Made by a program: the position numbers and the translations under genes
The notes under the pieces: generated by a model
What the model saw: only the letters and a program-made list of their open reading frames with translations
What the model was told of the DNA's origin: nothing
Database searches by the model: none
Assembly (NCBI GenBank): GCA_034430375.1
Contig: DAOUER010000038.1
Location: 1 to 60,919, forward strand
Length of the DNA: 60,919 nt
From: Dehalococcoidales bacterium
GTDB lineage: Bacteria > Chloroflexota > Dehalococcoidia > Dehalococcoidales > RBG-16-60-22
Direction: 5' to 3'
In this document: positions 1 to 60,919 of the stretch, one piece after another
Numbering within the stretch: position 1 is the stretch's first letter
Layout: every line of letters starts with the position of its first letter

Positions 1-1028
1 GGCACTCTGATTCTAAACGAGCCGCCTCTCTTATCACGCAGCCACCCTTCAACGGTTTGTTTGTCTTCAATACGATATTGCAGTAATAACAGGGGCGGTA
101 TCTGAGGATTGGATGAATAGTATTGTTTAACGAAACTACCGATAATCTGGCTAGGTTCTTCGTCGCGGGTGCCCTGGAGCAGGAAGCCTTCTCGACCGGT
201 AAGCCGGTTGTTGCGTACGAACAATACCTGTACGAAGGCCTTATCGCCGTCCTGGACAAAAGCGATAACGTCCTGTTCTCCCCGTATCGTTGCTGCAATC
301 CGCTCTCCTTCGATAACCTCCTCCATCGCCTGTGTCTGGTCTCTTAACAAGGCTGCTTTTTCGTAGTCCATGTTTTTTGACGCCTGGTCCATCCTGGACC
401 TGATTTCCTTGATAACCTTATCCCGTTTCCCTTCAAGGAACATGGTCACTTCTTTGATTACCTGGTCGTATTCAGCCTTGCTGACATTACCGGTACACGG
501 CGCCAGGCAATGACCGAGGTAGAATTCAAGACATCCTCGTTTCTTGGTACCTGTCAGCTGTTTCTTACAGACTCTGAAAGGGAAGAGTCGCTGTAAAACA
601 CGCAGGGTGTTTTTTACCGATACAGCGCTGGCAAACGGTCCGAAATAACGTCCGCCGTCCTGCTCTATACGGCGTGTCCGGTATACCCGGGGCCATTCAT
701 CCTGGATATCTATTTTCAGGTAGGGATAAGTCTTATCATCTTTGAGCCGTATATTATAACGCGGTCGGTACTGCTTGATAAAATTCAATTCCAGTACCAG
801 AGCTTCCTGCTCTGAAGTAGCGATAAAAAAGTCGATATCCGCTATTTGTGAGACGAGTTGCACCGTTTTAGGAGATAGTTTGGGTGATTCGCTGAAATAG
901 GACCGGACTCTATTGTGTAGATTGATAGCTTTCCCAACATAAAGGATATTACCGGCCTGGTCCCTCATCAGGTATACCCCGGGACGATGCGGTACCCTGT
1001 TAAGTTGTTCTTTTACCAGTCGGTTCAC
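1..1028 (-). CDS. uvrC: Excinuclease ABC subunit C (3' part runs off the window start)
   Basis: Manual translation of the minus strand from GTG at 1028 gives VNRLVKEQLNRVPHRPGVYLMRDQAGNILYVGKAINLHNRVRSYF, the GIY-YIG N-terminus of UvrC. Not in the ORF track because it is truncated. Confidence 0.95.
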   Translation of the reverse strand, partial: MNRLVKEQLNRVPHRPGVYLMRDQAGNILYVGKAINLHNRVRSYFSESPKLSPKTVQLVSQIADIDFFIATSEQEALVLELNFIKQYRPRYNIRLKDDKTYPYLKIDIQDEWPRVYRTRRIEQDGGRYFGPFASAVSVKNTLRVLQRLFPFRVCKKQLTGTKKRGCLEFYLGHCLAPCTGNVSKAEYDQVIKEVTMFLEGKRDKVIKEIRSRMDQASKNMDYEKAALLRDQTQAMEEVIEGERIAATIRGEQDVIAFVQDGDKAFVQVLFVRNNRLTGREGFLLQGTRDEEPSQIIGSFVKQYYSSNPQIPPLLLLQYRIEDKQTVEGWLRDKRGGSFRIRV

Positions 1029-1133
1029 CGGTTAGACTCCACGATGTTTTTCCATTATTATTCTATCACAGCCAGTATAACTGGAAAATAAGTATATCCC
1101 CAGGATCGTGTTAACTTCCAATATTTCGTAGAT

Positions 1134-1883
1134 GTGTTGTATAATATACATGTAAAATCCTACTATCATCAGGGTGATAACATCAAGAACCGGGATATCC
1201 TCTCCATAATCAGTGAAGTCAGCGAAACGCTGGCTCTCACCAATAAATCCCAACAACTGATGGAAATGACGCTAGACACCATGTCCCGAGAGCTCAAACC
1301 GGATTGTTGCTGGATTCAACTCGTTAATACGGGTAATGATAAACTGCCGCTGGTGGCCAGTCTGGGTTTTTCACCGGATATGAATCACGAAATGAATCTA
1401 TTGGATAAAGAGCACCAGTTTAGCCATGAGATTGTCGGCCTGGGCCGTAACATCGTTATCCCCAGTTTACACCGGGACGGTCAGTATAATATCCCTATCT
1501 TTAGAAAATCGGGGTTTCGCTCGCTTCTGGCGGTACCCATTATGACCTACCGCATCCACGGTATCCTGGGGATCGGGTATCGTTCCCGGATGAAATTCAC
1601 GGGAGATTTTACCCATCTCATAACAATCATCGCCAGTTTACTGGGCATGTCTCTTAATAAGTCAAATCTAAACAGGCAGTGGTTACATAAAAGTCAGACG
1701 GATGTAATTGCAGCCGATTCGATAGCGCCGGATAATCAGGCTTCTAAAGATATGATTAACCCCGGGCAGTCCAGCCAGGTTCCTGAGAACAAACCGGATA
1801 AGTCAGGGAATAAGAAAGCACCACGGAAAAGCTTTAATGACCATGATAGGAATATGAAACGTTTCAACGAATCACATAAATAA
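1134..1883 (+). CDS. Stand-alone GAF-domain protein with low-complexity C-terminal tail
   Basis: GAF-like pattern (CCWIQLV...LPLVASLGF...FRSLLAVPI...GILGIG...LITIIASLLGMSL); no output domain seen. True start uncertain and probably downstream of 1134. Confidence 0.7.
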   Translation: MLYNIHVKSYYHQGDNIKNRDILSIISEVSETLALTNKSQQLMEMTLDTMSRELKPDCCWIQLVNTGNDKLPLVASLGFSPDMNHEMNLLDKEHQFSHEIVGLGRNIVIPSLHRDGQYNIPIFRKSGFRSLLAVPIMTYRIHGILGIGYRSRMKFTGDFTHLITIIASLLGMSLNKSNLNRQWLHKSQTDVIAADSIAPDNQASKDMINPGQSSQVPENKPDKSGNKKAPRKSFNDHDRNMKRFNESHK

Positions 1884-1928
1884 TCCAGCCCCTTATCCGT
1901 TTTTGGTTATATTGTTTTTCCTGATTAC

Positions 1929-2618
1929 CTAGCTAATCGAAATCAAGCCCTGTTTAATCGCCACAACCACTGCCTCGGTCCGGGCATTGGCGTTCAGCTT
2001 TCTTAATATAGAAGTCACGTGGTTCTTAATGGTCTGTTCGCTTATGCCTAGTTCCGCCGCTATTTGTTTATTAAGGTAGCCTTCCGCTATATAGTTGAGA
2101 ATCTCAATTTCACGCGGCGTCAGCGGCGACATAAATGCCTCCGATTCGCTACGGGCAGACAGTTCCTGGAACTGTTGCAGGACATGCTCGGCGACCTTTG
2201 GCCGGTTGGTCAGGTACTCATTAATCGGGTGTTCACCCTTGGCAACTCGCCTGACGGTTTCTACCAGCTGGTCAGCGGTAACTTCCTTGCTCAAGTAAGC
2301 TACAGCTTGTGCTTTCAAAGCCATAAACAGCTGATTATCGTCCATGGCCGAGGATAATACGATTACCCCGATATTTGGTGAGCGTTGCTTGATTTTCTTA
2401 GCAAGTTCGATACCGATTTCCGAAGGCCCGTCAATATCCAACAGCGCTACATCGGGCGGTAAATTATCGATAGCCTTGAGAACACTCTCATTCAAATCTG
2501 TTATGCCGGATATGGAAATATCATCGACATCTGCGAATGAATGCTCTATCCCCTGCTTAAACAGGGATTGCTGGCTGATGACAAATACCTGAATTTTGTT
2601 ATGAGTGTTATTGTTCAT
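1929..2618 (-). CDS. NarL/LuxR-family two-component response regulator
   Basis: Receiver domain (PDVALLDID) plus LuxR HTH (LTPREIEILNYIAEGYLNKQIAAELGISEQTIKNHVTSILRKL). Start moved to ATG 2618, which follows a GGAGA RBS. Confidence 0.93.
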   Translation of the reverse strand: MNNNTHNKIQVFVISQQSLFKQGIEHSFADVDDISISGITDLNESVLKAIDNLPPDVALLDIDGPSEIGIELAKKIKQRSPNIGVIVLSSAMDDNQLFMALKAQAVAYLSKEVTADQLVETVRRVAKGEHPINEYLTNRPKVAEHVLQQFQELSARSESEAFMSPLTPREIEILNYIAEGYLNKQIAAELGISEQTIKNHVTSILRKLNANARTEAVVVAIKQGLISIS

Positions 2619-2663
2619 GGTGCTTTCTCCTATCATGGCCCTTTAAATTAGCCCAATATTGTG

Positions 2664-5600
2664 TTATTTTGATTTATCTTCTCCCGCTTTTACGGATTCT
2701 TTTTCATATATTTTTACGAACCTTTCGACGAGGTACGGATCAAATTTTGTACCAGCGTCCCGTTTTAATTCTTCTAAGGCTTTTATCATACCGGTTTCGG
2801 AAGAATCGGTGTTTCCGGTTGATATCACGTCAAAAACGCTGGCTATCGCGAGGATCCTGGCTTCTAGCGGAATGTTTTCACCCTGAAGTTTATCGGGATA
2901 TCCTGTGCCGTCATACATTTCATGGTGATGCCTGATTCCTTTTACACACTTTTCTAACTTGGGAATATGTCCCACCATATTGGCTCCCAATACTGGATGT
3001 GTTTTGAATACTTCCATTTCTTCTTCGGTTAGTTCGGTGTTTTTATCCAGTATTTCGTCACTGATACCAATTTTCCCGATATCATGTAATAGAGCGCAGG
3101 TTTCTAATTTTCTTATTTCCAGGGTATTTATGTCAAGAGTTTTCCCCAAAGTCACTGCATATTCGGCTACCTTTTTAGAGTGATTCCGGGTCCGCGAATT
3201 GCGGCTATCGATTGTTTCCGCCAAATTATAAATAATACTTACAATCCTGTTATTACTGCTACGTTTGAAAGTATTCGCTTCAGCGAAATATAGATTCGAT
3301 AGTGTACCTGAAGCACAGAATATCTTGTTTCCGCCACTCCATTTAGCCCGGTATAGCGTCAGGTCTGCCGCGGCGATAATATCGCTATGCCCCATGCCAT
3401 CCTCAGGCCAGCTGGCTAATCCAATACTGGCCGTGATGTTGATATCGCCTGTTTCGAATTCTTTGGCTATACTTTCTCTCACTCTCTCGGTTACCTGGCT
3501 AGCAGCCTCAATAGAAGTCTGGGGCAAAAGTATGGCGAATTCATCACCGCCGTATCTGAAAGCAAAGTCTGAATTCCTTATCATACTTCTGATGATATTA
3601 CCAACCTCCGCCAATAAAGCATCGCCGGCCGGATGACCTTTGGTATCGTTATATGATTTGAAAGAATCAAGGTCAAGGATTGCCAGTGTAAAAACACCGC
3701 CATATCTTGAATGACGGCTGATTTCACTGTCTATCATTTCATCCAGCGAACGTCGGTTGAGCAGTCCAGTGAGTTCATCGACGCGAGCTTTTTCTTCAGT
3801 TTCAGCATATAATCGGGCATTTTCCAGCGGCATAGCAATCTGAGCCGCCAGTTGTTCCAGTATTATAACGTGCTGCTGATTGAATGCGTTTGCCATTCTA
3901 CTAGCCAGGATCAAACTGCCGATTACATCGCCTTTGGCTATCAAGGGTAAATATACCATGGATAACATACCCTGCTCGTAGAAGTTCCGGCCGGTTTCGA
4001 ACTTAATATCTTTTGATAAATCATGCTCAACCATTGGTTCTTTATTATTTACTACCCATCCGGTCCCGGTTGATTCCATGGGTAATTTATCACCAACCTG
4101 ATAGGTAGAACCTTCTAATGACGATAATGCTACACAGCATAGTCCTTCTTCTTCGACAAGCACGATAGAAGCCCAGTTAACATCGACTACGTTTTTAAGC
4201 TCTTCGATAAAACTCCCGAATATTTCTTGGATATTTAGGCTGGAAGCAACGATAGAACTACAATTATTGATAACCGATAGCTCTATTTCACGTCCGCGGA
4301 GTTGCTCCCGGAGATATTCCTTCTCCATGGTTACCGCAACGCGTTCGGTAATATCTACTAATATATTATATTCCTCCAGTGAATAACGGCCGTTTCTCTT
4401 CTTTCCGAGGACCAAAATAGCGATTAACCGGTCACGGCTGATTAAAGGCATCAATATATCCATTTCTATGGATTCTATATCTGCTTTCTCCTGTGACCAG
4501 AGCCCGAGAAACTCAGGTAATACTGATAAATTTTCCTTGCTCAGTGGTTTCCGCTCACGTTCCAGATAATTTATTATGGGATTGTTCGCCTTTATTTTAA
4601 GGTCGACGAGGCCATTCCCTTGGGGTTCGGAAATCTGCGTGGTGAAGTCGTCACTCCCGGCCTCGGGAAATAACAGACATGCCTGGTTGACCCCGATCGC
4701 TCTGGTGATTAGCGTTAATAGCTCCCGGCCCTGGTCTCGAAGATTGAAGACGGTATGGATATTATCGGTAAAATCTGCGAGCCTTCGACGGTACTGATAA
4801 CTCGAACCGTGAAAAGCCCTGGACATCATCGAGAAAAAGAAACCGCGTAAGCGGTAAATAAATATAGCGACAATAATCCCTGTTCCGGTTGCCGCAAAAG
4901 AAGCGCCGAAGCTTATTTCAAAGTCGAAAATATTATGAAAGACGATTAGTATTAACCAGTAAGATATCACACCGATGGTAGCCAGACCTAACCAGGCTGT
5001 ACCTTCACGTAGAACTATTTTAATATCAACAAGGTTATGCCTCAAGACAGCGTAGCTTAGTATGAATGCGATGATAAGATTCCCGAAATGGCTGATGGGA
5101 TATTCACGTCCCCAAGGAAGAACGGCAGAAAGACCAAATATCACCAGTACAACGATGCTTAATATCAGGGTTTGTATCTGATTATATTGCGCCGGATTAT
5201 CAAGGTTCTTTAATCGTTTTTTGAAAACATAAAGGTTTCTAGTCGCAATTATTAATAAAGGAACAGACGCGACGATAAAAAACAGCGTTCCATAATTGGG
5301 ATATAACTTGTCGCCGACTATTTCGACGCTCTCTAGTATATACCCAAAAGAAGCCAGGAGTATCATGATGATGAGAGAACCATAAGCAAATGGCAACCAG
5401 CGTCCTTGATTCGGAAGGAAAAAGGATGATGTGAATAAGTGAAATTGAATCGCCATTGTAGGAAACATCATTACAGTGGCTTTCCAAATCACGAGGTTGT
5501 TATCCGGGAAAAAATGACCGCGGAAGAGGTAATCAAAAAGACTCCAAACCATAGCCGAGACAAGGAAGAATATAAAATAGGTATGCCTTTTTTGCCATGG

Positions 5601-5678
5601 CCGACTCGTTGCCGTAATCACGATTAAGGGAATATAAGCTATTATGGCAATGAAAGGAAATATCGAGTGAATATTCAT
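2664..5678 (-). CDS. Membrane sensor: 7TM (HisKA_7TM-like) + 2 GAF + GGDEF diguanylate cyclase + HD-GYP
   Basis: Hydrophobic N-terminal ~280 aa; two GAF-like repeats; DELTGLLNRR...DLDSFK...RYGGDEF; HDIGKIG...HHEMYDGTGYP. Confidence 0.9.
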   Translation of the reverse strand: MNIHSIFPFIAIIAYIPLIVITATSRPWQKRHTYFIFFLVSAMVWSLFDYLFRGHFFPDNNLVIWKATVMMFPTMAIQFHLFTSSFFLPNQGRWLPFAYGSLIIMILLASFGYILESVEIVGDKLYPNYGTLFFIVASVPLLIIATRNLYVFKKRLKNLDNPAQYNQIQTLILSIVVLVIFGLSAVLPWGREYPISHFGNLIIAFILSYAVLRHNLVDIKIVLREGTAWLGLATIGVISYWLILIVFHNIFDFEISFGASFAATGTGIIVAIFIYRLRGFFFSMMSRAFHGSSYQYRRRLADFTDNIHTVFNLRDQGRELLTLITRAIGVNQACLLFPEAGSDDFTTQISEPQGNGLVDLKIKANNPIINYLERERKPLSKENLSVLPEFLGLWSQEKADIESIEMDILMPLISRDRLIAILVLGKKRNGRYSLEEYNILVDITERVAVTMEKEYLREQLRGREIELSVINNCSSIVASSLNIQEIFGSFIEELKNVVDVNWASIVLVEEEGLCCVALSSLEGSTYQVGDKLPMESTGTGWVVNNKEPMVEHDLSKDIKFETGRNFYEQGMLSMVYLPLIAKGDVIGSLILASRMANAFNQQHVIILEQLAAQIAMPLENARLYAETEEKARVDELTGLLNRRSLDEMIDSEISRHSRYGGVFTLAILDLDSFKSYNDTKGHPAGDALLAEVGNIIRSMIRNSDFAFRYGGDEFAILLPQTSIEAASQVTERVRESIAKEFETGDINITASIGLASWPEDGMGHSDIIAAADLTLYRAKWSGGNKIFCASGTLSNLYFAEANTFKRSSNNRIVSIIYNLAETIDSRNSRTRNHSKKVAEYAVTLGKTLDINTLEIRKLETCALLHDIGKIGISDEILDKNTELTEEEMEVFKTHPVLGANMVGHIPKLEKCVKGIRHHHEMYDGTGYPDKLQGENIPLEARILAIASVFDVISTGNTDSSETGMIKALEELKRDAGTKFDPYLVERFVKIYEKESVKAGEDKSK

Positions 5679-5768
5679 TACCTGAAAATTATCAGCCCAA
5701 ATGTAACAACTGTCAAGGGGTAACCAAAGTAGGCGAACTAAGGAGGGAATACTAAAGTACTATATAAA

Positions 5769-7484
5769 TCACACGACTATTTTATCGTCTTTTACGGCAT
5801 CTCCGGTCTCGATTTTATGCCGTGACCCAGATATTACGGTAATTTCTTCAACATCAGATAATAGGCTGGAGAGCACCTTTTCCCGGGGATTGATGTGGGG
5901 AGGTTTCAGATGGGCCAGGTCGGCCCCTTCCGCCTGTCGTTGTGTCATATATTTACGAAAAGTACCCTTGGGTAAAAGACGAATATCCAGGCTGAAACCG
6001 ACCATATCCATAAGGTCATGATGCACCGCCGATTTAGCGAATTCATCACTATCTGGATGGATTAGTTGTTCGTAAATACTTGAGGTAATATCCTTTTCAA
6101 TTACAGCATTATTATCCTTGAGTTCTAAAACAAGGTTTAGTTTTAGTTGCCCCGGTTCTCTATAAGCTATCCAATCTTCATAGGAAATACCTGCTTTTTC
6201 CAGTGCCTGCCAGATAACTTTTTCAGAAAGCCTGATTACGTTAAAGTCAATAATATCATCAACTCTACGTTCAAAGACCATTTGCGGTAATTTTACACCC
6301 GTTTTCTCATTATCCAGTGATGTTATTTTTATCATGTCCCCAATTCTATATCTGACCAGCGCGCCGCCATGGAAATTGGTAAGAACGATTTCATAATTTT
6401 CACCCGGAGTAACTTCATCAAGTAAGAGAGTTTTAAGTTGATAGCTCTGATCCATGACCCATTTCAGGTGTTCTTCTTCCGGTATAAATTCGTACAGATT
6501 AAGATTGGGAATGAAAGTCATACCGTCATAATCCCAGGTTTGCGTGGCCATGACGCCGCCTTCAGTGCTGGAATATATATCCAGGGGATTTCTCCCCCAT
6601 GACTCCCTTATCTTATCTTTATATACAAAGCTGTCCAGCCCACTGCTGATAATACCTTTTAGTGTCCAGAGGTCTTTCGGCAATAATTGCCTTTTGGCAA
6701 TTTTGCTTTTTATGAATCCCTTTACAAGACGTACCAACGATCTGGGCTTGGTGAGATAAGGAAGAATATCAATCTTCCCTGATGATTCCTTGAATTTCTC
6801 ACCTACCGAGGCAAGGACCAGGGAAAGTCCAAAGAAGTAGTCTAAACCCTCAGACATAGCCTGCTTAAATCCGAGCCTGATCCTTTCTTCAAAGGAAAGC
6901 TCTTCGGATTCTTCTAAACCAGGCATATATTTTAAAGGTGTTTGCTGTCTTAATATATCGGCAAATGCTCCTGATACGTAAGGCCGACGGGCTACAGAGT
7001 ACAATATCTTGATATTATCAGGAATCCTGGACGTATCACCCCAGTGATTACAGCAAGATAACAAGCCTACGCCGTATAATACCTGACTCAACTCTCGCGA
7101 ATATTCGGTAGTTATCGGCACCCACTTACAGGCATATTCCCCGGTCTTGCCCGAACTGTGAATCCAAAATTCAGGTTTTACAGGCAGTAAATCTTCCCGT
7201 TTTTCTTCTAGTTCCGGAAGGTAGTCTTCATAATTAGTTAGTGGTACCTGTTCGCGAAACTCTTCAAGTGTTCGGGGTTGAGCTCCCTTCATAATTTTCT
7301 TACCCAGTTCAGAGTTATTCAATAATTCCAGCTGTTCTTCCAGCAACCTTTTCTGGACTTCCATGAACTGGTTGATATCTAACTTTAGATAGCCGCAGCA
7401 CATCTGCCATAGCTCTTCGGTTTTTCCCTGGCGTAACAGTTCAATGGCTGTAGACAATAAGAACCTCCCTAGCCTTCTTGCCAT
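5769..7484 (-). CDS. GH3-family acyl-adenylate-forming enzyme
   Basis: GH3 motifs: FREQVPLTNYEDY, HSSGKTG..KWVP, YSSTEGG, YRIGD. Confidence 0.85.
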   Translation of the reverse strand: MARRLGRFLLSTAIELLRQGKTEELWQMCCGYLKLDINQFMEVQKRLLEEQLELLNNSELGKKIMKGAQPRTLEEFREQVPLTNYEDYLPELEEKREDLLPVKPEFWIHSSGKTGEYACKWVPITTEYSRELSQVLYGVGLLSCCNHWGDTSRIPDNIKILYSVARRPYVSGAFADILRQQTPLKYMPGLEESEELSFEERIRLGFKQAMSEGLDYFFGLSLVLASVGEKFKESSGKIDILPYLTKPRSLVRLVKGFIKSKIAKRQLLPKDLWTLKGIISSGLDSFVYKDKIRESWGRNPLDIYSSTEGGVMATQTWDYDGMTFIPNLNLYEFIPEEEHLKWVMDQSYQLKTLLLDEVTPGENYEIVLTNFHGGALVRYRIGDMIKITSLDNEKTGVKLPQMVFERRVDDIIDFNVIRLSEKVIWQALEKAGISYEDWIAYREPGQLKLNLVLELKDNNAVIEKDITSSIYEQLIHPDSDEFAKSAVHHDLMDMVGFSLDIRLLPKGTFRKYMTQRQAEGADLAHLKPPHINPREKVLSSLLSDVEEITVISGSRHKIETGDAVKDDKIVV

Positions 7485-7620
7485 ATGGCAAATACAAGCA
7501 CACTACAAGGCTAAGGGATGGGCTTACGCTTGGGAAGTGATTGTGTTCTAGAACATAGTTCCATGATGACTATTACGAGGGTATGTTGAAGAATATTTTA
7601 GAGATGTCGCTCGGAATGAT

Positions 7621-7965
7621 TTAGAGTTCTTCCTCTTCCTCATCGGGTTTATAGAAAGATTCCAGTTGCTTATTTAGCAGTTCATAATCCTCAGTCGGCT
7701 GAGGTTTCCCTAGTGACATGCCATAACTGACGAAGAATTGAAGGAAGTTATGCAGCAGTTCCATCATCTGTCGGTTGAAATATTCAATCTCTTCTCGGGT
7801 CACATAGTGTTGCTGATTTTCTTGATCTTTTAGCTGACATTGAATGAGGTAATTTACAAATTCGGTACGGTTCAGTTCACCGCGGTTTTCATCTATTTGC
7901 TTGACTACATCTTCCTTAACGACCATAATCAGGTCGTTTTCTTCAAGTAAAATGGTCCTTCTCAT
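7621..7965 (-). CDS. Small hypothetical protein, possible ribbon-helix-helix DNA-binding protein
   Basis: IMVVKEDVVKQIDENRGELNRTEFVNYLI fits a strand-helix-helix RHH pattern. ATG 7965 has a GAGG RBS; the ORF track start is 8010. Confidence 0.5.
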   Translation of the reverse strand: MRRTILLEENDLIMVVKEDVVKQIDENRGELNRTEFVNYLIQCQLKDQENQQHYVTREEIEYFNRQMMELLHNFLQFFVSYGMSLGKPQPTEDYELLNKQLESFYKPDEEEEEL

Positions 7966-8170
7966 GAACAACCTCTCTCTAATACATGTTTCGCACCGGG
8001 GAACAATCAAAATCTATAACAAAGTGTATCAACACTATATAAAGCTAAACATAAAAGAAATAAAGTATTTATAAAGATTTACTTAAGGTTTTATTAAAAG
8101 ATTCAACAGTCTCAGGAATAGAGTCATAGAAGGAAGGATTTTATAGCCGGGAATATTGTATAAAAAGAAA

Positions 8171-8200
8171 AAGCCCGAAGATTGGGAAATCTTCAGGCCA
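8171..8200 (-). terminator. Rho-independent terminator after the winged-helix gene
   Basis: Minus strand GGCCTGAAGATT-TCCC-AATCTTCGGGC followed by a T-run. Confidence 0.7.
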
Positions 8201-8222
8201 GATGAACTGACTGTATTAACAA

Positions 8223-8561
8223 TTATATAATATTATCATTGGTTTTATTACCCAGCATTTCCATGAGGGTATCTATAGCTTTGAGTAGTTTTAGTCCGCT
8301 ATCGGTAACCTGGTAAGCAACCAGTGTATTATCCAAATTAACCTTGTTAACAAATTTCTGATTTACCAAATAATCAAGGTATTTTTGGATTTGATGGTAG
8401 CTCATATTGGCGCTATACATTATTTCTGTCTTTCCAGCGCCGTTTTCCCCTACCCTCAACATATCCGCGATGATTTCTATGTTGGACCGCCGCTGGCTGA
8501 CAGAAATGCGGTTTCCTGCATTACTATCCAGATTTTTCCTGTTATTAATGCCTAAATTCAT
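8223..8561 (-). CDS. Winged helix-turn-helix regulator (HTH_45-like, common in archaea)
   Basis: RRSNIEIIADMLRVGENGAGKTEIMYSANMSYHQIQKYLDYLV...YQVTDSGLKLL. Confidence 0.8.
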   Translation of the reverse strand: MNLGINNRKNLDSNAGNRISVSQRRSNIEIIADMLRVGENGAGKTEIMYSANMSYHQIQKYLDYLVNQKFVNKVNLDNTLVAYQVTDSGLKLLKAIDTLMEMLGNKTNDNII

Positions 8562-8637
8562 TCAGGACTATTGTACTGCGTGTTATATACAGTGTCAATA
8601 TATGACAGGACTTGAGAAAATCTGCTTGTACGGCTCT

Positions 8638-9453
8638 CTAGAAAAACCCGAGATACCAATCGAGAATTTCATTACCACAGAGGAGAGCGACAATAGGTCC
8701 TATTCCCAGGAACGTACCGTAGGGAATAATGTCTTTCCTGGCTTTCAGTTTGAATACCAGAAGAATAATAGCGGCTATTCCTCCTATGAATATCCCTATC
8801 AAAAGCCCGGGAATAACCAGCGGTAAGCCTGTTACCAGGCCGATTAATAAGGCCAGCTTGATATCTCCCATCCCCATGCCCCCCGGATTAATGATAAAAA
8901 CGATAAAGAAGAAGAGAAATCCTACAGCCCCGCCGATAATACTGCTAACGATAATAATGTCCGGGAAAAACGTACGTTCACCCAGTATTTCGGCATCCGG
9001 GAATATGGTCGCTATACCCATGATTACCAATGCTATTACGGCCGAAGGATAGGTAATCCGGTTTAGAATCAGTTTGTGTTCCCAGTCGATGAATATGATT
9101 ATTAAGAAGATACAGCACCAGAACGCCGTGATAAACAAACCGGCATAATTAGCCGGTTCAATGCTGGCGGCGAACCGCCAGTAAGATAGAGCGAATATGA
9201 GACCACCGGAGGCTTCCACGATAAGTACGCGCCGGGGAATGGCTTCCCCACAGTACCGGCACCGTCCCCTCAATACCAGATAGCTCAACACCGGGATTAA
9301 ATCCAGGATGCCAAGCTTTTTACCACAGGTATCACAATGGGAGGCCGGACGTACTACGGATTTTTTTAAAGGCAGGCGATCGATTAAAACATTCAGGAAG
9401 CTGCCGATTGCCAGACCTAAGAAGATAAAGATGATATACAGGAGAATATCCAT
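8638..9453 (-). CDS. pilD: Prepilin peptidase / N-methyltransferase
   Basis: GSFLNVLIDRLP, CDTC...CRYC zinc motifs, DWEHKLI and GMGMGDIKL catalytic aspartates. Confidence 0.95.
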   Translation of the reverse strand: MDILLYIIFIFLGLAIGSFLNVLIDRLPLKKSVVRPASHCDTCGKKLGILDLIPVLSYLVLRGRCRYCGEAIPRRVLIVEASGGLIFALSYWRFAASIEPANYAGLFITAFWCCIFLIIIFIDWEHKLILNRITYPSAVIALVIMGIATIFPDAEILGERTFFPDIIIVSSIIGGAVGFLFFFIVFIINPGGMGMGDIKLALLIGLVTGLPLVIPGLLIGIFIGGIAAIILLVFKLKARKDIIPYGTFLGIGPIVALLCGNEILDWYLGFF

Positions 9454-9769
9454 GTTGCTATATTTTGCCTCTTTTCTTCGGCTGCAGTCAACGTCACCTG
9501 CATCACAGAGCCAATACAGGCAGGCAACCGATTAATAATAAGGGTTTACTCCGTATTAAATTGGGTGCGTGTATCATCGCCAGGGAATACGAATAGTATT
9601 AAGCTATATCATTAATGCTGGTAACCAATATCACAGAGGTTTAGTGAACAAGATGGGACTTATTTCCCATACTAATCTATGACTAATAACTCATTGTACT
9701 TTAGCCTCATTATGATAAGCTGGACTTAAGTGAACAAAACCATAAAATACGGGAAAGGAGTCGTGTGTA

Positions 9770-10162
9770 ATGAAGAAGATTTTAAGGAAATTCCGTTACG
9801 GAGAGAAAGGGTTTACCCTCATCGAGTTGCTGGTGGTAATTGCCATACTGGGCATTCTGGCGGCGGTAGCCGTACCTAATGTCGGTAAGTTCATCGGCCA
9901 GGGTAAGACCGAGGCGCAGGATACCGAACTGCATAACGTCCAGACAGCCGTGATGGCAGCCATGGCCGATGCGTCCGTAGGTACGGTAGATGAAGGTGTT
10001 AGCGATAATTCGACAAACTTCGCTACCGGTAATGACTGCCACGTCGATGCCGCCGATGCCTTTGGTGTTGGTGACTATATCATGGGCTTCGCCGATAATG
10101 GCATCAACGGTACTTATTCAATAGCCACTGACGGCACGGTTCAAACCAAAACTTATCCCTAA
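9770..10162 (+). CDS. Type IV pilin 1
   Basis: Class III signal peptide KG|FTLIELLVVIAILGILAAVAVP; GGAAAGGAG RBS. Confidence 0.93.
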   Translation: MKKILRKFRYGEKGFTLIELLVVIAILGILAAVAVPNVGKFIGQGKTEAQDTELHNVQTAVMAAMADASVGTVDEGVSDNSTNFATGNDCHVDAADAFGVGDYIMGFADNGINGTYSIATDGTVQTKTYP

Positions 10163-10219
10163 TTCACCCGGAACACTCATAGCAATATAGATTTAGTCTA
10201 AAAAGAATACGTTAAAGAC

Positions 10220-10358
10220 AAAAGCCTATCATTGATAACTCTTTGATAGGCTTTTTGTATTCATAATCCGGCAAGGTTTTCCAACCTTGCTTCCTGTGTA
10301 TAAATATTCATCCCCGCCCAATGGCATGTTCTGATTGCATAAATCGCTGGCAACCCGG
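10220..10358 (+). repeat. 139-bp direct repeat, copy 1, after pilin 1; includes a terminator hairpin
   Basis: Matches 11094-11232 with 4 mismatches; hairpins AAAAGCCTATCA...TGATAGGCTTTT and GCAAGGTT-TTCC-AACCTTGC. Confidence 0.97.
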
Positions 10359-10580
10359 GTGTAGCGAAGGCTCCAGGACAGTGCGGGGTAAATGGGTATT
10401 TACCCCTATGCCAATGAGGGGTAGTACTATGGTGATGGAGCACTCGATTATATAGACTAAAACGAGATTATGAGAAATAGTGCTTTTAAAATTATATAGA
10501 TAATTCAGGACTTTTTTCAGTACCAATATTCTAGGCTGAACATGTAAAACAGACGAGAAACAATATGGGAAAGGAGTATC

Positions 10581-11036
10581 GTGATGAATAAAATCCTTAA
10601 GGATTTCCGTTACGGAGAAAAGGGATTTACCCTCATCGAGCTGCTGGTGGTGATTGCCATAATCGGTGTCCTGGCGGCGGTGGCCGTGCCCAACATGGGG
10701 AAATTTATCGGCGAGGGTGAGGAAGAGGCTATGGAAACGGAACTGCATAACGTTAAGACGGCGGTGCTGGCGGCCATGACCGACTCCCACTCCAAAATAG
10801 TGGTCACAGTGCCCGATCAAACCCCACCCGCACATCGGAACTTCGGCAATACCCAACATGACGATGACCCTGATACCGGGACAGATTTAAGGGTCGCGAC
10901 TGTCTTCAGTGTAGAATATTGGATCGGCGATTACATCATCGGTGGCGCTAATGCCGTTTACGGCCATTACTGGATATACCGGGACGGTACCGTTGTAACA
11001 CGCTGGTATCCCGGAATCGGCATCGTTACCAGCTAG
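10581..11036 (+). CDS. Type IV pilin 2
   Basis: KG|FTLIELLVVIAIIGVLAAVAVP; N-terminal helix paralogous to pilin 1, globular part divergent. Confidence 0.93.
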   Translation: MMNKILKDFRYGEKGFTLIELLVVIAIIGVLAAVAVPNMGKFIGEGEEEAMETELHNVKTAVLAAMTDSHSKIVVTVPDQTPPAHRNFGNTQHDDDPDTGTDLRVATVFSVEYWIGDYIIGGANAVYGHYWIYRDGTVVTRWYPGIGIVTS

Positions 11037-11093
11037 ATTTAGATTAATATCAATGGTAAATAACTGAACAGTATCCACATCTGAATAAAGTAT

Positions 11094-11232
11094 AAAAGCC
11101 TATCATTGATAACTCTTTGATAGGCTTTTTGTATTCATAATATGGCAAGGTTTTCCAACCTTGCCTCCTGTGTATAAATATTCATCCCCGCCTAATGGCA
11201 TGTTCTGATTGCATAAATCGCTGGCAACCCGG
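11094..11232 (+). repeat. 139-bp direct repeat, copy 2, between pilin 2 and convergent pilT
   Basis: Near-identical to 10220-10358. Confidence 0.97.
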
Positions 11233-11311
11233 AAGACGCGTTGGGGTTATGCGTGAATCCGGTTAGTGGGGAAAAGGGCCTTGGGAATACGCCGAGTATA
11301 AACCTTATCTC

Positions 11312-12460
11312 TTACTGCGATTGCTGATCAGGGTTATACTCGTCTTCGGCGGTATAATAGGTAGTGGTCAGCGGCACGGGCTCTTCCTGGTGCCAGGCTT
11401 CTTTACCGCCGGTTAATCTGGCTATCTCATCCCGGTCGTTACAGAATTCATTAACGCTTTCCAGGGTAATAGTACCCTCATGATACAAATTGACCAGGGC
11501 CTGGTCCAGCAACTGCATGCCGGCGTTGGTATTAACGCGGATAGTATTGGGTAGCTGGAAGCTTTTACCTTCCCTGATAAGGTTCCTAACGGCGGCATTG
11601 GCCAGCATTATCTCGATAGCCGCTACCCTGCCCTCGCCACTGGTCTTGGGGACCAGGGCCTGGCAGAGTATACCCAAGAGTAATGAAGACAACCTGGCCT
11701 GGGCGAGATACCGTTCGTGGGGTGGAAAGATATTGATAATCCTCTCAACAGCCTGTGAGGCGCTGGGGGCGTGACCGGTGGTCAGGACAAGATGGCCGGT
11801 TTCAGCCACGGTAAGCGCGGCTGAGGCCGTCTCAAGGTCTCTCATCTCACCAACGAGGATAACATCGGGGTCCTGACGTAATACATGCCTTAACGCTTCC
11901 GAAAAGGACACGGTATCACTGCCGAGTTCACGCTGTGTGATGGTACAAAGCAAATTGTTATAGGTATATTCCACAGGATCTTCGATGGTGACTACGCGCT
12001 TGTGTTCCAGCTGGTTGAGGTAATCGATCATCGAAGCGAGAGTAGTGGATTTACCGCTGCCGGTTGGCCCACTGATAACGACCAGTCCGCGAGGACGGGT
12101 TATCATGTCCTTGCAGATTTCCGGCAACCCCAGTTCCTCCGGCGAAGGTATAGTCGAAGGCAGTAAACGAGCGACGATACTTATCGTGCCGCGTTGTTTG
12201 GCGACATTAAAACGAACCCTGCCGACGTCTGAAATACCAACGCCGAAATCGAGTTCGTATTTATTCTCGAACTCATCCCGGGATTTCTCCGTGGTAAATT
12301 CTTCGAAAGCCTTTTGCATTTCTTCTTCGTTAATGCTTGCTTCACCTTCGATAGGCGCCAGTTTTCCGTCGATACGTAACAAGGGTGGCATATTCACAAC
12401 CATATGCAAGTCGGATGCATTACGAGATTTACCAAGTTTTAGTAATGATCTGATATCCAT
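11312..12460 (-). CDS. pilT: Type IV pilus retraction ATPase
   Basis: ASDLHM, Walker A GPTGSGKST, RQDPDVILVGEMRD, AETGHLV, AVRNLIRE (AIRNLIRE motif). Confidence 0.93.
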   Translation of the reverse strand: MDIRSLLKLGKSRNASDLHMVVNMPPLLRIDGKLAPIEGEASINEEEMQKAFEEFTTEKSRDEFENKYELDFGVGISDVGRVRFNVAKQRGTISIVARLLPSTIPSPEELGLPEICKDMITRPRGLVVISGPTGSGKSTTLASMIDYLNQLEHKRVVTIEDPVEYTYNNLLCTITQRELGSDTVSFSEALRHVLRQDPDVILVGEMRDLETASAALTVAETGHLVLTTGHAPSASQAVERIINIFPPHERYLAQARLSSLLLGILCQALVPKTSGEGRVAAIEIMLANAAVRNLIREGKSFQLPNTIRVNTNAGMQLLDQALVNLYHEGTITLESVNEFCNDRDEIARLTGGKEAWHQEEPVPLTTTYYTAEDEYNPDQQSQ

Positions 12461-12464
12461 ATTC

Positions 12465-13925
12465 TTAACCTTCCAATATTAAAGTCAGGGCAAAATCTTT
12501 CATTATTTGGCCATCTTCATCTTCGACATCATTAATGTTAGTGATGGTAACTTCGCTAAATCTGTTGGTAGCCTCTATCTTTCGTGCATAATCCAGCACT
12601 TCTTCTTCACTCGGTGAAATACCATTAACCCGTAATGTGGCTCCACCGTAGCCAATATTATGGATTTCTATTCCGCTTACCGTGTTGTCTACAACTGATT
12701 TCATGTTATAGGTAACTGAGTCGGAAAGAATGCCAATATATTCATAAGTAAATGTCAGACTCTCGTTAACTAATGCATAGTTACTAATTTGCTGTTCCAG
12801 TACTTCTATTTCTCCTAACAAATCCTGTTTATCCTGTTGTTTCTTCTCAATAATGTAATTATTCCCCTCTAGCTGCTCGTTGGCCGAATCTATATTTGAC
12901 GCAGTATTCTGGATAATAAATATAAAAGCAGCTACAACTGCAACGGCCGCAACGACGGCCGGTATGGCCAGTAATCTGTCCCTGGAAATCGGCTTGGGTA
13001 ATAAATTGCCGGGTAATGTATTGATATTCGCAATCAGTGAACCGGACTCTCTGGGTAACTCCTTGAGGGCGAGCCCCACATTCACCAGGTAATGAGAAGG
13101 ATCAAGCTGTTTGGGGCATTTCAATGGTGATGTAAGTGGTGCTACCGGATAGCCTAATTCACCCGATAATGATTCTAATGACTCTGAATCATCGGCGAAT
13201 TCACCGGATATATAAACATTAGTTTCAGCGCTGAGTGTATTTTCCGGGTTATTAGAATTGAAAAACTGTACCGTACGTTTTAACTCATCTTTGACTATGG
13301 AAAGTTTTTCTTCATATGATAATGAATCACTGGGGAATGAAATAGTGCGCATAGGTTGGGGAAATCCATCGTATAAAATAACGATATCACATTCCGTTTC
13401 TTGTACATCGATGAATATTGCCGTTTTTTCCTTGATCAGTCTGGCTAAAGCAAGCGGTTTAATATCCATGAGATATGGCCTTAAACCGGCTTTCTCCAGG
13501 GCATTAAGTAAATTATCCGCGATCTGACGGGGCATAGCAACGATAAATGCCCGCATTCTGGTTTCATCACTGGATAAAATCTGCCAGGAGATGTGTAATT
13601 GTTCTGGAGGTACTGGTAAAAGTCTTTTTGCCTCCCGGGTCATGGCTTCTTCTTGCATGGTTTTGGGCAAGAGCGGTAAAATAACCGGACGTGATAAGCT
13701 ATGAAGACCGCTCATGCCAAAAATGAATCGAGTAGGGCTTATCTTATTGGCGGAAAACAGATGTTTTATCTTATTAACCAGCTCTTCTTGCTTGTCTTCA
13801 TCACTTACATTTTCCAGGTCTATATCCAGAGGTACTTCAGCCAATTTACTTATTCTTCGGCCACTGGTTACCATCAAGCGGATGCTTTTATCATTTATGT
13901 ATAATGTCGTTATTTTCTTAGCCAT
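12465..13925 (-). CDS. PilM-like actin-fold domain fused to a TM segment and PilN-like domain
   Basis: PilM-like LKPYLMDIKPLALAR-type segment, one TM helix near residue 320, coiled coil, then a PilN-like end (LRVNGIS...YARKIEATNRFSEVTIT). Lies between pilO-like and pilT. Confidence 0.75.
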   Translation of the reverse strand: MAKKITTLYINDKSIRLMVTSGRRISKLAEVPLDIDLENVSDEDKQEELVNKIKHLFSANKISPTRFIFGMSGLHSLSRPVILPLLPKTMQEEAMTREAKRLLPVPPEQLHISWQILSSDETRMRAFIVAMPRQIADNLLNALEKAGLRPYLMDIKPLALARLIKEKTAIFIDVQETECDIVILYDGFPQPMRTISFPSDSLSYEEKLSIVKDELKRTVQFFNSNNPENTLSAETNVYISGEFADDSESLESLSGELGYPVAPLTSPLKCPKQLDPSHYLVNVGLALKELPRESGSLIANINTLPGNLLPKPISRDRLLAIPAVVAAVAVVAAFIFIIQNTASNIDSANEQLEGNNYIIEKKQQDKQDLLGEIEVLEQQISNYALVNESLTFTYEYIGILSDSVTYNMKSVVDNTVSGIEIHNIGYGGATLRVNGISPSEEEVLDYARKIEATNRFSEVTITNINDVEDEDGQIMKDFALTLILEG

Positions 13926-13927
13926 GA

Positions 13928-14497
13928 TTATTCTCCCCCATATGAATAGACCACAAACTGGATGCTTGCCCTCGGATTCTCCTCCAACAGTATCTGAAGG
14001 TTGTTGATGTGACCGGTGGAAAAATCCTCGTTTAGGTTTTTAATGAAAGTGATAAAATCGGGAAGCTGTCCGCTAACGGTGATACTCAGGTTGATAGTCA
14101 GGCAACCAACATCGGCAAGGGCAACACTCTTAATGGATGTTGAGCTGATATTGGTAATTTCTACACCACTTTTCGATGCTATTGTGTAGCACTTTTCAGT
14201 AACATCACTGCTGAGAACAGATTCTGTAAGATTGGCTCTTATAGTTTCATATATGTAATAATTATTTGCTAACGATATTTCGAGATCGCTCTTGTCCTTT
14301 TCCAACTCGGCGATATTAAACTTGCCCAATCGCAACTCTGTAAAACCTAATTGCTCTTCGACTTCATTTTTCTCTTTCACCTGTTGTGAATACGTCACCC
14401 CCAATCCGGCTAGAATGACGATGAAAATACCCACGGACAAAATAATCCAGCTTGTTTTACTTAAGTTAATTTTTAATTTTTTCATATTACCCTTCAA
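13928..14497 (-). CDS. PilO-like alignment protein
   Basis: N-terminal TM, coiled coil, LSITVSGQLPDFITFIKNL; operon position. Confidence 0.65.
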   Translation of the reverse strand: MKGNMKKLKINLSKTSWIILSVGIFIVILAGLGVTYSQQVKEKNEVEEQLGFTELRLGKFNIAELEKDKSDLEISLANNYYIYETIRANLTESVLSSDVTEKCYTIASKSGVEITNISSTSIKSVALADVGCLTINLSITVSGQLPDFITFIKNLNEDFSTGHINNLQILLEENPRASIQFVVYSYGGE

Positions 14498-14507
14498 TCA
14501 TCAGGGA

Positions 14508-15716
14508 TTAAAACGCCTGACCGTAAATACTGTACATGGCTGACACCATTGATAGTGCAATCAGTCCGACTATTCCGGCAATAATAATAGTCATTACCGG
14601 TTGTATCAGAGCTATCAGTGCCCTTGTTTTATCTTCTGCCTCTGTTTCATAATTTTGGGCGATCGCCAATAATGAAGTATCAAGGTTACCAGTTTCTTCA
14701 CCAACCTTGACCATACGAACGATCAATGGCAGGAAGAATGGATTTTTCGACATTGGCAGTGAAAGCCCTTCTCCCTTGAGCATATCTTGATGAACATTAT
14801 TCAAGGCCTGGGCCATAACTTTACTATTGGTCCCCTGGGTAACTAGGGACATGATTTCAGTTAAAGGCAGACCGGCGGTAAATAATATTGATATACTCCG
14901 GCAGCAACGTGATAATTCATTGAGATGTTTTACACGTCCTAACAAAGGTATTTTCAGTAATAATTTGTCAAAATTATAGCTGCCCTCGGGCGTTTTAATA
15001 TAGATAACTATTCCGCCAATAACCGCAATTATGGTCATCATAATATACATTCCGTTGGCTTTCACCCACTCCGAAAAGTCCATCATTATCCGGGTTATGG
15101 CCGGTAATTCAACACCTAAAGATTTGTATAAATCGCTAAATGCCGGTAAAACAAAACCGACCAACACACCCACGACGATTACGGTAACCACAGCAGCAAT
15201 AACCGGATAAGTCAAAGCACCTTTAATGCTCTTAGTGGCCTGGATTTCTTTCTCCATGTAATCTGATACCTGTCTTAACATCGTCTCCAGGCCGCCGGTT
15301 TGTTCACCGATACTTAGAGTACGGCAGGCCAGCGGTGAAAATACTTCGGGATGTTTGCTCATGGCTACCGATAACTGGTTTCCGTTCCTCAGGTCCTTAA
15401 CAACTTCGAGCATGGCCTTTTTCATATTGGGATTGGCCATTTGTTCCTGTAGCAGTTCTAAGGAGGTAACGATATTCACACCTGACTCTAAGAGCAACGC
15501 CAGCTGACGGAACAACAGCACGATTTCCATTGGCTTGATCTTGAATAGAGATTGTTTTAGTCTTTCAATACTGAGAAAAGGAACATATGCCTTAAGGTTG
15601 ATTAACCGGTACCCGGCATAACTCATAATGTCATTGACAGCTTCCTCGCTGGCGGCGTTCAACCTGCCTTTAACAATGTCCCCCTGCTGATTACAGGCTA
15701 TGTAATTAAAAACCAT
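14508..15716 (-). CDS. pilC: Type IV pilus platform protein (GspF/PilC family)
   Basis: FRQLALLLESGV, GEQTGGLETML, ALTYP, GEETGNLD, LIQPVM. Confidence 0.93.
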   Translation of the reverse strand: MVFNYIACNQQGDIVKGRLNAASEEAVNDIMSYAGYRLINLKAYVPFLSIERLKQSLFKIKPMEIVLLFRQLALLLESGVNIVTSLELLQEQMANPNMKKAMLEVVKDLRNGNQLSVAMSKHPEVFSPLACRTLSIGEQTGGLETMLRQVSDYMEKEIQATKSIKGALTYPVIAAVVTVIVVGVLVGFVLPAFSDLYKSLGVELPAITRIMMDFSEWVKANGMYIMMTIIAVIGGIVIYIKTPEGSYNFDKLLLKIPLLGRVKHLNELSRCCRSISILFTAGLPLTEIMSLVTQGTNSKVMAQALNNVHQDMLKGEGLSLPMSKNPFFLPLIVRMVKVGEETGNLDTSLLAIAQNYETEAEDKTRALIALIQPVMTIIIAGIVGLIALSMVSAMYSIYGQAF

Positions 15717-15747
15717 ATTATCTTTCCATTTCTTCTATATATAATGG

Positions 15748-17265
15748 CTAATTTCCGGTATAGGCGTTCCGCAATACTTCAGAAGGTGTCGTCATGTTTT
15801 CTTTTACTTTAGTCATGCCATCCTTGGCGAGAGGCACCATGCCTTCCTCGATGGCTTGCTGTCGGATTTCAATGGCGGTGCCGCCTTTTAATACTAATGT
15901 TTTAATTTCCTCGCTGACTCTTAATATCTCAAATATCCCGGTTCTGCCGCGATAGCCGGTACTAGAGCAGTTTTTACAGCCGCTACCGTACATGAAGGTA
16001 TTCTTCTTTTCTCCTGATTCCTGCTGGTAAGCCAGCGCTTCGGCACTGGGTACTTCAGTAGGACTAGCACAGCTTGGACAAATCCTACGTACCATTCGTT
16101 GTGATATGACTCCGATTAATGCCGATGAAACCAGGAAAGGTTCTACTCCTAAATCGATCAGGCGTAAAACAACGCCGACCGTATCATTAGCGTGAATAGA
16201 CGATAAAACCAGATGACCGGTAAGTGCCGATTGTATGGCAATATTGGCGGTTTCGGCATCTCTTATCTCACCGATAAGGATAACGTCTGGGTCAAGTCTC
16301 AGGATAGACCTGAGGCCGCTGGCAAAGGTAAGACCCGCCCGGGGATTAACCTGAATCTGGTTAATGTTTTCAAAATGGTATTCCACCGGGTCTTCTACGG
16401 TAATAATGTTCCTTTCAATCCTATCCAGCGTATTAATGGCCGCATATAAACTGGTCGTCTTGCCGGCCCCGGTGGGCCCGCTCACCAGAATAATACCGTA
16501 GGATACTTTCAGCATTTCCTCGAATTGTTTCAGGCTCTCCGGTAAAAACCCCAGTTCGCCTAAAGATAGCGTTGCCCTTGACTTATCCAGTAACCTCAAA
16601 GTTGACATTTCTCCATGTATCGTGGCAATGGTTCCCACCCGAACATCTATAGATCTGCCTTTGGTCTTTACGGTAAACTGCCCGTCTTGAGGTCGCTGGT
16701 GGTCGGCTATGTTCATTTTTGCCAGAATTTTAATTCTTGATATCAATGAGGTAGCCGTGGTTAACGGAAGCGAAAACATATCATGCAGGGTTCCGTCAAT
16801 CCTGTAGCGGACCCGGAGTTTATCTTCTCCCGGCTGTAGATGGATATCTGAAGCCCTGGCCTTTACGGCTTCATCAACGATCATAGTTAATGCCTGGGCT
16901 ACCGGGGCTTCAATAGATGTATCAATACGTGATTTTTCAGCTTCTTTAAGATCGTCTATCGTCGAAATACTGGATATTTTCTGCTGGATTTCATCATAAG
17001 CTCTATAATTGAAATCGATAGCATCCTGAATCTCGTCCTGAGGGGCTTCCTCAGGCTCTATCCGCATCTGACTCCAGCTGGCTAATGCTTCCAGGGCAAA
17101 GATATCGGTAGGATTAGCCATAGCCACACGTAATATGTTGCCGCTCGTTGATATGGGGATTACCATATGCTTACGGGCCATGGCTTCGGGGATTAATTGG
17201 AGAGCTTCCGGTTCAGGTGCGCCTTGTCGCAGAGGATTTTGGGCCTCTTCAATCGATTTCGTCAT
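15748..17265 (-). CDS. pilB: Type IV pilus assembly ATPase (GspE/PilB)
   Basis: ASDIHLQP, GPTGAGKTTSL, LRLDPDVILIGEIRD, CPSC/CKNC zinc motif, GYRGRTGIFE. Confidence 0.93.
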   Translation of the reverse strand: MTKSIEEAQNPLRQGAPEPEALQLIPEAMARKHMVIPISTSGNILRVAMANPTDIFALEALASWSQMRIEPEEAPQDEIQDAIDFNYRAYDEIQQKISSISTIDDLKEAEKSRIDTSIEAPVAQALTMIVDEAVKARASDIHLQPGEDKLRVRYRIDGTLHDMFSLPLTTATSLISRIKILAKMNIADHQRPQDGQFTVKTKGRSIDVRVGTIATIHGEMSTLRLLDKSRATLSLGELGFLPESLKQFEEMLKVSYGIILVSGPTGAGKTTSLYAAINTLDRIERNIITVEDPVEYHFENINQIQVNPRAGLTFASGLRSILRLDPDVILIGEIRDAETANIAIQSALTGHLVLSSIHANDTVGVVLRLIDLGVEPFLVSSALIGVISQRMVRRICPSCASPTEVPSAEALAYQQESGEKKNTFMYGSGCKNCSSTGYRGRTGIFEILRVSEEIKTLVLKGGTAIEIRQQAIEEGMVPLAKDGMTKVKENMTTPSEVLRNAYTGN

Positions 17266-17488
17266 ATAATTCGAGCCTTAAACGTACATATATATATAGG
17301 TTTTACAGAACTTATCTTATATACCTTTTGTCCCCTTTACAATAGCTATTTAGTAATGGGATATTTAGTTAGTTTTCATAAATAGTCCATAAGTAATCCC
17401 TCTTTTTATTACTGCAATATTATGTTAAAATTAACTAATAGACATAAGAGTCTAATATAAACGGAGTTATTTACCGCAAGGAGATATC

Positions 17489-18388
17489 ATGAGAGATTCT
17501 ATATATAGCTTTTTAAATTTCCTGGTGGTTGAGAAGGGCTATTCTGAAAACACTATCAATGCTTATCGTAATGATCTTATGACTCTGGCTGATTTTGCGG
17601 AAAAAGAGGCTTCATCATCTTCCTGGACACAATTTAGCCGTCAAAACATGTTAAGCTATCTTCTCTACCTTAAGGAAAGGGGATATGTTCCCAGTACACT
17701 GGCCCGTAAAATTGCCGCCTCCAGGTCCTTTTTCAATTTCTTGGTATCGGAGGGAACTATAAAGTCGAATCCAACCGAGAATATGAATTCGCCGAGTGTC
17801 GGGAAAGCCTTACCCCGGCCAATTCCGATTAACCAGGTACGCCGGCTGCTGGAACAGCCTGCCAAAATCTCTACATCAGAGGCTAAAAGAGATAGAGCCA
17901 TGCTGGAGCTGCTTTATGCCAGCGGCATGAGAATCAGCGAACTGGTAGCTTTGAATCTGGGCGATGTTAATATAGAAGGCGATTATTTTGTGCGTTGTTT
18001 CGGCAAAGGCAGAAAAGAACGGATTATACCACTTTACCAACAGGTAATCATAACTATCAAGGAATACATTGAAAAGGAGCGCCCCAAGCTTTCGCACGGG
18101 AAAAAGGGAGATGCTCTCTTTCTCAACGCCCGGGGTGAACGCCTGACCCGTCAGGGCTTCTGGCAAAAACTCAAGGAATACGCTAAATCGGCAGGACTGG
18201 ACGATAAGATAAGTCCGCATACTTTAAGACATAGTTTTGCCACGCATATGTTAAGCGGCGGCGCCGACCTCCGATCGGTACAGGAATTACTGGGCCACGC
18301 CAATATATCTACCACCCAGGTTTATACCCACCTGACTACCGAACACGTCCGGCGAACTTACGACAAATCTCATCCCAGAGCTAAATAG
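17489..18388 (+). CDS. xerD: Site-specific tyrosine recombinase XerD
   Basis: RDRAMLELLYASGMRISEL, GKGRKER, SPHTLRHSFATHML, VQELLGHANISTTQVY. Confidence 0.9.
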   Translation: MRDSIYSFLNFLVVEKGYSENTINAYRNDLMTLADFAEKEASSSSWTQFSRQNMLSYLLYLKERGYVPSTLARKIAASRSFFNFLVSEGTIKSNPTENMNSPSVGKALPRPIPINQVRRLLEQPAKISTSEAKRDRAMLELLYASGMRISELVALNLGDVNIEGDYFVRCFGKGRKERIIPLYQQVIITIKEYIEKERPKLSHGKKGDALFLNARGERLTRQGFWQKLKEYAKSAGLDDKISPHTLRHSFATHMLSGGADLRSVQELLGHANISTTQVYTHLTTEHVRRTYDKSHPRAK

Positions 18389-18400
18389 AGGAGGTATCGG

Positions 18401-18682
18401 ATGCCAGCTAAACCACGAAATACCAGGGGCAAACAACCTCATCATAGCAGGAAGAGTAAAGCGAAAAGACGTCAGGGAGTTTTAACCGGAAAACCTGAAG
18501 CCTCCCCGATAGCGGTCCGCGAAGATGAGAGAGAACTACCTGTAGAACGTAAGCCGGCGGCTTTACCACCCAAAACTCAATCTTTGGTTTATCCCCATAT
18601 AACCGGAGAGCTCAAGAATATTGGTATTCTGGCAGCCGGTATATTCATCATTCTGATTATCCTGACAATCGTAATACCTTAA
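18401..18682 (+). CDS. Small basic protein with C-terminal membrane anchor
   Basis: GGAGG RBS; K/R-rich N-terminus; hydrophobic C-terminus (IGILAAGIFIILIILTIVIP). Confidence 0.65.
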   Translation: MPAKPRNTRGKQPHHSRKSKAKRRQGVLTGKPEASPIAVREDERELPVERKPAALPPKTQSLVYPHITGELKNIGILAAGIFIILIILTIVIP

Positions 18683-18701
18683 TGCGATACTGGCGGTCAC
18701 T

Positions 18702-19337
18702 ATGGAATTTACGGCGGCAAGAGCCGGTTTAATCAAGCATATTAGCTCTGAAATCAGTGACAAACGTGTACTCGATGCCATGTCTCGAATTCCCCGTGAG
18801 TTATTCGTATCCGAGGAAAAACGTTATCAGGCTTATGAAGATAAACCGTTACCGATCGGGCATCAGCAAACAATCTCGCAACCCTATATTATCGCCCTGA
18901 TGACGGAAGCCCTGGAGATGAACAATACCGACAAAGTCCTGGAGATAGGTACCGGCAGCGGCTACCAGACCGCCATACTGGCCGAATTGGCCAGAGAGGT
19001 CATATCTATCGAGCGCATACCATCACTGGCAGAATCTTCCCGTAGTCTGCTTGACAGTCTCGGTTACCGGAACATTAAAATATACCTGGCAGGAAAAACT
19101 TTAGGAAGACAACAAGATGCCCCTTATGATGCCATTATGGTCACGGCTGGTGCGCCGAAAATACCGGAGACTCTTGTTTCACAACTGGCTACCGGGGGCC
19201 GTATGGTAATACCTGTTGGCACCAGATACATGCAGGAATTGTGTAAAATAACCCGTCATCCGGATAAAAATATCGTACAGAATCTTGGTGGCTGCCGGTT
19301 TGTCTCGCTTATCGGCGAAGATGCTTGGGACAGATAG
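18702..19337 (+). CDS. pcm: Protein-L-isoaspartate O-methyltransferase
   Basis: PIGHQQTISQPYI, VLEIGTGSGYQTAILAEL, PYDAIMVTAGAP. Confidence 0.95.
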   Translation: MEFTAARAGLIKHISSEISDKRVLDAMSRIPRELFVSEEKRYQAYEDKPLPIGHQQTISQPYIIALMTEALEMNNTDKVLEIGTGSGYQTAILAELAREVISIERIPSLAESSRSLLDSLGYRNIKIYLAGKTLGRQQDAPYDAIMVTAGAPKIPETLVSQLATGGRMVIPVGTRYMQELCKITRHPDKNIVQNLGGCRFVSLIGEDAWDR

Positions 19338-19355
19338 AAAGAAAGGTGGACTAAT

Positions 19356-19931
19356 ATGGATATCTTGGAACTTATTAAAACCAGAAGGAGCATCAGAAAA
19401 TATAAACCGGACCCGGTAGATGAAAAAGACCTGGAGACAGTTCTCGAGGCGGCGCACTGGGCGCCGTCCTGGGCGAATACCCAGTGCTGGCGCTATATTG
19501 TCGTACGCGATGCCGATATAAAAGAGCAGATTGCCGGTACACTGCAAAAAGTGCCTTTCGACGATGACTGGCTGGAAAATCCGGCTACCAGGGCGATTTT
19601 TCAGGCTCCGTTATTGATTATAGCCTGTGCTAAAAAAGGTATCGCCGGTTTCAAACCCGATGGTTCACCGGCAACCGAAAGAGATGACTGGCTGCTTTTC
19701 GATGTCGCTCTATCCGTTCAAAACCTGACCCTGGCTGCCACGGTATTAGGTTTAGGCACTGTAATTATCGGCGCCTTTGATTCCCGTAAAGTTACTAAAA
19801 TCCTGGATGTACCGGAAGGTTATACCGTCGTTACCATGACCCCCCTGGGACATCCGGACCATACCGGACAGCCGCCCCCGCGGAAAAGCCTTGATGAGAT
19901 AGTCTACAGAGACAAATACGGAAACCGCTGA
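19356..19931 (+). CDS. Nitroreductase family protein 1
   Basis: RRSIRKY, APSWANTQCW, LGLGTVII. Confidence 0.9.
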   Translation: MDILELIKTRRSIRKYKPDPVDEKDLETVLEAAHWAPSWANTQCWRYIVVRDADIKEQIAGTLQKVPFDDDWLENPATRAIFQAPLLIIACAKKGIAGFKPDGSPATERDDWLLFDVALSVQNLTLAATVLGLGTVIIGAFDSRKVTKILDVPEGYTVVTMTPLGHPDHTGQPPPRKSLDEIVYRDKYGNR

Positions 19932-19953
19932 AAATATAATCGCGGAGTCTATT

Positions 19954-20535
19954 GTGGAATTGTTTGACGCCATTACCAGCCGGAGAAGCATTCGCCGGTA
20001 TCTAACAGAACCGGTTGATGAGAAAACGGTTAATAAAATCCTGGAAGCGGGACGCTGGGCGCCATCCTGGGCGAATACCCAGTGCTGGCGTTTTGTAGTG
20101 GTTAGAGACACGGAAATTAAATCCCGCATCGGCCAAAGCCTCTTCAAAATGCAGATTGGAAATGAACTTGTAGATAATCCCGCCACCAGAACAATCAATG
20201 ATGCACCCGTACTAATAGTAGTCTGTGCCGCCATGAATATATCGGGCTGTAAAACCGGGGCAACATCCAGTAATGATTTCGTTACCGATAAAGGCGACTG
20301 GTTTATGTTCGATACCGCTCTGGCCGTACAGAACATGGTGCTGGCTGCCCATGGCCTGGGGCTGGGTACCGTAATTATCGGCGCTTTTGATGCTAAAATG
20401 GTTGAAGAAATCCTGGGCATTCCCGAAGGATACCGGGTCGTTACCCTTTTGCCGCTGGGAGTCCCGGCGCGCGAAGGAAAGGCCCCTCCGAGAAAAGAAT
20501 TGTCTGAGATAGTTGTCTATGACAGATGGGATTGA
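19954..20535 (+). CDS. Nitroreductase family protein 2 (tandem paralogue)
   Basis: RRSIRRY, APSWANTQCW, GLGLGTVII. Confidence 0.9.
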   Translation: MELFDAITSRRSIRRYLTEPVDEKTVNKILEAGRWAPSWANTQCWRFVVVRDTEIKSRIGQSLFKMQIGNELVDNPATRTINDAPVLIVVCAAMNISGCKTGATSSNDFVTDKGDWFMFDTALAVQNMVLAAHGLGLGTVIIGAFDAKMVEEILGIPEGYRVVTLLPLGVPAREGKAPPRKELSEIVVYDRWD

Positions 20536-21118
20536 AAACCAGACTGATACTACCCCTTTCCGTTTCCGGATATGGATATTAATCTCGGTAAGCCTTTTCG
20601 CGTTAGGACTCATTGCAGGTCTGTCGTTCAGCCTGAGTAATCCCGATTATACCGTCGAATTTTTTAACGATGAGCTGGCCTATTTCGATGAAATCGGGGA
20701 GATGATAGAACCCGGTACTATCGGAACGTTCCTTATAATATTTATCAATAACGTCGTTGCTTTCTTTTTTAGCATAGCGCTGAGCCCTCTCCTCTATCTT
20801 ATGCCTATCTTTTCACTGGTCTTCAACGGAGCCCTGATATCAGTAATATCGGTACTGGTAGCTAGGACAGAATCAGTGGGCTTTGTGCTTACCGGAATGC
20901 TGCCACACGGAATTGTCGAAATTCCGGCTTTTCTTATCGGGCAGGCGGCGGCTCTAAGTTTTGGATTTTTCATCATTGCTTCAATATTTTCGGCAAACCG
21001 TAGGGCCAGACTCGGAACCGATTTGAAGAGGTCACTCAAGTTCTTTCTGATATCCCTTATTCTCCTGTTTCCCGCGGCCATCATAGAAACCTTTGTCACG
21101 CCGCTGGTATTATATTAA
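20513..21118 (+). CDS. SpoIIM/DUF95-family membrane protein
   Basis: IFINN, FNG, LPHGIVEIPA, AAIIETFVTP motifs. Confidence 0.85.
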   Translation: MSMTDGIENQTDTTPFRFRIWILISVSLFALGLIAGLSFSLSNPDYTVEFFNDELAYFDEIGEMIEPGTIGTFLIIFINNVVAFFFSIALSPLLYLMPIFSLVFNGALISVISVLVARTESVGFVLTGMLPHGIVEIPAFLIGQAAALSFGFFIIASIFSANRRARLGTDLKRSLKFFLISLILLFPAAIIETFVTPLVLY

Positions 21119-21199
21119 ACAAAATCATTCAGTGAGCTTGCCGTGCGCGGCTGACTGTTAGTATAATAGTAGCGGAAAATCCAGAGAGCAGGTGTTTAG

Positions 21200-23245
21200 A
21201 TGCAAAAGTATGGTCTTGATACAATTCATAATGTAGTCCTGTTAGCTCACGGCGGTGCCGGAAAGACATCCCTGGCTGAAGCGATGCTTTTTACCACCGG
21301 CGCAGTTAACCGGCTGGGTAAAGTAGATGACGGGTCTTCAATCTCTGACTACGATCCCGATGAAGTTAAACGAAAAATCAGTATCAATCTTTCCCTGCTC
21401 CCCTGCGAATGGAACGGCAAAAAAATCAACATCGTAGATACACCCGGATATTCCGACTTCGTCGGTGAGGTCAAGGCGGGAATGCGGGTCAGCGAGGGGG
21501 CTATCATCGTTGTTTGCGCCGCTTCGGGCGTTGAAGTGGGTACCGAACAGGTGTGGAAATACTGCGAAGAATCTGGATTACCCCGTCTTATCTTCATCAA
21601 TAAAATGGACCGCGAAAACGCCGACTATATCCGAACGGTTGAAGAAATCAGGTCCAAACTCGGTAATAAATGTCTGCCGCTCAACCTGGCTATCGGCGCC
21701 CAGGCGGGTTTCAAAGGCATAGTTGACCTGTTGGATATGAAAGCCTATACGGGTTCCGACGGCAAAGAAGCCGAAATACCGGCCGATTTACAGGGACAGG
21801 TAGATTCTTACCGTGAAAAACTCATCGAAGCTATTGCCGAAATGGACGATGCTTTGATTGAAAAATATCTCGGCGTTGAAGAAATAACTCCTGAAGAACT
21901 GACCACTAATTTACGAAAGGCGGTAATTAACGGAAGTATCGTCCCGGTACTGGCCGGCTCAGTGACGCAGAATATCGGTATCCTACGTATACTGGATGCC
22001 ATCGGCGGTTATTTACCGGTGCCTAAAGAGCAAAAAGTAGCCGTGGCCGACGGCACGCTGGACCCGAGTGATTCGTCTCCCCTGGCGGCCCTGGTGTTTA
22101 AAACTACCGCCGACCCCTATGTAGGAAAACTCACCTACTTCCGTGTCTATAACGGGGTTATCAGCAGCAATACGCAGGTCTGGAATGCCAATGAGAAAGC
22201 CGCCGAACGCATCGGGCAGTTATACATAATGGTGGGGAAAGCCCAGGAACCGGCCCAGGAGGTAGTCGCCGGTGACATCGGAGCGGTAGCCAAGCTAAAT
22301 GTAACCGGTACCGGTGATACTTTGTGTACTCAGGGAAAACCGGTAATAATCAATCCGATAGTATTCCCGGCCCCTGCGTATAATGAATCCGTTTCCCCCA
22401 AGACCAAGACTGATGTCGACAAATTGGGTACGGCTTTAACCCGTCTGGTAGAGGAAGACCCCACTTTGAAAGTCCACCGGGAGCTGGGCACCAATGAAAC
22501 TATACTATCCGGTATGGGTGATACCCATCTGGCAGTAGCCGCGGAAAAGATGCAGCGCAAATTCGGCGTAAATGTAGAGATGAACACTCCCAAGGTACCC
22601 TACCGTGAAACAATCACGGCCACATCCAAAGCCGAATATAAACATAGAAAACAATCCGGTGGTCACGGGCAATACGGTCATGTCTTACTGGAGCTGGAAC
22701 CCCTGGCAGAACGCGGCGATAATGAATTCACCGATAAGATAGTCGGCGGCTCCGTGCCGAAAAATTATATCCCGGCGGTGGAAAAAGGTATTAACGAAGC
22801 CTATCAGGAAGGCGGCCTGGCCGGCTTTCCGGTGGTGGGCGTCAAGACCACTCTGTACGACGGCAGCTTTCATCCGGTAGACTCATCGGAAATCTGCTTT
22901 AAAATTGCCGGTGCCCAGGCATTTAAGAGGGGAATCATCGATGGACAGCCCATCTTACTAGAACCTGTCATGAATCTGAAGGTCACCGTTCCCAATGACC
23001 TGACGGGAGACATTATCGGTGACCTGAACACCAAGCGTGCCCGCGTACTGGGTATGAACCCGGAAGGCGACCTGAACGTTATAGAAGCGCAGGTGCCCCT
23101 GGCGGAAATCCAGAGATATGCTATCGACCTGAAATCGATGACCCAGGGAAGGGCGATATACGCTATCGAATTCGATCACTACGAGGAAGTACCGTCGCAG
23201 ATTACCCAGAAGATAATTACCCAGAAGCAGGGAGAGAAAGATTAG
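21200..23245 (+). CDS. fusA: Elongation factor G paralogue (EF-G2-like)
   Basis: AHGGAGKT, DTPG, NKMD, KQSGGHGQYG, LLEPVM; switch I reads RKISI rather than RGITI. Confidence 0.9.
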   Translation: MQKYGLDTIHNVVLLAHGGAGKTSLAEAMLFTTGAVNRLGKVDDGSSISDYDPDEVKRKISINLSLLPCEWNGKKINIVDTPGYSDFVGEVKAGMRVSEGAIIVVCAASGVEVGTEQVWKYCEESGLPRLIFINKMDRENADYIRTVEEIRSKLGNKCLPLNLAIGAQAGFKGIVDLLDMKAYTGSDGKEAEIPADLQGQVDSYREKLIEAIAEMDDALIEKYLGVEEITPEELTTNLRKAVINGSIVPVLAGSVTQNIGILRILDAIGGYLPVPKEQKVAVADGTLDPSDSSPLAALVFKTTADPYVGKLTYFRVYNGVISSNTQVWNANEKAAERIGQLYIMVGKAQEPAQEVVAGDIGAVAKLNVTGTGDTLCTQGKPVIINPIVFPAPAYNESVSPKTKTDVDKLGTALTRLVEEDPTLKVHRELGTNETILSGMGDTHLAVAAEKMQRKFGVNVEMNTPKVPYRETITATSKAEYKHRKQSGGHGQYGHVLLELEPLAERGDNEFTDKIVGGSVPKNYIPAVEKGINEAYQEGGLAGFPVVGVKTTLYDGSFHPVDSSEICFKIAGAQAFKRGIIDGQPILLEPVMNLKVTVPNDLTGDIIGDLNTKRARVLGMNPEGDLNVIEAQVPLAEIQRYAIDLKSMTQGRAIYAIEFDHYEEVPSQITQKIITQKQGEKD

Positions 23246-23266
23246 ACCGGGTATATCAGCTTAAAC

Positions 23267-24265
23267 TCAGGAAGCCAGTAGTTCCTTCAGTTTTTCCGTA
23301 AAAGCCGGCAGCACTTTTTTCCAGTCTCCGACCACGCCGTAGCGCGCCTGCCGGAAGATATTAGCTTCCGGGTCCTTATTGATAGCCACGATGTTTTTCG
23401 AACCGGAGCAGCCGCTGAGGTGCTGGCTGGACCCGGAAATAGCGATGGCGATATAGAGTTCCGGCGCAATTATCTTGCCGGTCAGTCCTACCTGGACGGT
23501 ATCGGCTATCCAGTTGTTATCGCAGGGAGGCCGGCTGGCCCCGACCGCTCCCTTGAGTAATTTGGCCAGTTCTTCCAGCTGGGCGAAACCTTCAACGCTG
23601 CCGATGCCCCGGCCGCCGGCCACAACAACGTCGGCGTCTTCAATCTTGATACCGCTGACCTCTTCGACAACGCTTTCGATGTGCCTGGTCCTTATCAAAG
23701 ACTCATCTATAGCAACGCTGATATTGATAATTTCTCCCTGCCGGGAAGAATCCTGCTCCAGGGGAGTCATGGCTTTGGTCCGTATGCTCACGACCTGCGG
23801 GTCGGTTTTGGTCACGTAGATAGCGTTGGCGTTCCCACCGTACACGGGTTTCGTCTGTAACAGCCTTTTCGAATCGGCATCTATACTTAAATCCACACAG
23901 TCCAGTGTGGCCGCTGTTTCCAGTTTAAAGGCCAATCGGGGCGCCAGTTCCCGCCCGATATCGGTCTGGCCGAAGATGATGATTTGCGGGGTAATCTGAC
24001 CGAGTAATCCTTCAAAGGCCATCAGATAAGAATCCGCCTGATAGATTTTCAGGGCGTCATTATCAATCACGTATACCTTATCGGCACCAAAAGTAATGGC
24101 TTCCTGAGCGATACCGGATATACCGCTGCCTATCAGTACGGCCGATAGTTCCTGTCCTGAATCATCAGCCAGCTTCTTGCCGATGCCCAGCCCTTCGGTG
24201 CCTATGGGCGCCAGCTTACCTTCTTTTATCTCACAAAAAACCAGAATGCCTTTATTATCCGTCAT
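23267..24265 (-). CDS. etfA: Electron transfer flavoprotein alpha subunit
   Basis: [49 protein letters not shown]. Confidence 0.95.
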
Positions 24266-24280
24266 TTCATCTTCTCCCGG

Positions 24281-25078
24281 TTACAGTATCTTGGCTTCCC
24301 TGAGCTTCGTAGCCAGATTCTCCGCGCTTTCTTCGGGCGTTTCGCCCTCTATCATTTCACATTTTCCTTCGTGTTCCGGTTGAAACAGCTGGCGGGTTTT
24401 CGCCTTTCCCCCGGTTGCCCCCATCTTCGCCGGTCCCAGGCCGATATCTCCCGGTTTCCAGACAATCGGTTCTATCCTTTTCGCACCCATTATGCCTTTG
24501 ATGGTAGGATAACGTGGCTCACCGATTTCATTGCTGATGGTGAACACCGCCGGAAGGTTGACTTCGATAACCTCGTAACCGTCGGTGGTTACCCTCTCTA
24601 TCCTGGCCAGTTTTTCATTTATGTCAATTTTACGGACTATGGATATGCAGGGAACACCGAGTATCTCGGCAATCCCGGGGCCGGCCTGTCCGGCATTGGT
24701 ATCCGAGGCTTCCCTACCGAAAAGTATTAAATCGTATTCAGCTACTTTCTCGATTGCCGCCGCCAGGGATTGGGCCGTGGTCCAGCTATCCCCGCTTTCA
24801 TAGGCTTCATCCTCCAGCAAAATAAGCCCATCAGCTCCCATAGCCAGGGGCTTTTTAACCACTTCACGGAGCAGGTTGTTACCCATGGTTATGATAGTTA
24901 TCTTGCCGCCTACGGTATCCTTTATCTTCAAAGCCGCTTCAACGGCGTACTCCCCATAGGGATCGATAACCGGGGATGCCCCGCGCATCTCGGCCCTGTT
25001 AGTAGCGGAATCTATTTGAAAACTCTGGGGAGGAGCTTCGGGGTCGATAACCTGTTTAACACATACGATGATATTCAT
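24281..25078 (-). CDS. etfB: Electron transfer flavoprotein beta subunit
   Basis: MNIIVCVKQV, ALAMGAD-like motif, GREASD, EPRYPTIKGIM. Confidence 0.95.
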   Translation of the reverse strand: MNIIVCVKQVIDPEAPPQSFQIDSATNRAEMRGASPVIDPYGEYAVEAALKIKDTVGGKITIITMGNNLLREVVKKPLAMGADGLILLEDEAYESGDSWTTAQSLAAAIEKVAEYDLILFGREASDTNAGQAGPGIAEILGVPCISIVRKIDINEKLARIERVTTDGYEVIEVNLPAVFTISNEIGEPRYPTIKGIMGAKRIEPIVWKPGDIGLGPAKMGATGGKAKTRQLFQPEHEGKCEMIEGETPEESAENLATKLREAKIL

Positions 25079-25152
25079 TTGTGATGGCGCACTCTTTCTA
25101 GAATAAAATTATCCGGGGAGAATCCCTGAGTAATTTAGCATCTTGTCTGTTT

Positions 25153-25995
25153 CTATGTCAAATAAACCGCGACGACACGCTCTATGCCGGCATAATCGGG
25201 ATATACTTCTATAACGGCGGCGGGAAATACACCGGAGAGAATATCCCTGACATCCCCTGCCTGGCCCTGGCCTATTTCCAGCAGCAGGCTGCCTCCCGGT
25301 CGGATTTTATTGAAAGCCTGGCGGCATATTTGTTCGATAGCGGCCAGTCCGGTTTCGCCGCCGTCGAGAGCCAGCGTCGGTTCAAAGCTTAAGGGACCCA
25401 GGACGGGCAGCTCCGATGTTTTGAAATACGGCATATTGGCCACTATCATATCCACCGACTCCGTCAGCGAAGCCAGCATATCGCTGCGGATGAGTTCCAC
25501 GCTAGTGGATACGCCGTGCTCATGGCAATTCTTCCCGGCTATCTCTAAAGCTTCATCCGACGCATCCAGGGCGTATATCTTGATGTCTTCTGCCAGATTT
25601 TTAACCAGGCTGATAACGATAGCGCCGCACCCGGTGCCGACATCGGCTATAGTTGATACCTGATGTTTTCCGGCAAATTCGAGGGCCTTTTCCACCAATA
25701 ACTCGGTTTCCGGCCGGGGTATGAGCACATTACGATCTACGATGAAATCCAGACCATAAAACTCTCGGTGCCCGGTGATATAGGCGGTCGGCTCTCCGGT
25801 ACAGCGGCGTTCGACCAGCTTAAGATAATACTGCTTTTGCTCTTCGGTCAGGTCTGTGTTCAGTTCGGTATAAAAACGGGCACGGTCTATTTTCAGCACG
25901 TGCCGCAACAGTACTTCCGCTATCAGTGAAGCATCTTCGATATGTTGATTATCCAGTATTTCACGAGCATGAGTTAAAGCTTCTTTCAGCTTCAC
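25153..25995 (-). CDS. prmC: Release factor glutamine methyltransferase
   Basis: [29 protein letters not shown] (NPPY-type), ALDGG; overlaps prfA. Confidence 0.95.
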
Positions 25996-27062
25996 ACCGC
26001 TTTTTCCTCGAGTTGGTTCGTTTGCTCAACAGATATCAAGGTGTCAATCAGGTCGTCGATTTCACCATCCATAATTTTATCCAGGTTATGCAGTGATGAA
26101 TCGATGCGGTGGTCTGACAGGCGATCCTGAGGATAGTTATAAGTCCTTATCTTTTCCGAGCGGTCGCCGGTACCTACCTGGGAACGACGCGACTCGGTAA
26201 TTTCCGCGTTCTGCTTGTGCTGTTCTATATCCAATAGTCTGGTACGCAGCACCGACATGGCTTTAATCTTATTCTGTAATTGCGAACGTTCGTCCTGGCA
26301 GACGACAACCATCCCAGTGGGTACGTGCGTCATCCTGATGGCAGTGGCCACTTTATTTACGTTCTGCCCCCCGGCGCCGCCGCTGTGAAACACGTCTACC
26401 TTGACATCGTCCGGATTAACATCAATGTCGACCTCTTCGGCTTTGGGCAGGACGGCGACCGTGGCTGTGGAGGTATGAATCCGGCCCGAGGACTCGGTAA
26501 CCGGGATACGCTGCACCCGGTGCACGCCCCTTTCATATTTAAGCCGGCTATAGGCGCCTTTACCGCTGATTTCAAATATAATTTCCTTGATGCCGCCGAT
26601 GCCGCTTTCGTTAACATTGATAATATCCGTTTTCCAGTTGTGTTTCTGAGCGTAGCGACTGTACATACGGAAAAGGTCGGCGGCGAAAAGCGCGGCCTCG
26701 TTCCCGCCGGCCCCCGCCCGTATCTCCATGATGATATCCTTCTTATCGTTGGGGTCCTTGCGCAGCAGCGACATCCTGAGCTGTTCCGTCAATTCATCCC
26801 GGCGCTTTTCCAGCGTTTCAATCTCCTGTTTGGCCATTTCTATCATTTCTTCTTCAAGCCCGTCGTTAATCATCGCCCTGGTCTCTTCCAGTGATTTATT
26901 AACATCTTTATACTCGCGGAATCCCTTGACAACCGGCTCTATATCGGCGCGCTCCTGCGCCAGCTCCTGTAACCGGGGAAGGTCGGTGGCAATCTCCGGT
27001 TCGGCCATTTTCCGGCCCATTTCTTCATAACGCTTCTCTATTTTCTCTAATTGCTCGAACAT
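25992..27062 (-). CDS. prfA: Peptide chain release factor 1
   Basis: [12 protein letters not shown] (PxT), [23 protein letters not shown]. Confidence 0.97.
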
Positions 27063-27110
27063 ACCTAAAAATTATATCACAGTGTTCAAGAACGCTCCAG
27101 ATTGAGCAAA

Positions 27111-27140
27111 TTGACATGAAACGGCCGTTTGGAATATAAT
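27111..27140 (+). promoter_or_regulatory. Sigma70-type promoter with a 12-bp palindrome in the spacer
   Basis: TTGACA (27111) - 18 bp - TATAAT (27135); AAACGGCCGTTT at 27119-27130. Confidence 0.6.
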
Positions 27141-27261
27141 CAAGCGTGTCCCGCGTGCCTGATAAGGGTACCCGGGATATTATAAAGATATGTATAATAC
27201 ATCTGATTTTTCTCGAATATCGATTCTCCGGTAAAGGTTATCTGAATCCATACCATAAGGA

Positions 27262-28845
27262 GTGGCGCCCATGACCATAACAGAAATTCTGTCCAGAAAT
27301 GCCCGATTGTATCCCGATTCTATCGCCATTATCGAAGTTACCCCCAGTAAAAATCTCAGGAAAGAAATAACCTGGAAAGAGTTTGATGATAGGACCAACC
27401 GCGTGGCCAACGCCCTGATAAAAAGAGGGATAAAGAAGGGTGATGTCGTTATTCATCTAATGATGAACTCTGCCAAATGGCTGGAAGCCTACTTCGGTAT
27501 CCTGAGGGCGGGTGCTATGGCGGCTCCCTTAAACTTCAGGTTTATCAGCCGCCAGATAAAATATTGTGTTGATATCGCCGAACCCAAGATCATGATTCTC
27601 GATGAGAATTTTACCGAACGGATTGAAGAAATCCGCGCGGATTTACCTACCATCCGGAGCTATATCTTCCTCGGGGAGAACACTCCGAACGGAATGGAAG
27701 TCTACGAAGAGGTTTTATCGGATTCTTCTACCCAACCCCCGGATATTGAATTGAAGAGTGAAGACGAAGCCGGACTCTATTTTACTTCGGGTACGACCGG
27801 CGACCCCAAGGCAACCCTGCTCTGCCACCGGAACCTAGAGCACGTTGCCGTCAATGAGAATTTCTCGCATCGTGAAACCAGGAAGGACTGCTTTCTCCTC
27901 ATTCAGCCTCTATATCACACCGGCGGCAAGATGCACTGGTTCGGCAGCTTTATTGCCGGCGCCCGGGCGGTGATGACCACCGGAGGAGAACGCATTACCG
28001 CTGACCTTATACTTAAACTCATCCATGAAGAAAAAGTCACTCTTTGTATGCTGCTGGTGCCCTGGCTACAGGACATCGTAACCGCTCTGGACAGGGGCGA
28101 CCTTAAGCTATCAGATTATGACGTTAGCTCGCTGAGGCTGGTGCATTCCGGCGCCCAACCCATTCCACCGGTGCTGGTCAGGAGGTTCCTCAAACACTTC
28201 CCCGGTATACAGTATGAAGAGAACTACGGCCTCACCGAATCGTCCGGCCCCTGCATACACCTTGGACTGGAGAATATCCACAAGCTGGGTTCTATGGGTT
28301 ATCCCCGGTTGAACCTCGATGCCCGTGTTGTCAACGATAAAGACGAGGACGTTCCGGTGGGGACAGTCGGTGAGATGATACTCAAGGGAAACCATATTAT
28401 GAGAGAATATTACAAAAACCCCGAACTCACCGCCCAGACACTCAGGAACGGATGGCTGTATACCGGCGACCTGGTGAAGCAGGACGAGGACGGCTTTATA
28501 TATTATATCGACCGAAAGAAAGATCTTATTATCAGCGGCGGCGAGAATATCTTCCCGGTAGATTTAGAATCGGTATTAATCGGGCAGCCCGATGTAAAAG
28601 ACGTGGCTATCATCGGTATCCCCGACGAAAGATACGGTGAAGTTGTCGCCGCCGTCGTTGAACCTAAAGCTGGCGCCGAAGTCACCGAAGCAGACATGCA
28701 TGCCTATTTTGAGCCTCTGCTGCCTAAATACGCCTGGCCCAGGATTATATTATTCGGCGACGTTCCCCGTAATCCCACCGGCAAAATTGAAAAACCCAAG
28801 CTGAGAGAACGCTATGCCGACGTTAAGTGGAATCCCAACGGTTAA
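27262..28845 (+). CDS. Acyl-CoA synthetase (AMP-forming)
   Basis: YFTSGTTGDPK, YGLTE, GWLYTGD, DRKKDLIISGGENI, TGKIEK. Confidence 0.92.
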   Translation: MAPMTITEILSRNARLYPDSIAIIEVTPSKNLRKEITWKEFDDRTNRVANALIKRGIKKGDVVIHLMMNSAKWLEAYFGILRAGAMAAPLNFRFISRQIKYCVDIAEPKIMILDENFTERIEEIRADLPTIRSYIFLGENTPNGMEVYEEVLSDSSTQPPDIELKSEDEAGLYFTSGTTGDPKATLLCHRNLEHVAVNENFSHRETRKDCFLLIQPLYHTGGKMHWFGSFIAGARAVMTTGGERITADLILKLIHEEKVTLCMLLVPWLQDIVTALDRGDLKLSDYDVSSLRLVHSGAQPIPPVLVRRFLKHFPGIQYEENYGLTESSGPCIHLGLENIHKLGSMGYPRLNLDARVVNDKDEDVPVGTVGEMILKGNHIMREYYKNPELTAQTLRNGWLYTGDLVKQDEDGFIYYIDRKKDLIISGGENIFPVDLESVLIGQPDVKDVAIIGIPDERYGEVVAAVVEPKAGAEVTEADMHAYFEPLLPKYAWPRIILFGDVPRNPTGKIEKPKLRERYADVKWNPNG

Positions 28846-28888
28846 TCGGCAGTTTAATCAGAATCATTGGGTATAAAGGAGTATATAA

Positions 28889-29317
28889 ATGGACTTTAAA
28901 GACTGCTATGAATTTGCCAATGCGAATAAAACTTGCTACCTGGCCACCGCCGATGGCGACCAACCCCGTGTCAGAGCTATGGGGATGTGGTACGCCGACG
29001 AAACCGGATTCTATTTACAAGCTCAGTCGGTGAAAGCGCTGTACAAGCAGATTGAACAGAATCCCAAGGTAGAACTTTATTTCCAGACCAAGGATTTTAG
29101 TAAAGTGATGAGGGTTTCCGGCCTGGCGAAAATCATCACGGATAAGGCCATCCGGGCGAAATGCATCGAGGAAAGACCGTTCGTTAAGAACTTCGGTATT
29201 ACCGAACCTGACAACCCCCTGCTGGCGGTATTCCAGGTTTACCAGGGAGAGGCGTATTTCTGGACGATGGCCGATACTATGAAGGAAGCCGATTTACCGC
29301 GTATCAAGTTCGGGTAG
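28889..29317 (+). CDS. Pyridoxamine 5'-phosphate oxidase-like FMN-binding protein
   Basis: YLATADGDQPRVR, KQIEQNPKVEL. Confidence 0.85.
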   Translation: MDFKDCYEFANANKTCYLATADGDQPRVRAMGMWYADETGFYLQAQSVKALYKQIEQNPKVELYFQTKDFSKVMRVSGLAKIITDKAIRAKCIEERPFVKNFGITEPDNPLLAVFQVYQGEAYFWTMADTMKEADLPRIKFG

Positions 29318-29370
29318 TGTGCGGGATATGACTCCTGGAACTTGATGAACATGGCTGACGGAACAGACTA

Positions 29371-29399
29371 TAGACAACGTATTCCCGATAATATATAAT
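29371..29399 (+). promoter_or_regulatory. Sigma70-type promoter upstream of hppA
   Basis: TAGACA (29371) - 17 bp - TATAAT (29394). Confidence 0.65.
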
Positions 29400-29438
29400 T
29401 TGTGCATATGACCGAGGTCATCAATTATAAATATTGTT

Positions 29439-29470
29439 AGAGCAGGAGTAGTATATCCTGCTCTATTCTT
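29439..29470 (+). terminator. Hairpin/terminator in the hppA leader
   Basis: AGAGCAGGA-8 nt-TCCTGCTCT followed by ATTCTTT. Confidence 0.55.
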
Positions 29471-29581
29471 TAAATATTCTAAAAATATTCCAAATTAACC
29501 GGGTGATAATCCAAAGCGATATTACCGGGAGAATATAAAACCAAACTTAAGCTGTCTTGTTTCAGCTGGAAAAGAGGTGAA

Positions 29582-31729
29582 ATGCCAGGAATATTCTGGA
29601 TTGTACCCATATCTGGGGTAATTACGATTATCTTTGCCATTATATTGGCCAGAAACGTTTTAAAACGCCCTACGGGTACCCCTAAAATGAAGGAAATTGG
29701 TGATATTATATTCCAGGGAGCCTGGGCCTTCCTCAAGCGCCAGTACAGCACTATTGCAATGTACTCGGTAGGAATAGCGATAGTCATCGGTGTTCTAGTT
29801 GCCGTACTCGGCGGGACAGAAGTCGAAGGTTTAGACGAGTGGGCTATCGGCTGGCGGACTGGCGTTGCTGTCCTTGTCGGCGCTTTCTGTTCTGGACTGG
29901 CTGGTTTTATCGGCATGTATATCGCCGTTAAGTCCAACGTACGCTGTGCTGCAGCGGCCCAGCAAAACCTTACCGAAGCGGTCAAAGTGGCGCTTCGCGG
30001 TGGCGCCGTATCCGGTTTTCTTATCACCGCCCTGAGCCTTATCGGTGTTACGATTATCTTTTTCGCCTACGGTGGCTACGAAAATCCGCAAATCGCCCCA
30101 CATCTAATCGTTGGCTTTGGATTCGGCGCTAGTTTTGTTGCCCTGTTTGCTCAGTTAGGCGGCGGTATCTTCACCAAGGCGGCTGACGTCGGGGCTGACA
30201 TCGTCGGTAAAGTCGAGTCGGGTATACCGGAAGACGACCCGCGTAACCCGGCTGTGATTGCCGACCTGGTTGGTGACAATGTCGGCGACTGTGCCGGTCG
30301 TGGTGCCGACCTTTTTGAATCGACTGCTGCCGAGAATATCGGCGCCATGATACTCGGTATTGCCGCTTATCTAGCTACGGGAGATATAGCCTGGATATTA
30401 TTCCCGCTGTGTGTCCGTGGTTTCGGAATGATAGCCAGCATGATAGGTGTGCTATTCGTCAAGGCAAAAGAGAATGAAAATGCTATGAATGCTCTCAATC
30501 GGGGATATTTCGTATCCATAGCCTTATCCGTAATAGGTTTAGCTATAACTGTATACGTCATGCTGGATAACTGGTGGCTCTTCGCCGCTGGTTTGGTAGG
30601 TTTAATCGCCAGCGTAGTAATCATCTTTGTCACCCAGTACTATACGGAAGCCCGTTATAAGCCGGTGCAGGAAATAGCCGAAGCCTCTAAAACTGGGCCG
30701 GCTACCAACATAATAATGGGAATGTCGGTAGGTTTTGCCACTACTTTCGCCACCGCGATTGTTATCGGGGTCGCCCTGTTGTTAGCTTACTGGATGGGTG
30801 ATACGAGTGGCGTTCACGGTGGTGGCGCCTTCGGCACAGCCGTTGCTACGATGGGAATGCTGATGACTTGTCCTTACGTCCTTTCCATGGATACCTTCGG
30901 TCCCATCACCGATAATGCCAACGGCATCAACGAGATGGCCGGTGCCGGACCGGAAATCAGGCGTATCACCGACCGCCTGGATGCTGTCGGTAACACGACT
31001 AAAGCCCTGACAAAGGGGTATGCCATGGTCTCGGCTGGACTGGCCGCTTTCCTTCTCTTCCAGGCCTACATCGACCGCGTCAACTTCCTGCGGCCGGAAA
31101 ATCCCCTGGTCTCGGTGGACATCTCCCGCATTGAGGTGTTCGTCGGTGCCCTGCTTGCCGCCATGATTGTATTCCTATTTAGCTCCTGGGCTATTAAAGC
31201 CGTCGGCAAGACCGCCTCTAAAATCATCGAGGAAGTCCGCCGACAGTTCCGCGCCGATCCCGAGATACTAAATCCGAAGGACCCGGAACATCCCCATATG
31301 CCAGATTACGGTAAAGCAGTGGATATCACCACCCGTGCCGGTCTTAGAGAAATGATAGCTCCAGGCCTGCTTCCCGTCCTGGGCCCCATTATCATCGGCG
31401 TAGCTTTCCGCTTCATACCGGGGGGTTATGACGCCGCCATGGTAGTAGCCGCGGTACTCATGGTAGGTACCATCGTCGGTATATTGATGGCGTCCTTCAT
31501 GAATAACGGCGGCGGCGCCTGGGATAATGCCAAGAAAATGATTGAAGACGACCAGTTAAAGGATGAAAACGGAGAGGTCCTTGGTAAGAAGTCATTCGCC
31601 CATCAGGCGGCGGTCGTCGGCGATACTGTCGGCGATCCGCTTAAAGATACTGCGGGACCTTCGCTACACGTACTCGTTAAACTTTTAGCTACCGTTACGC
31701 TGGTGATGTGCCCGTTGTTCATCGGATAA
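29582..31729 (+). CDS. hppA: Membrane-bound ion-pumping pyrophosphatase
   Basis: DVGADIVGKVE, IPEDDPRN, DNVGD, GNTTK, GDTVGDPLKD. Confidence 0.97.
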   Translation: MPGIFWIVPISGVITIIFAIILARNVLKRPTGTPKMKEIGDIIFQGAWAFLKRQYSTIAMYSVGIAIVIGVLVAVLGGTEVEGLDEWAIGWRTGVAVLVGAFCSGLAGFIGMYIAVKSNVRCAAAAQQNLTEAVKVALRGGAVSGFLITALSLIGVTIIFFAYGGYENPQIAPHLIVGFGFGASFVALFAQLGGGIFTKAADVGADIVGKVESGIPEDDPRNPAVIADLVGDNVGDCAGRGADLFESTAAENIGAMILGIAAYLATGDIAWILFPLCVRGFGMIASMIGVLFVKAKENENAMNALNRGYFVSIALSVIGLAITVYVMLDNWWLFAAGLVGLIASVVIIFVTQYYTEARYKPVQEIAEASKTGPATNIIMGMSVGFATTFATAIVIGVALLLAYWMGDTSGVHGGGAFGTAVATMGMLMTCPYVLSMDTFGPITDNANGINEMAGAGPEIRRITDRLDAVGNTTKALTKGYAMVSAGLAAFLLFQAYIDRVNFLRPENPLVSVDISRIEVFVGALLAAMIVFLFSSWAIKAVGKTASKIIEEVRRQFRADPEILNPKDPEHPHMPDYGKAVDITTRAGLREMIAPGLLPVLGPIIIGVAFRFIPGGYDAAMVVAAVLMVGTIVGILMASFMNNGGGAWDNAKKMIEDDQLKDENGEVLGKKSFAHQAAVVGDTVGDPLKDTAGPSLHVLVKLLATVTLVMCPLFIG

Positions 31730-31750
31730 ACCAGCCTTTTAAAAATATAA

Positions 31751-31784
31751 GAGGGGCATGATTATTAAGGTCATGCCCCTTTTT
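31751..31784 (+). terminator. Intrinsic terminator after hppA
   Basis: AGGGGCATGA-9 nt-TCATGCCCCT followed by TTTT. Confidence 0.85.
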
Positions 31785-31850
31785 CATTGGCCTAATATGC
31801 TGTCATTCCCAGGAAGGCGGGAATCCTTTGGTAACGATAAGTCTGAATCT

Positions 31851-32465
31851 TTATTTTAAAAATGGATTGGCCCTTATCTCAGTTGCTATCGTAGAGTCGG
31901 GACCGTGGCCGGGGTGGACTATTGTTTCCGGGGGGAGGGTAAGCAGCTTGGTCTTGATGCCGTTCATCAGCTGGTCGTAGTCGCCGTCGATAAGGTCATA
32001 TCGTCCGATGCCGTAGTTAAAGAGAGTATCTCCCGTAAAAACGTGCCCTTCACCGTAAATACTGATGCCGCAGGGCGTATGTCCCGGGGTATGAAGAACG
32101 GTGAAATGAAGTCCGCCGATATTAATGCCGTCGCCGTCGTTTAGAATGCGTTCCGGCTTGGGCGCTCCCTGGTACGGAGGTTCATAAACATAGCTGGACG
32201 ATTGCGGTAAATACCGGGCACACTCAACGTGTGTAGCCAGCTCGGCCTCGGTCATCTGTTTTACCTGCGCGGCGGCACCCACGTGGTCGGGATGGCGGTG
32301 GGTAAGAATTATCAGCTTAATGGTTAATCCGGCTTTTTCAACGGTGGCTAGAATATCTATGGCGTCGGCACCCGGGTCGATGATAATGCCTTCTTTAGTG
32401 GATTCGGAACCGACGATATAGCAATTACTGGCAATCGGCCCGACGACGAGTTTCCGGATAATCAT
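31851..32465 (-). CDS. MBL-fold metallo-hydrolase (glyoxalase II-like)
   Basis: THRHPDH, HTPGHT, FTGD, HPGHG; start moved to ATG 32465. Confidence 0.9.
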   Translation of the reverse strand: MIIRKLVVGPIASNCYIVGSESTKEGIIIDPGADAIDILATVEKAGLTIKLIILTHRHPDHVGAAAQVKQMTEAELATHVECARYLPQSSSYVYEPPYQGAPKPERILNDGDGINIGGLHFTVLHTPGHTPCGISIYGEGHVFTGDTLFNYGIGRYDLIDGDYDQLMNGIKTKLLTLPPETIVHPGHGPDSTIATEIRANPFLK

Positions 32466-32589
32466 GTTTAATATTAACATTCACCATTGGTTATATCAAG
32501 AACAAATAATCTTATAATTACTTGCGCTAAATTTTAGTGATACGCTAAACTTAGATATACTTATCCACTGGACAAGGCAGGAGCCGGAT

Positions 32590-33903
32590 TTGACTGATAT
32601 TCGCGCGTTTGGCGGCATACACTACAACCCGTTGTCGGTAAAAGACCTGACACAAGTCCTCTGTCCGCCCTACGATGTTATCTCCCCGGCCCGGCAACAG
32701 GAACTATACGACCTCAGCGATAATAATTTCGTACGTATTGAGTTCGGACGGGAACTCCCGCAGGACAATGAAACCGATAACAGATACACCCGGGCTTCGG
32801 TCAACCTGAACAACTGGCTGGAAAAAGGAATTCTTCAGGAAGACAGTCAGCCGGCGATATACGTCCACGACCACCGTTACCGCTACGGTAACCGGGAATA
32901 CTGCCGTCGCAGTATTACCTGCCTGGTCAAGCTTGAAGAATGGGATAAAATGGTGGTTCGTCCACACGAAGGCACATTTTCCCGGGCTAAAAGTGACCGA
33001 CTGAGTATTCTTTGGACGCTGCAGGCTAATACCAGCCCCATCCTGGCTTTATACGATGATACGGATAATAACGTCGCTGTTTTAGTTGAGTCCGCAACCC
33101 CTAAATCATCTCTGCTTCATGCCGAATATGAAAATGGTAAGTCACACAATCTGTGGTCTATAGAGGACGCCGACGTAATCAACAACCTTAAACAGTATTT
33201 TGCCCAGCAGCCCCTCTATATCGCTGACGGTCACCATCGCTACGAAAGCGCCCTGACCTACCGTCGGGAAAGACGTTTCGGCGCATCCGAATCAGGTGAG
33301 GCGCCTTACGATTTCGTAATGATGTCGCTGATGGAATTCAACGACCCCGGACTGCTGATTTTACCGGCACACCGCTTGCTGGGAGGCATTTCCCGGCGGA
33401 ATCTCACCGGCCTGATATCCGGGCTGGAATCGTGTTTTACCGTTCGTAAAATCCCATCAGGCGACCGTTCCCCCGATGATGTCGTCAAACTGTTATCGGG
33501 CAAAGGCAAAAATAAGGTCAGCCTGGTACTTTACGGCTTATTGCCGGAGTATTATTTACTGCTCGAAACACGTGAGGATATTACCCTTAACCAGGTATTA
33601 CCTGACCTGCATGCCGATTATAATCAGAAGCTTGGGGTAAGCGTGGTGGACCATCTGATACTGGAAGGCATTATGGGATTTACGCCGGAAGCTATCGGTT
33701 CGCTACTCTCCTATACTCATGATGCCCGTGAAGCGGTCAGTCTGGTACAATCACAGGAATACCAGCTCGCGTTTCTCGTCAATCCGGTTACACCGACTGA
33801 TATCAAATCGGTAGCGGACAGCGGTGGCCGCATGCCAAAAAAATCCACCTATTTTTACCCTAAAATGCCGGCGGGACTGATTTTCTACAGCTTTGTTCAG
33901 TAA
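32590..33903 (+). CDS. DUF1015-family protein
   Basis: PPYDVI, VRPHEGT, YIADGHHRYE, MPKKSTYFYPK. Confidence 0.9.
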   Translation: MTDIRAFGGIHYNPLSVKDLTQVLCPPYDVISPARQQELYDLSDNNFVRIEFGRELPQDNETDNRYTRASVNLNNWLEKGILQEDSQPAIYVHDHRYRYGNREYCRRSITCLVKLEEWDKMVVRPHEGTFSRAKSDRLSILWTLQANTSPILALYDDTDNNVAVLVESATPKSSLLHAEYENGKSHNLWSIEDADVINNLKQYFAQQPLYIADGHHRYESALTYRRERRFGASESGEAPYDFVMMSLMEFNDPGLLILPAHRLLGGISRRNLTGLISGLESCFTVRKIPSGDRSPDDVVKLLSGKGKNKVSLVLYGLLPEYYLLLETREDITLNQVLPDLHADYNQKLGVSVVDHLILEGIMGFTPEAIGSLLSYTHDAREAVSLVQSQEYQLAFLVNPVTPTDIKSVADSGGRMPKKSTYFYPKMPAGLIFYSFVQ

Positions 33904-34085
33904 TCCGGGAAATAAGCCGAAATATTACTATTATTCGTACTACTATTATGTTAACTGTTCCCTTCACTTCATTGACGCCTAGCCTGCCTTATGATACTAT
34001 TTATTTATAAAAGGTTCGGATGGATTATTGACAAATATCGGTTACGATCCTGAAGAATCTACCCATAACATCAGGAGAAGAAGCA

Positions 34086-35018
34086 GTGCTGGTCGAGGAC
34101 GAGTTAGCCAGGATTTCACCCGCGAAGGATACAGCGATTACTATCGGTGTATTCGATGGCGTACACCGGGGACATAAACACCTGCTGGCTAAATTGAAAG
34201 AACAGGCCGGTAAAGAGTCTTTATTAACCGGTGTGGTCACCTTCCGGCAGCATCCTGAAGATGTACTTTTCCCCAAAGCCAGGCTCCCCTTTCTCACCGA
34301 TATGAAAACCAGGACCAGCCTGTTGATAAATGAGGGCGTAGACTTTGTGGTGCCGCTTTCCTTTAATACCGAACTCGCCCGGCTTTCTCCCCGTGAGTTT
34401 ATTACTCTCCTTCAGAAATATCTCAAGATGAAACACCTCGTCGTCGGGGGTGACTTTGCCCTGGGTAAGGGAAGAGCCGGTGATACTGCTTCGCTACAAG
34501 AACTAAGCCAGGAGATGGGCTTTGGTTTTACCGCCGTTCCTCCCCTGGAAATAGGTGGAGAGATTGTCAGCAGTACCGCCATCCGGCAGGCTATGGCGGC
34601 GGGGGATATGCCACGGGTACGCAAAATGGCCGGTCACTATTTCAGTCTGCACGGCAAGGTTGTTCCCGGTACGGGCCAAGGTGAAGGACTGGGCTTTCCC
34701 ACGGCTAATTTAAATGTTAGCAAAGGCCAGGCTCTACCGCCCGACGGCGTCTACGCCAGCTGGGCTCATATCAACGGCAATGCCTACGAATCGATGACGA
34801 ACGTCGGGCTTTGCCCTACCTTCGAGCATGAGAAACGCACCATCGAGACCTATATACTTGATTACAGCGGCGATTTGTACGGCAACGATTTGTCCGTAGA
34901 CCTGGTGGGCAAGCTGCGTGACGAAGAAAAATTTACCGATATCGAAGATTTAAAAGAACAGATAGCCAAGGATATCAAAAACGGCAAATCCATACTGGAA
35001 ACCGTGAAAGCCCGTTAA
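34086..35018 (+). CDS. ribF: Riboflavin kinase / FAD synthetase
   Basis: GVFDGVHRGH, VSSTAIR, GFPTAN, GVYA, LRDEEKF. Confidence 0.95.
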   Translation: MLVEDELARISPAKDTAITIGVFDGVHRGHKHLLAKLKEQAGKESLLTGVVTFRQHPEDVLFPKARLPFLTDMKTRTSLLINEGVDFVVPLSFNTELARLSPREFITLLQKYLKMKHLVVGGDFALGKGRAGDTASLQELSQEMGFGFTAVPPLEIGGEIVSSTAIRQAMAAGDMPRVRKMAGHYFSLHGKVVPGTGQGEGLGFPTANLNVSKGQALPPDGVYASWAHINGNAYESMTNVGLCPTFEHEKRTIETYILDYSGDLYGNDLSVDLVGKLRDEEKFTDIEDLKEQIAKDIKNGKSILETVKAR

Positions 35019-35052
35019 GCAATATTACAGTTCTAATTAAGGAGAATTCAGG

Positions 35053-36408
35053 TTGGAATCCATAGACCAGCAAGTTGCGGCTTTAATGTGGGGCTCCGAG
35101 TTCGGCGATGCCCAGATAAAAGAAACGATGGCCGGTGACCTTCGGCAGAAACTTATCGACGCCGGTAAAGAGGGGCGGCCGCTGCGCGTTTACTGTGGTT
35201 TTGATGTTACCGCGCCTGATATCCACCTGGGACATATGGTCCAATTACGAAAATTGCGCCGGTTCCAGGATTACGGACACGAAGTGACTTTCTTAATAGG
35301 CACCTTCACCACGCTAATCGGCGACCCCAGTGACCGCGATGAAGCCCGTACCATAGCGTTGGAGGAAGTAATCAAGCACAACGCGCAGACCTATGCCGAA
35401 CAGGCCATGCAGATACTCGACCCGGATAAAACCGAAATCCGTTATAATTACGAATGGTTGAGTAAGCTTAGTTTCGCCGATGTTATCAGCATGGCATCGT
35501 GTTTTACCGTACAGCAGTTCCTGGTCCGCGACCGCCTGCGTAATCGTATCGATAATAACGACCCCATCTGGCTGCGCGAACTGCTCTACCCCCTGGCGCA
35601 GGGTTACGATGCCGTTCATTTGAAAGCCGACGTACAAATCGGCGCTACCGAGCAGCTTTTCAACCTTATGGCCGGGCGCCGCCTCCAGGAAGCTTTTGGT
35701 CTGAAGCCTCAGGTATGTCTTACTTTTCCGGTCCTGGTAGGAACCGACGGTGTCCAGCGGATGTCCAAGAGTACCGGTAACTACATCGGCGTGTCGGAGG
35801 CCCCGGAACAAATATACGGCAAGGTGATGTCTATCACCGATACGCTTATCATGCAGTACTTCGAGCTACTCACCGATATTGACGAGGAAGAATTGAAGAA
35901 ACTCGGGGAACAGATTGATAACGGCGTGAACCCGATGTACCTGAAAAAACAGCTGGCGAGGAATATCGTCACCCAGCTCTACACCGAGAAAAATGCTATA
36001 GACGCTGAGAAACATTTTGTAAGTGTAGTCCAGAACAAGGAACTGCCGGATGATATACCGGAGGGAAAGCTTCTAATAACCAAAGAATTACTCAAAAGCT
36101 TAAAAAGTCAATCAATTAACGAAGAAGGAATGTTGGTTAGTGGACGAGAAGTTGGTAAACCCGAAACGGAAGAATGGTTTATACCAGTTTCAATCATCTC
36201 TCAATTCTTGTTTGAACAAAATCTTGTAAAGAGCCGTAGTGAGGCTAACAGGCTAATTAACCAAGGGGCTTTAAGTGTCGATGGGGGAAAAATCGATATT
36301 GTAGAAGACCCTAATTTAGCCAAGTATGGGATCGTTATAAAAAACGGTAGCATACTTAAAGTTGGCAAACGCCGCTTTCTCAAGGTGATTATTAATACTG
36401 ATCAATAG
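35053..36408 (+). CDS. tyrS: Tyrosine--tRNA ligase with an atypical AT-rich C-terminal S4 region
   Basis: GFDVTAPDIHLGH (HIGH), YPLAQGYD, RMSKS (KMSKS), S4 motif SRSEANRLINQG...VGKRRF. Confidence 0.93.
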   Translation: MESIDQQVAALMWGSEFGDAQIKETMAGDLRQKLIDAGKEGRPLRVYCGFDVTAPDIHLGHMVQLRKLRRFQDYGHEVTFLIGTFTTLIGDPSDRDEARTIALEEVIKHNAQTYAEQAMQILDPDKTEIRYNYEWLSKLSFADVISMASCFTVQQFLVRDRLRNRIDNNDPIWLRELLYPLAQGYDAVHLKADVQIGATEQLFNLMAGRRLQEAFGLKPQVCLTFPVLVGTDGVQRMSKSTGNYIGVSEAPEQIYGKVMSITDTLIMQYFELLTDIDEEELKKLGEQIDNGVNPMYLKKQLARNIVTQLYTEKNAIDAEKHFVSVVQNKELPDDIPEGKLLITKELLKSLKSQSINEEGMLVSGREVGKPETEEWFIPVSIISQFLFEQNLVKSRSEANRLINQGALSVDGGKIDIVEDPNLAKYGIVIKNGSILKVGKRRFLKVIINTDQ

Positions 36409-36427
36409 CATTTACAAGGAGTAATAA

Positions 36428-37516
36428 ATGGCACAGTTACGCGTACCCGGCCCTACCCCCTGTCCGCCGGAAGTCCTCCAGGCAATGGCCTGGCCGATGA
36501 TTAATCACCGCGGTCCGGAATTTAAAAAAATGTTATTCGATGTTACGGATAAACTCAAGGAGATTTTCCAGACCAGGAATGACCTTTATATTCTCACCGG
36601 CTCCGGTACGGGGGGTCTTGAAGCGGCTGTGGTCAACGTCCTGTCACCCGGCGATAAAGTGCTTTCGGTATCCATCGGCGTTTTCGGCGACCGCTGGGCG
36701 AACATCGCCAGGACTTTCGGCGCCGAGGTTATTCCCCTTAATGTAGAGTGGGGCAAAGCCGCCGACCCGGAAGCCGTCAAAGACGCTATCAAGGCCAATC
36801 CCGGTATCAAGGCTGTCCTGGTTACCCACAACGAGACATCCACGGGTGTTACCAATCCTCTCGAGGCCATCAGTAAAGTGGTCAAGGGCGCCGGGAAGCT
36901 GTTACTGGTAGACGCTATCAGCAGCCTCTCATCCATAGATTTACCGGTTGGTAAATGGGCGTGTGATGTTGTTGTTACGGGTTCCCAGAAAGGCTGGATG
37001 ATACCACCGGGACTGGCCATGGCCAGCATCAGCTCGGAGGGCTGGAAAGCTTTTGAAAAAGCTACCATGCCTCGTTTTTACTGGGACTTCGGGAAAGCCA
37101 GGAGCTACCTGGAAAGAGGCGAGAATCCCTGGACGCCGGCCATTTCGGTAGTGTTCGCTCTCTCGGTAGCCCTGGATATACTCTTGAAAGAAGGTATCCA
37201 GAGTATTTTCGATAAGCAAAAACGCATCGGGCAAATGACGCGGGACGGCGTTAAAGCCCTCGGTCTCTCCATGTTCGCCGATGAAAAATACGCTTCTAAT
37301 ACCGTCAGCGCGGTGGCGGCATCTCACGGACTCGACGTGAGCAAATTGCGTGAGTTAATGCAATCGGAATACGGTATAGTCCTGGCCGGCGGACAGCAGA
37401 CCCTGGGCGGCAAGATATTCCGCATCGGGCATCTGGGCTTGGTGACGGAACAGGATATAAAAGAGCTCCTGGCGGCATTGAAGGATATTTTACCCAAGGC
37501 GGGTTTTTCACCATAA
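36428..37516 (+). CDS. Class V PLP aminotransferase (alanine-glyoxylate/serine-pyruvate type)
   Basis: PGPTP, GSGTGGLEA, HNETSTG, VDAISS, GSQKG, RIGHLG. Confidence 0.92.
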   Translation: MAQLRVPGPTPCPPEVLQAMAWPMINHRGPEFKKMLFDVTDKLKEIFQTRNDLYILTGSGTGGLEAAVVNVLSPGDKVLSVSIGVFGDRWANIARTFGAEVIPLNVEWGKAADPEAVKDAIKANPGIKAVLVTHNETSTGVTNPLEAISKVVKGAGKLLLVDAISSLSSIDLPVGKWACDVVVTGSQKGWMIPPGLAMASISSEGWKAFEKATMPRFYWDFGKARSYLERGENPWTPAISVVFALSVALDILLKEGIQSIFDKQKRIGQMTRDGVKALGLSMFADEKYASNTVSAVAASHGLDVSKLRELMQSEYGIVLAGGQQTLGGKIFRIGHLGLVTEQDIKELLAALKDILPKAGFSP

Positions 37517-37533
37517 AAATCGAGGGATAGCGT

Positions 37534-39123
37534 ATGGCTGATAAAAAGAAAGTTCTGATTACCGATGAGATATCCGAGGAAGGTATTGCCATCCTCCGGG
37601 AGGTAGCTCAGGTTGATATCAAGACGCAACTCAATCCCGAGGAAATCATATCAATCATCGGCGACTACGACGCCCTGATAGTACGCAGCCAGACACATGT
37701 CACCGCCGAAATAATCAAAGCCGGTCATAAACTACAGGTCATCGCCCGCGCCGGGGTAGGTATAGACACTGTAGATGTCGAAGCGGCTACACAACGCGGT
37801 GTCCTGGTAATAAACGCCCCCACCGGCAACACCGTATCGGCAGCGGAACATGCTATCGCCTTACTGCTGTCATCCGCCCGGAATATCCCCCAGGCTAACA
37901 ACTCGCTGCGCTCGGGTGAGTGGCGCCGTAATGAATTCATGGGTACGGAGTTACGGGGTAAGACCCTGGGTATTATCGGACTGGGAAATGTCGGCTCCGA
38001 AGTAGCCAAACGCGCCCGGAGTTTCGAGATGAAACTCATCGGCTGCGACCCCATGGTTTCCGAGGAATATGCCCAGAAAATCCAAGTAGAACTGGTTGAT
38101 CTCGAGCGCATTTTTAAAGAATCGGATTTCATCACGCTGCACCTACCCCTGAACGCCAAGACCAGGAAAATGATCGGCATCAAAGAGTTAACCAAGTTAA
38201 AACCGAATACCCGCATCATCAATTGCGCCCGCGGTGGACTTATCGACGAGGAAGCGTTGGTAAAAGCTATCAAGGCCGGGGAAATCGCCGGCGCGGCTAT
38301 CGATGTCTTCGAGCAGGAGCCGATTACCGAAAGCATCCTCTTTAATGTCGATAACATCATCGTAACTCCCCACCTCGGTGCTTCGACGGCTGAAGCCCAG
38401 GTACTGGCCGCCAGGGATGTAGCCGAACAGATTGTCGATGTTTTCCAGGGGTTGCCCGCCAGGTCGGCGGTAAATGTCCCTTACATACCATCGGAAACCA
38501 TGCAGGCACTGGCACCGTATATAAAACTTGCCAATACATTATCCAAACTCGTTTACCGGTTAGCTGAAGGCCAGACGAAGACCATCCGCATCCGGTACGA
38601 AGGTGATATCGCCGAATACGATACCAATATTATAAAAGCGGCGGTAATCGGCGGCTTGATGGAAGGCACCAGTGATGAAAGAGTAAATCTGGTCAATTAT
38701 GGTCTGGTAGCCGCCAAACGGGGGCTTTCGGTAGTGGAAGAAAAAGACCCCGCCTGCGAGAACTACGCCAGCCTGGTTACCGTGGAGATAGTCACCGACC
38801 AGGCGTCTTTTGCCGTGGCCGGTACCGTCATGCACGGTCAGATGCATATTGTGCGGATTGATGACTACTGGCTGGATATCGTACCAACTCCCGGTTCCTG
38901 TTTCCTCTTCAGCGACCATCAGGACAGCCCCGGTCTTATCGGTGCGGTAGGTAAGATAACCGGAGACGCCGATATTAATATCAGCGCCATGCATCTGGGA
39001 CGTCTCAAGAAACGGGGAAAGGCTTTACTGGTATTAACACTGGACGAACCATTGCAGGAAGACAAGCAGCAGCAGATACTGGCTATACCCAACGTTTATT
39101 CTGTGAAAATGGTAGAACTCTAA
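37534..39123 (+). CDS. serA: D-3-phosphoglycerate dehydrogenase
   Basis: RAGVGID, GLGNVG, NCARGG, PHLGAST, C-terminal ASB+ACT domains. Confidence 0.96.
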   Translation: MADKKKVLITDEISEEGIAILREVAQVDIKTQLNPEEIISIIGDYDALIVRSQTHVTAEIIKAGHKLQVIARAGVGIDTVDVEAATQRGVLVINAPTGNTVSAAEHAIALLLSSARNIPQANNSLRSGEWRRNEFMGTELRGKTLGIIGLGNVGSEVAKRARSFEMKLIGCDPMVSEEYAQKIQVELVDLERIFKESDFITLHLPLNAKTRKMIGIKELTKLKPNTRIINCARGGLIDEEALVKAIKAGEIAGAAIDVFEQEPITESILFNVDNIIVTPHLGASTAEAQVLAARDVAEQIVDVFQGLPARSAVNVPYIPSETMQALAPYIKLANTLSKLVYRLAEGQTKTIRIRYEGDIAEYDTNIIKAAVIGGLMEGTSDERVNLVNYGLVAAKRGLSVVEEKDPACENYASLVTVEIVTDQASFAVAGTVMHGQMHIVRIDDYWLDIVPTPGSCFLFSDHQDSPGLIGAVGKITGDADINISAMHLGRLKKRGKALLVLTLDEPLQEDKQQQILAIPNVYSVKMVEL

Positions 39124-39160
39124 TAGTCGTAAAGTCTACTGATACCCAGGGATATCTATT

Positions 39161-39622
39161 ATGTTGAAAACAATCCGTAATTCGGCACTAATAGCGGCTA
39201 TTTTCGTATTATTGATCACGTCTATAATCATGGGCGGTTGCGACCTGATTACCGGTGAAGAAGCCTGCACGGAGACTCCTGAGCAAGAACAGCAAATCTA
39301 CGATATCAATGCTCAAAAAGCTCTCAACTTTATTCAGGACAACACCGGTAAACCGGATTTTATAATTATTGACGTCCGTAACCCTGAAGAATATGCCGGC
39401 GGGCACCTTGACGGGGCTTTCAACATCGATTTCAATTCCGGTGATTTATTAGTCCAACTGGAAGCGCTGGATAAAGAGAAGACTTATCTTGTCTACTGCC
39501 GCTCGGGCAGGCGCAGCGCCGGGGCCCGGGATACCATGGCTATGCTGGGCTTTCAGGCAATCTATAATATGTCCGGCGGTATAACGGAATGGGAATCATC
39601 GGGTTATCCTGTAGTACGTTAG
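39161..39622 (+). CDS. Rhodanese-domain lipoprotein
   Basis: Signal peptide ending IMGG|C; IDVRNPEEY, YCRSGRRS, MSGGITEW. Confidence 0.88.
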   Translation: MLKTIRNSALIAAIFVLLITSIIMGGCDLITGEEACTETPEQEQQIYDINAQKALNFIQDNTGKPDFIIIDVRNPEEYAGGHLDGAFNIDFNSGDLLVQLEALDKEKTYLVYCRSGRRSAGARDTMAMLGFQAIYNMSGGITEWESSGYPVVR

Positions 39623-39744
39623 GCATGGGTTGTCGATCTAGCTACGCCCGGTATTGAGACTGGAAGGCAATGATTGGACGTGTGTGGGTGCGTTGACTTG
39701 ACCTACCGGCGATGTTATCATACCTCAGAGAGCAGGATATTTAT

Positions 39745-40347
39745 ATGTCATTATTGACTGAATTATATCAAGAGATAGAACTCTGTCATACGTGCGATAT
39801 AGCTAAAGCCCGTACCCGGGTAGTGCCCGGTGAAGGGGCGGAAAACGCTGATATCATGTTTATCGGCGAAGCCCCCGGTTTCCATGAAGACCAGCAGGGA
39901 CGCCCCTTCGTGGGACCGGCAGGGCAGTTCCTGGATAGATTGCTAGCGTTAATCAACCTGAACCGTGAGCAGGTATATATCGCTAACGTCATCAAGTGCC
40001 GCCCCACCGGCAATCGTGACCCCCTGCCTACGGAAATAACCAACTGCGAACACTGGCTGAACAGCCAGATAGATATTATCAAACCCAGGATGATTGTGAC
40101 GCTGGGTCGTTATTCCATGGCCCGGTACTTTCCCGGCAAGACTATCAGCAAGATTCACGGCACGGCCCGTAAAGAGGCCGGCATCATTTATTTCGCTATG
40201 TATCATCCGGCGGCAGCCCTGCACCAGCAGAGTCTCAAACAGAGCATCGAAGCCGATATGCGAAAAATCCCGGAATTACTCGCTGAAACCGAAGCCATTC
40301 CCGAAACAGCACCGCAACCGCAGCAACTGAATATGTTTGAGGTTTAA
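39745..40347 (+). CDS. Uracil-DNA glycosylase family 4
   Basis: GEAPG, PFVGPAG, NVIKCRP, YHPAA, Fe-S cysteines; start moved to ATG 39745. Confidence 0.93.
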   Translation: MSLLTELYQEIELCHTCDIAKARTRVVPGEGAENADIMFIGEAPGFHEDQQGRPFVGPAGQFLDRLLALINLNREQVYIANVIKCRPTGNRDPLPTEITNCEHWLNSQIDIIKPRMIVTLGRYSMARYFPGKTISKIHGTARKEAGIIYFAMYHPAAALHQQSLKQSIEADMRKIPELLAETEAIPETAPQPQQLNMFEV

Positions 40348-40351
40348 TTAT

Positions 40352-42013
40352 ATGGTCAAACCTAAATTGAAACTTATTCCTCTCGGCGGGTTGGGTGAAA
40401 TCGGTAAAAACATGATGCTGCTCGAATACAGCGACGATATATTAATCATCGACTGCGGTCTCATGTTCCCCGAGGAAGACATGCTGGGAATCGACCTGGT
40501 TATTCCTGACCTCAGCTATGCTGTGGAAAACAGCGATAAAATCCGGGGTATCGTTATCACCCACGGCCACGAAGACCATATCGGCGCGCTGCCCTACCTC
40601 TTGCCACAATTGAATAATGCTCCCATCTATTCATCAAAACTCACCCAGGGTCTTATCAAGGTCAAGTTGAAGGAGAGAAGGGTTAAAGAGGGAGTAAATC
40701 TGAAGTTCCTTGATTTCGGTCAGCAGGAGACACTGGGAAATTTCAAGATAGAGTTATTCCCGGTCTGCCACAGCATCCCGGATGCCGCCGGGATAATAAT
40801 TACCACCCCGGAAGGAACCGTCGTCCACAGCGGCGACTTCAAAATTGATTACACGCCCGTTAATGGCAACGGCACCGATTTATCCCGCCTGGCCCAGTTG
40901 GGCGCCGAAGGCGTGCTGCTATTGCTTTCCGATTCTACTTATGCGGAACTCCCCGGCTATACTCCCTCGGAGCAGATTGTCGGGGCTTCTCTGGAGAACG
41001 TCATCGCCAACGCCCCCGGCCGGGTTATCGTTACCACCTTTTCTTCGCTGATTTCCCGTATCCAGCAGGTTATCGATGCGGCCGTGAAACACGAACGACG
41101 GGTCTTTATTATCGGCCGCAGCATGTCCGATACGGTCCGCATGTCCCTGGATATGGGATATCTCAATGTCCCTGACGGTGTCTTGGGACGCATCGATGAA
41201 TTAAAGGGAATGCCCAATGAGAAGATTGTTATGGTTACTACCGGCAGCCAGGGTGAGCCTACTTCAGCCCTGGTACGCATGGCCAACCGCGACCACCGTC
41301 ACGTCAATATCCAGCGCGACGACACCATTGTTTTATCAGCCACTCCCGTTCCCGGCAACGAATCGCTGGTAAACCGGACGGTTGATAGTCTTTTCAAGCA
41401 GGGTGCCCGGGTTATGTATGACAAGCTGGGGCAGGTGCATGTCCACGGCCACGGCAGCCAGGAAGAGCTTAAATTGCTATTAAACCTGGTCAAACCCAAA
41501 TACTTCGTGCCGATACACGGTGAATACCGCCACCTCAGCCTCCATGCCCGACTGGGAGAATCGATCGGAATTCCTAGTAATAATATCTTTGTCCTTGAGG
41601 ACGGCGACGTCCTGGAACTCACCTCACATTCAGCTAAAAAGAACGGCAAGGTCGGTTCCGGTAATGTCTATGTCGACGGACTCAGCGTGGGCGATGCCGA
41701 CGGCGTGGTCTTGCGTACCCGCCGGATGCTGTCTCGCGATGGCATTGTCGTGGTGATTATCGCCGTCAACCGGCAGACCGGCAAGCTGGTAGGACGCCCC
41801 GATATTGTTACCCGGGGGTTCGTGGACGCCCGTGTATTTAAGGAAATGATGGCGGAAAGCCGCGAGCTTTTAGTGAAAACACTCGACCACGGCAGCGGGC
41901 GCGTGGCGGAATGGGGTTTTATTAATACCAAGGTCAAGGATACCCTGGAAAAATTCTATTATCAGAAGACCAAACGCCGCCCGATGATACTGCCTTTCAT
42001 GGTTAAGGTATAA
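40352..42013 (+). CDS. rnj: Ribonuclease J
   Basis: PLGGLGEIGKN, THGHEDHIG, HSIPD, GSQGEP, HVHGH, PIHGEYRH. Confidence 0.96.
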   Translation: MVKPKLKLIPLGGLGEIGKNMMLLEYSDDILIIDCGLMFPEEDMLGIDLVIPDLSYAVENSDKIRGIVITHGHEDHIGALPYLLPQLNNAPIYSSKLTQGLIKVKLKERRVKEGVNLKFLDFGQQETLGNFKIELFPVCHSIPDAAGIIITTPEGTVVHSGDFKIDYTPVNGNGTDLSRLAQLGAEGVLLLLSDSTYAELPGYTPSEQIVGASLENVIANAPGRVIVTTFSSLISRIQQVIDAAVKHERRVFIIGRSMSDTVRMSLDMGYLNVPDGVLGRIDELKGMPNEKIVMVTTGSQGEPTSALVRMANRDHRHVNIQRDDTIVLSATPVPGNESLVNRTVDSLFKQGARVMYDKLGQVHVHGHGSQEELKLLLNLVKPKYFVPIHGEYRHLSLHARLGESIGIPSNNIFVLEDGDVLELTSHSAKKNGKVGSGNVYVDGLSVGDADGVVLRTRRMLSRDGIVVVIIAVNRQTGKLVGRPDIVTRGFVDARVFKEMMAESRELLVKTLDHGSGRVAEWGFINTKVKDTLEKFYYQKTKRRPMILPFMVKV

Positions 42014-42042
42014 TAGAGAAGTAACAGGACCATTTTACGATT

Positions 42043-44349
42043 ATGGCCAGAAAAGTAAAAAATAAAAGTACCAGGCCGAAAACAGCTAGGAAACCGATAA
42101 AATCCCCGGAAAACCGCAGTTTCTGGCGTATCCTGATATCTACGCCGGTACGCCAGCTGTGGATGACGGCTATTATCGTGGTTCTCCTGGCGGTATTCTG
42201 GGAAAGCATCGTCGACGGCTTTAATACCCTTGTAGAACTCTTCGGTATCGGCCTGGCATTTATCATAGCCGCTATCATCACTCTGATTGTGATTATCTGG
42301 AAGAAGAAACTGTCCACGCTTCTTTTCCGCTGGTACCGCTGGCTGGCGGGAGTGGTATTTGTTCTGGCGGTATGGGGTATGCTGGCTTTTTCACCGGTAA
42401 GTGATATGTTCCCTAACACCCTGGGAGGAAAATTCGGGCAAGAGATAATAGCCTTTCCCGCCGACGCTATCGGTATTTTACGCATAATTGGTCTTATCAT
42501 CGTCGGCGTCGTTCTTATGGTGCCGCGGGAAAGCCTGCAGGTTGTTTCCGGATTTTTTACCTGGCTTTGGGAGTTATTTCAGAGAAAACCGGCGCCGATA
42601 CGTAAAATACAGGACAGCCATCCGGTACCCCGGATTGTAAATCCCAGGACTCCGGATACCAAACCTCCTCTACCGAAAGAACTGGACGTACCGCTTATCG
42701 CCCCCGAGGTCTCGGCATCCCGCGCCAATCTGGAAGCTTTAGCCGAAAAAGCCTCGGCTTTAAAAGCGATCGCCGGTAAATCCGCCGTTTCATCATCTCC
42801 CCAGGGTACCCGGAGTGAATTAAAGCAGGTGGCTGAAGAAGTATGGCGGAAATATGGACAGGCCCCCAATCTGGAAATCGTGGACGGCTGGAAACTACCC
42901 CCGATTGATATCCTCGATATGGCCCCGGAGGTAGAATTCACCGATGCCGATAATGTGCAGCGGGCCAGGATGATAGAAGATGCTTTAGCCAGTTACGGGG
43001 TCGATGCCAAGGTCGTGCAGATAAACGCCGGCCCTACGGTTACCCAGTTTGGCGTCGAACCGGGCTGGGACCGGAAATATAAAGAGATTAAAGAAAAAGA
43101 CAAGGACGGCAACGTGCAGGTCACCATGGCCGAGGTGTCCAAGACCAGGGTCAAGGTAGACAGAATCTCTTCTCTGGCCAATGACATGGCCCTGGCGCTG
43201 GCGGCGCCCAGCATCAGGATAGAAGCCCCGGTACCGGGTAAATCCATCGTCGGTATTGAAGTGCCTAATACTACCTCAGACATGGTTAGTCTGCGGGGTG
43301 TTGTAGAGACAAATCCCTTCCAGAAATCACTGGTGAAGTCCAGGCTGACTCTGGCACTTGGCAAGGGTGCCGGCGGTGAAACAATCGCCTCAGACCTGGC
43401 TAAAATGCCGCATCTTCTGATAGCCGGGGCCACCGGCAGCGGTAAAACGGTATGCCTTAATACCGTTATCTGCTGTTTGTTAATGCACAATACCCCCAAT
43501 GACATCCGCTTCATTCTCATCGACCCCAAGAGGGTTGAATTAACGCAGTACAACAGCATCCCCCACCTGGCGACGCCGGTTATCGTTGATACCAATAAAG
43601 CCCTTAATGTCCTGCGCTGGCTGGTGCAGGAGATGGAGGAACGGTATAAGAAATTAGCGGCCGACGGGTCCCGTCACATCGAGGGTTATAATAAGAACCG
43701 GCATGGAGATGAAAAACTGCCCTACCTGATTCTGATTATCGATGAGCTAGCCGACCTCATGATGGCTGGCTTTGACGAGGTGGAGAGTAATCTCTGCCGG
43801 TTAGCCCAGCTGGCCCGTGCCACCGGTATTCATCTGGTCGTGGCTACCCAGCGTCCGTCGGTGGATGTGGTTACCGGCTTGATTAAAGCCAATTTCCCCA
43901 CGCGTATGAGCTTTGCGGTCACTTCGCAGGTAGATTCACGCACCATCCTGGACGGAACCGGTGCGGAAAAACTGCTGGGCCGGGGCGATATGCTCTTCCT
44001 TCCCACCGAAGCCTCCAAGCCAAAACGACTTCAAGGCTGTTTTCTTTCCGACCCCGAGATTGAAAGACTTGTCTACTTCTGGAATAACCAGGAGAGAGAA
44101 GAACCCGACAAACTCAAACTGGAGACTCTCATCGCCGCCACGCCGCCCGGTACGGTCGGCGGACACCCGCGAGACCCGCTGCTGGAGCAGGCCAAAGAAC
44201 TCGCCAAGAACAGCAATATGTCAACATCATTCCTGCAGCGACGACTCCACATCGGCTACCCGAGGGCCGCCCGTCTCATGGAACAGCTGGAAGCCGAACT
44301 TGCCCGGGAAGAGCCGGTCGCGGAACCGGAACACGAAATTGAAGAATAA
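42043..44349 (+). CDS. ftsK: DNA translocase FtsK/SpoIIIE
   Basis: N-terminal TMs; PHLLIAGATGSGK, IDPKRVEL, DELADLM, ATQRPS, LLGRGDML; gamma domain STSFLQRRLHIGYPRAARL. Confidence 0.95.
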   Translation: MARKVKNKSTRPKTARKPIKSPENRSFWRILISTPVRQLWMTAIIVVLLAVFWESIVDGFNTLVELFGIGLAFIIAAIITLIVIIWKKKLSTLLFRWYRWLAGVVFVLAVWGMLAFSPVSDMFPNTLGGKFGQEIIAFPADAIGILRIIGLIIVGVVLMVPRESLQVVSGFFTWLWELFQRKPAPIRKIQDSHPVPRIVNPRTPDTKPPLPKELDVPLIAPEVSASRANLEALAEKASALKAIAGKSAVSSSPQGTRSELKQVAEEVWRKYGQAPNLEIVDGWKLPPIDILDMAPEVEFTDADNVQRARMIEDALASYGVDAKVVQINAGPTVTQFGVEPGWDRKYKEIKEKDKDGNVQVTMAEVSKTRVKVDRISSLANDMALALAAPSIRIEAPVPGKSIVGIEVPNTTSDMVSLRGVVETNPFQKSLVKSRLTLALGKGAGGETIASDLAKMPHLLIAGATGSGKTVCLNTVICCLLMHNTPNDIRFILIDPKRVELTQYNSIPHLATPVIVDTNKALNVLRWLVQEMEERYKKLAADGSRHIEGYNKNRHGDEKLPYLILIIDELADLMMAGFDEVESNLCRLAQLARATGIHLVVATQRPSVDVVTGLIKANFPTRMSFAVTSQVDSRTILDGTGAEKLLGRGDMLFLPTEASKPKRLQGCFLSDPEIERLVYFWNNQEREEPDKLKLETLIAATPPGTVGGHPRDPLLEQAKELAKNSNMSTSFLQRRLHIGYPRAARLMEQLEAELAREEPVAEPEHEIEE

Positions 44350-44548
44350 CGCCCCGTTTTTGATTAACGGAGACTCTGAATACGTTTTATTGACAAGATT
44401 ATCAAGAATATATTCTGGACGATTATGATTCCCATAGACTTTCTTTTTAGTGACAGGTCAGGGCTACGAAAAGCCCAAGAAAAAGACTGGAGCAAACACA
44501 AGTATGATATAATCCGGCACCAGCGCTTTCGCTAAAAAGCTCCGGGCA

Positions 44549-45568
44549 TTAATTCTCGAGTTGCTCCACAACATATCCAGCTTCTTCCAGCAGGTTTAAT
44601 AGCCCCTCTTCACCAACAAGGTGCCCGGCACCCACGACGATAAAGTATATCTCGTCACCCTCTAGAAAACCTTCGATTTTTTCGAGCATCATATAATTAC
44701 GATTGGTAAACAGGGCTTCAAAATAAGGCAACAGTTCCGGTTCCTCGTAAAGTCCTTCGAATAACAGCTCTTCCATAGCTGCCGAATCGCCGTTTTCCCA
44801 GATTTCCAGCAACTCTTCAATATCTTCACCAGTATCCGGTTCGTCCAGGTTCATTTCCATCATCTTTATCATGACATCATCGGGTACATCGGCAAGTAGT
44901 TTTATCTGAAACTCCTCTGTTTCCAATTCAACTATTTCCAGGTTTTTCACTTCACCGGCTTCCAGAAAATGCATGTCTATGCCGTAGTCCGCCGTATAAC
45001 CCATTTCCTGCAATGAAGTAACGTCCAGAATATTAGCAATAAACCAGGGCCGGTAAGAATCCAGAATAGCCAGACTGATACCCCATTCTGCTAATCGTTC
45101 ATCTAATTCTTCATAGAGGTCTTCCGGAAGAATTTCCTGAAGTCTTTCCCCCGACGGATAGGTAGCATACTCCAATATCAGTGCCGCCGATTCCAGTACA
45201 TCAACTTCATTAATATTAACCTCGACGACGAGAATATCAGATTCGGCAAAAGCATTTTCTATAATCCCGGCCAGGGGATAAGTATCGGCATCGGCTACGT
45301 GAACTGAACCCAGCAGGTATACGTACGTGTCTGCCGATGTTATCTTCCAGATAAATGATTGCCCCGATTCATCTGCCGGAGTAGTCGGGAAAACGGTGGT
45401 TGTTTCCGGGGTGGTCGCTGTTGTTGGAACCGTCGTGGTTGTCGCTGGTGTAGGCTTAGCCGTTTCTGTAGCCGTATCATCCGGTGCGGAGCAGTCAATA
45501 CATAAAAAACTCAGCAGTAATACCAGGGCCACCGGTAGAATGTGTTTTATAGGTTTACACCGGTACAT
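44549..45568 (-). CDS. TraB/GumN-family exported protein
   Basis: Signal peptide, Thr/Pro linker, YLLGSVH, GIDMHF, LET, RNYMM, VGAGHLVG. Confidence 0.88.
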   Translation of the reverse strand: MYRCKPIKHILPVALVLLLSFLCIDCSAPDDTATETAKPTPATTTTVPTTATTPETTTVFPTTPADESGQSFIWKITSADTYVYLLGSVHVADADTYPLAGIIENAFAESDILVVEVNINEVDVLESAALILEYATYPSGERLQEILPEDLYEELDERLAEWGISLAILDSYRPWFIANILDVTSLQEMGYTADYGIDMHFLEAGEVKNLEIVELETEEFQIKLLADVPDDVMIKMMEMNLDEPDTGEDIEELLEIWENGDSAAMEELLFEGLYEEPELLPYFEALFTNRNYMMLEKIEGFLEGDEIYFIVVGAGHLVGEEGLLNLLEEAGYVVEQLEN

Positions 45569-45700
45569 ATAATCGACTCCCGGTACGCTTTATTCTCTGG
45601 TTTTAAGACGTGAATATTATAACACAGGTCAACACCGCATTTAGGTATTTAGGGGATTCGTAAATAGTAAAAATGTTTAGAAAATGGTACGGGTGGTTTT

Positions 45701-46288
45701 CTACCAAATATACTCGTATATACCGAAGACAATTGTGACGATAGCACTGGCCAGCAACGCCCCGGTAAATACCTGGGCCGGGGTATGCAGCTTCATCTCT
45801 ATCCTCGCCCAGGCTACCAGCGGAACCAGCAGTACCGTCCAGGCCGCCATTCCACCGTAGACGATGATTAACACCGTCACCGAGCCGGTGATAAAAGCGG
45901 TATGCAGGCTGATTTTCCAGAAAAGGTTGATAGCCATGAATACTATCACGGTCGCCAGCCCGGCGGCGAACGTAGCTACTAATAACTCCGGCGCATTCAG
46001 CACCACGAGAACGATATAGCCGAGAACGGCACAACAGATGGCTAATATATAAATTCTGTGTCTTTGCTGACGGGGATGTATAAATATACCGTCGAGTTTT
46101 TTCTTGGAAACCAGGTATATCACCACTGCAAAGACAGGAAATACGCTCAGGGCCAGGCCAATTAACGACCATTTAACAGCTTCATCCGTAGAGGTTGTCG
46201 ATTCCATGGCGAGGAGAACGAGAATTATCAGACTCAACAGAAAAGGATTGAGAATATTGGTGGCTATCCTGGCTAGTCTTCGTTTCAT
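45701..46288 (-). CDS. PAP2-like multi-pass membrane protein
   Basis: KISLH, WAR...HT pattern; start moved to ATG 46288. Confidence 0.7.
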   Translation of the reverse strand: MKRRLARIATNILNPFLLSLIILVLLAMESTTSTDEAVKWSLIGLALSVFPVFAVVIYLVSKKKLDGIFIHPRQQRHRIYILAICCAVLGYIVLVVLNAPELLVATFAAGLATVIVFMAINLFWKISLHTAFITGSVTVLIIVYGGMAAWTVLLVPLVAWARIEMKLHTPAQVFTGALLASAIVTIVFGIYEYIW

Positions 46289-46371
46289 AAGCGTATCAGT
46301 ACACGACATTTTACCACATGATATAATAGGAATTGAATTTACCGGGTAATCTAATACCGGAGAATAAGAAT

Positions 46372-47013
46372 ATGACAACGATAATTAACGACGAAGACAT
46401 CCGTATCGATAAGCTTCAGCTGGGACCTTACGGTACCAATTGCTATACCGTAGTCTGTAACCAGACCCGGGAAAGCCTGGTGATAGATGCTCCCGCCGAA
46501 AGTGAAATAATAATGGGTAATTTGAAGGGCACTAATCCAAAGTACATCTTCCTCACTCACGACCATATGGACCATACCGGGGCGCTGGAGGCATTAAGGG
46601 GCGGACTGGGCGTACCCCTGGCTGCCCACACTCTGGATTCCAGGAGTATCTCTCCCCCGCCCGAGATATTTCTGAATGACGGCGACGCTTTGGCGGTGGG
46701 GAATCTCGATTTCAAGGTATTGCATACCCCCGGTCATACGCCGGGCGGGCTGTGTTTACTTTGGGGATTGCACCTGTTCTCCGGTGATACGCTTTTCCCG
46801 GGGGGTCCAGGCCGGACATGGTCACCGGACGCATTCCACCAGATTATCGATTCGTTAAACAATAAAGTATTCGTCCTGCCTGAAGAAACCCGGATATATC
46901 CCGGGCATGGTGAAATAACGGTTCTCAAGAAAGAAAAAGGAGAGTTCTCTGTTTTCACTTCCCGTGAGCATAGTCCCGATTTATGCGGCGACATTCTCTG
47001 GCTGACTTCCTAG
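46372..47013 (+). CDS. MBL-fold metallo-hydrolase
   Basis: THDHMDH, HTPGHT, SGDTLFPGG, YPGHG. Confidence 0.9.
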   Translation: MTTIINDEDIRIDKLQLGPYGTNCYTVVCNQTRESLVIDAPAESEIIMGNLKGTNPKYIFLTHDHMDHTGALEALRGGLGVPLAAHTLDSRSISPPPEIFLNDGDALAVGNLDFKVLHTPGHTPGGLCLLWGLHLFSGDTLFPGGPGRTWSPDAFHQIIDSLNNKVFVLPEETRIYPGHGEITVLKKEKGEFSVFTSREHSPDLCGDILWLTS

Positions 47014-47025
47014 TCTATTAGACTG

Positions 47026-47727
47026 TTAGTATCTCATCTGGATACGGTGAAAGGCTTCCCCCAGTTCATAATCCTGGTCTTCGGCCATCATCTTAGCCCA
47101 GTCCCGTAACCGGTCTCTCATTTCCAGGGGTATATCACCTACCTGGCTGATATGGCAGCCCAGGGCTTTTATCTTGATATCGAATGTATCGGTAACATCA
47201 GAGTAATGATTGGCGTCATCGGCACCCCACAGCCACACCTCCCTGACCTTATGCGGCTCCAGTCCTTCTTCCAGCAGGTCCGGGTATGATAAATGGTCGC
47301 GGGCATAGGGAAAGACCGCATCCATCACCACCTGGCCGGTAACACGGTGGTCGCGGTGCCACATGTATTTCCGGTACGGATTGGCCGTCACCACTACCTC
47401 CGGCCGGTACTGCCGTATCAAACGCACCAGGGCTTTACGAAACTCCGGTGTATCTTCCAGTCCCTGGTCCGGTAAACGCATAAACTCTACTTTGGTTACT
47501 CCCAATAGCCTGGCCGCATTCAACTGCTCTTTTTCCCTGATTTTAGCCAGTTCTTCCGGCTTCATATTACGGTCGCTGGTCCCCTTATCTCCGTTGGTAC
47601 AAACTACATATACTACTTTTTTACCCTCCCGCGTCAGCTTGACGACCGTACCGGCTACACCGAATTCGGCGTCATCCGGGTGCGGTGTAACGACCATCAT
47701 ATAAATGTCATTCTCCATTACAGGCAT
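47026..47727 (-). CDS. PIG-L family deacetylase (MshB/BshB-like)
   Basis: PHPDDAEFG, TNGDKG, HRDH; ATG 47727 follows a GAGGAG RBS. Confidence 0.88.
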   Translation of the reverse strand: MPVMENDIYMMVVTPHPDDAEFGVAGTVVKLTREGKKVVYVVCTNGDKGTSDRNMKPEELAKIREKEQLNAARLLGVTKVEFMRLPDQGLEDTPEFRKALVRLIRQYRPEVVVTANPYRKYMWHRDHRVTGQVVMDAVFPYARDHLSYPDLLEEGLEPHKVREVWLWGADDANHYSDVTDTFDIKIKALGCHISQVGDIPLEMRDRLRDWAKMMAEDQDYELGEAFHRIQMRY

Positions 47728-47755
47728 AACTCCTCGATATATCGGTGGACACATA

Positions 47756-47765
47756 AATTGTATAA
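47756..47765 (+). repeat. attL core AATTGTATAA
   Basis: Identical to 54311-54320; followed by the inner arm ...AATTGCACACGT. Confidence 0.88.
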
Positions 47766-47886
47766 AATTGCACACGTAGAATTCAAGCAAAAATGTATGA
47801 ATTATGACAAGATAATCCAGGGTCGCAAAAAGTTAGCTCAGGGAGAACTCAAGGGTGAGCTATCGTTGGCAGGAATTACAGCATGA
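47756..47886 (+). pseudogene. Detached 3' end of the integrase gene (40-aa tail, rejoined on excision)
   Basis: After the att core the frame reads KIAHVEFKQKCMNYDKIIQGRKKLAQGELKGELSLAGITA* and is in frame with integrase codons L431-Y432. Confidence 0.75.
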
Positions 47887-47990
47887 GGAGATTCGACCCC
47901 ATCAATGACGATATGCCCGGTCAGGAAGACGATGACGAAGATGAACCATGGTATTACTCGATAACTAAAACATCGCATATTTCCATCTGA
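47883..47990 (+). CDS. 35-aa acidic peptide coupled (ATGA overlap) to the stop of the circular-form integrase
   Basis: Manual translation MRRFDPINDDMPGQEDDDEDEPWYYSITKTSHISI*; AGGA upstream. Confidence 0.45.
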   Translation: MRRFDPINDDMPGQEDDDEDEPWYYSITKTSHISI

Positions 47991-48020
47991 GGAGCAGCAA
48001 AAATAGTCCCTGAATATATA

Positions 48021-48050
48021 TTGACAAAGAGCAAGTGTCATAGGTAAAAT
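48021..48050 (+). promoter_or_regulatory. Element promoter with overlapping operator-like inverted repeat
   Basis: TTGACA (48021) - 18 bp - TAAAAT (48045); TGACA-N9-TGTCA at 48022-48040. Confidence 0.65.
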
Positions 48051-48102
48051 TAAGAGAATAGACGCAAGACATTAAAAAAATAATAAGCGACCCACTTCTA
48101 AG

Positions 48103-48137
48103 TCCGGTAGCCGATGGCAAAGCTACCGGATTTTTTT
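48103..48137 (+). terminator. Intrinsic terminator between promoter and first element ORF
   Basis: TCCGGTAGC-10 nt-GCTACCGGA followed by T7. Confidence 0.8.
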
Positions 48138-48151
48138 ATTAGGGAGGAATA

Positions 48152-48337
48152 ATGCAGAATACGCAGAATATCAGGTCAGGAAGCAGAAGGGCAATCAAAA
48201 ATGGCACTGGCATCATAGTTTGTCTACCGCAGAAGTTCGTGAAAATGGCTGGTATCCAGCGGGGTGACCGGCTGGGCATTGTCTATGATGCCAGGAGCAT
48301 CACGTTCGTAAGTCGGCCTAAACCAGAGGGGAATTAG
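48152..48337 (+). CDS. AbrB/MazE/SpoVT-like DNA-binding protein
   Basis: GIIVCLPQKFVKMAGIQRGDRLGIVYD swapped-hairpin pattern; GGGAGG RBS. Confidence 0.75.
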   Translation: MQNTQNIRSGSRRAIKNGTGIIVCLPQKFVKMAGIQRGDRLGIVYDARSITFVSRPKPEGN

Positions 48338-48338
48338 C

Positions 48339-49259
48339 ATGGCTAAAAAATATGGAAACGGCGGATATCTCTACGAGGGGGATGAGCTAATGAAAATGCA
48401 ATCTGACCAGGAATGGGTCTGTAGAAACTGGATACCAAGAACCGGTAGGACATTGCTGATAGCGCAATCCAAGGTTGGCAAAACCAAGTTGGCGGTGTTT
48501 ATCGCCGATAAGGTAGCCAGGGGTGAGGACGTTTTTAACTTTGATACGGAAAAGGGTGTTGTCCTGTACGCAGCGTTGGAGCGGTGGAACGACTTCAGGG
48601 AGAAGCTACGTGACGCAACCGGTGGTAAAGTGCCGTCTAATCTCAAGACTCTTGAATACACCGAACCCCTAGTACTAGACAGTGATGATGATAAGGGATT
48701 TAACATTCTAAAACAAGTGATTTTTGATGTAAAGCCGGTGTTGGTTATCCTCGACTCGAAATTCCGAACTACAGCCAAAGGCGATAACGATGAGCCAGCT
48801 ACGATTATCTGGACTAATCGTATCAATAAGCTCATCAAAGATTGTGACTGCGCCTTCCTTATCCTGCACCACGTGCCCAAAACGAAATATAAGCAACTCG
48901 TGGACCGGGCAGCAGGTACGTCTTATCTATCCCGGTGGGCTGATGTTATTATCGGCATGAAAAGGGCTGACGAAAAAGACAAAAGGAACCCTGACCGCAT
49001 ATTGGAATTCGTCAGCAATTCCGGATATGAACCAGACGATATCACGGTTGAAATCACCGACGTCGGAATTGTTGAAACCATCATCGACCCACTGCAATTA
49101 CTGCAGACGGCTAAGGTGTTAGATGCAGTGGATTTACTGAAAAATGCCCTGCAAAAAGACTGCAAACTCAAGCCAAGTAAAACCATCAGGGAGCTATCAA
49201 AACTGCACAAGATAAGCGAAAGGACGTTCTGGGAGGCGTGGAAGTATGTTAAACCTTAA
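48339..49259 (+). CDS. AAA/RecA-fold (RepA-like) replicative helicase with C-terminal HTH-like region
   Basis: Walker A AQSKVGKT, VLYAALE, LVILDS (Walker B), LILHH, GTSYLSRWAD. Confidence 0.82.
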   Translation: MAKKYGNGGYLYEGDELMKMQSDQEWVCRNWIPRTGRTLLIAQSKVGKTKLAVFIADKVARGEDVFNFDTEKGVVLYAALERWNDFREKLRDATGGKVPSNLKTLEYTEPLVLDSDDDKGFNILKQVIFDVKPVLVILDSKFRTTAKGDNDEPATIIWTNRINKLIKDCDCAFLILHHVPKTKYKQLVDRAAGTSYLSRWADVIIGMKRADEKDKRNPDRILEFVSNSGYEPDDITVEITDVGIVETIIDPLQLLQTAKVLDAVDLLKNALQKDCKLKPSKTIRELSKLHKISERTFWEAWKYVKP

Positions 49260-49345
49260 TATATATATATATATATATTATATATTTGCAGTATGCAGTG
49301 ATGCAGTGTTTACAGTAGTGCAGTAGTGATTACTGCAACACTGCA
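49256..49345. repeat. Candidate replication origin: 32-bp pure A/T tract plus TGCAGT hexamer array
   Basis: A/T only from 49256 to 49287; TGCAGT at 49287, 49294, 49302, 49319, variant TACAGT at 49311, inverted ACTGCA at 49332 and 49340. Confidence 0.65.
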
Positions 49346-49367
49346 ATGGTTTAAGGGGGGTAAAGGT

Positions 49368-49439
49368 ATGATTGAAAACTGGACAATAATTGGAATGATA
49401 TTTTTACAGATTTTCTTAAAACTAGGGGGTGTAACATGA
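49368..49439 (+). CDS. 23-aa hydrophobic peptide
   Basis: MIENWTIIGMIFLQIFLKLGGVT*; G-rich RBS; ATGA overlap with the next ORF. Confidence 0.45.
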   Translation: MIENWTIIGMIFLQIFLKLGGVT

Positions 49440-49618
49440 GTGGATTAAAGGTAGGTGCAAATTGTTTTTTCAAATACCAGGTGAATGACGGCACCCGAAT
49501 TTTGGATTGTAGCGGAACAATCAACAAAGACCTGGAAGACCGCTATATTTTGCGGGATAGCAACAAGAAATCAAAGGTGCTCTGGAAAGATAAAATTGTG
49601 GAGGTAGTTATATTATGA
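49436..49618 (+). CDS. Hypothetical 60-aa beta-rich protein
   Basis: GGGGGT RBS; start and stop coupled to neighbours on both sides. Confidence 0.6.
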   Translation: MSGLKVGANCFFKYQVNDGTRILDCSGTINKDLEDRYILRDSNKKSKVLWKDKIVEVVIL

Positions 49619-50517
49619 AGCTATTTAAGCGGAAGAAGAAAGAGAGAGGAAGCTACAGGACAGCTGCTGACAAACTGAAGGAAGAACGAGCAAAAATCGA
49701 CATTACCCTGGCTAGGGCATTTCAAGAGGATTTGCGAACCCACCCATCTTTCACTCGCGAAATCGCCAGGAGGAAATTTGGTTTAGCTGGGCTGGAACAG
49801 GACAATGATCACTATGACGCTACACCGGTACAGCCGGACATCATGGAACTTATCCAACAATTCAGAGAAATCAAAACTGCTTTCCAGGAGGAATTCCCGG
49901 AAAAATCTGGCTCTTGGTTACAGGAAATAGCTGCCATTGCCCCAGCCATCATTGGAGCGTTAAAAGAAATGCGCCCACAGCAATCGCCACAACAACCGGA
50001 ATATTACCCGGCACCATCACAGCGACTCACTTCTACACAACCCAAGCGTATTGAGAGAACACAGGAGCCACCACCGGAACCACCACAATCGACACCGGAA
50101 CAGCCCGAACAACCCGGCACACCACAGCAAACAGAACTTGATACCACTGTTTATCAGCCAGACATCGAAGAAGCCTCTTTGGATGAGGTGAAAAATTTCG
50201 TGGAGAATATATTAGCGTTGACCCCTGAGGAAGCTACCGCCGAATTATACCTGGGCAGTAATATTGAGGGTGATTTTAGGGCTACCATCTGGCAATACCT
50301 TAGCGAAAACGACATTGACTCGCTCTGGAAACAATTACCACTGTTGGAATCGCTACCAGAGGTCGAGAAATTCAGCCCCATTATCGCTAAATTAACCAAC
50401 GACAAGACTAAAATCTGGCTATCGTTGGTTATCGATGAAATAAATCTGGTTAATTCTGGTGAAAAGACTATTGAAATTAGCGAAAATCAACCTGGAAATG
50501 ATGTTAATAACGCGTGA
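49615..50517 (+). CDS. Hypothetical 300-aa protein: basic N-terminus, amphipathic helix, Pro/Gln linker, acidic helical C-terminus
   Basis: GGAGG RBS; long ORF; no family recognised. Confidence 0.75.
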   Translation: MKLFKRKKKERGSYRTAADKLKEERAKIDITLARAFQEDLRTHPSFTREIARRKFGLAGLEQDNDHYDATPVQPDIMELIQQFREIKTAFQEEFPEKSGSWLQEIAAIAPAIIGALKEMRPQQSPQQPEYYPAPSQRLTSTQPKRIERTQEPPPEPPQSTPEQPEQPGTPQQTELDTTVYQPDIEEASLDEVKNFVENILALTPEEATAELYLGSNIEGDFRATIWQYLSENDIDSLWKQLPLLESLPEVEKFSPIIAKLTNDKTKIWLSLVIDEINLVNSGEKTIEISENQPGNDVNNA

Positions 50518-50618
50518 AAGTGGTTACAGGCGTGTTTTAAGCAAATCCACAATATATAATGAGGATTACGGAGTGCCGGAGGCACGGAGTAATCCGATTA
50601 TCGAAAATAGGAGGTACC

Positions 50619-50909
50619 ATGCCAAATTGTCCATATTGTAAGGAATGGCTACTGACTGAAGATACGCTGGAGGCTCATATTCGGGAAAAGCATTCTGACC
50701 TGATACCAGATGCCGAAAGACTGATGTCGGCCTACGCCGGTACACTCACCAAGCCAATCGTGTCAGCCATTTTACTGGGCATTAGCTTGAAATATAAAGC
50801 TGAGCCCAGCGAGGTTATTTTCCAATATTTGGAGATGTTAGGAATGCTCGACCACCTTGGGGCTGATGTGGACGATGTCCTTGAGGATGAGGGGGAGTCA
50901 GAAGAATAA
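50619..50909 (+). CDS. C2H2 zinc-finger protein
   Basis: AGGAGG RBS; CPYC-x12-H-x4-H; acidic tail. Confidence 0.75.
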   Translation: MPNCPYCKEWLLTEDTLEAHIREKHSDLIPDAERLMSAYAGTLTKPIVSAILLGISLKYKAEPSEVIFQYLEMLGMLDHLGADVDDVLEDEGESEE

Positions 50910-50989
50910 CATTGGTTGCGGGGACATGCATAAATTGCCCCTGAGGGTGGGCTTGAGGTAAAAATTGTCAATGTGATGAGTAAATAAAA

Positions 50990-51019
50990 TGTCCGGGGCT
51001 TCCAGTCCAACCCCGGACA
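50990..51019 (-). terminator. Hairpin between convergent element genes
   Basis: TGTCCGGGG-12 nt-CCCCGGACA with a T-rich tail on the minus strand. Confidence 0.65.
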
Positions 51020-51044
51020 CAGCTACAATGTGGCTTAGTCTGGA

Positions 51045-51521
51045 CTACGAGCCAGGAGCGGTGCCACCCTCGCAGGCTATCAGTGTGATAACCAAACCTT
51101 CGACGTCACCACCGATAGCATCGGCGTCAATAGCCAGGGTGACTTCTTTATCTTGGGCACCATCCGGAGCAAAGGAAGAAATCAGAAGTTTATCGATAGT
51201 TGGGTCTTCGAAGTCTCCAAGGTCTGGCCCCCACATCCAAGCGGACACGACATTCTCAGGGTCAGTTAATCGCGCGTACAAACTGACGTTGGCGTTCCCA
51301 GTGTTCGTGACTGAAATTGTTACCATGGCAGTTTCACCACCGGGGTCGGCATCACCGAAATCAATCACAGCTGGAATGACCTCGATACTTCCGATTGTAT
51401 TAATGTGTAAACTACTTGGAACCTCGGTAGAAAACAATGTGGCGGCTAATACTCCACCGCCAATCAGTAATGCCCCAATGATGGCGAAGATGAATATTTG
51501 CCTGAAAATAGACTTGAACAT
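51045..51521 (-). CDS. Exported or membrane-anchored acidic beta-sandwich protein
   Basis: GGGAGG RBS before ATG 51521; signal/TM IFIFAIIGALLIGGGVLAA; IDFGDADPGG...TISVTNTGNANVSL Ig-like pattern. Confidence 0.75.
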   Translation of the reverse strand: MFKSIFRQIFIFAIIGALLIGGGVLAATLFSTEVPSSLHINTIGSIEVIPAVIDFGDADPGGETAMVTISVTNTGNANVSLYARLTDPENVVSAWMWGPDLGDFEDPTIDKLLISSFAPDGAQDKEVTLAIDADAIGGDVEGLVITLIACEGGTAPGS

Positions 51522-51645
51522 ATTTGACCTCCCGTTTTGATTTATCGATTGAGCTGACTGGCGCACAATCATTTTATATTATGGTAACCAGTCTCAAAAA
51601 TCAAGCCAATTGGCGAAAATAGTGCGCACAATGAGCCATTTGTCC

Positions 51646-51674
51646 TTGACAATGGGTATTATTCTGTGATAATT
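51646..51674 (+). promoter_or_regulatory. Promoter of the xis/membrane-protein/int operon
   Basis: TTGACA followed about 17 bp later by GATAAT, upstream of a GGAGG RBS and ATG 51717. Coordinates approximate. Confidence 0.55.
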
Positions 51675-51716
51675 TATTATATGGCAGACACACATTCAAA
51701 CAGCGGAGGTCAAGAT

Positions 51717-51911
51717 ATGGAGTCCAAATTGCGCACTTTTGTAACAGTGGAACAAGCATCAAGAATCTTGGATGTGCATCCACAGACAGTGAGAAATTGG
51801 TACCGCCTAGGGTTAATCAGGAAGCTACAGCCAAATCCAAATGGCGGTAAAGTTTTTCTCCGATATAGCGATGTTCTTGAGCTTGTGGGGGGAGAATACG
51901 AAGATGAATAA
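51717..51911 (+). CDS. Excisionase-like MerR-type HTH protein
   Basis: VTVEQASRILDVHPQTVRNWYRLGLI...KVFLRYSDV. Confidence 0.85.
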   Translation: MESKLRTFVTVEQASRILDVHPQTVRNWYRLGLIRKLQPNPNGGKVFLRYSDVLELVGGEYEDE

Positions 51912-52149
51912 ACTCGGAGGAAGCCTTCAGCAACGGTCAACAACATCGACTGTAAGCGCATACAAAGGGCGCGGTGGCTTATATTCCCATACGCGTCGCC
52001 TCCAAGTGGGCAACAAAAAATTCGTGCGTACGGTCGATTGCGCACGGAGCTCTTATGCATTTTCAGTTGCCTTAAATTTAGTTGGTGAAGGGGCGGAGTT
52101 TTTGCCTCCTCCGCCCCAACCACCAGGGAGTAAAGATGAAGTTAGATAA
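51904..52149 (+). CDS. Hypothetical 81-aa basic protein
   Basis: ATG overlaps the xis stop; GGGGGAG RBS; stop overlaps the next start region. Confidence 0.5.
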   Translation: MNKLGGSLQQRSTTSTVSAYKGRGGLYSHTRRLQVGNKKFVRTVDCARSSYAFSVALNLVGEGAEFLPPPPQPPGSKDEVR

Positions 52150-52567
52150 ACTACTTACATTATTAATAGTAATAGCAGTTGGCTATTTGCTATATCGAGA
52201 AATCCAGCGCAATAAAAGTAATACCACGCAGATAGCCGGCACAGGAAGCGAAGGGAACCCAGTAAAGCTGGAATTGGAAATGGGTAGCTCACCATTCGCT
52301 CAGACATTCACAGTAAAGTCTGTGCCGAAACGATTCCCGGTTGCCAAGCCTACCAACGGTGAGTTAATGATTTCGACAGCCATAACCAATGCTGGCGACG
52401 TTTATATCGCTGATAGCTACGGAAGTGCTGAAGCTGGCATTCATCGATTTATGATTGAAGCTGGGAATCTCATAAATCTGGGCGTCACCAACCTTGCCGA
52501 CTGGTATTATTACGGAACTGCTGACGATATCTTCTCCATAGCTGGAGAAGTGGAAAATTTCGCCTAA
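52136..52567 (+). CDS. N-terminally membrane-anchored beta-rich protein
   Basis: GGGAG RBS; TM LLTLLIVIAVGYLLY, then a Gly/aromatic beta-rich domain. Confidence 0.75.
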   Translation: MKLDKLLTLLIVIAVGYLLYREIQRNKSNTTQIAGTGSEGNPVKLELEMGSSPFAQTFTVKSVPKRFPVAKPTNGELMISTAITNAGDVYIADSYGSAEAGIHRFMIEAGNLINLGVTNLADWYYYGTADDIFSIAGEVENFA

Positions 52568-52579
52568 AGGAGGGACAAC

Positions 52580-52966
52580 ATGGAAGGATATTTAGACAAT
52601 CCATACGAGGGATATTTAGACAATCCATACTATGATGAGGAATTGATATTGGATGAACCAAAGCCGAAGCGGAGACGCAAAAGCGCTCCCACAACGGAGA
52701 TTAGCCTCTCTGCATTGGTGTTGGTGGGCTTAGTTGGTTTATTAATCTGGTTCAAGCACACCCGGGGCATCTACCCCTGGCAAACGGAAATCGCCAGACG
52801 GTCTATCAGACCGGCTCTCGGCCCGGCTAGCAAAATGGGAATCAGACCAAACACCAGTGGCCACCCGATGAAATCACCAACTCAGGTTGGCATGGTAACT
52901 AACGTTCCCACTGACGTTAGGCCGGGTCATGGTGAGACTGATATATATCCAATCTCACCTTGGTAA
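52580..52966 (+). CDS. Single-pass membrane protein with tandem EGYLDNPY repeat
   Basis: GGAGGG RBS; EGYLDNPY twice; KPKRRRK; TM LSALVLVGLVGLLIWF. Confidence 0.75.
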   Translation: MEGYLDNPYEGYLDNPYYDEELILDEPKPKRRRKSAPTTEISLSALVLVGLVGLLIWFKHTRGIYPWQTEIARRSIRPALGPASKMGIRPNTSGHPMKSPTQVGMVTNVPTDVRPGHGETDIYPISPW

Positions 52967-53022
52967 CTAAAATTGATAACTAAAATTAACCAGGAGCAAT
53001 TTATCATAATGGAGGAAAAAAA

Positions 53023-54345
53023 ATGAAAGCACCAACCAAAACACACCAAGATTTCGATGTGGAAACACCATCCACCCTCAGACAATTCCTGGTCGAAGAA
53101 CTAAGCACCAACAACCAGGAACGCGTAAGGCGTAATCTGCCAATCGAACACTACAATGACGAAGACATCAACCAGCTAATGCCGAAGGTGTTCGCTCACA
53201 TTGAATCCAAAGCTTTGGAGCTATACAAATCTAACGAACCCTGGGCAATCAGGGAATATATCGTCCAACACATCTTGAGAGAACCCGTTGCCAGCGAAGA
53301 CAATATCAGGGTAGCCGGTGAAATATCCAAGCCCGTCGAACGGTGGCAAAGTGATACATTCGACCCGCTACAGCAAATGCGCCTCAAGCTGGAAGTCAGT
53401 CGCAAATCACGTGGATACATCAGGGAGCTAATGCGTCCGGCGAAATGGTTCGTTTCCGATGCTGGTCGCAAGAGGCGCTACACTGAGAATGAGATACTGC
53501 AATTTGTCAGGAAGCTGGCAAATAGATATGACAAGAGGGATGCGAAAGGCCACATCATAACTGAGGGCAGAGACACTAGTTCATTCGTCACCAAAATTTC
53601 TCAATTCAAACGATTCCTGGACTTACTACCGGAAGATGAGCTAACTGGCAGAAAGCAGGTTATCCCCTTTGAATTACCCAAGCTCCCCGATAAATTCAAT
53701 CAGCCAATATTCTCGCATGAAGATATCGAGCTAATCATCTACAAGGCCATCATGGATTTTAAGCCAGAGACGGTTTTACGCATGGCGTTAGCTACTGTCT
53801 ATGGCTGTCGAGTTGGTGAAATTGCATACATGGATTCCAGCAATATTGACTTGAAAACCATGACAGTGAATATCCCCACTGAAAAGAAGGGAGTGCGCAA
53901 GCCTCAGCCAATCCCGCCATCACTAAAGCCCCTATTCATGGTGCCACTGCATAAAACCAGAGACGCAAACATCAATAACCAACTGAAAGCCATCTGTAAG
54001 AAAGCCCGGATACCCTGGCTAAAAGGAATGGGCTGTCACGCCATCCGGCGAGCAGTCGTGACCATATTATATGGTGAAACTGGACTGAAAGAACTGCACA
54101 TCAAACGCTTCATGCGATGGTCTCAAGGCAGAGGTATGGGCGTCATGCCTCGATATATCAGGATACCAACTGAAACGACAGATGCTGAAGTGCTTGAAGT
54201 CCACCCATTCCGGAAAATGTGGGAGCAGATGATACCCTTCATTGAATACATGCCACAATGGGCTGACGCACGTTACCTTCCGGAGTGGAAGGATATAAGC
54301 TCACGTGTGCAATTGTATAACATTACCCAAATTGATACAATGTGA
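53023..54345 (+). CDS. Tyrosine recombinase/integrase of the element (integrated form, 440 aa)
   Basis: YGCRVGEI (R), TEKK (K), HAIRR (HxxR), RFMRWS (W in place of the second H), MPRYI (Y); the att core lies in its last codons. Confidence 0.9.
   Translation: MKAPTKTHQDFDVETPSTLRQFLVEELSTNNQERVRRNLPIEHYNDEDINQLMPKVFAHIESKALELYKSNEPWAIREYIVQHILREPVASEDNIRVAGEISKPVERWQSDTFDPLQQMRLKLEVSRKSRGYIRELMRPAKWFVSDAGRKRRYTENEILQFVRKLANRYDKRDAKGHIITEGRDTSSFVTKISQFKRFLDLLPEDELTGRKQVIPFELPKLPDKFNQPIFSHEDIELIIYKAIMDFKPETVLRMALATVYGCRVGEIAYMDSSNIDLKTMTVNIPTEKKGVRKPQPIPPSLKPLFMVPLHKTRDANINNQLKAICKKARIPWLKGMGCHAIRRAVVTILYGETGLKELHIKRFMRWSQGRGMGVMPRYIRIPTETTDAEVLEVHPFRKMWEQMIPFIEYMPQWADARYLPEWKDISSRVQLYNITQIDTM
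54311..54320 (+). repeat. attR core AATTGTATAA
   Basis: Identical to 47756-47765; preceded by the inner arm ACGTGTGC. Confidence 0.88.
54313..54341 (+). promoter_or_regulatory. Sigma70-type promoter of the mshD-like gene, overlapping attR
   Basis: TTGTAT (54313) - 17 bp - TACAAT (54336). Confidence 0.55.
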
Positions 54346-54368
54346 ACGGGAGACTACAACCACCTGCC

Positions 54369-55286
54369 ATGTCAGATACCGGATACAGCATCAGGAATTA
54401 CAGGCCGGAAGATTTTGATGGATATGTCCTTCTCTGCCAGGAATCTAATGAACTGGGACCTTCCGGACACCCGGCTTCGCCGGAAATAGCCCGAAAATGG
54501 CTGTCCTGGCCTTATTACTCACCGGAAAAGGACCTGTTCCTCCTGAAGAAGGACGGCGAATTAATCGGGAGCCTCGATCTACGCCCCGAACCGGATATCA
54601 ATCGCGTCATTATCAGGTGCTGGGTACACCCCGAGTACCGGCGACAGGGCCTTGGGAATCAACTCTTCGAACGCGCCTTCCAGCGTGCCGTTGAACTCGG
54701 GGTTGAATATATTAACATCAATGTACCCGGCAACAACAACGTTGCCAGAATCGTCCTGTCCCGATACGGATTCAAACCCATTCGTCGTTATCTTGATTTG
54801 AAACTCGATATACTCAAGATAAACAGTAAAGATATCGATAATGCATCCCGTGAATGCCGATGCCTGGAAAGCGGCGAGGAAAATGAACTGTCGCGTGTGC
54901 AAAACCTGGCCTTTGACGGACACTGGGGCTATCATCCCAATACCCCGGAAACAATAGCTTTCTATACTCAGTTAGGTACACCGACGACGGATAATATCAT
55001 CCTCTCCTGCGAAGAAGACAAGATAGTCGGCTACTGCTGGGTGGAAATACTACCCGGTGATGAACCTGCCGGGGAAATCCACATGATAGGTGCCGACCCG
55101 GCATACCAGGGCCAAGGAATCGGCCGGAAGGTCCTGCTGGCCGGATTGGCCTATCTCCGGGAAAAGGGGATATCAACGGCTTATCTAAGCGTGGACAGCG
55201 AGAATAAATCGGCACTCAACCTGTATGATTCGCTGGGATTTGAGCTACACCGTAAAACCCTCTGGTACGAAAAGAAGGTATCTTAA
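54369..55286 (+). CDS. Tandem-GNAT acetyltransferase, MshD-like
   Basis: Two GNAT repeats; EIHMIGADPAYQGQGIG, YLSVDSENKSALNLYDSLGF. ORF track start is GTG 54342. Confidence 0.8.
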   Translation: MSDTGYSIRNYRPEDFDGYVLLCQESNELGPSGHPASPEIARKWLSWPYYSPEKDLFLLKKDGELIGSLDLRPEPDINRVIIRCWVHPEYRRQGLGNQLFERAFQRAVELGVEYININVPGNNNVARIVLSRYGFKPIRRYLDLKLDILKINSKDIDNASRECRCLESGEENELSRVQNLAFDGHWGYHPNTPETIAFYTQLGTPTTDNIILSCEEDKIVGYCWVEILPGDEPAGEIHMIGADPAYQGQGIGRKVLLAGLAYLREKGISTAYLSVDSENKSALNLYDSLGFELHRKTLWYEKKVS

Positions 55287-56560
55287 GCTACCGGGGTCAT
55301 CTTCTTATTAACTTCCCGGAATAATTCCCGGCTTATCGCGGCGGCGATATTTGCCCAGTTATATTCCCTGACGGATTCTCTTATTATATCTGCCGATACA
55401 CCGTTATTATCTATCTTGTACAGCATGCGGCCTATCTTCCCGGCAAGTTCTGCGGGATTATTATCTTCAACGACATAACCGGTTTCATTCTGTTGGATAA
55501 TTCTACTCATATCCCCGACATCGGTAGCGATTACCGGGGTGCCGCAAGCTAATGATTCCAGGGCTACCAGGCCGAAGCTCTCGTAATGCGATGGCACTAC
55601 ACAGATATCCGCGGCGCGGTAATAGGCCGGTAGGTCACGATGTTGCACGATTCCGAGAAAAGAAACCTTATCTTTCAGTCCCAGTTGTTTCGTCATCGAC
55701 TGCAATCGGATTATGGCGTCCTGGCTGTCCTCATCCCCACCGATCACCACCAGTTTCACCCGGCCCCCGTATTCAAGATACGTTAACGCCTCAATTAACT
55801 GCTCGATACCCTTCAGCGGGTCTATTCGTCCGACAAATAGCAGTGTTTTTTCATCGCTGAGGTTGAGTTTTTGCCTGGCGGCTGTTTTTTCTCCAGGTTT
55901 GAACAGGTCCATATTTACACCGCAGGGAACCACGCCTATTTTACCGGGTTCCGTGCCGTATAGCCGGACGATTTCTTCTTTTTCCTTTTCCGTGGAGGTA
56001 ATAACCCGGTGTAAATCTCGCATCGCTTCCGTCTCGGTGACAATGCGCAGTTCCGGTTCTTCCTCACCGATACCAATATTGTTTTTGATAGCTCCCAGCG
56101 TATGAAACATCCCCACATGGGGTACCTGCCACCAGAGCTGGATGTATTTTCCCACCCAGCAGGAAAGCCAGTAGTGACTGAAGACCACATCGTACTGTAG
56201 GTTATTCAGTTTACGGTAATTCTCCAGGTTGCAGGCAAAATTGGGGAGATAAGAATACAGGGCCAGCTTGTGGATATCTTCTACCTGACCGGCCTTGATA
56301 TGTATCAACCGGGCCCCCTCTCCCAGGTCAACAATCGGCGGGTCGGCGGGATCGTGCATACGGGTAAAAACATCGACCGTATGCCCCTGGGTACACAGTT
56401 CACGGGCCAGTTCCCGGATATAAACGCTCATACCACCGGTATCTTTTGCTCCCAGGTTACCCACCGGGCAACTGTGGACACTCAGCATGGCTATTTTCAG
56501 TTTCTTCGTTTCAATATTCAAAAATATCGCTCCTGGTATCACGTAATACTTACCTGGCAC
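55283..56560 (-). CDS. GT4 glycosyltransferase, MshA-like
   Basis: SVHSCP...DTGGMSVY, DVFTR, HYWLS, FHTLGAIK, PSHYESFGLVALESLACGTPV. Confidence 0.88.
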   Translation of the reverse strand: MPGKYYVIPGAIFLNIETKKLKIAMLSVHSCPVGNLGAKDTGGMSVYIRELARELCTQGHTVDVFTRMHDPADPPIVDLGEGARLIHIKAGQVEDIHKLALYSYLPNFACNLENYRKLNNLQYDVVFSHYWLSCWVGKYIQLWWQVPHVGMFHTLGAIKNNIGIGEEEPELRIVTETEAMRDLHRVITSTEKEKEEIVRLYGTEPGKIGVVPCGVNMDLFKPGEKTAARQKLNLSDEKTLLFVGRIDPLKGIEQLIEALTYLEYGGRVKLVVIGGDEDSQDAIIRLQSMTKQLGLKDKVSFLGIVQHRDLPAYYRAADICVVPSHYESFGLVALESLACGTPVIATDVGDMSRIIQQNETGYVVEDNNPAELAGKIGRMLYKIDNNGVSADIIRESVREYNWANIAAAISRELFREVNKKMTPVA

Positions 56561-57519
56561 CGGTACAGCGGGATTTCCTGTCCGCCCAGATGAAATTTAT
56601 ACGGTTCGTCTCCCTTTAAAAAGTCGAATATCTTTTTCCCCGACTCAATATTCTCTTTGATACAGAGGACCTTACTCAGTAACCCAACGCTTAAATAATT
56701 AAATTCGGGGTCGTAACCGCTGTTATAAAGATATATATTATCATTATAATCAAAGCAGATAATCGATGCCATATCACGCCCGTCCAGTCGGAGGACGCCC
56801 AGCTTTAAAACGCACGCCACCGCCATTACCTCTATCAATAACCTGAAAAAAGACTCCATCTTCGCCGTTAGAAACTCAGCCTTGTCGTCACGACTCTCAG
56901 TAAACATCTTAAAAAAGTTATCGATAAATCCCGGCACATCAGCGGCGTTTTCAGACCAGATATATTCGATATTCCCCGCCTCCGAAAGCCTCCTGAGTTT
57001 TCGCCGTACCTCGTGGCGCTGCCTGGAATTCAGCATACCCAGGTAGGCTTCCCAGTTGTCCGGCAGGTCCATCTCTACGGAAATATCCTGTTGAAAGCAA
57101 TTAACTTCAAGATTACGCTTTTCTGCTATATCCTTTAATTTTGTGTATACCGTAGAGTCGTGTCGGACATGTTTCAGGTCCATCGATTTAACGCCGTTTT
57201 CCCTTAAATCATCTAGCAGAGTCTCGAAGAAAGCGTTTTCGGAACCGGGTTCGATGATAAAATCCTGGTAATCACAGACGTCGGTATCCCCGATGAAGGC
57301 GGCGGCATCATTATCCAATCTCAGCGGCGCTATCCCGATTACCCGGTCACCGTCACGAACGACGCGGATAAATGGCTCCTGATCACCGCCGAACACCTGC
57401 CACCACACCTGCAGCCAGGCCGTGGTAATAAAAACAGAACTCCAATTGAGCTTCAATTGCGGGTCAGACCGGTAGGCTTCCAGGCTGTCTAAGCTTGCTT
57501 CAGTGACAGAATAACTCAT
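56539..57519 (-). CDS. GNAT-fold protein, CelD/BcsL (FemAB-like) type
   Basis: WLQVWW, GIAPL, DYQDFI, ELRRKLRRL-like, YNSGYDP...SVG, FDFLKGDEPYKFHLG. Confidence 0.8.
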   Translation of the reverse strand: MSYSVTEASLDSLEAYRSDPQLKLNWSSVFITTAWLQVWWQVFGGDQEPFIRVVRDGDRVIGIAPLRLDNDAAAFIGDTDVCDYQDFIIEPGSENAFFETLLDDLRENGVKSMDLKHVRHDSTVYTKLKDIAEKRNLEVNCFQQDISVEMDLPDNWEAYLGMLNSRQRHEVRRKLRRLSEAGNIEYIWSENAADVPGFIDNFFKMFTESRDDKAEFLTAKMESFFRLLIEVMAVACVLKLGVLRLDGRDMASIICFDYNDNIYLYNSGYDPEFNYLSVGLLSKVLCIKENIESGKKIFDFLKGDEPYKFHLGGQEIPLYRCQVSIT

Positions 57520-57592
57520 ATGCTTTCATTTTAGTCTAGCACTTTAGCTATGGGAGGGTAAAAGGACTAATATCACATTATGCGTATTTTTT

Positions 57593-57910
57593 TTAGAAAA
57601 GGATGCCCTCGGTTAGATTGGCGGTATAGGTGAATATCTCGATACTCGGTTCTCCTTCACAGATATCCAGGACGGTGGTCTTGTATTCCACCGATTTCAG
57701 GTAGTCTTCAAATTGTTCCTGTTTTTCCCATATCAGCATAGCCCCCTGCGCGTAAGTAGCCGGGTCCATGATGAAGTGTTTCTCCCTCAGTCCCGGTATT
57801 TTCCGGCAGCCCTCCACTACCTTCCCGATGTGTTCCCGGGCTACCGCCGTATCGCCCAGGGCTTTCTTGACCTCGTCTTTAACCTGAAATTTCACTATTG
57901 TCGCTATCAT
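57593..57910 (-). CDS. Small dimeric alpha/beta-barrel protein (YdhR/monooxygenase-like)
   Basis: GGAGGT RBS; PGLREKHF...GAMLIWE...EDYLKS pattern. Confidence 0.55.
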   Translation of the reverse strand: MIATIVKFQVKDEVKKALGDTAVAREHIGKVVEGCRKIPGLREKHFIMDPATYAQGAMLIWEKQEQFEDYLKSVEYKTTVLDICEGEPSIEIFTYTANLTEGILF

Positions 57911-57958
57911 CGCTACCTCCAAAAGACTATACAGCCATCGACTCTTTTCTTTATCAAA

Positions 57959-59899
57959 TTAATCTTTCTGCGGAAGAAGGTGCTGGAGACTTGGGAATTT
58001 ATCCCTGGCATGAGGAAATATCAAGGCATCGGTAAAACTTTGATTGAAATCTGGTTCGACGGTTAGTTCGACGTATTCCACCTGTCTGGCCATGACATCC
58101 GCTTCTTTTCTCTTGCCTGCATTCAAGAGGGCTATACGGGCGCCGTCACCGGCGGCATTACCAACAGCGGTCACATTTTCCGGGCTACAATCTGGGAAAA
58201 GACCGATGACCGCCGCCGATTCTTTATCGATATAACTGCCGAAAGCACCGGCCAGCACCACCCGATCGATTTTCTTTATCCCTAGTCGGTTCATCATTAT
58301 CCTGGCCCCGGAATACATGGCGCCTTTGGCCAGCTGTATGGCCCGGATATCCCGCTGGATGACAACGATATCCTGCCCTATACCGGTTTCTTTGGCCCAG
58401 GCTATCACGAATTCCCCGGAATTATCTCCATTACGGAAACGTTTTGACTTCAAGCTAGTGTTGAATCTTCCGCCTTTATCGATAATCCCGGCTAAAAACA
58501 TCTGAGCGGCTACATCGAATATACCGGAACCGCATATCCCCAGGGCTTTGATATCCTTGTCTTCGGTATTCCACTTTTCGTTGCCGATGACCTTGAATCG
58601 TACTTCTTTCGTTTTCGGGTCAATCTCAAGTTTTTCTATCGCGCCGGGAGCAGCCCTCATGCCGTGGCTTATCTCCGCCCCCTCGAAAGCCGGTCCGGTA
58701 GCGCAGGATGTAGAAAGCAGCTTTTTCCGATTTCCCAGGATCAATTCGCCGTTGGTGCCGATATCGATGATAAGCACCATCTCGCCCTGGTTATAAGGCT
58801 CCTCGGTGATAAGTACGCCTACGTTGTCCGCCCCGACAAAACCTGCTTCGATGGGAAGCACGTGAACGTAGGCTCCGGATGCTATACTCAAGCCAATGTC
58901 GCGGGCTTTGATATCTACAGAATGATGTATAGCGGGGGCAAACGGCGTTTTACCCAGGTACTGGGGATCTACGTTCAGGAACAAATGGTGCATGCAGGTA
59001 TTACCCACCAATACCATATCGATGATTTCCGAGCGATTGATACCGGACTTATTCGCTACTTCTCCAGCTATTTTATTCAGGCACTGGATAATCACCCGGT
59101 TCATTTGTTTCAGCTCTTTTTTACCCTTAGACGCGTAGCCGATACGGGACATCACATCTTCACCGTAGGCTACCTGGGGATTCATCATGGCACCGGTAGC
59201 CAGGACTTCACCGGTAGCCAGATCGCAGAGATAGCCGGCTACGGTCGTGGTACCGACATCTACGGCCAGTCCGTACGAATTGGTAGCTTGTCCCGCCGCC
59301 ACATCGATGATTTCTTTACCGTGCCATACCGATACAGCGACTTGCCAGTTGCCGTCGCGTACGGTGTTTTGCAGTTTCTGGAGAACGGTATAATCTATGG
59401 TAAGATTCTTGAGTTTATGAGTATTCGATAACTCGTTTTGCAGTCGTTCGAAATCACCCAGGGCATCATGCAGGGAAGCCGGTTTGAGTCCGACGGCGTA
59501 TTTCTTCACCACGGGCTTTATCTTGATATCTCTTGGCGTGGCTTCTTTACGAATTACCTGCTGTCCCTTCCGGCTTTGTTCTGGAATAAAGATAACGACG
59601 TCACCATAAATACGTGTCTGGCAGGAAAGCCTGTATCCCTGTTTAAGTTGACGTGGTTTGATCAATTTACGGTTGGCCTGACCTTTATTTTTCACCGAAG
59701 CTATCGACGAGTTTATCCCGTACTTGGCGAAGAAACCTTCTTCTATCCTGACCTTGCATTTGCCGCAGATACCCTTCCCGCCGCATACAGATTCTATGCC
59801 GGCCCCGAGTTTTTGCGATGCTTCCAGTATCGTTACGCCATCGTCTATCTTCCCCCTTAATCCCGAGGGCTGAAAAACTACGGCATGTTTTATATTCAT
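57959..59899 (-). CDS. RACo/ASKHA (DUF4445) reductive activator with N-terminal [2Fe-2S] ferredoxin
   Basis: CGGKGICGKC...RLSCQ; DVGTTTV, GEDVMSRI, DIGTNGE, CATGPAFEG, LAGAFG. Start uncertain (59899-59959). Confidence 0.92.
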   Translation of the reverse strand: MNIKHAVVFQPSGLRGKIDDGVTILEASQKLGAGIESVCGGKGICGKCKVRIEEGFFAKYGINSSIASVKNKGQANRKLIKPRQLKQGYRLSCQTRIYGDVVIFIPEQSRKGQQVIRKEATPRDIKIKPVVKKYAVGLKPASLHDALGDFERLQNELSNTHKLKNLTIDYTVLQKLQNTVRDGNWQVAVSVWHGKEIIDVAAGQATNSYGLAVDVGTTTVAGYLCDLATGEVLATGAMMNPQVAYGEDVMSRIGYASKGKKELKQMNRVIIQCLNKIAGEVANKSGINRSEIIDMVLVGNTCMHHLFLNVDPQYLGKTPFAPAIHHSVDIKARDIGLSIASGAYVHVLPIEAGFVGADNVGVLITEEPYNQGEMVLIIDIGTNGELILGNRKKLLSTSCATGPAFEGAEISHGMRAAPGAIEKLEIDPKTKEVRFKVIGNEKWNTEDKDIKALGICGSGIFDVAAQMFLAGIIDKGGRFNTSLKSKRFRNGDNSGEFVIAWAKETGIGQDIVVIQRDIRAIQLAKGAMYSGARIMMNRLGIKKIDRVVLAGAFGSYIDKESAAVIGLFPDCSPENVTAVGNAAGDGARIALLNAGKRKEADVMARQVEYVELTVEPDFNQSFTDALIFPHARDKFPSLQHLLPQKD

Positions 59900-59997
59900 C
59901 ATCTCACCCATCATAGCATCAATCAGGCTGAAATTCCAAGTTGATTTGTACCTGTGCAAGCAGGCTTACCTGCAGGGATACGTTCGGCCGCCATCTC

Positions 59998-60919
59998 CTA
60001 GTACAGCTTTAAAATCTGTTCGAGTTGAAAATCCGTATCGCCGAAACCGGTCTCGGCGACCCGGGCTTTCTTGGTGTAGTAATGAAGGATATGGTCTTCT
60101 GAAAAGCCGATAGCGCCGTGGACCTGGTGGGCCGATTTCATGACGCGCCGGCTGGCCTGACTCACCCAGGCCTTGGCAACGGCCGCTCCACGAGCCGCCG
60201 GTAAACATTCGGATATTTCCCAGGCGGCCTGGTAGGTAATAAACCGGGCGCCGTCGGTATCAATCAACATATCCGCACAGCGGTGCTGGATACTCTGGAA
60301 TGCGCCGATGGGGTGTCCGAAAGCTATTCTCTCCTTGGCGTATTCTAGTGCAAGATTCAAAGCCTGCCGTGACAATCCTACCATCTCGGCGCACCGGGCC
60401 ACGTTGGCCTTTTGCAGCACTTTTTCCAAATAAGACCAACCGTTTCCTTTTTCACCCAGGATTGAGTCGTCGCCGACGCTAACGTTATTAAAAACGACTT
60501 CGCCCATCTTATCGCCGGAAACGGTCGGCAAAGGCTTTATACTCAAACCATTTGTATTTATGTCAAGTATGAAAAGGGTGATGCCCCGTTTTTTATCTTC
60601 GCTATCCTCTGTCCTGGCTGCGTATATCAGGTAATCGGCCGCTTGAGCATCGGTGACGAATAATTTCCGCCCGTTGATAACATAATCGCTGCCCTGCTGT
60701 TCCGCTTTTACGGTAATCGCTTCGGGTATATAATTCCCTGATTCTTCGGTAACTGCCAGGGTGACGATATACTGGCCCTCGGCAATAGCGGGTAAATACT
60801 GCTGTTTTTGCTCCTCGCTGCCGGCTTCGAGTATGGTAGACGCTCCCAGCACAACACTGGAGAAAAACGGACTGATAAAGCAGACGCGTCCCATTTCCTC
60901 GAGGACGACCACCAGGTCG
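59998..60919 (-). CDS. Acyl-CoA dehydrogenase (5' end beyond the window)
   Basis: LAVTEE, NGRKLFVTD, AKERIAFGHPIGAFQSIQH, HQVHGAIG. Confidence 0.92.
   Translation of the reverse strand, partial: DLVVVLEEMGRVCFISPFFSSVVLGASTILEAGSEEQKQQYLPAIAEGQYIVTLAVTEESGNYIPEAITVKAEQQGSDYVINGRKLFVTDAQAADYLIYAARTEDSEDKKRGITLFILDINTNGLSIKPLPTVSGDKMGEVVFNNVSVGDDSILGEKGNGWSYLEKVLQKANVARCAEMVGLSRQALNLALEYAKERIAFGHPIGAFQSIQHRCADMLIDTDGARFITYQAAWEISECLPAARGAAVAKAWVSQASRRVMKSAHQVHGAIGFSEDHILHYYTKKARVAETGFGDTDFQLEQILKLY

Follow-up and report, generated by a model that had tools for sequence, protein, structure and literature searches.

A conserved glycosyltransferase, deacetylase and Fem-fold GNAT cassette in Dehalococcoidales as a candidate tRNA-dependent route to a mycothiol-like compound

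The mycothiol pathway of Actinomycetota (Ino1, MshA, MshA2, MshB, MshC, and MshD) and the bacillithiol pathway (BshA, BshB, and BshC) are among the closest described systems to the gene cassette analyzed here, together with several double-GNAT aminoacyl-tRNA transferases: FemABX (W. viridescens FemX, S. aureus FemX and FemA), Orf11/Sba18/Sbb17, and the C-terminal domain of MprF and other aminoacyl-phosphatidylglycerol synthases. FemX-type enzymes combine a double GNAT fold with a basic helix on their second domain and, close to the C-terminus, an aromatic-Lys pair; the catalytic Lys follows an aromatic residue in FemXWv (F304-K305) and in DhpH (F328-K329) (PMC12945691). Orf11, Sba18, and Sbb17 carry out Gly-tRNA-dependent aminoacylation of an amino sugar, streptothrisamine, in the BD-12 pathway (PMC12945691), forming an amide on the amino-sugar amine in actinomycete secondary metabolism.

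The window, i.e., the whole 60,919-nucleotide stretch of Dehalococcoidales bacterium DNA that was analyzed (GCA_034430375.1 DAOUER010000038.1:1-60919), carries the following features:

45701..46288, minus strand: PAP2-like multi-pass membrane protein, weak candidate phosphatase (PAP2 match, E 0.015)
46333..47013, plus strand: MBL-fold hydrolase of the glyoxalase II/YcbL type (PF00753, E 1.2e-20)
47026..47754, minus strand: PIG-L/LmbE de-N-acetylase, MshB/BshB-like (PF02585, E 2.5e-36)
47766..54320, no strand: 6.56-kb integrative element splitting the cassette (junctions versus the uninterrupted G003 locus)
54342..55286, plus strand: tandem GNAT, MshD-like N-acetyltransferase (MshD model, 106.9 bits; PDB 2c27)
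55283..56560, minus strand: GT4 glycosyltransferase, MshA-like (MshA model, 320.6 bits, full length)
56539..57519, minus strand: Fem-fold double-GNAT protein, Acetyltransf_6/FemAB_like, candidate aminoacyl-tRNA:GlcN-X aminoacyltransferase (PF13480, PF04339, AF2 fold)

The genes for the PAP2-like protein, the GloB-like MBL hydrolase, PIG-L, the tandem GNAT, GT4, and the Fem-fold GNAT constitute one cassette, which is contiguous in relatives. Every cassette gene named in the original prediction is present and intact in the window. The cassette is interrupted by an integrase-bearing element (ca. 47766-54320) flanked by 10-bp direct repeats (AATTGTATAA, at 47756-47765 and 54311-54320) and carrying genes for an AAA_25 protein (48339-49259) and a tyrosine integrase (53023-54345). 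A congener lacks the interruption, and its sequence aligns to window positions 47769 to 47524 and 54633 to 54311; the element is absent from relatives. We conclude that the intervening element is real, and that a mobile element interrupts the cassette here. It had been predicted that without the element the PIG-L, tandem GNAT, GT4, and Fem-like GNAT genes would rejoin, and this is how the four are arranged in relatives.

The order Fem, GT4, (tandem GNAT), PIG-L was observed in ca. 27 of 41 relatives; in about half of the relatives, the tandem GNAT lies between GT4 and PIG-L. In a set of 80 loci drawn from Dehalococcoidia, Desulfobacterota, and Bacillota, most of which, in all three phyla, share the same gene order, Fem is present in 76, GT4 in 71, PIG-L in 45, the MBL hydrolase in 26, and the tandem GNAT in 22. 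We conclude that the arrangement is not due to chance. The Fem-GT4-PIG-L core is syntenic in the three groups, including Dehalococcoides mccartyi, and in distant relatives this trio, the minimal conserved unit, stands alone amid housekeeping genes. A co-occurrence check proposed with the original prediction thus gave a positive result: in the 41 relatives and the 80 loci, the Fem-like GNAT and GT4 are tightly co-conserved and, across phyla, translationally coupled, and in the window the two reading frames overlap by 22 nt. D. mccartyi, which carries the trio, lacks peptidoglycan; a cell-wall role of the Fem-type enzyme is therefore excluded there, and the acceptor must differ from that of FemABX. 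No tRNA-Cys gene was found near any of the loci, and no published paper describing the cassette was found.

The GT4 protein is closest to MshA, though below the family cut-off (TIGR03449, 320.6 bits versus 462.5), and far nearer to it than to BshA (108 bits). It retains equivalents of the MshA phosphate-binding residues (K78, Y110, H133, T134, and R154 are kept), while MshA N25 is replaced by Ser. Its PDB matches are TeSPS (6kih, 236 bits) and CgMshA (3c48, 229 bits), i.e., by sequence it appears about equally near to sucrose-phosphate synthase and MshA. Because of this similarity and the N25 replacement, the acceptor could be another phosphorylated polyol or sugar. The longer PIG-L open reading frame spans 47026-47790 on the minus strand, but relatives align from its residue 13, so the true start is likely the ATG at 47754. 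The protein carries the LmbE metal motifs PHPDD and HRDH and scores highest against BshB1 and BshB2 models (103.8 bits for BshB1), with 39.4 bits against MshB (TIGR03445, cut-off 224); both the BshB1 and the MshB scores are under cut-off. The top NCBIfam match of the tandem GNAT is MshD (TIGR03448, 106.9 bits, under the cut-off of 163.1), the PDB entry that it matches best is the mycothiol synthase of M. tuberculosis (2c27, E 7.5e-14), and R/Q-x-x-G-x-G motifs are present in both of its domains. The MBL hydrolase, found in the cassette across three phyla (26/80 loci), scores 92.3 bits against GloB (TIGR03413, under the cut-off of 200.8); in the PDB it is nearest to hydroxyacylglutathione hydrolases (2xf4 and 7l0b among them) and to YcbL. 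Every mycothiol and bacillithiol equivalog cut-off is missed by the cassette proteins.

The PAP2-like protein had been proposed as an MshA2-type phosphatase. Its gene is on the minus strand at 45701-46288, the start at 46288 being picked to fit 195-aa orthologs; the open reading frame at 45603-46172 is in the wrong frame. The PAP2 match is weak (E 0.015, residues 156-223) and is accompanied by an R-x5-H-x3-Q motif; an ortholog (L027:11210-11824) matches PAP2 with E 2.9e-5, and the gene is syntenic inside the family. Phosphatase families alternate at the cassette (PAP2 in seven, HAD in six, and His_Phos_1 in five loci), so HAD or histidine phosphatases fill the same place in other lineages, but the PAP2-like protein is integral to the membrane and restricted to Dehalococcoidia. 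The proposed role is thus weakly supported by sequence: the place in the cassette agrees with it, the match and the distribution less so.

Compared with the mycothiol pathway, the locus has an MshA-like GT4, an LmbE/PIG-L deacetylase, a tandem GNAT whose best solved relative is MshD and, elsewhere in the genome, Ino1 (PF01658, 130.9 bits, at G000:C73). Nearly all members of the order have Ino1, whether or not they carry the cassette, so its presence is not discriminating. Unlike the dispersed mycothiol genes, those of the cassette are clustered, the MshD-like gene is optional, and the hosts belong to other phyla and are strictly anaerobic. The parallel to bacillithiol is a GT4, an LmbE deacetylase, and then a proposed cysteine-adding step. 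Yet BshC was found in none of 151 Dehalococcoidia genomes, and neither bacilliredoxin nor MDMPI_N was found in the host genome. It had been noted that no cysteine ligase, MshC or BshC, is in the window; none was found there, and a profile search of the whole genome (95.6% complete) also revealed none. The sole match to the MshC model (317.7 bits, cut-off 485) proved to be a true CysRS, the only one in the genome, which has both a DALR_2 and a CysS_C domain. No glutamate-cysteine ligase (PF04262, PF04107) was found in the genome. In place of MshC, the cassette has a Fem-fold and probably tRNA-dependent transferase.

This GNAT matches Acetyltransf_6 (PF13480, E 2e-26, 93 bits) and FemAB_like (PF04339, 28.4 bits, cut-off 27), but neither Pfam FemAB (PF02388) nor any solved Fem protein by sequence, and it lacks the coiled-coil insert of FemABX. 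For the AF2 model (326 aa, pLDDT 97.4), the best 23 VIA-align rows span Z 16.4-21.3 at rmsd 3.3-3.9 Å; 22 of them are aminoacyl-tRNA transferases, the exception being 2hqy, a DUF2156-type protein. The top structural matches are FemX, FemA, Sba18/Sbb17, and MprF. Alignments with FemX, FemA, and Sba18 cover nearly the whole protein (272-291 residues, Z 19-21), with two GNAT domains and a single cleft. The Sba18/Sbb17 group is matched with Z about 21 and TM by target 0.72 at 12-14% identity, and MprF with Z 16-19, though MprF is membrane-anchored and acts on lipids, whereas the GNAT is soluble and lacks a flippase domain. CoA-dependent tandem GNATs reach Z of 15.4 or less, with rmsd of 5-7 Å. The predicted fold is, as modeled, closest to aminoacyl-tRNA transferases. 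Like FemX, the protein has a basic helix in domain 2 (residues 165-181, KQRHExRRKLRRL), in which K166, R168, H169, R173, K174, R176, and R177 are invariant or nearly so among 63 homologues. Eighteen residues before its end lies a candidate counterpart of the FemX aromatic-Lys pair, with K308 invariant and Y307 nearly so. The aligned ranges (6..326 versus 1..325) fit K308 being equivalent to FemX K305, a match by position only.

Several observations link the cassette to cysteine. Just upstream of the GNAT gene in 20 of the 80 loci, all from Desulfobacterota, lies a gene that joins a peptidase-S51 protein to the anticodon-binding domain found at the C-terminus of CysRS; the fusion is absent from the host genome and from the other 60 loci. 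In other lineages, Ino1 is inside the cassette in seven loci, and, besides the three unrelated phosphatase families, IolG-like dehydrogenases also occur there (15 loci). Among 151 Dehalococcoidia genomes, an extra CysRS-like copy is present in all 21 that have GT4 and lack Fem, in 25 of 90 with Fem, and in 1 of 40 without GT4, a comparison confounded by kinship and genome size. The copies inspected, from GT4-positive, Fem-negative genomes, which keep PIG-L, are truncated and MshC-like. No GT4-bearing genome lacks both Fem and the extra copy; the 25 Fem-positive genomes with such a copy show that a genome can have both.

The analysis documents gene content, synteny, a predicted fold, and the phyletic patterns, and together these agree best with tRNA-dependent cysteinylation of GlcN-inositol, a reading that we rate as a roughly even prospect and in which we infer the amino acid, acceptor, donor, and tRNA dependence. 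The cassette would be one biosynthetic unit making an N-aminoacylated glucosaminyl glycoside on the mycothiol/bacillithiol plan, with glycosyl transfer, dephosphorylation, deacetylation, aminoacylation, and N-acetylation in the mycothiol order. The MshA-like GT4 would put GlcNAc, presumably from UDP-GlcNAc, on a phosphorylated acceptor, most likely myo-inositol-1-phosphate from the host Ino1. Dephosphorylation may be due to the PAP2-like protein here and to HAD or histidine phosphatases elsewhere, and PIG-L would then take off the N-acetyl group. The Fem-fold double-GNAT would take an amino acid from aminoacyl-tRNA, most likely Cys-tRNACys, and use it to acylate the amine thus exposed, standing in for the ATP-dependent ligase MshC. 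Where the MshD-like tandem GNAT is present, as here, it would N-acetylate the cysteine, yielding mycothiol or a close analogue, and thioesters of the resulting thiol may be the substrates of the GloB-like hydrolase. The suggestion that 56539-57519 could supply the cysteinylation step thus gains from the fold, the co-conservation with GT4, and the CysRS-related context, while amino acid, tRNA dependence, and acceptor stay at the level of inference.

The same pathway logic could operate with Gly, Ala, or Ser, the aminoacyl-GlcN-inositol or related glycoside being a compatible solute or an envelope or glycolipid head group rather than a thiol. We regard this as unlikely, though some points favor it: fold and synteny favor aminoacyl-tRNA use and are silent on which amino acid is used, the nearest amino-sugar precedent takes Gly-tRNA, the host genome lacks the CysS_C fusion, and no thiol-specific partner (bacilliredoxin, MDMPI_N) was found in it. 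That precedent belongs to secondary metabolism, while the cassette sits in a context resembling primary metabolism, with cysteine as the suspected donor. Against non-cysteine residues argue the extra CysRS-like copies, found almost only with GT4 and always where a GT4-positive genome lacks Fem, the CysRS anticodon-domain fusion beside Fem in Desulfobacterota, the co-located MshD-like and glyoxalase-II-like genes, and the failure to find another small-thiol route in the genome.

An acyl-CoA-dependent acyltransferase of the CelD/BcsL or BspF kind, N-acylating GlcN-X to a glycolipid or polysaccharide precursor, seems improbable. The sequence family, Acetyltransf_6, is annotated CelD/BcsL by sources, and BspF, a crotonyl-CoA user and PF13480 relative, matches weakly (NCBIfam, 39.7 bits), but no CoA-dependent tandem GNAT comes as near to the model as the aminoacyl-tRNA transferases do, the CoA pyrophosphate loop (Q/R-x-x-G-x-G/A) is not seen in the sequence, and the basic helix and aromatic-Lys motif are conserved. 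Furthermore, a tRNA-anticodon-domain protein adjoins the GNAT in 20 loci, and the core has no conserved membrane or lipid genes. Quite improbable, too, is that cysteine attachment falls to some other enzyme, so far unrecognized, and that the Fem-fold protein has a different role, such as modification of the product or addition of a second residue: a truncated, MshC-like CysRS does coexist with Fem in 25 of 90 genomes, but in the remaining 65, among them the host, there is just one CysRS and neither BshC nor MshC, and the minimal unit is just Fem, GT4, and PIG-L. That the genes are neighbors by inherited synteny alone, as family-wide synteny of the entire stretch between RNase J and acyl-CoA dehydrogenase might suggest, is very improbable, since the trio is kept in differing neighborhoods in three phyla with Fem and GT4 frames adjacent or overlapping.

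Returning to tRNA-dependent cysteinylation of GlcN-inositol, the cassette suggests, as a testable candidate, how many anaerobes may make their unknown small thiol.

The window is part of a 2.09-Mb Dehalococcoidales MAG (129 contigs, 95.6% complete). The gene order of the cassette, as established by Pfam and NCBIfam scans, is as follows:

45701-46288, minus strand, PAP2-like multi-pass membrane protein (weak PAP2 match, E 0.015)
46333-47013, plus strand, GloB-like MBL hydrolase (Pfam/NCBIfam)
47026-47754, minus strand, PIG-L/LmbE deacetylase with PHPDD and HRDH motifs
54342-55286, plus strand, tandem GNAT, best family MshD (106.9 bits, under the cut-off)
55283-56560, minus strand, GT4, best family by far MshA (full-length, 320.6 bits; cut-off 462.5)
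56539-57519, minus strand, Acetyltransf_6/FemAB_like protein (Fem-like, 326 aa), with a 22-nt overlap with GT4

Equivalog thresholds were reached by none of the cassette proteins. Among solved relatives, GT4 matched sucrose-phosphate synthase (236 bits) about as well as CgMshA (229 bits); the acceptors of both enzymes are phosphorylated, and GT4 retains the phosphate-binding residues. The closest solved relative of the tandem GNAT is mycothiol synthase, and those of the MBL hydrolase are hydroxyacylglutathione hydrolases and YcbL, relationships that hint at a thiol. Promoter and terminator scans gave signal no better than chance. An ORF at 45603-46172 (minus strand) was rejected on account of its implausible translation and the lack of a family match; the genuine membrane protein is encoded by the overlapping frame 45701-46378. 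A small ABM/YdhR-like ORF (57593-57922), located between the Fem-like gene and RACo, is kept in several family members and lies outside the cross-phylum cassette. The source genome also contains a second Acetyltransf_6 paralogue, a 352-aa frame (contig C122, 17541-17933).

The cassette is interrupted by a 6.56-kb insert, whose cargo is an AAA_25 protein and a tyrosine integrase. In the congener G003 the cassette's four genes are contiguous, and the alignment of the G003 sequence to the window extends as far as 47769 and resumes at 54311; a 10-bp repeat, AATTGTATAA, is present at both element ends (47756-47765 and 54311-54320). The contiguous locus and the end repeats bear out the original prediction that removal of the element rejoins the cluster. 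The insertion site is the ca. 40-bp divergent region separating the PIG-L and tandem-GNAT starts. The left repeat stops one base short of the likely PIG-L ATG (47754), while the integrase ORF (53023-54345) continues beyond the right repeat into the host sequence, where it shares 4 nt with the start (GTG) of the tandem GNAT. As a consequence, the insertion may have rewired expression of PIG-L and the tandem GNAT.

To place the Fem-like protein, an AF2 model was built from 63 homologues (pLDDT 97.4). Both Foldseek and VIA-align ranked aminoacyl-tRNA transferases first, the leading matches being S. aureus FemX and FemA, W. viridescens FemX, Sba18/Sbb17, which are amino-sugar aminoacylating enzymes, and MprF/aaPGS domains (Z 16.4-21.3, rmsd 3.3-3.9 Å, 260-291 residues aligned). 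Tandem GNATs that use acetyl-CoA, MshD included, ranked lower (Z ≤15.4, rmsd 5-7 Å). According to a 2026 review (PMC12945691), the transferase class is recognized by its double GNAT, its catalytic Lys and, on domain 2, a basic helix that binds tRNA. The Fem-like protein contains a helix at 165-181 that reads KQRHExRRKLRRL and an invariant K308 directly after Y307, and no CoA pyrophosphate loop was seen in its sequence. Sequence and profile searches of this GNAT against PDB sequences gave no meaningful match. Its sequence family is PF13480, not PF02388, and it weakly matches the crotonyl transferase BspF, so CoA users exist within the family. The cassette probably performs aminoacyl-tRNA-dependent N-aminoacylation of a GlcN glycoside. 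No tRNA-Cys was found near the cassette in tRNA scans of 82 loci.

The cluster had been described as lacking a cysteine ligase, and none came to light elsewhere in the source genome. The sole MshC-model match is a true CysRS of 456 aa, with DALR_2 and CysS_C domains and a cysS score of 542 bits; BshC was not found in this 95.6%-complete genome, nor were the glutamate-cysteine ligase families PF04262 and PF04107, bacilliredoxin (PF06491) or MDMPI_N. Two tandem DinB_2 genes (contig C103, 1110-2221) are uninformative. Ino1 is present and was found via PF01658, the search with PF07994 being a false negative that also missed the C. glutamicum control. Since Ino1 occurs in 39 of 41 relatives, cassette or not, it is permissive rather than diagnostic.

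The distribution of the genes was analyzed in 151 Dehalococcoidia genomes, each at least 85% complete. BshC was found in none of the 151. A GT4 orthologue is present in 111 and a Fem orthologue in 100, the latter counted by a profile search with bimodal scores (≥240 versus ≤155 bits), as 11 divergent orthologues had escaped a search at E ≤1e-50. At least two CysRS/MshC-like matches were obtained in 47 genomes. Such an extra copy is present in all 21 genomes, from seven families, with GT4 and no Fem, in 25 of the 90 with both, and in one of the 40 without GT4; no GT4-bearing genome lacks both Fem and the extra copy. The corresponding Fisher p of 3e-10, counted by genome, is overstated, given the non-independence of kin and the confounding effect of genome size. 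The extra copies inspected are ca. 400 aa long; they align to CysRS residues 1-395, have no anticodon domain and reach 350-394 bits with the MshC model. A protein search with one such paralogue could not separate truncated copies from CysRS. The truncated paralogues were not clustered with GT4 or PIG-L, which are still adjacent in Fem-less genomes. Examples are located at 7250-8449 of locus L111 (genome G047) and in genomes G081, G120, G101, G046 and G080. We read the pattern as a putative displacement between an MshC-like ligase and a Fem-fold transferase, and as a putative link of the GT4 pathway to cysteine. The 25 genomes with both caution against treating the two as strictly redundant. 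In the Fem-less families, the truncated CysRS may provide an MshC-type route outside Actinomycetota.

A species-genome scan yielded more than 592 loci, and context was counted by ORF clustering in the best 80, from Dehalococcoidia, Desulfobacterales, Syntrophobacteraceae, Syntrophomonadaceae and other Bacillota. Co-conservation of the Fem-like GNAT with GT4 and PIG-L, on which the original prediction depended, was confirmed: the three genes are adjacent and collinear in ca. 27 of 41 relatives (with the tandem GNAT between GT4 and PIG-L in ca. 14), and the best 80 loci contain Fem in 76, GT4 in 71, PIG-L in 45, MBL in 26 and the tandem GNAT in 22. Distant members of the order keep the trio by itself amid unrelated housekeeping genes (e.g., EF-Tu, ArsR, permease). 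One locus on a 1.47-Mb contig (L108, 6001-9535) has Fem, GT4, MBL and PAP2-like genes, with PIG-L missing at the site. Literature searches found no paper on this cassette. We consider the cassette genuine, conserved and so far undescribed.

Twenty of the 80 loci, all from Desulfobacterota, have a gene for a 417-aa protein just upstream of the Fem-like gene. Its N-terminal domain has a peptidase E/cyanophycinase-like fold (TM by target 0.7-0.82), and its final ca. 100 residues correspond to the anticodon-binding C-terminal portion of CysRS (PF23493 29 bits, over the cut-off; cysS model positions 359-464); the best non-S51 structural match is E. coli CysRS-tRNACys, 1u0b. This fusion of an S51 domain (Ser-His-Glu type) to a CysRS anticodon domain, exemplified by L042 (2940-4193), L074 (5688-6941) and L099 (5717-6979), was not found in the source genome; a stand-alone S51 paralogue is added in some fusion-bearing loci. 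The fusion and the complementarity of Fem with truncated CysRS are distinct lines of evidence. In 15 Desulfobacterota loci, the S51-CysS_C and Fem-like genes are separated by two IolG-like (Gfo/Idh/MocA) dehydrogenases, which hint at a modified cyclitol; in L042 they occupy 4256-5983, this first one being fused to a ThuA-like domain, and 5973-6986. In seven Bacillota loci an acetyl-CoA hydrolase/transferase-GNAT fusion upstream of the Fem-like gene (L081, 5075-6904) may be an alternative N-acylating step.

Ino1 lies within the cassette in seven of the best 80 of more than 592 loci. Phosphatases of unrelated families alternate beside the cassette (PAP2 in seven loci, from Dehalococcoidia, HAD in six and His_Phos_1 in five), which fits a putative required dephosphorylation step. 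The PAP2-like protein, itself a weakly matching integral membrane protein, is at most a weak candidate for the proposed MshA2-type phosphatase.

A protein named Dehalococcoides mccartyi is 97% identical to that of genome G033; D. mccartyi is a cultured organism without peptidoglycan, and such an organism therefore carries the trio. In its locus (L020, 5145-9798), which has the core trio only, the trio directly adjoins tRNA-Thr, tRNA-Tyr, tRNA-Thr and an EF-Tu gene, and Ino1 is ca. 15 kb away. Ino1 was detected as an expressed protein in a CBDB1 proteome study (PMC7918482). The core trio is also carried by closed genomes of Dehalogenimonas size, and the system is thus testable now.

The case for cysteine as the amino acid added, giving a mycothiol-like thiol, is evenly balanced. 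More tentatively, and a little short of even, Dehalococcoidia (D. mccartyi included), many Desulfobacterota and some Bacillota might make mycothiol or desacetyl-mycothiol (Cys-GlcN-Ins) with Cys-tRNACys as donor and the Fem-fold protein as transferase. If true, these organisms would provide the first case of a redox cofactor made in a tRNA-dependent manner, and a clear non-orthologous displacement, of an ATP-dependent CysRS paralogue versus an aminoacyl-tRNA transferase. Fem-type transferases would gain a primary-metabolic role, and mycothiol-type chemistry would reach beyond Actinomycetota. The missing small thiol of these anaerobes would be identified, the MshA/MshB/MshD logic, reused with tRNA-dependent ligation, giving it a name.

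Follow-up and report, generated by a model that had tools for sequence, protein, structure and literature searches.

A 6.6-kb integrated element with a reconstructed palindromic attP placed inside its own tyrosine recombinase gene

Introduction

Integration systems with attP inside the integrase gene have precedents in the bacterial phage Mx8 and in the archaeal SSV-type integrases. In Mx8, the int gene contains attP and acquires a new 3' end when the phage integrates (PMC6070905). In the "suicidal" integrases of the SSV and pTN3 types, attP is also inside the int gene, and the split on integration leaves int(N) at one end of the element and int(C) at the other. The SSV-type enzymes work alone and reversibly, with integrase, site, and direction control in one compact module, and self-disrupting integrases have been reviewed as known in archaea only (PMC5861418, PMC8371274).

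Simple tyrosine recombinases consist of a core-binding and a catalytic domain, without an arm-binding domain. In the Brujita-type phages, attP is located in the repressor gene, not in int. Brujita Int itself belongs to a mobile-element-associated subgroup of simple recombinases (PMC8138268).

Here, we analyzed a window of 60,919 nucleotides (the whole stretch of DNA under study) that contains an integrated element of 6.6 kb. In our reading, to which we assign a probability of roughly 85%, the element would use its own tyrosine recombinase and a palindromic attP in int, and would swap the tail of the enzyme on integration.

Results and discussion

Limits of the element and its attachment sites

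The mobile element comprises 6,555 bp (47766-54320) and is flanked by the 10-bp direct repeat AATTGTATAA. The junctions are as follows.

attL, 47748..47777, + strand: host B arm 47748-47759, GTATAA overlap 47760-47765, element P' arm AATTGCACACGT 47766-47777 (direct reading, inverted-repeat pair, and empty site in contig L059)
attR, 54303..54332, + strand: element P arm ACGTGTGCAATT 54303-54314, GTATAA overlap 54315-54320, host B' arm CATTACCCAAAT 54321-54332 (direct reading; host side aligned to empty sites, alignment A3)
Direct repeat AATTGTATAA, left copy, 47756..47765, no strand: crossover region, 10 bp
Direct repeat AATTGTATAA, right copy, 54311..54320, no strand: 10 bp

Read directly, attL is ...GACACATAAATT-GTATAA-AATTGCACACGT, and the P arm of attR contains the half-site TGTGCAATT, which is found family-wide. 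The inner arms (47766-47777 and 54303-54314) pair perfectly along exactly 12 bp, and the next base on either side is unpaired. Joining the right inner end to the left inner end gives ACGTGTGCAATT-GTATAA-AATTGCACACGT. This is the perfect 12-6-12 inverted repeat that a sequence-only reading had expected on excision, and the same pair was recovered by a repeat search. The positions of the two direct-repeat copies agree with the coordinates of that reading. A 6-bp direct repeat with an adjoining inner inverted repeat (10 bp or longer) occurs at one site in the whole window, namely attL/attR, compared with an expected number of 0.012 in an analytic estimate (18 fixed positions, all pairs 1-15 kb apart). 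The att palindrome is not a chance product, and the 6,555-bp element has an att system of the tyrosine-recombinase kind.

The insertion separates two host genes.

Left of attB, 47026..47718, - strand: PIG-L/BshB-like deacetylase (Pfam PIG-L, E=2.5e-36; NCBIfam BshB1-like, E=8e-30)
Right of attB, 54369..55286, + strand: MshD-like tandem GNAT acetyltransferase (Pfam Acetyltransf_1; NCBIfam MshD-like, E=1e-30)

The uninterrupted site CACATAAATTGTATAACATT is present in the public contig L059 (NCBI GCA_964445505.1, CAYUMB010000003.1), where the context reads ...ggtggacacataaattgtataacattcccc...; this contig aligns to the window over 44026-47769 at 99.9% and over 54311-54683 at 91%. Because L059 carries the empty site, the limits of the element are exact, as is the insertion length of 6,555 bp. 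A distant empty site was found in contig L011. The two genes directly adjoin each other in both empty sites, and A3 shows no variation in the host core AATTGTAT..CATT..TGATACAATG. The element would have entered the divergent promoter region shared by the BshB/MshB-like deacetylase gene and the MshD-like acetyltransferase gene.

The host site, as reconstructed, lacks palindromic symmetry: the B and P arms match at 4 of 12 positions (AATT only), and B' and P' at 7 of 12. The earlier description of a symmetric attP facing a non-palindromic, degenerate attB therefore holds: the core is a symmetric 12-6-12 repeat, and attB is much weaker. The label "loxP/dif-like" stands for the layout only. The reconstructed attP has the arrangement of such sites (inverted arms of 11-13 bp around an asymmetric 6-8 bp spacer) with its 12-bp arms and GTATAA; in contrast to loxP x loxP and dif x dif, however, the two partners are very unequal, attB sharing with attP only the overlap and AATT.

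The integrase

int, prophage form, 53023..54345, + strand: divergent tyrosine recombinase of 440 aa; the ORF crosses attR, and its last 8 codons and stop are host DNA

Among 18 family members (alignment A1), residues R263, K288, H339, R342, W366, and Y378 are invariant, including the canonical R..HxxR..Y tetrad. The protein matched the PHROG_1 integrase profile (E=3.5e-10). Its score against Pfam PF00589 was 20.4 bits, under the cut-off of 27.1, indicating that Int is a divergent member of the superfamily. The AlphaFold model (pLDDT 78.6) is all-helical ahead of the catalytic domain, with no beta-type arm-binding domain. Residues 1-125 form an additional helical N-terminal region of ~120 aa that has no family match and could be an accessory DNA-binding domain not recognized as such. 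The best Foldseek matches of the model were XerA, Brujita Int, IntI, and XerH, and lambda Int was also matched (probability 1.0 for XerA, Brujita Int, IntI, and lambda Int). The nearest sequence neighbors outside the family are two-domain recombinases of ~275 aa. Within 300 bp on either side of the window's attP, no family of arm-type repeats rose above shuffles. In the relatives L024 and L026, additional half-site copies are located ~50-70 bp from the core, suggesting that the att site may exceed the minimal core.

attP inside int

The attP core falls within the int reading frame, about 40 codons ahead of the stop, a point that is absent from the sequence-only reading. When position 54320 is joined to 47766, the int frame remains open up to the TGA at 47884-47886.

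int(C) remnant, 47766..47886, + strand: last 40 codons (KIAHVEFKQKCMNYDKIIQGRKKLAQGELKGELSLAGITA, then stop) of the 472-aa free-form integrase, split from int by integration

On the P' side of the window, int is the sole long open frame (41 codons versus 1 and 5). The enzyme changes from 472 aa in the free form to 440 aa in the prophage, and 432 of the 472 codons stay in one ORF. Y378 is encoded upstream of the junction, and every catalytic residue is kept in prophage Int. The corresponding lengths in relatives are 460 to 409, 455 to 416, 436 to 413, and 463 to 420 aa; the free-form ORF is longer by 23-51 codons and encodes a conserved tail motif. In all five reconstructions, int alone stayed open over a long stretch on the P' side (34-59 codons versus at most 18), despite differing frame offsets. 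The tails of the relatives have the common motif [IL][LF][KQ]xx[RKN]P[HWY]L (alignment A2), with synonymous codon variation, and the window's own tail, KIIQGRKKLAQ, fits it only loosely. These sequences suggest that integration swaps the Int tail for a few host-encoded residues, so that insertion and excision would each rewrite the C-terminus of the enzyme. The 472-aa and 440-aa forms may differ in function.

Half-site conservation and free forms in relatives

In 13 distinct integrases, the half-site TGTGCAATT (at least 7 of 9 matches) precedes the int stop codon by 19-52 nt, and frames 0, 1, and 2 are all represented. The protein tails beyond it diverge in length and sequence (A1). Conservation in every one of the three frames marks the half-site as a DNA site rather than a protein motif.

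This attL/attR layout recurs in three other elements, clearly in two and weakly in one. The match to the expected attL was 17/18 in L030 and 16/18 in L026. The score of 13/18 in L027 is also reached at unrelated window sites, and its assignment is based on the shared spacer and near-palindromic junctions; that of 12/18 in L024 is tied with another site, and its assignment is based on a 12-bp direct repeat. The spacer of each relative matches its own target. The direct repeats of L026 and L027 are only 7 bp long (the spacer and one base), so the overlap can be no longer than 7 bp.

Contiguous palindromic attP sites are present on two metagenome contigs, L074 (AATGCAATT-TAATAA-AATTGCATT) and L075 (CTGCAATT-TAACAA-AATTGCA), and the int reading frame runs through the core in both. 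The palindrome proposed earlier for circular forms was thus found in relatives, but not for the window element itself: neither an excised circle nor a contiguous attP was detected for it, its Int cluster has one member, and scans of viral contigs gave no relative.

Direction of recombination

We propose that the element was inserted by its own tyrosine recombinase through site-specific recombination. Site specificity is supported by the three integrase lineages found at one and the same attB position. The attP of the free element would consist of two inverted 12-bp half-sites (family consensus TGTGCAATT) around the 6-bp overlap GTATAA, and attB would have in common with it the overlap and AATT on the left, with B' as the only recognizable half-site. 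We infer that Int binds the arms and cleaves at either edge of an overlap of 6-7 bp; after strand exchange there, each junction would retain the 10-bp repeat and one strong half-site. The free element would encode the 472-aa Int with its conserved C-terminal tail, and the prophage the 440-aa Int with 8 host-derived residues at its end, the tail codons being cut off from int at the opposite, left end of the integrated element.

Strong half-sites number two in attP, one in attL, and one in attR, and attB has at most one of moderate quality. By the logic of half-mutant lox sites, binding alone would favor excision, whose product attB is poorly bound. Site quality had been proposed earlier to set the direction in part, a claim that finds no support here. 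It would by itself favor excision, yet the identical GNAT gene occurs on four contigs, and all four are occupied. Some other control is therefore needed, and the element encodes a candidate.

Candidate directionality factor, 51666..51911, + strand: excisionase-family HTH protein, called Xis-like in the sequence-only reading (Pfam HTH_17 PF12728, E=4.5e-7, 30.5 bits, over the cut-off)

HTH_17 genes also lie immediately upstream of int in the relatives L007 and L017. Direction would be set by the tail swap together with this excisionase-like protein, comparable to IntP/IntX of phage Mx8, and not by relative site quality.

The same site could instead belong to a purely simple, directionless system of the Cre/Xer/Brujita kind, in which attP consists of nothing but the 30-bp palindrome, Int works both ways by itself, the balance is set by binding, and the crossing of the ORF has no meaning. 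The model without an arm-binding domain, its best folds (XerA and Brujita Int), the two-domain sequence neighbors, and the arm-type repeats at no more than chance level all agree with such a system, and the simple Cre/Xer-like site suggested earlier is plausible to this extent. "Simple, directionless" is nevertheless unproven given the HTH_17 gene and the additional ~120 aa at the N-terminus of Int. The occupied contigs also argue against it, as does the free-form tail, which is open in 5/5 reconstructions and in 2/2 observed attP contigs and carries a conserved peptide motif. We regard this explanation as unlikely, although it deserves consideration.

It is far less probable that the palindrome acts as an RNA hairpin in the free-form int mRNA, controlling its stability or translation, rather than as a protein-binding DNA site. 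The 12-6-12 palindrome does fold at -18.9 kcal/mol (z = -5.1 versus shuffles). No T run follows it, however, so it is not an intrinsic terminator; the prophage mRNA has one arm only, yet the arm is conserved family-wide in three reading frames, and the recombination junctions fall exactly at the arms. The palindrome could have an RNA role besides its DNA role, but such a role cannot explain the junctions.

A transposon or insertion sequence, with the 12-bp inverted repeats as transposase ends and GTATAA (or AATTGTATAA) as a target-site duplication from staggered cutting, would have a formally identical layout of inverted-repeat ends, short flanking direct repeat, and one repeat copy in the empty site, but it looks already refuted and is scarcely credible: the element has no transposase gene and a tyrosine recombinase as its sole recombinase, one fixed target position is used to the base by three diverged integrase lineages (100%, 74%, and 62% identity), the relatives' spacers match their own targets, and contiguous arm-spacer-arm junctions lie inside intact int ORFs, the arm being a conserved part of int family-wide.

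Comparison with described systems

Our preferred reading, an element with attP inside int and a tail swap on integration, resembles Mx8 in gene architecture. Both are bacterial, the attP core is in the int coding sequence (5/5 reconstructions and 2/2 observed attP contigs in the window family), and integration gives int a new 3' end and a shorter, altered C-terminus with the catalytic residues kept. In Mx8, ~112 residues are reportedly replaced by 13, and arm sequences are said to be needed on both sides of the core; IntX, according to what Magrini et al. are said to have found in 1999, is less active and stabilizes lysogeny. By contrast, the window family swaps only 23-51 residues and has a clean palindromic core, and arm-type sites were not detected. 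A tblastn search with the window Int found no match at E<=1e-3 among 50,697 phage records, and the likeness is one of gene architecture, not of descent.

As in SSV-type systems, attP is within the integrase gene, and the pieces come to lie at the two ends of the element. The SSV-type enzyme is taken apart or inactivated by the split, whereas the window int loses its tail only, and the large fragment, 432 of 472 codons in one ORF, keeps the catalytic residues. The host is bacterial rather than archaeal, and the Pfam search gave no match to Phage_integr_3 (PF16795), the SSV-type domain.

The window system resembles Brujita Int (PDB 5vfz), XerA, XerH, IntI, and Cre in fold and in its two inverted half-sites with a 6-8 bp spacer. 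Identity to Brujita Int and the other simple recombinases is only 16-18%, and the window Int adds the ~120-aa helical N-terminus and an integration-dependent C-terminal tail. With lambda-type systems (COC'/BOB'), it shares inverted core half-sites, a short overlap identical in attP and attB, weaker attB half-sites, and an excisionase-family gene. Unlike those systems, it has no predicted N-terminal beta-type arm-binding domain and yielded no arm-type repeats; its core arms are perfect 12-mers, and attP is inside int instead of beside it.

Other genes of the element and its host

The first gene of the rightward operon of the element is preceded by a promoter-like TTGACA-18-TAAAAT at 48021-48050 (consensus scan).

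48152..48337, + strand: first gene of the operon, small AbrB/MazE-like putative DNA-binding regulator (weak Pfam MazE_antitoxin match, E=0.021)
48339..49259, + strand: AAA_25 (RepA/RecA-like) ATPase (Pfam PF13481, E=6e-24; PHROG primase/helicase families)

The ATPase is likely the replication protein of the element, as judged from its family matches, and its gene was also found in the related elements L014 and L015. The remaining cargo, as listed here, spans 49615..52966.

49615-50517: 300-aa P/Q-rich protein (ORF list; no family match)
50559-50909: C2H2 zinc-finger protein (weak zinc-finger matches)
51045-51572, - strand: secreted 175-aa protein (ORF list; no family match)
52082-52567 and 52580-52966: two membrane-anchored proteins (ORF list; no family match)

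The element is plasmid-like or virus-like, and no capsid gene was recognized in it.

A GNAT protein 47% identical to that of the window occurs in a Dehalococcoidia MAG. The neighborhoods of the relatives are bacterial (FtsK, sigma-70, NusA-IF2-RbfA, and S12-S7-EF-G). Judged from this acetyltransferase and these neighbor genes, the host is probably a Chloroflexota bacterium resembling Dehalococcoidia. Finally, a hybrid promoter-like site at attL points toward the PIG-L gene.

47757..47786, - strand: -35 TTGAAT (element), 18-nt spacer, -10 TACAAT (att core/host); consensus scan 9/12, a pattern match only

Insertion of the element at a conserved attachment site

The 6,555-bp element occupies positions 47766-54320 between two divergent host genes.

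Features at the two ends of the element
47026-47718, minus strand, left flanking gene, PIG-L/BshB-like deacetylase
47748-47777, attL, GACACATAAATT-GTATAA-AATTGCACACGT, read from the sequence
47756-47765 and 54311-54320, 10-bp direct repeat AATTGTATAA
53023-54345, plus strand, int in its prophage form, 440 aa, final gene of the element, divergent tyrosine recombinase
54303-54332, attR, ACGTGTGCAATT-GTATAA-CATTACCCAAAT, read from the sequence
54369-55286, right flanking gene, MshD-like tandem GNAT, with an MshA-like glycosyltransferase gene next

The inner 12-mers of the element are perfectly complementary, the complementarity ending at exactly 12 bp, and a repeat search gave the same pair (I2). 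In a scan of the window, this was the sole site at which a 6-bp direct repeat adjoined an inner inverted repeat of 10 bp or more, and the chance expectation for 18 fixed positions was 0.012 by analytic calculation. The palindromic junction described in the sequence-only reading is therefore real and not a product of chance. Taken alone, this palindrome is ordinary and expected for any tyrosine recombinase; within the superfamily, such a core paired with a weaker attB is the norm. The predicted junctions of the element are ACGTGTGCAATTGTATAAAATTGCACACGT (attP) and ACATAAATTGTATAACATT (attB). Samples in which this element is present are JGI 3300031652, 3300031585, and 3300031698 and SRR8556254 and SRR9700687.

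An empty site was found in contig L059 (NCBI GCA_964445505.1), one of the contigs with an identical deacetylase gene. Here, the GNAT gene comes directly after, and the intergenic sequence is ...ggtggacacataaattgtataacattcccctagttgatacaatgtg.... L059 aligned to the window at 44026-47769 with 99.9% identity and at 54311-54683 with 91% identity. Because this empty site aligns to both flanks and the two alignments overlap in the repeat only, the insertion is exactly 6,555 bp; the attB that had been reconstructed without database searches was correct. The same divergent gene pair with the same core was present in the second empty site, L011, from a distant Dehalococcoidia MAG (GNAT 47% identical), and AATTGTAT..CATT..TGATACAATG was invariant across occupied and empty sites (alignment A3). 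The change in L059 identity from 99.9% to 91% is abrupt and falls exactly at the att site, which suggests that strains have recombined or that flanking DNA was transferred together with the element.

Same layout in related elements

Att assignments in relatives (score against the expected attL)
L030, 9.4-kb element: attL ggtcaatt-TCACAA-AATTGCACACGT; attR ACCTGTGCAATT-TCACAA-tatcc; 17/18
L026: attL ggcaat-GTCATA-TTTTGCAAATAC; attR GTATTTGCAATT-GTCATA-atttt; 16/18

The fit was looser in two other cases. L027 scored 13/18, a value that the window also reaches at unrelated sites, and its assignment is based on the shared spacer TATGTA and near-palindromic junctions. In L024/L015, attL rests on a 12-bp direct repeat, the 18-mer score of 12/18 being tied with another site. 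The direct repeat is 7 bp only (spacer plus one base) in L026 and L027, so the identical overlap, and with it the crossover, is confined to the spacer region. Furthermore, three integrase lineages occupy exactly one and the same attB position ahead of the GNAT gene, namely that of the window (P arm ACGTGTGCAATT), that of L076 (74% identical, P arm GCATGTGCAATT), and that of L019/L001 (62% identical, P arm CAATGTACAATT). A transposon with terminal repeats and target duplication was rejected because the three lineages use exactly the same attB.

In L027 (7.8 kb), the junctions at 143-165 and 7722-7745 are each a good palindrome, reading TGCAATA-TATGTA-TATTGCA and TGTGCAAAA-TATGTA-ATTTGCACA. All four half-sites (4/4) fit TGCAA[AT][AT], so the attB of L027 resembles an attP, and the target of this element may have been a related site already resident there. 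The spacer TAACAA is common to the integrated element of L020 (2757-2786, ACGTCTACAATT-TAACAA-aaaggt) and the free-form attP of L075 (250-280, CTGCAATT-TAACAA-AATTGCA); the two may use the same host target, though the samples differ.

Contiguous attP sequences were detected in L074 (integrase P0008, 50% identical), as ttAATGCAATT-TAATAA-AATTGCATTca, and in L075 (integrase P0063), as aCTGCAATT-TAACAA-AATTGCAta. A free form carrying the palindrome, proposed as a check in the sequence-only reading, was thus seen in these two relatives but not for the window element itself. A search of IMG/VR for GTGCAATT-N6-AATTGCAC gave 13 matches, none adjoining an integrase of the family (best tblastn E 0.022, at an unrelated position), which is about the number estimated by chance for 16 fixed bases. 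The att sites of this uncharacterized integrase family from sediment Chloroflexota are resolved to the base in empty, occupied, and free form.

A small family of divergent integrases

The Pfam PF00589 score of the window Int was under its cut-off, and a match to PHROG_1 "integrase" was obtained at E=3.5e-10. All members in the family alignment (A1) share R263, K288, H339, R342, W366, and Y378. The AlphaFold model derived from A1 (pLDDT 78.6) is all-helical before the catalytic domain, with an N-terminal helical region of ~120 aa. The best structural matches were archaeal XerA, the Brujita integrase, IntI, and XerH, with lambda Int ranking below; in fold, the window Int is similar to simple recombinases, namely XerA and Brujita Int (PMC8138268).

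The family is small, with 22 proteins found by a word-indexed search and 44 cluster representatives at E<=1e-30 by an exhaustive profile search, in which the next neighbors were two-domain recombinases of ~275 aa. No relative was found in IMG/VR viral contigs scanned with the Int protein and the family alignment, and Int had no tblastn match among 50,697 phage records or 72,556 plasmid records. Genes neighboring the relatives are bacterial (sigma-70, NusA-IF2-RbfA, S12-S7-EF-G, and FtsK). In one relative, P0021 (277 aa, from a Logan contig), an AbrB/SpoVT-like N-terminus (KILNVGGSRVLVIPRTIAEMLGISYGDEIGIV) similar to the window ORF at 48152-48337 is fused to the integrase from ~residue 150; the fusion reflects either a rearrangement of the element or a chimeric assembly.

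The attP core within the integrase gene

The prophage int ORF crosses attR and ends 25 nt into host DNA. When the right inner end of the element was joined to the left, the frame stayed open up to a TGA at 47884-47886, extending Int from 440 to 472 aa. The attP core thus lies within int, a point absent from the sequence-only reading. Similar extensions were obtained for four relatives.

Length of Int in the prophage form and in the free form
Window: 440 to 472 aa
L030: 409 to 460 aa
L026: 416 to 455 aa
L027: 413 to 436 aa
L024: 420 to 463 aa

On the P' side, the frame continuing int was the only long one in 5/5 elements (41, 59, 40, 34, and 47 codons versus at most 18), and it was kept open across the five despite a differing frame offset. 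The free-form tails, those read directly from L074 and L075 among them, have in common the motif [IL][LF][KQ]xx[RKN]P[HWY]L (e.g., QILKDRPWLRK, QLLEKKPYLRV, GLFKARPHLRD, DILKENPHLEK, RLFQEKPHLKE, and EIYTRRSHLAK), with a looser fit for the window tail KIIQGRKKLAQ, and codon variation within the motif is largely synonymous. Because the frame is open across the reconstructed attP and the tails share a motif, the terminal 23-51 codons of int lie beyond the core. On integration, these codons are left stranded at the element's left end and a few host-encoded residues replace them; all catalytic residues are kept in the prophage form. These results point to an uncharacterized bacterial integrase family in which a clean attP core of simple appearance is placed close to the 3' end of int in all members, so that recombination rewrites the C-terminus of Int and toggles its conserved tail.

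The free-form TGA overlaps the ATG (47883) of a very acidic 35-aa ORF at 47883-47990 (MRRFDPINDDMPGQEDDDEDEPWYY...) as ATGA, which suggests translational coupling that would be present only in the excised form. The palindrome was rejected as a terminator, as no run of T follows it.

Conservation of the half-site as DNA

TGTGCAATT (at least 7/9) was located 19-52 nt before the int stop in 13 distinct integrases, followed by a variable 6-bp spacer. The codons are cgt gtg caa ttg (RVQL) in the window, gtg tgc aat (VCN) in L017, and tgt gca a (CA) in L027, L028, and L030, so that all three frames are used overall, and the protein tails past this point vary in length and sequence (A1). Because its conservation disregards the reading frame, the half-site is a cis-acting DNA element, and TGTGCAATT appears to be the half-site of the integrase. 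Within 300 bp on either side of the window attP, no 9-mer family of arm-type repeats (at most one mismatch, both strands) rose above shuffles. In some relatives, additional half-site copies are located 50-70 bp from the core, so more than the core may be needed in attP.

An inverted arm copy 300 bp downstream of the L007 int was considered as a second att and dismissed as a coincidence, as it lies inside a molybdenum cofactor riboswitch (RF01055, 77 bits). This riboswitch (L007 3153-3269) precedes modABC-like transporter genes, immediately follows a related integrated element, and holds an 11-nt inverted match to the arm of that element.

Comparison with other integrases

To our knowledge, Mx8 is essentially the only bacterial case in which an att site within int rewrites the integrase C-terminus, and its prophage form, IntX, is reportedly less active. 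The Mx8 attP is part of the int gene, which receives a new 3' end on integration (PMC6070905). According to a recent review, self-disrupting integrases occur in archaea only, and an att site within int is treated there as an archaeal specialty (PMC8371274). The window system is like Mx8 in gene architecture, but none of the phage integrases searched matches it in sequence. The likeness to the "suicidal" integrases of SSV/pTN3 is looser and again in gene architecture; the window system differs in that it lacks a PF16795 domain, its host is bacterial, and its catalytic domain is intact after integration. It is outside both groups.

Control of direction

By established tyrosine-recombinase chemistry, Int dimers would bind both attP half-sites. 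The bound attP would synapse with attB, whose overlap is identical and which has AATT on the B side plus a 7/12 B' half-site, and strands would exchange at the overlap edges. The element itself displays exact junctions, conserved half-sites, identity limited to the 6-7 bp overlap, and the int frame change. The number of strong half-sites is two in attP, at most one in attB, and one each in attL and attR. By the logic of half-mutant lox sites, binding alone should with these numbers favor excision. However, when a free form or an empty site was sought among contigs with an identical GNAT gene, 4/4 were occupied. The earlier suggestion that direction is partly set by site quality runs against this occupancy, and control beyond binding is required. 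Candidates are the tail swap, for which Mx8, with attP in int and a new 3' end made by integration, is a precedent, and an excisionase-family HTH_17 protein encoded at 51666-51911.

We tentatively propose, with a probability of roughly 0.3, that Int edits itself and that its own recombination is the directionality switch. Full-length Int with the tail [IL][LF][KQ]xx[RKN]P[HWY]L would come from the free element only, and this tail would enable an otherwise simple, arm-less recombinase to capture the weak attB. Integration would remove the tail codons and lock the prophage, and excision would then need Xis or full-length Int from a superinfecting relative. If true, self-editing would parallel in bacteria the archaeal "suicidal" logic without killing the enzyme, and would explain how integration can be stable even though attP is symmetric and attB degenerate. 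With a 30-bp core, one 440/472-aa enzyme, and one Xis candidate, the system is small enough that direction in an arm-less integrase is testable with few constructs, and a compact recombination tool is possible if the two Int forms really differ in direction.

Host intergenic region and other genes of the element

The host intergenic region contains the inverted repeat ATTGTAT-N16-ATACAAT (47757-47763 and 54334-54340 in the window, joined at ~355-395 in L059), which gives two divergent TACAAT boxes with identical spacing in the distant MAG contig L011. As the crossover site is the left copy, integration splits a probable promoter/operator. A promoter-like TTGAAT-18-TACAAT, with the -35 from the element, is created at attL. 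The idea that attB is a symmetric overlapping sigma-70 promoter pair (-35 TTGTAT and -10 TACAAT on both strands) was rejected, as none was found at threshold in L059; the observation left from this idea is the conserved inverted repeat and its two TACAAT boxes.

Within the element, the gene for a 128-aa membrane protein begins with a 24-bp tandem duplication (52583-52630, two copies of GAAGGATATTTAGACAATCCATAC with 96% identity) that encodes a repeated EGYLDNPY. The product of the sole minus-strand gene (51045-51572) is a protein of 175 aa with an N-terminal signal/anchor segment, a beta-rich body, and a weak "choice-of-anchor D" domain match (E=3e-4). Relatives carry fn3-domain proteins at the equivalent relative position, and the 175-aa protein may be a surface or structural protein.

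What the first reader, a model, noticed from the sequence alone, without database searches (positions are those of the whole stretch)
47756..47886. attP lies inside the integrase gene: integration swaps the enzyme's C-terminal tail
The core overlaps integrase codons Q430-N433. Integrated form: ...RVQLY-NITQIDTM* (440 aa; tail from host DNA). Circular form: ...RVQLY-KIAHVEFKQKCMNYDKIIQGRKKLAQGELKGELSLAGITA* (472 aa), open and in frame across the junction. Unlike SSV-type split integrases, all catalytic residues stay on the retained fragment, so both forms could be active. The basic, nonpolar-ended tail could be a degradation tag, oligomerisation helix or directionality module. That would make a recombination-encoded switch like the integration-dependent repressor truncation of mycobacteriophage BPs.
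Basis: partly seen in the sequence, partly recalled or inferred. Interest (0 to 1): 0.9.

Follow-up and report, generated by a model that had tools for sequence, protein, structure and literature searches.

The report
Integrase tail swapped by integration
A 6.5-kb mobile element in a Dehalococcoidales genome carries its attachment site inside its own integrase gene, so insertion replaces the enzyme's last ~40 residues with 8 host-encoded ones; relatives encode a conserved version of that tail, and the arrangement is already known from Myxococcus phage Mx8.

Summary
AATTGTATAA occurs at 47756-47765 and 54311-54320. It bounds a 6.56-kb element whose integrase (53023-54345, 440 aa) crosses the right copy at codons Q430-N433. 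Rejoining the ends gives a textbook core site, ACGTGTGCAATT-GTATAA-AATTGCACACGT. The integrase frame then stays open for 40 more codons (472 aa). Uninterrupted attB sites in Dehalococcoidales MAGs match the joined flanks.

In database homologues, conservation stops exactly at the crossover. I rebuilt the circular junction in seven other independent elements and found two contigs with intact attP. All ten junctions continue in the integrase frame for 27-59 codons. Nine of them share a basic helical tail with the motif L-x-x-[LI]-[FL]-x-x-[KR]-P-[HYW]-L-[RK]. Synonymous substitutions predominate in that frame.

Two caveats apply. The window's own tail is the most diverged: it lacks P-H, the motif HMM does not detect it, and a position-restricted test gives p about 0.02. 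The extreme C-termini are not conserved, so a shared degradation tag is unlikely.

The concept is not new: phage Mx8 IntP/IntX does the same. This is an independent bacterial, Xer-like family. What the tail does is inferred, not shown.

The parts
47756..47765 (+). attL core: left copy of the 10-bp direct repeat AATTGTATAA. The spacer (crossover region) GTATAA is 47760-47765.
   Evidence: Host DNA to the left continues as in the empty sites of L059, L060 and L046.
47766..47777 (+). P' core-type arm AATTGCACACGT, a perfect inverted copy of the P arm at 54303-54314.
   Evidence: inverted repeat I3; 18/18 match.
47758..47886 (+). Detached 3' end of int. In the circular form it encodes L431-Y432 followed by the 40-aa tail KIAHVEFKQKCMNYDKIIQGRKKLAQGELKGELSLAGITA and a stop at 47884-47886. 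The weak family-motif match YDKIIQGRKKLAQ starts at 47803.
47883..47990 (+). 35-aa acidic ORF (MRRFDPINDDMPGQEDDDEDEPWYYSITKTSHISI). Its ATG overlaps the tail's stop codon (ATGA). It was called as a gene on contig L058. Whether it belongs to the switch is unknown.
   Evidence: no Pfam match.
48152..48337 (+). 61-aa AbrB/MazE-like small protein of the element.
   Evidence: Its homologue in L050/L051 has a weak PF04014 (MazE_antitoxin) hit. It is shared with L015, L018 and L020.
48339..49259 (+). RecA-family ATPase (AAA_25), the likely replication or maintenance protein of the element.
   Evidence: PF13481, 6e-24; a 52% identical homologue sits in element L050/L051.
51666..51911 (+). 81-aa HTH_17/MerR-type protein, a candidate excisionase (recombination directionality factor).
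   Evidence: PF12728, 4.5e-7; phrog_66, excisionase and regulator; homologues in L012, L013 and L021.
53023..54345 (+). Integrated-form integrase gene (440 aa). Residues 1-432 are element-encoded; residues 433-440 (NITQIDTM) and the stop come from host DNA.
   Evidence: Fold of homologue P0008: Brujita Int, XerA, XerH.
54303..54314 (+). P core-type arm ACGTGTGCAATT, inside int codons 427-431.
54311..54320 (+). attR core: right copy of AATTGTATAA (spacer GTATAA at 54315-54320), overlapping int codons Q430-N433.
54321..54345 (+). Host-derived end of the integrated int (codons 433-440 and TGA). It is part of the conserved PIG-L/GNAT intergenic region and carries the right half of the attB-region inverted repeat (GATACAAT).
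   Evidence: The same host-type tail, NI..(I/V)DTM*, is seen in P0003 and P0007.

Best explanation
Window 47756-54320 is an integrated 6.56-kb mobile element of a Dehalococcoidales bacterium. It is neither a recognisable phage nor a known plasmid. Its Xer-like tyrosine integrase recombines a simple core site of two 12-bp inverted arms around a 6-bp spacer. That site lies inside the int reading frame, about 40 codons before the stop codon of the free form.

Shown: strand exchange in the spacer leaves the last 40 codons at attL (47766-47886). It fuses int at attR to 8 host codons and a host stop. The free or circular element therefore encodes Int-long (472 aa) and the integrated element Int-short (440 aa). 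Both keep all catalytic residues.

Shown across the family: the part cut off is a translated, selected C-terminal extension. It is predicted as a helix, then [KR]-P-[HYW]-L, then a second, basic helix.

Inferred: the extension lies beyond the canonical recombinase fold, in the region where tyrosine recombinases contact neighbouring protomers. Removing it probably changes synapsis, activity or directionality. On this reading, Int-long is the integration-proficient enzyme made only from the excised element. Int-short is a weakened or excisionase-dependent form that keeps the integrated state stable. Excision restores the long gene. This is the logic described for phage Mx8 IntP/IntX.
For: Att sites:
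- The 18/18 spacer-plus-arm match and the perfect palindromic attP on rejoining.
- Empty attB sites in MAGs with 84-87% identical PIG-L genes and in L046.

Family property:
- In 22 homologues, conservation ends exactly at V-Q-L/F, the core. The C-termini then diverge. Elements at the same attB share the host-type tail NI..DTM*.
- Rebuilt circular junctions in L008, L015, L017, L018, L020, L034 and L051 continue in frame for 27-59 codons. So do the contigs with intact attP, L001 (P0008, 471 aa) and L049 (P0063). All nine share L-x-x-[LI]-[FL]-x-x-[KR]-P-[HYW]-L-[RK].
- In the seven junctions tested frame by frame, the int frame is open for 34-59 codons and the other two frames for 0-28.

The tail is coding:
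- pN/pS is 0.36 in the int frame against 0.63 and 2.28 in the other two.
- The invariant Leu uses CTA, CTG, TTG, CTC and TTA.
- There is no conserved internal Met, so the tail can only be translated as a fusion to Int.
- The motif occurs nowhere else in these loci.
- The degraded elements L042 and L043 carry an in-frame stop in the tail, and their int is a remnant.

The window's own tail:
- It has the same frame, length (40 aa), position and basic character (pI 9.6).
- Its best motif match, YDKIIQGRKKLAQ, ranks 40 of 71,820 in the window. It is by far the best in any frame of 47756-48000.

Structure:
- The AF2 model of P0008 has pLDDT 77. Helix 420-445 spans the crossover, a break falls at K-P, and a second helix covers 447-467.
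- The best fold matches are Brujita Int, XerA and XerH.

Precedent: Mx8 (PMC6070905).
Against: - The window's tail is not detected by an HMM of the other tails: -0.6 bits, rank 396 of 1657 six-frame pieces.
- Pairwise similarity reaches p of about 0.02 only against L001 and L017, and is not significant against five others.
- The window's tail lacks the P-[HYW] pair, the best conserved part of the motif.
- No close relative of the window's element (integrases 58-73% identical) could be recovered with its attL side. The only other contig found, L058, is identical and starts inside the tail.
- The pN/pS estimate rests on 19 codons and four related sequences.
- L049 has an ABC-transporter ATPase downstream of its attP, so it may not be a free circle.
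- Tail confidence in the AF2 model is only 50-75.
- Nothing here measures the activity, stability or expression of either form. The functional consequence is inferred by analogy.
Confidence: 0.7

Rival explanations
1. The family's tail is real, but the window's own 40-codon extension is a decayed or neutral read-through. On this view the element's integrase works the same in both forms, and the open frame here is chance.
For: The motif HMM does not detect the window's tail. P-[HYW] is replaced by K-K. The tail's last 16 residues are not basic, unlike most others. An open frame of 41 codons in 43% GC DNA is expected by chance at roughly 0.06-0.15.
Against: The element looks recently active: its arms are perfect 12/12 inverted copies, int is intact, and near-identical copies (98-100%) turn up in contigs from other samples. 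The best motif-like match in all three frames lies in the int frame at the expected distance from the core, 25 residues against 20-25 in relatives. The length (40 aa) and pI (9.6) fall within the family range.
Confidence: 0.2
2. The tail is a C-terminal degradation tag, as on the BPs repressor and integrase. Int-long would then be unstable (ClpXP or Lon), and integration would create a stable Int-short.
For: The window's tail ends in non-polar residues (LAGITA). [quoted passage not shown]
Against: The last five residues differ in every element: AGITA, KRGSR, HRRNA, SRRHG, AVKSP, KGLLE, TVNGS, IHWKD, KARWR, LERRR. What is conserved is an internal helix and the K-P-H-L motif 20-25 residues after the core, not the terminus. 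A stable integrase in the integrated state would also work against stable integration unless it is otherwise restrained.
Confidence: 0.07
3. The conserved stretch next to the P' arm is a DNA or RNA element, such as accessory binding sites of attP, a promoter, or the int terminator. Its open frame would then be incidental.
For: It lies directly beside the core site, where accessory sites lie in lambda-type attP. The first tail residues (K-I-A) are dictated by the arm sequence AAAATTGCA.
Against: Differences are concentrated at third codon positions of the int frame (45, against 33 and 20), and pN/pS is lowest in that frame. The invariant Leu uses five codons. Length differences between tails preserve the frame. 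Distant members keep amino-acid but not nucleotide similarity. No Rfam family reaches its gathering score there.
Confidence: 0.03

Closest known systems
Myxococcus xanthus phage Mx8 integrase IntP/IntX (and phage Mx9)
   Same: attP lies within the int coding sequence near its 3' end. Integration creates a recombinant int with a new, host-derived 3' end. The enzyme is not inactivated but altered, and the arrangement has been described as a molecular switch between the integrated and free states (PMC6070905, citing Tojo 1996 and Magrini 1999).
   Different: There is no detectable sequence relationship: tblastn of the window's Int against 50,697 phage records finds nothing at E <= 1e-3. I did not check that Mx8 is among those records. 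The carrier here is a 6.5-9.5-kb element without recognisable virion genes, in Dehalococcoidales. The exchanged piece is short (27-59 aa) and carries a family-wide motif. From memory, not checked here, Mx8 exchanges about 112 residues for 13. A functional change has been shown for Mx8 but not here.
SSV-type ('suicidal', type I) archaeal integrases (SSV1/2, pTN3, pT26-2)
   Same: The recombination site lies inside the integrase's own gene, so integrase, att site and directionality control form one compact module (PMC8371274).
   Different: In SSV-type systems the gene is split into Int(N) and Int(C), the catalytic domain is separated from the N-terminal part, and the fragments are inactive. Here every catalytic residue and 432 of 472 residues stay together. 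SSV-type integrases carry Pfam PF16795; this family gives only weak PF00589 hits. The review states that such integrases are exclusively archaeal, whereas this family is bacterial.
Integration-dependent immunity of mycobacteriophages BPs, Brujita and Charlie
   Same: attP lies inside a coding sequence, so the free and integrated genomes express proteins with different C-termini (PMC3694055). The integrase is a simple, arm-less enzyme, and Brujita Int is the best structural match.
   Different: In BPs the gene crossed by attP is the repressor, not int. The removed piece is a degradation tag. Here the conserved part is internal, and no common terminal tag exists.
Xer-type recombinases (archaeal XerA, XerH) and their core sites
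   Same: The fold matches. The site architecture also matches: two inverted arms of about 11-12 bp around a 6-bp spacer. The next-nearest sequence relatives are ~275-aa proteins, of Xer size, which I did not annotate.
   Different: These integrases carry a helical N-terminal extension of about 130 aa and a C-terminal extension of about 90 aa beyond the catalytic Tyr. They sit on mobile elements with attP/attB specificity rather than acting at a chromosomal dif site.

Membership tests
Tyrosine recombinase / phage integrase superfamily | Catalytic R-K-H-R-[H/W]-Y residues in the C-terminal domain | tested here: met
   R263, K288, H339, R342, W366 and Y378 are invariant in 23 sequences. The PF00589 hit is weak (E 4.8e-4, below the gathering score). 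phrog_1 integrase scores 3.5e-10.
Tyrosine recombinase / phage integrase superfamily | Recombinase fold of the catalytic and core-binding domains | tested here: met
   AF2 model of homologue P0008, pLDDT 77. Foldseek probability is 1.00 to Brujita Int 5vfz, XerA 4a8e/5hxy, XerH 5jk0, IntI 2a3v and lambda Int. TM-scores are modest (0.35-0.58 on the target) because of domain orientation and the extensions.
Tyrosine recombinase / phage integrase superfamily | Core site of inverted arms around a 6-8-bp overlap region, duplicated as a direct repeat at the element's ends | tested here: met
   ACGTGTGCAATT-GTATAA-AATTGCACACGT on rejoining the ends, with a 10-bp direct repeat. The same architecture is seen in L001, L049, L018 and L051.
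Mx8-type arrangement (attP inside int, C-terminus exchanged on integration) | attP core within the int reading frame, downstream of all catalytic residues | tested here: met
   The core lies at codons 430-433 of 472 and the catalytic Tyr at 378.
Mx8-type arrangement (attP inside int, C-terminus exchanged on integration) | The integrated form encodes an intact Int with a host-derived C-terminus | tested here: met
   The 440-aa ORF ends NITQIDTM*, read from the attB region. The same region is contiguous in the empty sites.
Mx8-type arrangement (attP inside int, C-terminus exchanged on integration) | The two forms differ in recombination activity or specificity | not testable with these tools
   This needs recombination assays with both proteins. 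Conservation of the tail is only indirect support.
Mx8-type arrangement (attP inside int, C-terminus exchanged on integration) | Sequence homology to Mx8 or Mx9 Int | tested here: not met
   No tblastn match in 50,697 phage records. I did not check that Mx8 and Mx9 are in that collection. The resemblance is therefore one of arrangement, not of descent.
SSV-type 'suicidal' integrases | Integration splits int into separate Int(N) and Int(C) genes and disrupts the enzyme | tested here: not met
   Only the last 40 of 472 codons are detached, and the remaining ORF is closed by a host stop after 8 codons.
SSV-type 'suicidal' integrases | Phage_integr_3 (PF16795) domain | tested here: not met
   The Pfam scan of the window's Int and of P0008 lists only PF00589.
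BPs-type integration-dependent switch (C-terminal degradation tag removed by integration) | A conserved ssrA-like, non-polar C-terminal tag on the free-form protein | tested here: not met
   The last five residues differ in all ten tails and are mostly charged or polar.

The most novel reading that the evidence does not exclude
The conserved helix-KP[HYW]L-basic tail is a built-in directionality module of a whole bacterial integrase family. Only the excised element can make the integration-competent Int-long. The integrated element makes Int-short, which excises only with the element's HTH_17 protein or not at all. Recombination would then rewrite its own enzyme at every cycle. That would be a bacterial counterpart of the archaeal 'all-in-one' integrase modules, evolved independently of Mx8, in a clade of small elements of uncultured Dehalococcoidales.
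Probability: 0.3. Interest if true: 0.7.

Novelty: new member of a known kind. Interest (0 to 1): 0.55.

Why it matters
- It shows that placing attP inside int, so that recombination edits the recombinase, is not a curiosity confined to Mx8 and archaeal SSV-type elements. It is a conserved, selected feature of an independent bacterial integrase family.
- A recent review calls own-gene-targeting integrases exclusively archaeal (PMC8371274).
- The family offers natural paired enzymes (Int-long and Int-short), simple 30-bp sites, and at least ten different attB specificities. That makes it a compact system for studying how a C-terminal extension controls the directionality of tyrosine recombinases. 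It may also yield small self-limiting integration tools.
- There is a practical lesson for annotation. Database integrases of this family are almost all the truncated prophage form. Their true C-terminus can only be found by rejoining attR to attL.

Tried and rejected
1. tRNA target: ARAGORN finds no tRNA or tmRNA in the window. attB is intergenic.

2. IMG/VR scan for relatives: none found. The phage and plasmid collections give no tblastn match either, so the element cannot be filed as a known phage or plasmid.

3. Attempts to recover the attL side of the window's closest relatives all failed:
   - The P0003 contigs L002-L005 stop short of attL.
   - A search with the AAA_25 protein gave only one, more distant, element. 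That element, L051, was still useful.
   - A search with the 61-aa protein gave only an identical contig that starts inside the tail.
   - The P0005 and P0006 contigs (L097, L096) end at, or show no clear, P' arm.

4. HMM of the family tail against the six-frame translation of the window: the window's tail is not detected. I report this as a negative result.

5. L006 (P0009, on a 392-kb contig): I found no convincing attL within 10 kb and no tail motif. It is unresolved.

6. Rfam scan of 47000-55000: nothing reaches a gathering score.

7. Degron idea: rejected as a family-wide explanation because the termini are not conserved.

8. The primary Mx8 papers (PMC93897, PMC178153, PMC219415) are not held in the library. 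Mx8 details beyond the review PMC6070905 rest on my memory.

Full report
WHAT IS IN THE WINDOW

The finding's interval 47756-47886 is the left end of an inserted element. The integrase it refers to is the ORF 53023-54345 (+), 440 aa, ending ...RVQLYNITQIDTM*. The 10-bp sequence AATTGTATAA occurs at 47756-47765 and at 54311-54320.

Each copy has a 12-bp arm on its element side: AATTGCACACGT at 47766-47777 and ACGTGTGCAATT at 54303-54314. The arms are perfect inverted copies of each other. A circularised element would therefore read ACGTGTGCAATT-GTATAA-AATTGCACACGT. That is the classic core site of a tyrosine recombinase, with two inverted binding arms around a 6-bp overlap region.

The 18-nt 'spacer plus reverse-complemented arm' matches 18/18 at 47760. 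The next best place in the 60.9-kb window scores 13/18. The frame at attL is the same relative to the core, so the circular form reads ...RVQLY-KIAHVEFKQKCMNYDKIIQGRKKLAQGELKGELSLAGITA* (472 aa).

THE BOUNDARIES ARE REAL

The element sits between a PIG-L-family deacetylase gene (47026-about 47727, minus strand) and a double-GNAT acetyltransferase gene (about 54369-55286, plus strand). In Dehalococcoidales MAGs whose PIG-L protein is 84-87% identical, the two genes are neighbours.
- The intergenic DNA in L059 and L060 reads ...ACTATAAATTGTATAACATTCTACGAGTTGATACAATGTGACC....
- The window's joined flanks read ...ACATAAATTGTATAA|CATTACCCAAATTGATACAATGTGAAC....
- About two thirds of the 36 MAG loci examined carry the same conserved site, as does the more distant L046.

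The host is therefore a Dehalococcoidales (Chloroflexota) bacterium. attB is the left half of a conserved inverted repeat in a divergent promoter region.

THE ELEMENT

Its 6.56 kb encode:
- a 35-aa acidic ORF;
- an AbrB/MazE-like 61-aa protein;
- a RecA-family AAA_25 ATPase;
- several proteins without matches, one with a C2H2-like zinc finger;
- an HTH_17/MerR-type 81-aa protein, a candidate excisionase;
- the integrase.

No virion genes are recognisable. The integrase has no tblastn match in 50,697 phage records or 72,556 plasmids, and no relative in IMG/VR. Related elements of 6.5-9.5 kb share different subsets of these genes.

THE INTEGRASE FAMILY

The family is small: 22 proteins in the 5.8-billion-cluster search and 44 representatives at E < 1e-30 among 1.84 billion. 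Only one genome of the 185,579-species set carries it, a Dehalococcoidia MAG.

R263, K288, H339, R342, W366 and Y378 are invariant. An AF2 model of homologue P0008 (pLDDT 77) matches Brujita Int, archaeal XerA, XerH, IntI and lambda Int. It is thus a simple Xer-like tyrosine recombinase with N- and C-terminal extensions.

THE KEY TEST: IS THE TAIL A FAMILY FEATURE?

In the alignment of database homologues, conservation runs up to V-Q-L/F, which is the core, and stops. After that the sequences end within 0-17 residues with unrelated tails. The exception is elements inserted at the same attB, which share the host-type tail (NITQIDTM, NILRVDTM, NIGFVDTM). It is in fact what integrated copies must look like.

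I located attL in every locus that reached far enough and rebuilt the circular junction. The tails after the core are:
- L008: YCTHKDTTLKALQEQLLKEKPYLRKGNREAIQAVKSP*
- L018: YCKGKTTLKALQEQLLEKKPYLRVKDIKGLLE*
- L034: LHTQGTSLKVLQEQLLKEKPYLRKGKGEVMQTVNGS*
- L020: NCTRKTTTLKEVQAQILKDRPWLRK... (57 aa)
- L017: YFANTDISFDTILRGLFKARPHLRDTDKHIKFMRSRRHG*
- L015: NTHINARIEDILKENPHLEKVLQNVKAGQDRRSERMKEVAKARWR*
- L051: YQFKECQSLEEIFKGKPHLMRLLERRR*

Two contigs carry int contiguous with an intact palindromic attP and the tail:
- L001 (P0008, 471 aa; AATGCAATT-TAATAA-AATTGCATT): KIAFTELNLDRLFQEKPHLKEISERLRLGERSLLSRKRGSR*
- L049 (P0063; TGCAATT-TAACAA-AATTGCA): KIAYPKLDEIYTRRSHLAKLKEKLKQLRHKSKHRRNA*

These integrases are only 32-50% identical to the window's and use at least ten different attB sites. 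All share L-x-x-[LI]-[FL]-x-x-[KR]-P-[HYW]-L-[RK], 20-25 residues after the core, followed by a basic stretch (pI 9.5-12).

THE TAIL IS CODING, NOT JUST CONSERVED DNA

- In the seven junctions tested, the int frame is open for 34-59 codons, against 0-28 in the other two frames.
- Over the motif block, pN/pS is 0.36 in the int frame, against 0.63 and 2.28. Differences are concentrated at third positions.
- The invariant Leu is encoded by five different codons.
- No internal Met is conserved, so the tail can only be made as a fusion to Int.
- The motif occurs nowhere else in these loci.
- The only junction with an in-frame stop (L042, L043) belongs to a mini-element whose int is a remnant.

CAVEAT FOR THIS WINDOW

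The window's own tail is the outlier.
- An HMM built from the other tails does not detect it (rank 396 of 1657 six-frame pieces).
- Pairwise scores beat shuffles only against L001 and L017 (p about 0.02).
- An ungapped profile of the 13-residue block finds YDKIIQGRKKLAQ at 47803, rank 40 of 71,820 positions in the window. It is by far the best in any frame of 47756-48000 (10.9 against 3.2), at the expected distance from the core.
- For the roughly 29 positions defined in advance, this corresponds to p of about 0.016.
- The hydrophobic positions and the Asp are kept, but P-H has become K-K.

The arms are perfect, int is intact, and near-identical copies occur in contigs from other samples. I therefore read this as lineage divergence rather than decay, but I cannot prove it. 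No attL side of a close relative could be recovered.

MECHANISM

Shown:
- attP lies in int.
- Integration detaches the last 40 codons and supplies 8 host codons plus a stop.
- The catalytic residues are retained.
- In the family, the detached piece is a selected, translated extension.

Inferred:
- The AF2 model puts a long helix across the crossover point (420-445), a break at K-P, and a second helix (447-467), beyond the canonical fold.
- In Cre, lambda Int and the Xer proteins, the segment after the catalytic Tyr contacts neighbouring protomers and controls which subunits are active. This is established knowledge, not tested here.
- Swapping the extension is therefore most likely to alter synapsis, activity or directionality. 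Int-long, made only by the excised element, would be the integrating form. Int-short would be a weakened or excisionase-dependent form.

The degradation-tag idea is not supported as a general mechanism, because the termini are not conserved.

COMPARISON WITH WHAT IS KNOWN

- Phage Mx8 (and Mx9) is the exact precedent for the arrangement. attP lies within int, integration gives int a new 3' end, and the enzyme is altered rather than inactivated. The review describes this as a molecular switch (PMC6070905).
- Archaeal SSV-type 'suicidal' integrases also target their own gene, but they split it into inactive halves. A 2021 review calls them exclusively archaeal (PMC8371274).
- BPs-type phages place attP in the repressor gene and remove a degradation tag (PMC3694055).
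- The present family is unrelated in sequence to any integrase in the phage collection searched (I did not verify that Mx8 itself is in it), lives on small non-phage elements of an uncultured bacterial order, and adds a conserved tail motif.

I therefore file it as a new, independent member of the Mx8 kind of arrangement, not as a new principle.

VERDICT

Interest is moderate (0.55). It is a clean, family-wide and testable example of a recombinase that edits its own gene, but the idea has been known since 1996-1999, and the window's own tail is the weakest representative.

Noticed in passing
window 47750-47765 + 54321-54345; L059-L094 upstream of the PIG-L genes: attB is the left half of a conserved inverted repeat (AATTGTATAAC...N...GGTACAATT). 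It lies in the divergent promoter region between the PIG-L deacetylase gene and the double-GNAT (MshD-like architecture) gene in many Dehalococcoidales MAGs, and is probably an operator. The insertion separates the two half-sites by 6.5 kb and could deregulate both genes.
   Followed up: partly
window 48021-48140 (+): A near-consensus promoter (TTGACA, 18 nt, TAAAAT; 11 of 12) is followed about 55 nt later by a hairpin CCGGTAGC-N10-GCTACCGG and a run of seven T. This looks like a short RNA or an attenuated leader, just upstream of the AbrB/MazE-like gene. The terminator scan missed it because the loop is 10 nt. No Rfam match.
   Followed up: partly
window 47883-47990 (+): A 35-aa very acidic ORF whose ATG overlaps the stop codon of the circular-form integrase (ATGA). 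In the circular form it could be translationally coupled to Int-long. It was called as a gene on L058.
   Followed up: no
window 52583-52630 (+): Tandem 24-bp repeat (96% identical) inside ORF 52580-52966, encoding EGYLDNPY twice. The protein has a predicted membrane segment and no family match.
   Followed up: no
L034 6068-7860; L042 125-2248; L043 8164-10289: Mini-elements of 1.8-2.1 kb are flanked by attL and attR, with only a C-terminal remnant of int (residues about 295-413). L034 still has an intact tail ORF at attL, whereas L042 and L043 have an in-frame TAG. They may be non-autonomous derivatives that a related integrase could mobilise in trans.
   Followed up: partly
L049 839-1606: On this 1.6-kb contig, int with an intact attP and tail is followed by a 73-aa ORF and then a DrrA-type ABC-transporter ATPase. 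This could be cargo, a host gene (in which case int-attP sits in an unexpected context) or an assembly chimera.
   Followed up: no
L058 1-80 (= window 47809-47886): A contig from another sample, identical in sequence, begins inside the tail about 50 nt from attL. This is where an assembly graph would branch if integrated and excised forms coexisted in the sample.
   Followed up: no
P0021 (277 aa, 3938-bp contig): A hybrid protein: an AbrB-like N-terminus (GGSRVLVIPRTIAEMLGISYGDEIGIV) is fused to integrase residues from about 148 onward, and it ends prematurely. It is probably an internal deletion derivative of a related element.
   Followed up: no
L006 10001-11257 (392-kb contig): This family integrase has no detectable attL or tail motif within 10 kb upstream. 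A second, fragmentary Phage_integrase gene lies 3.5 kb downstream. The state of this copy is unresolved.
   Followed up: partly
window 51045-51572 (-): The only sizeable minus-strand ORF of the element (175 aa) has an N-terminal membrane or signal segment and a beta-rich remainder, with no match in Pfam or PHROGs. It overlaps a plus-strand ORF (50989-51540) that looks spurious.
   Followed up: no
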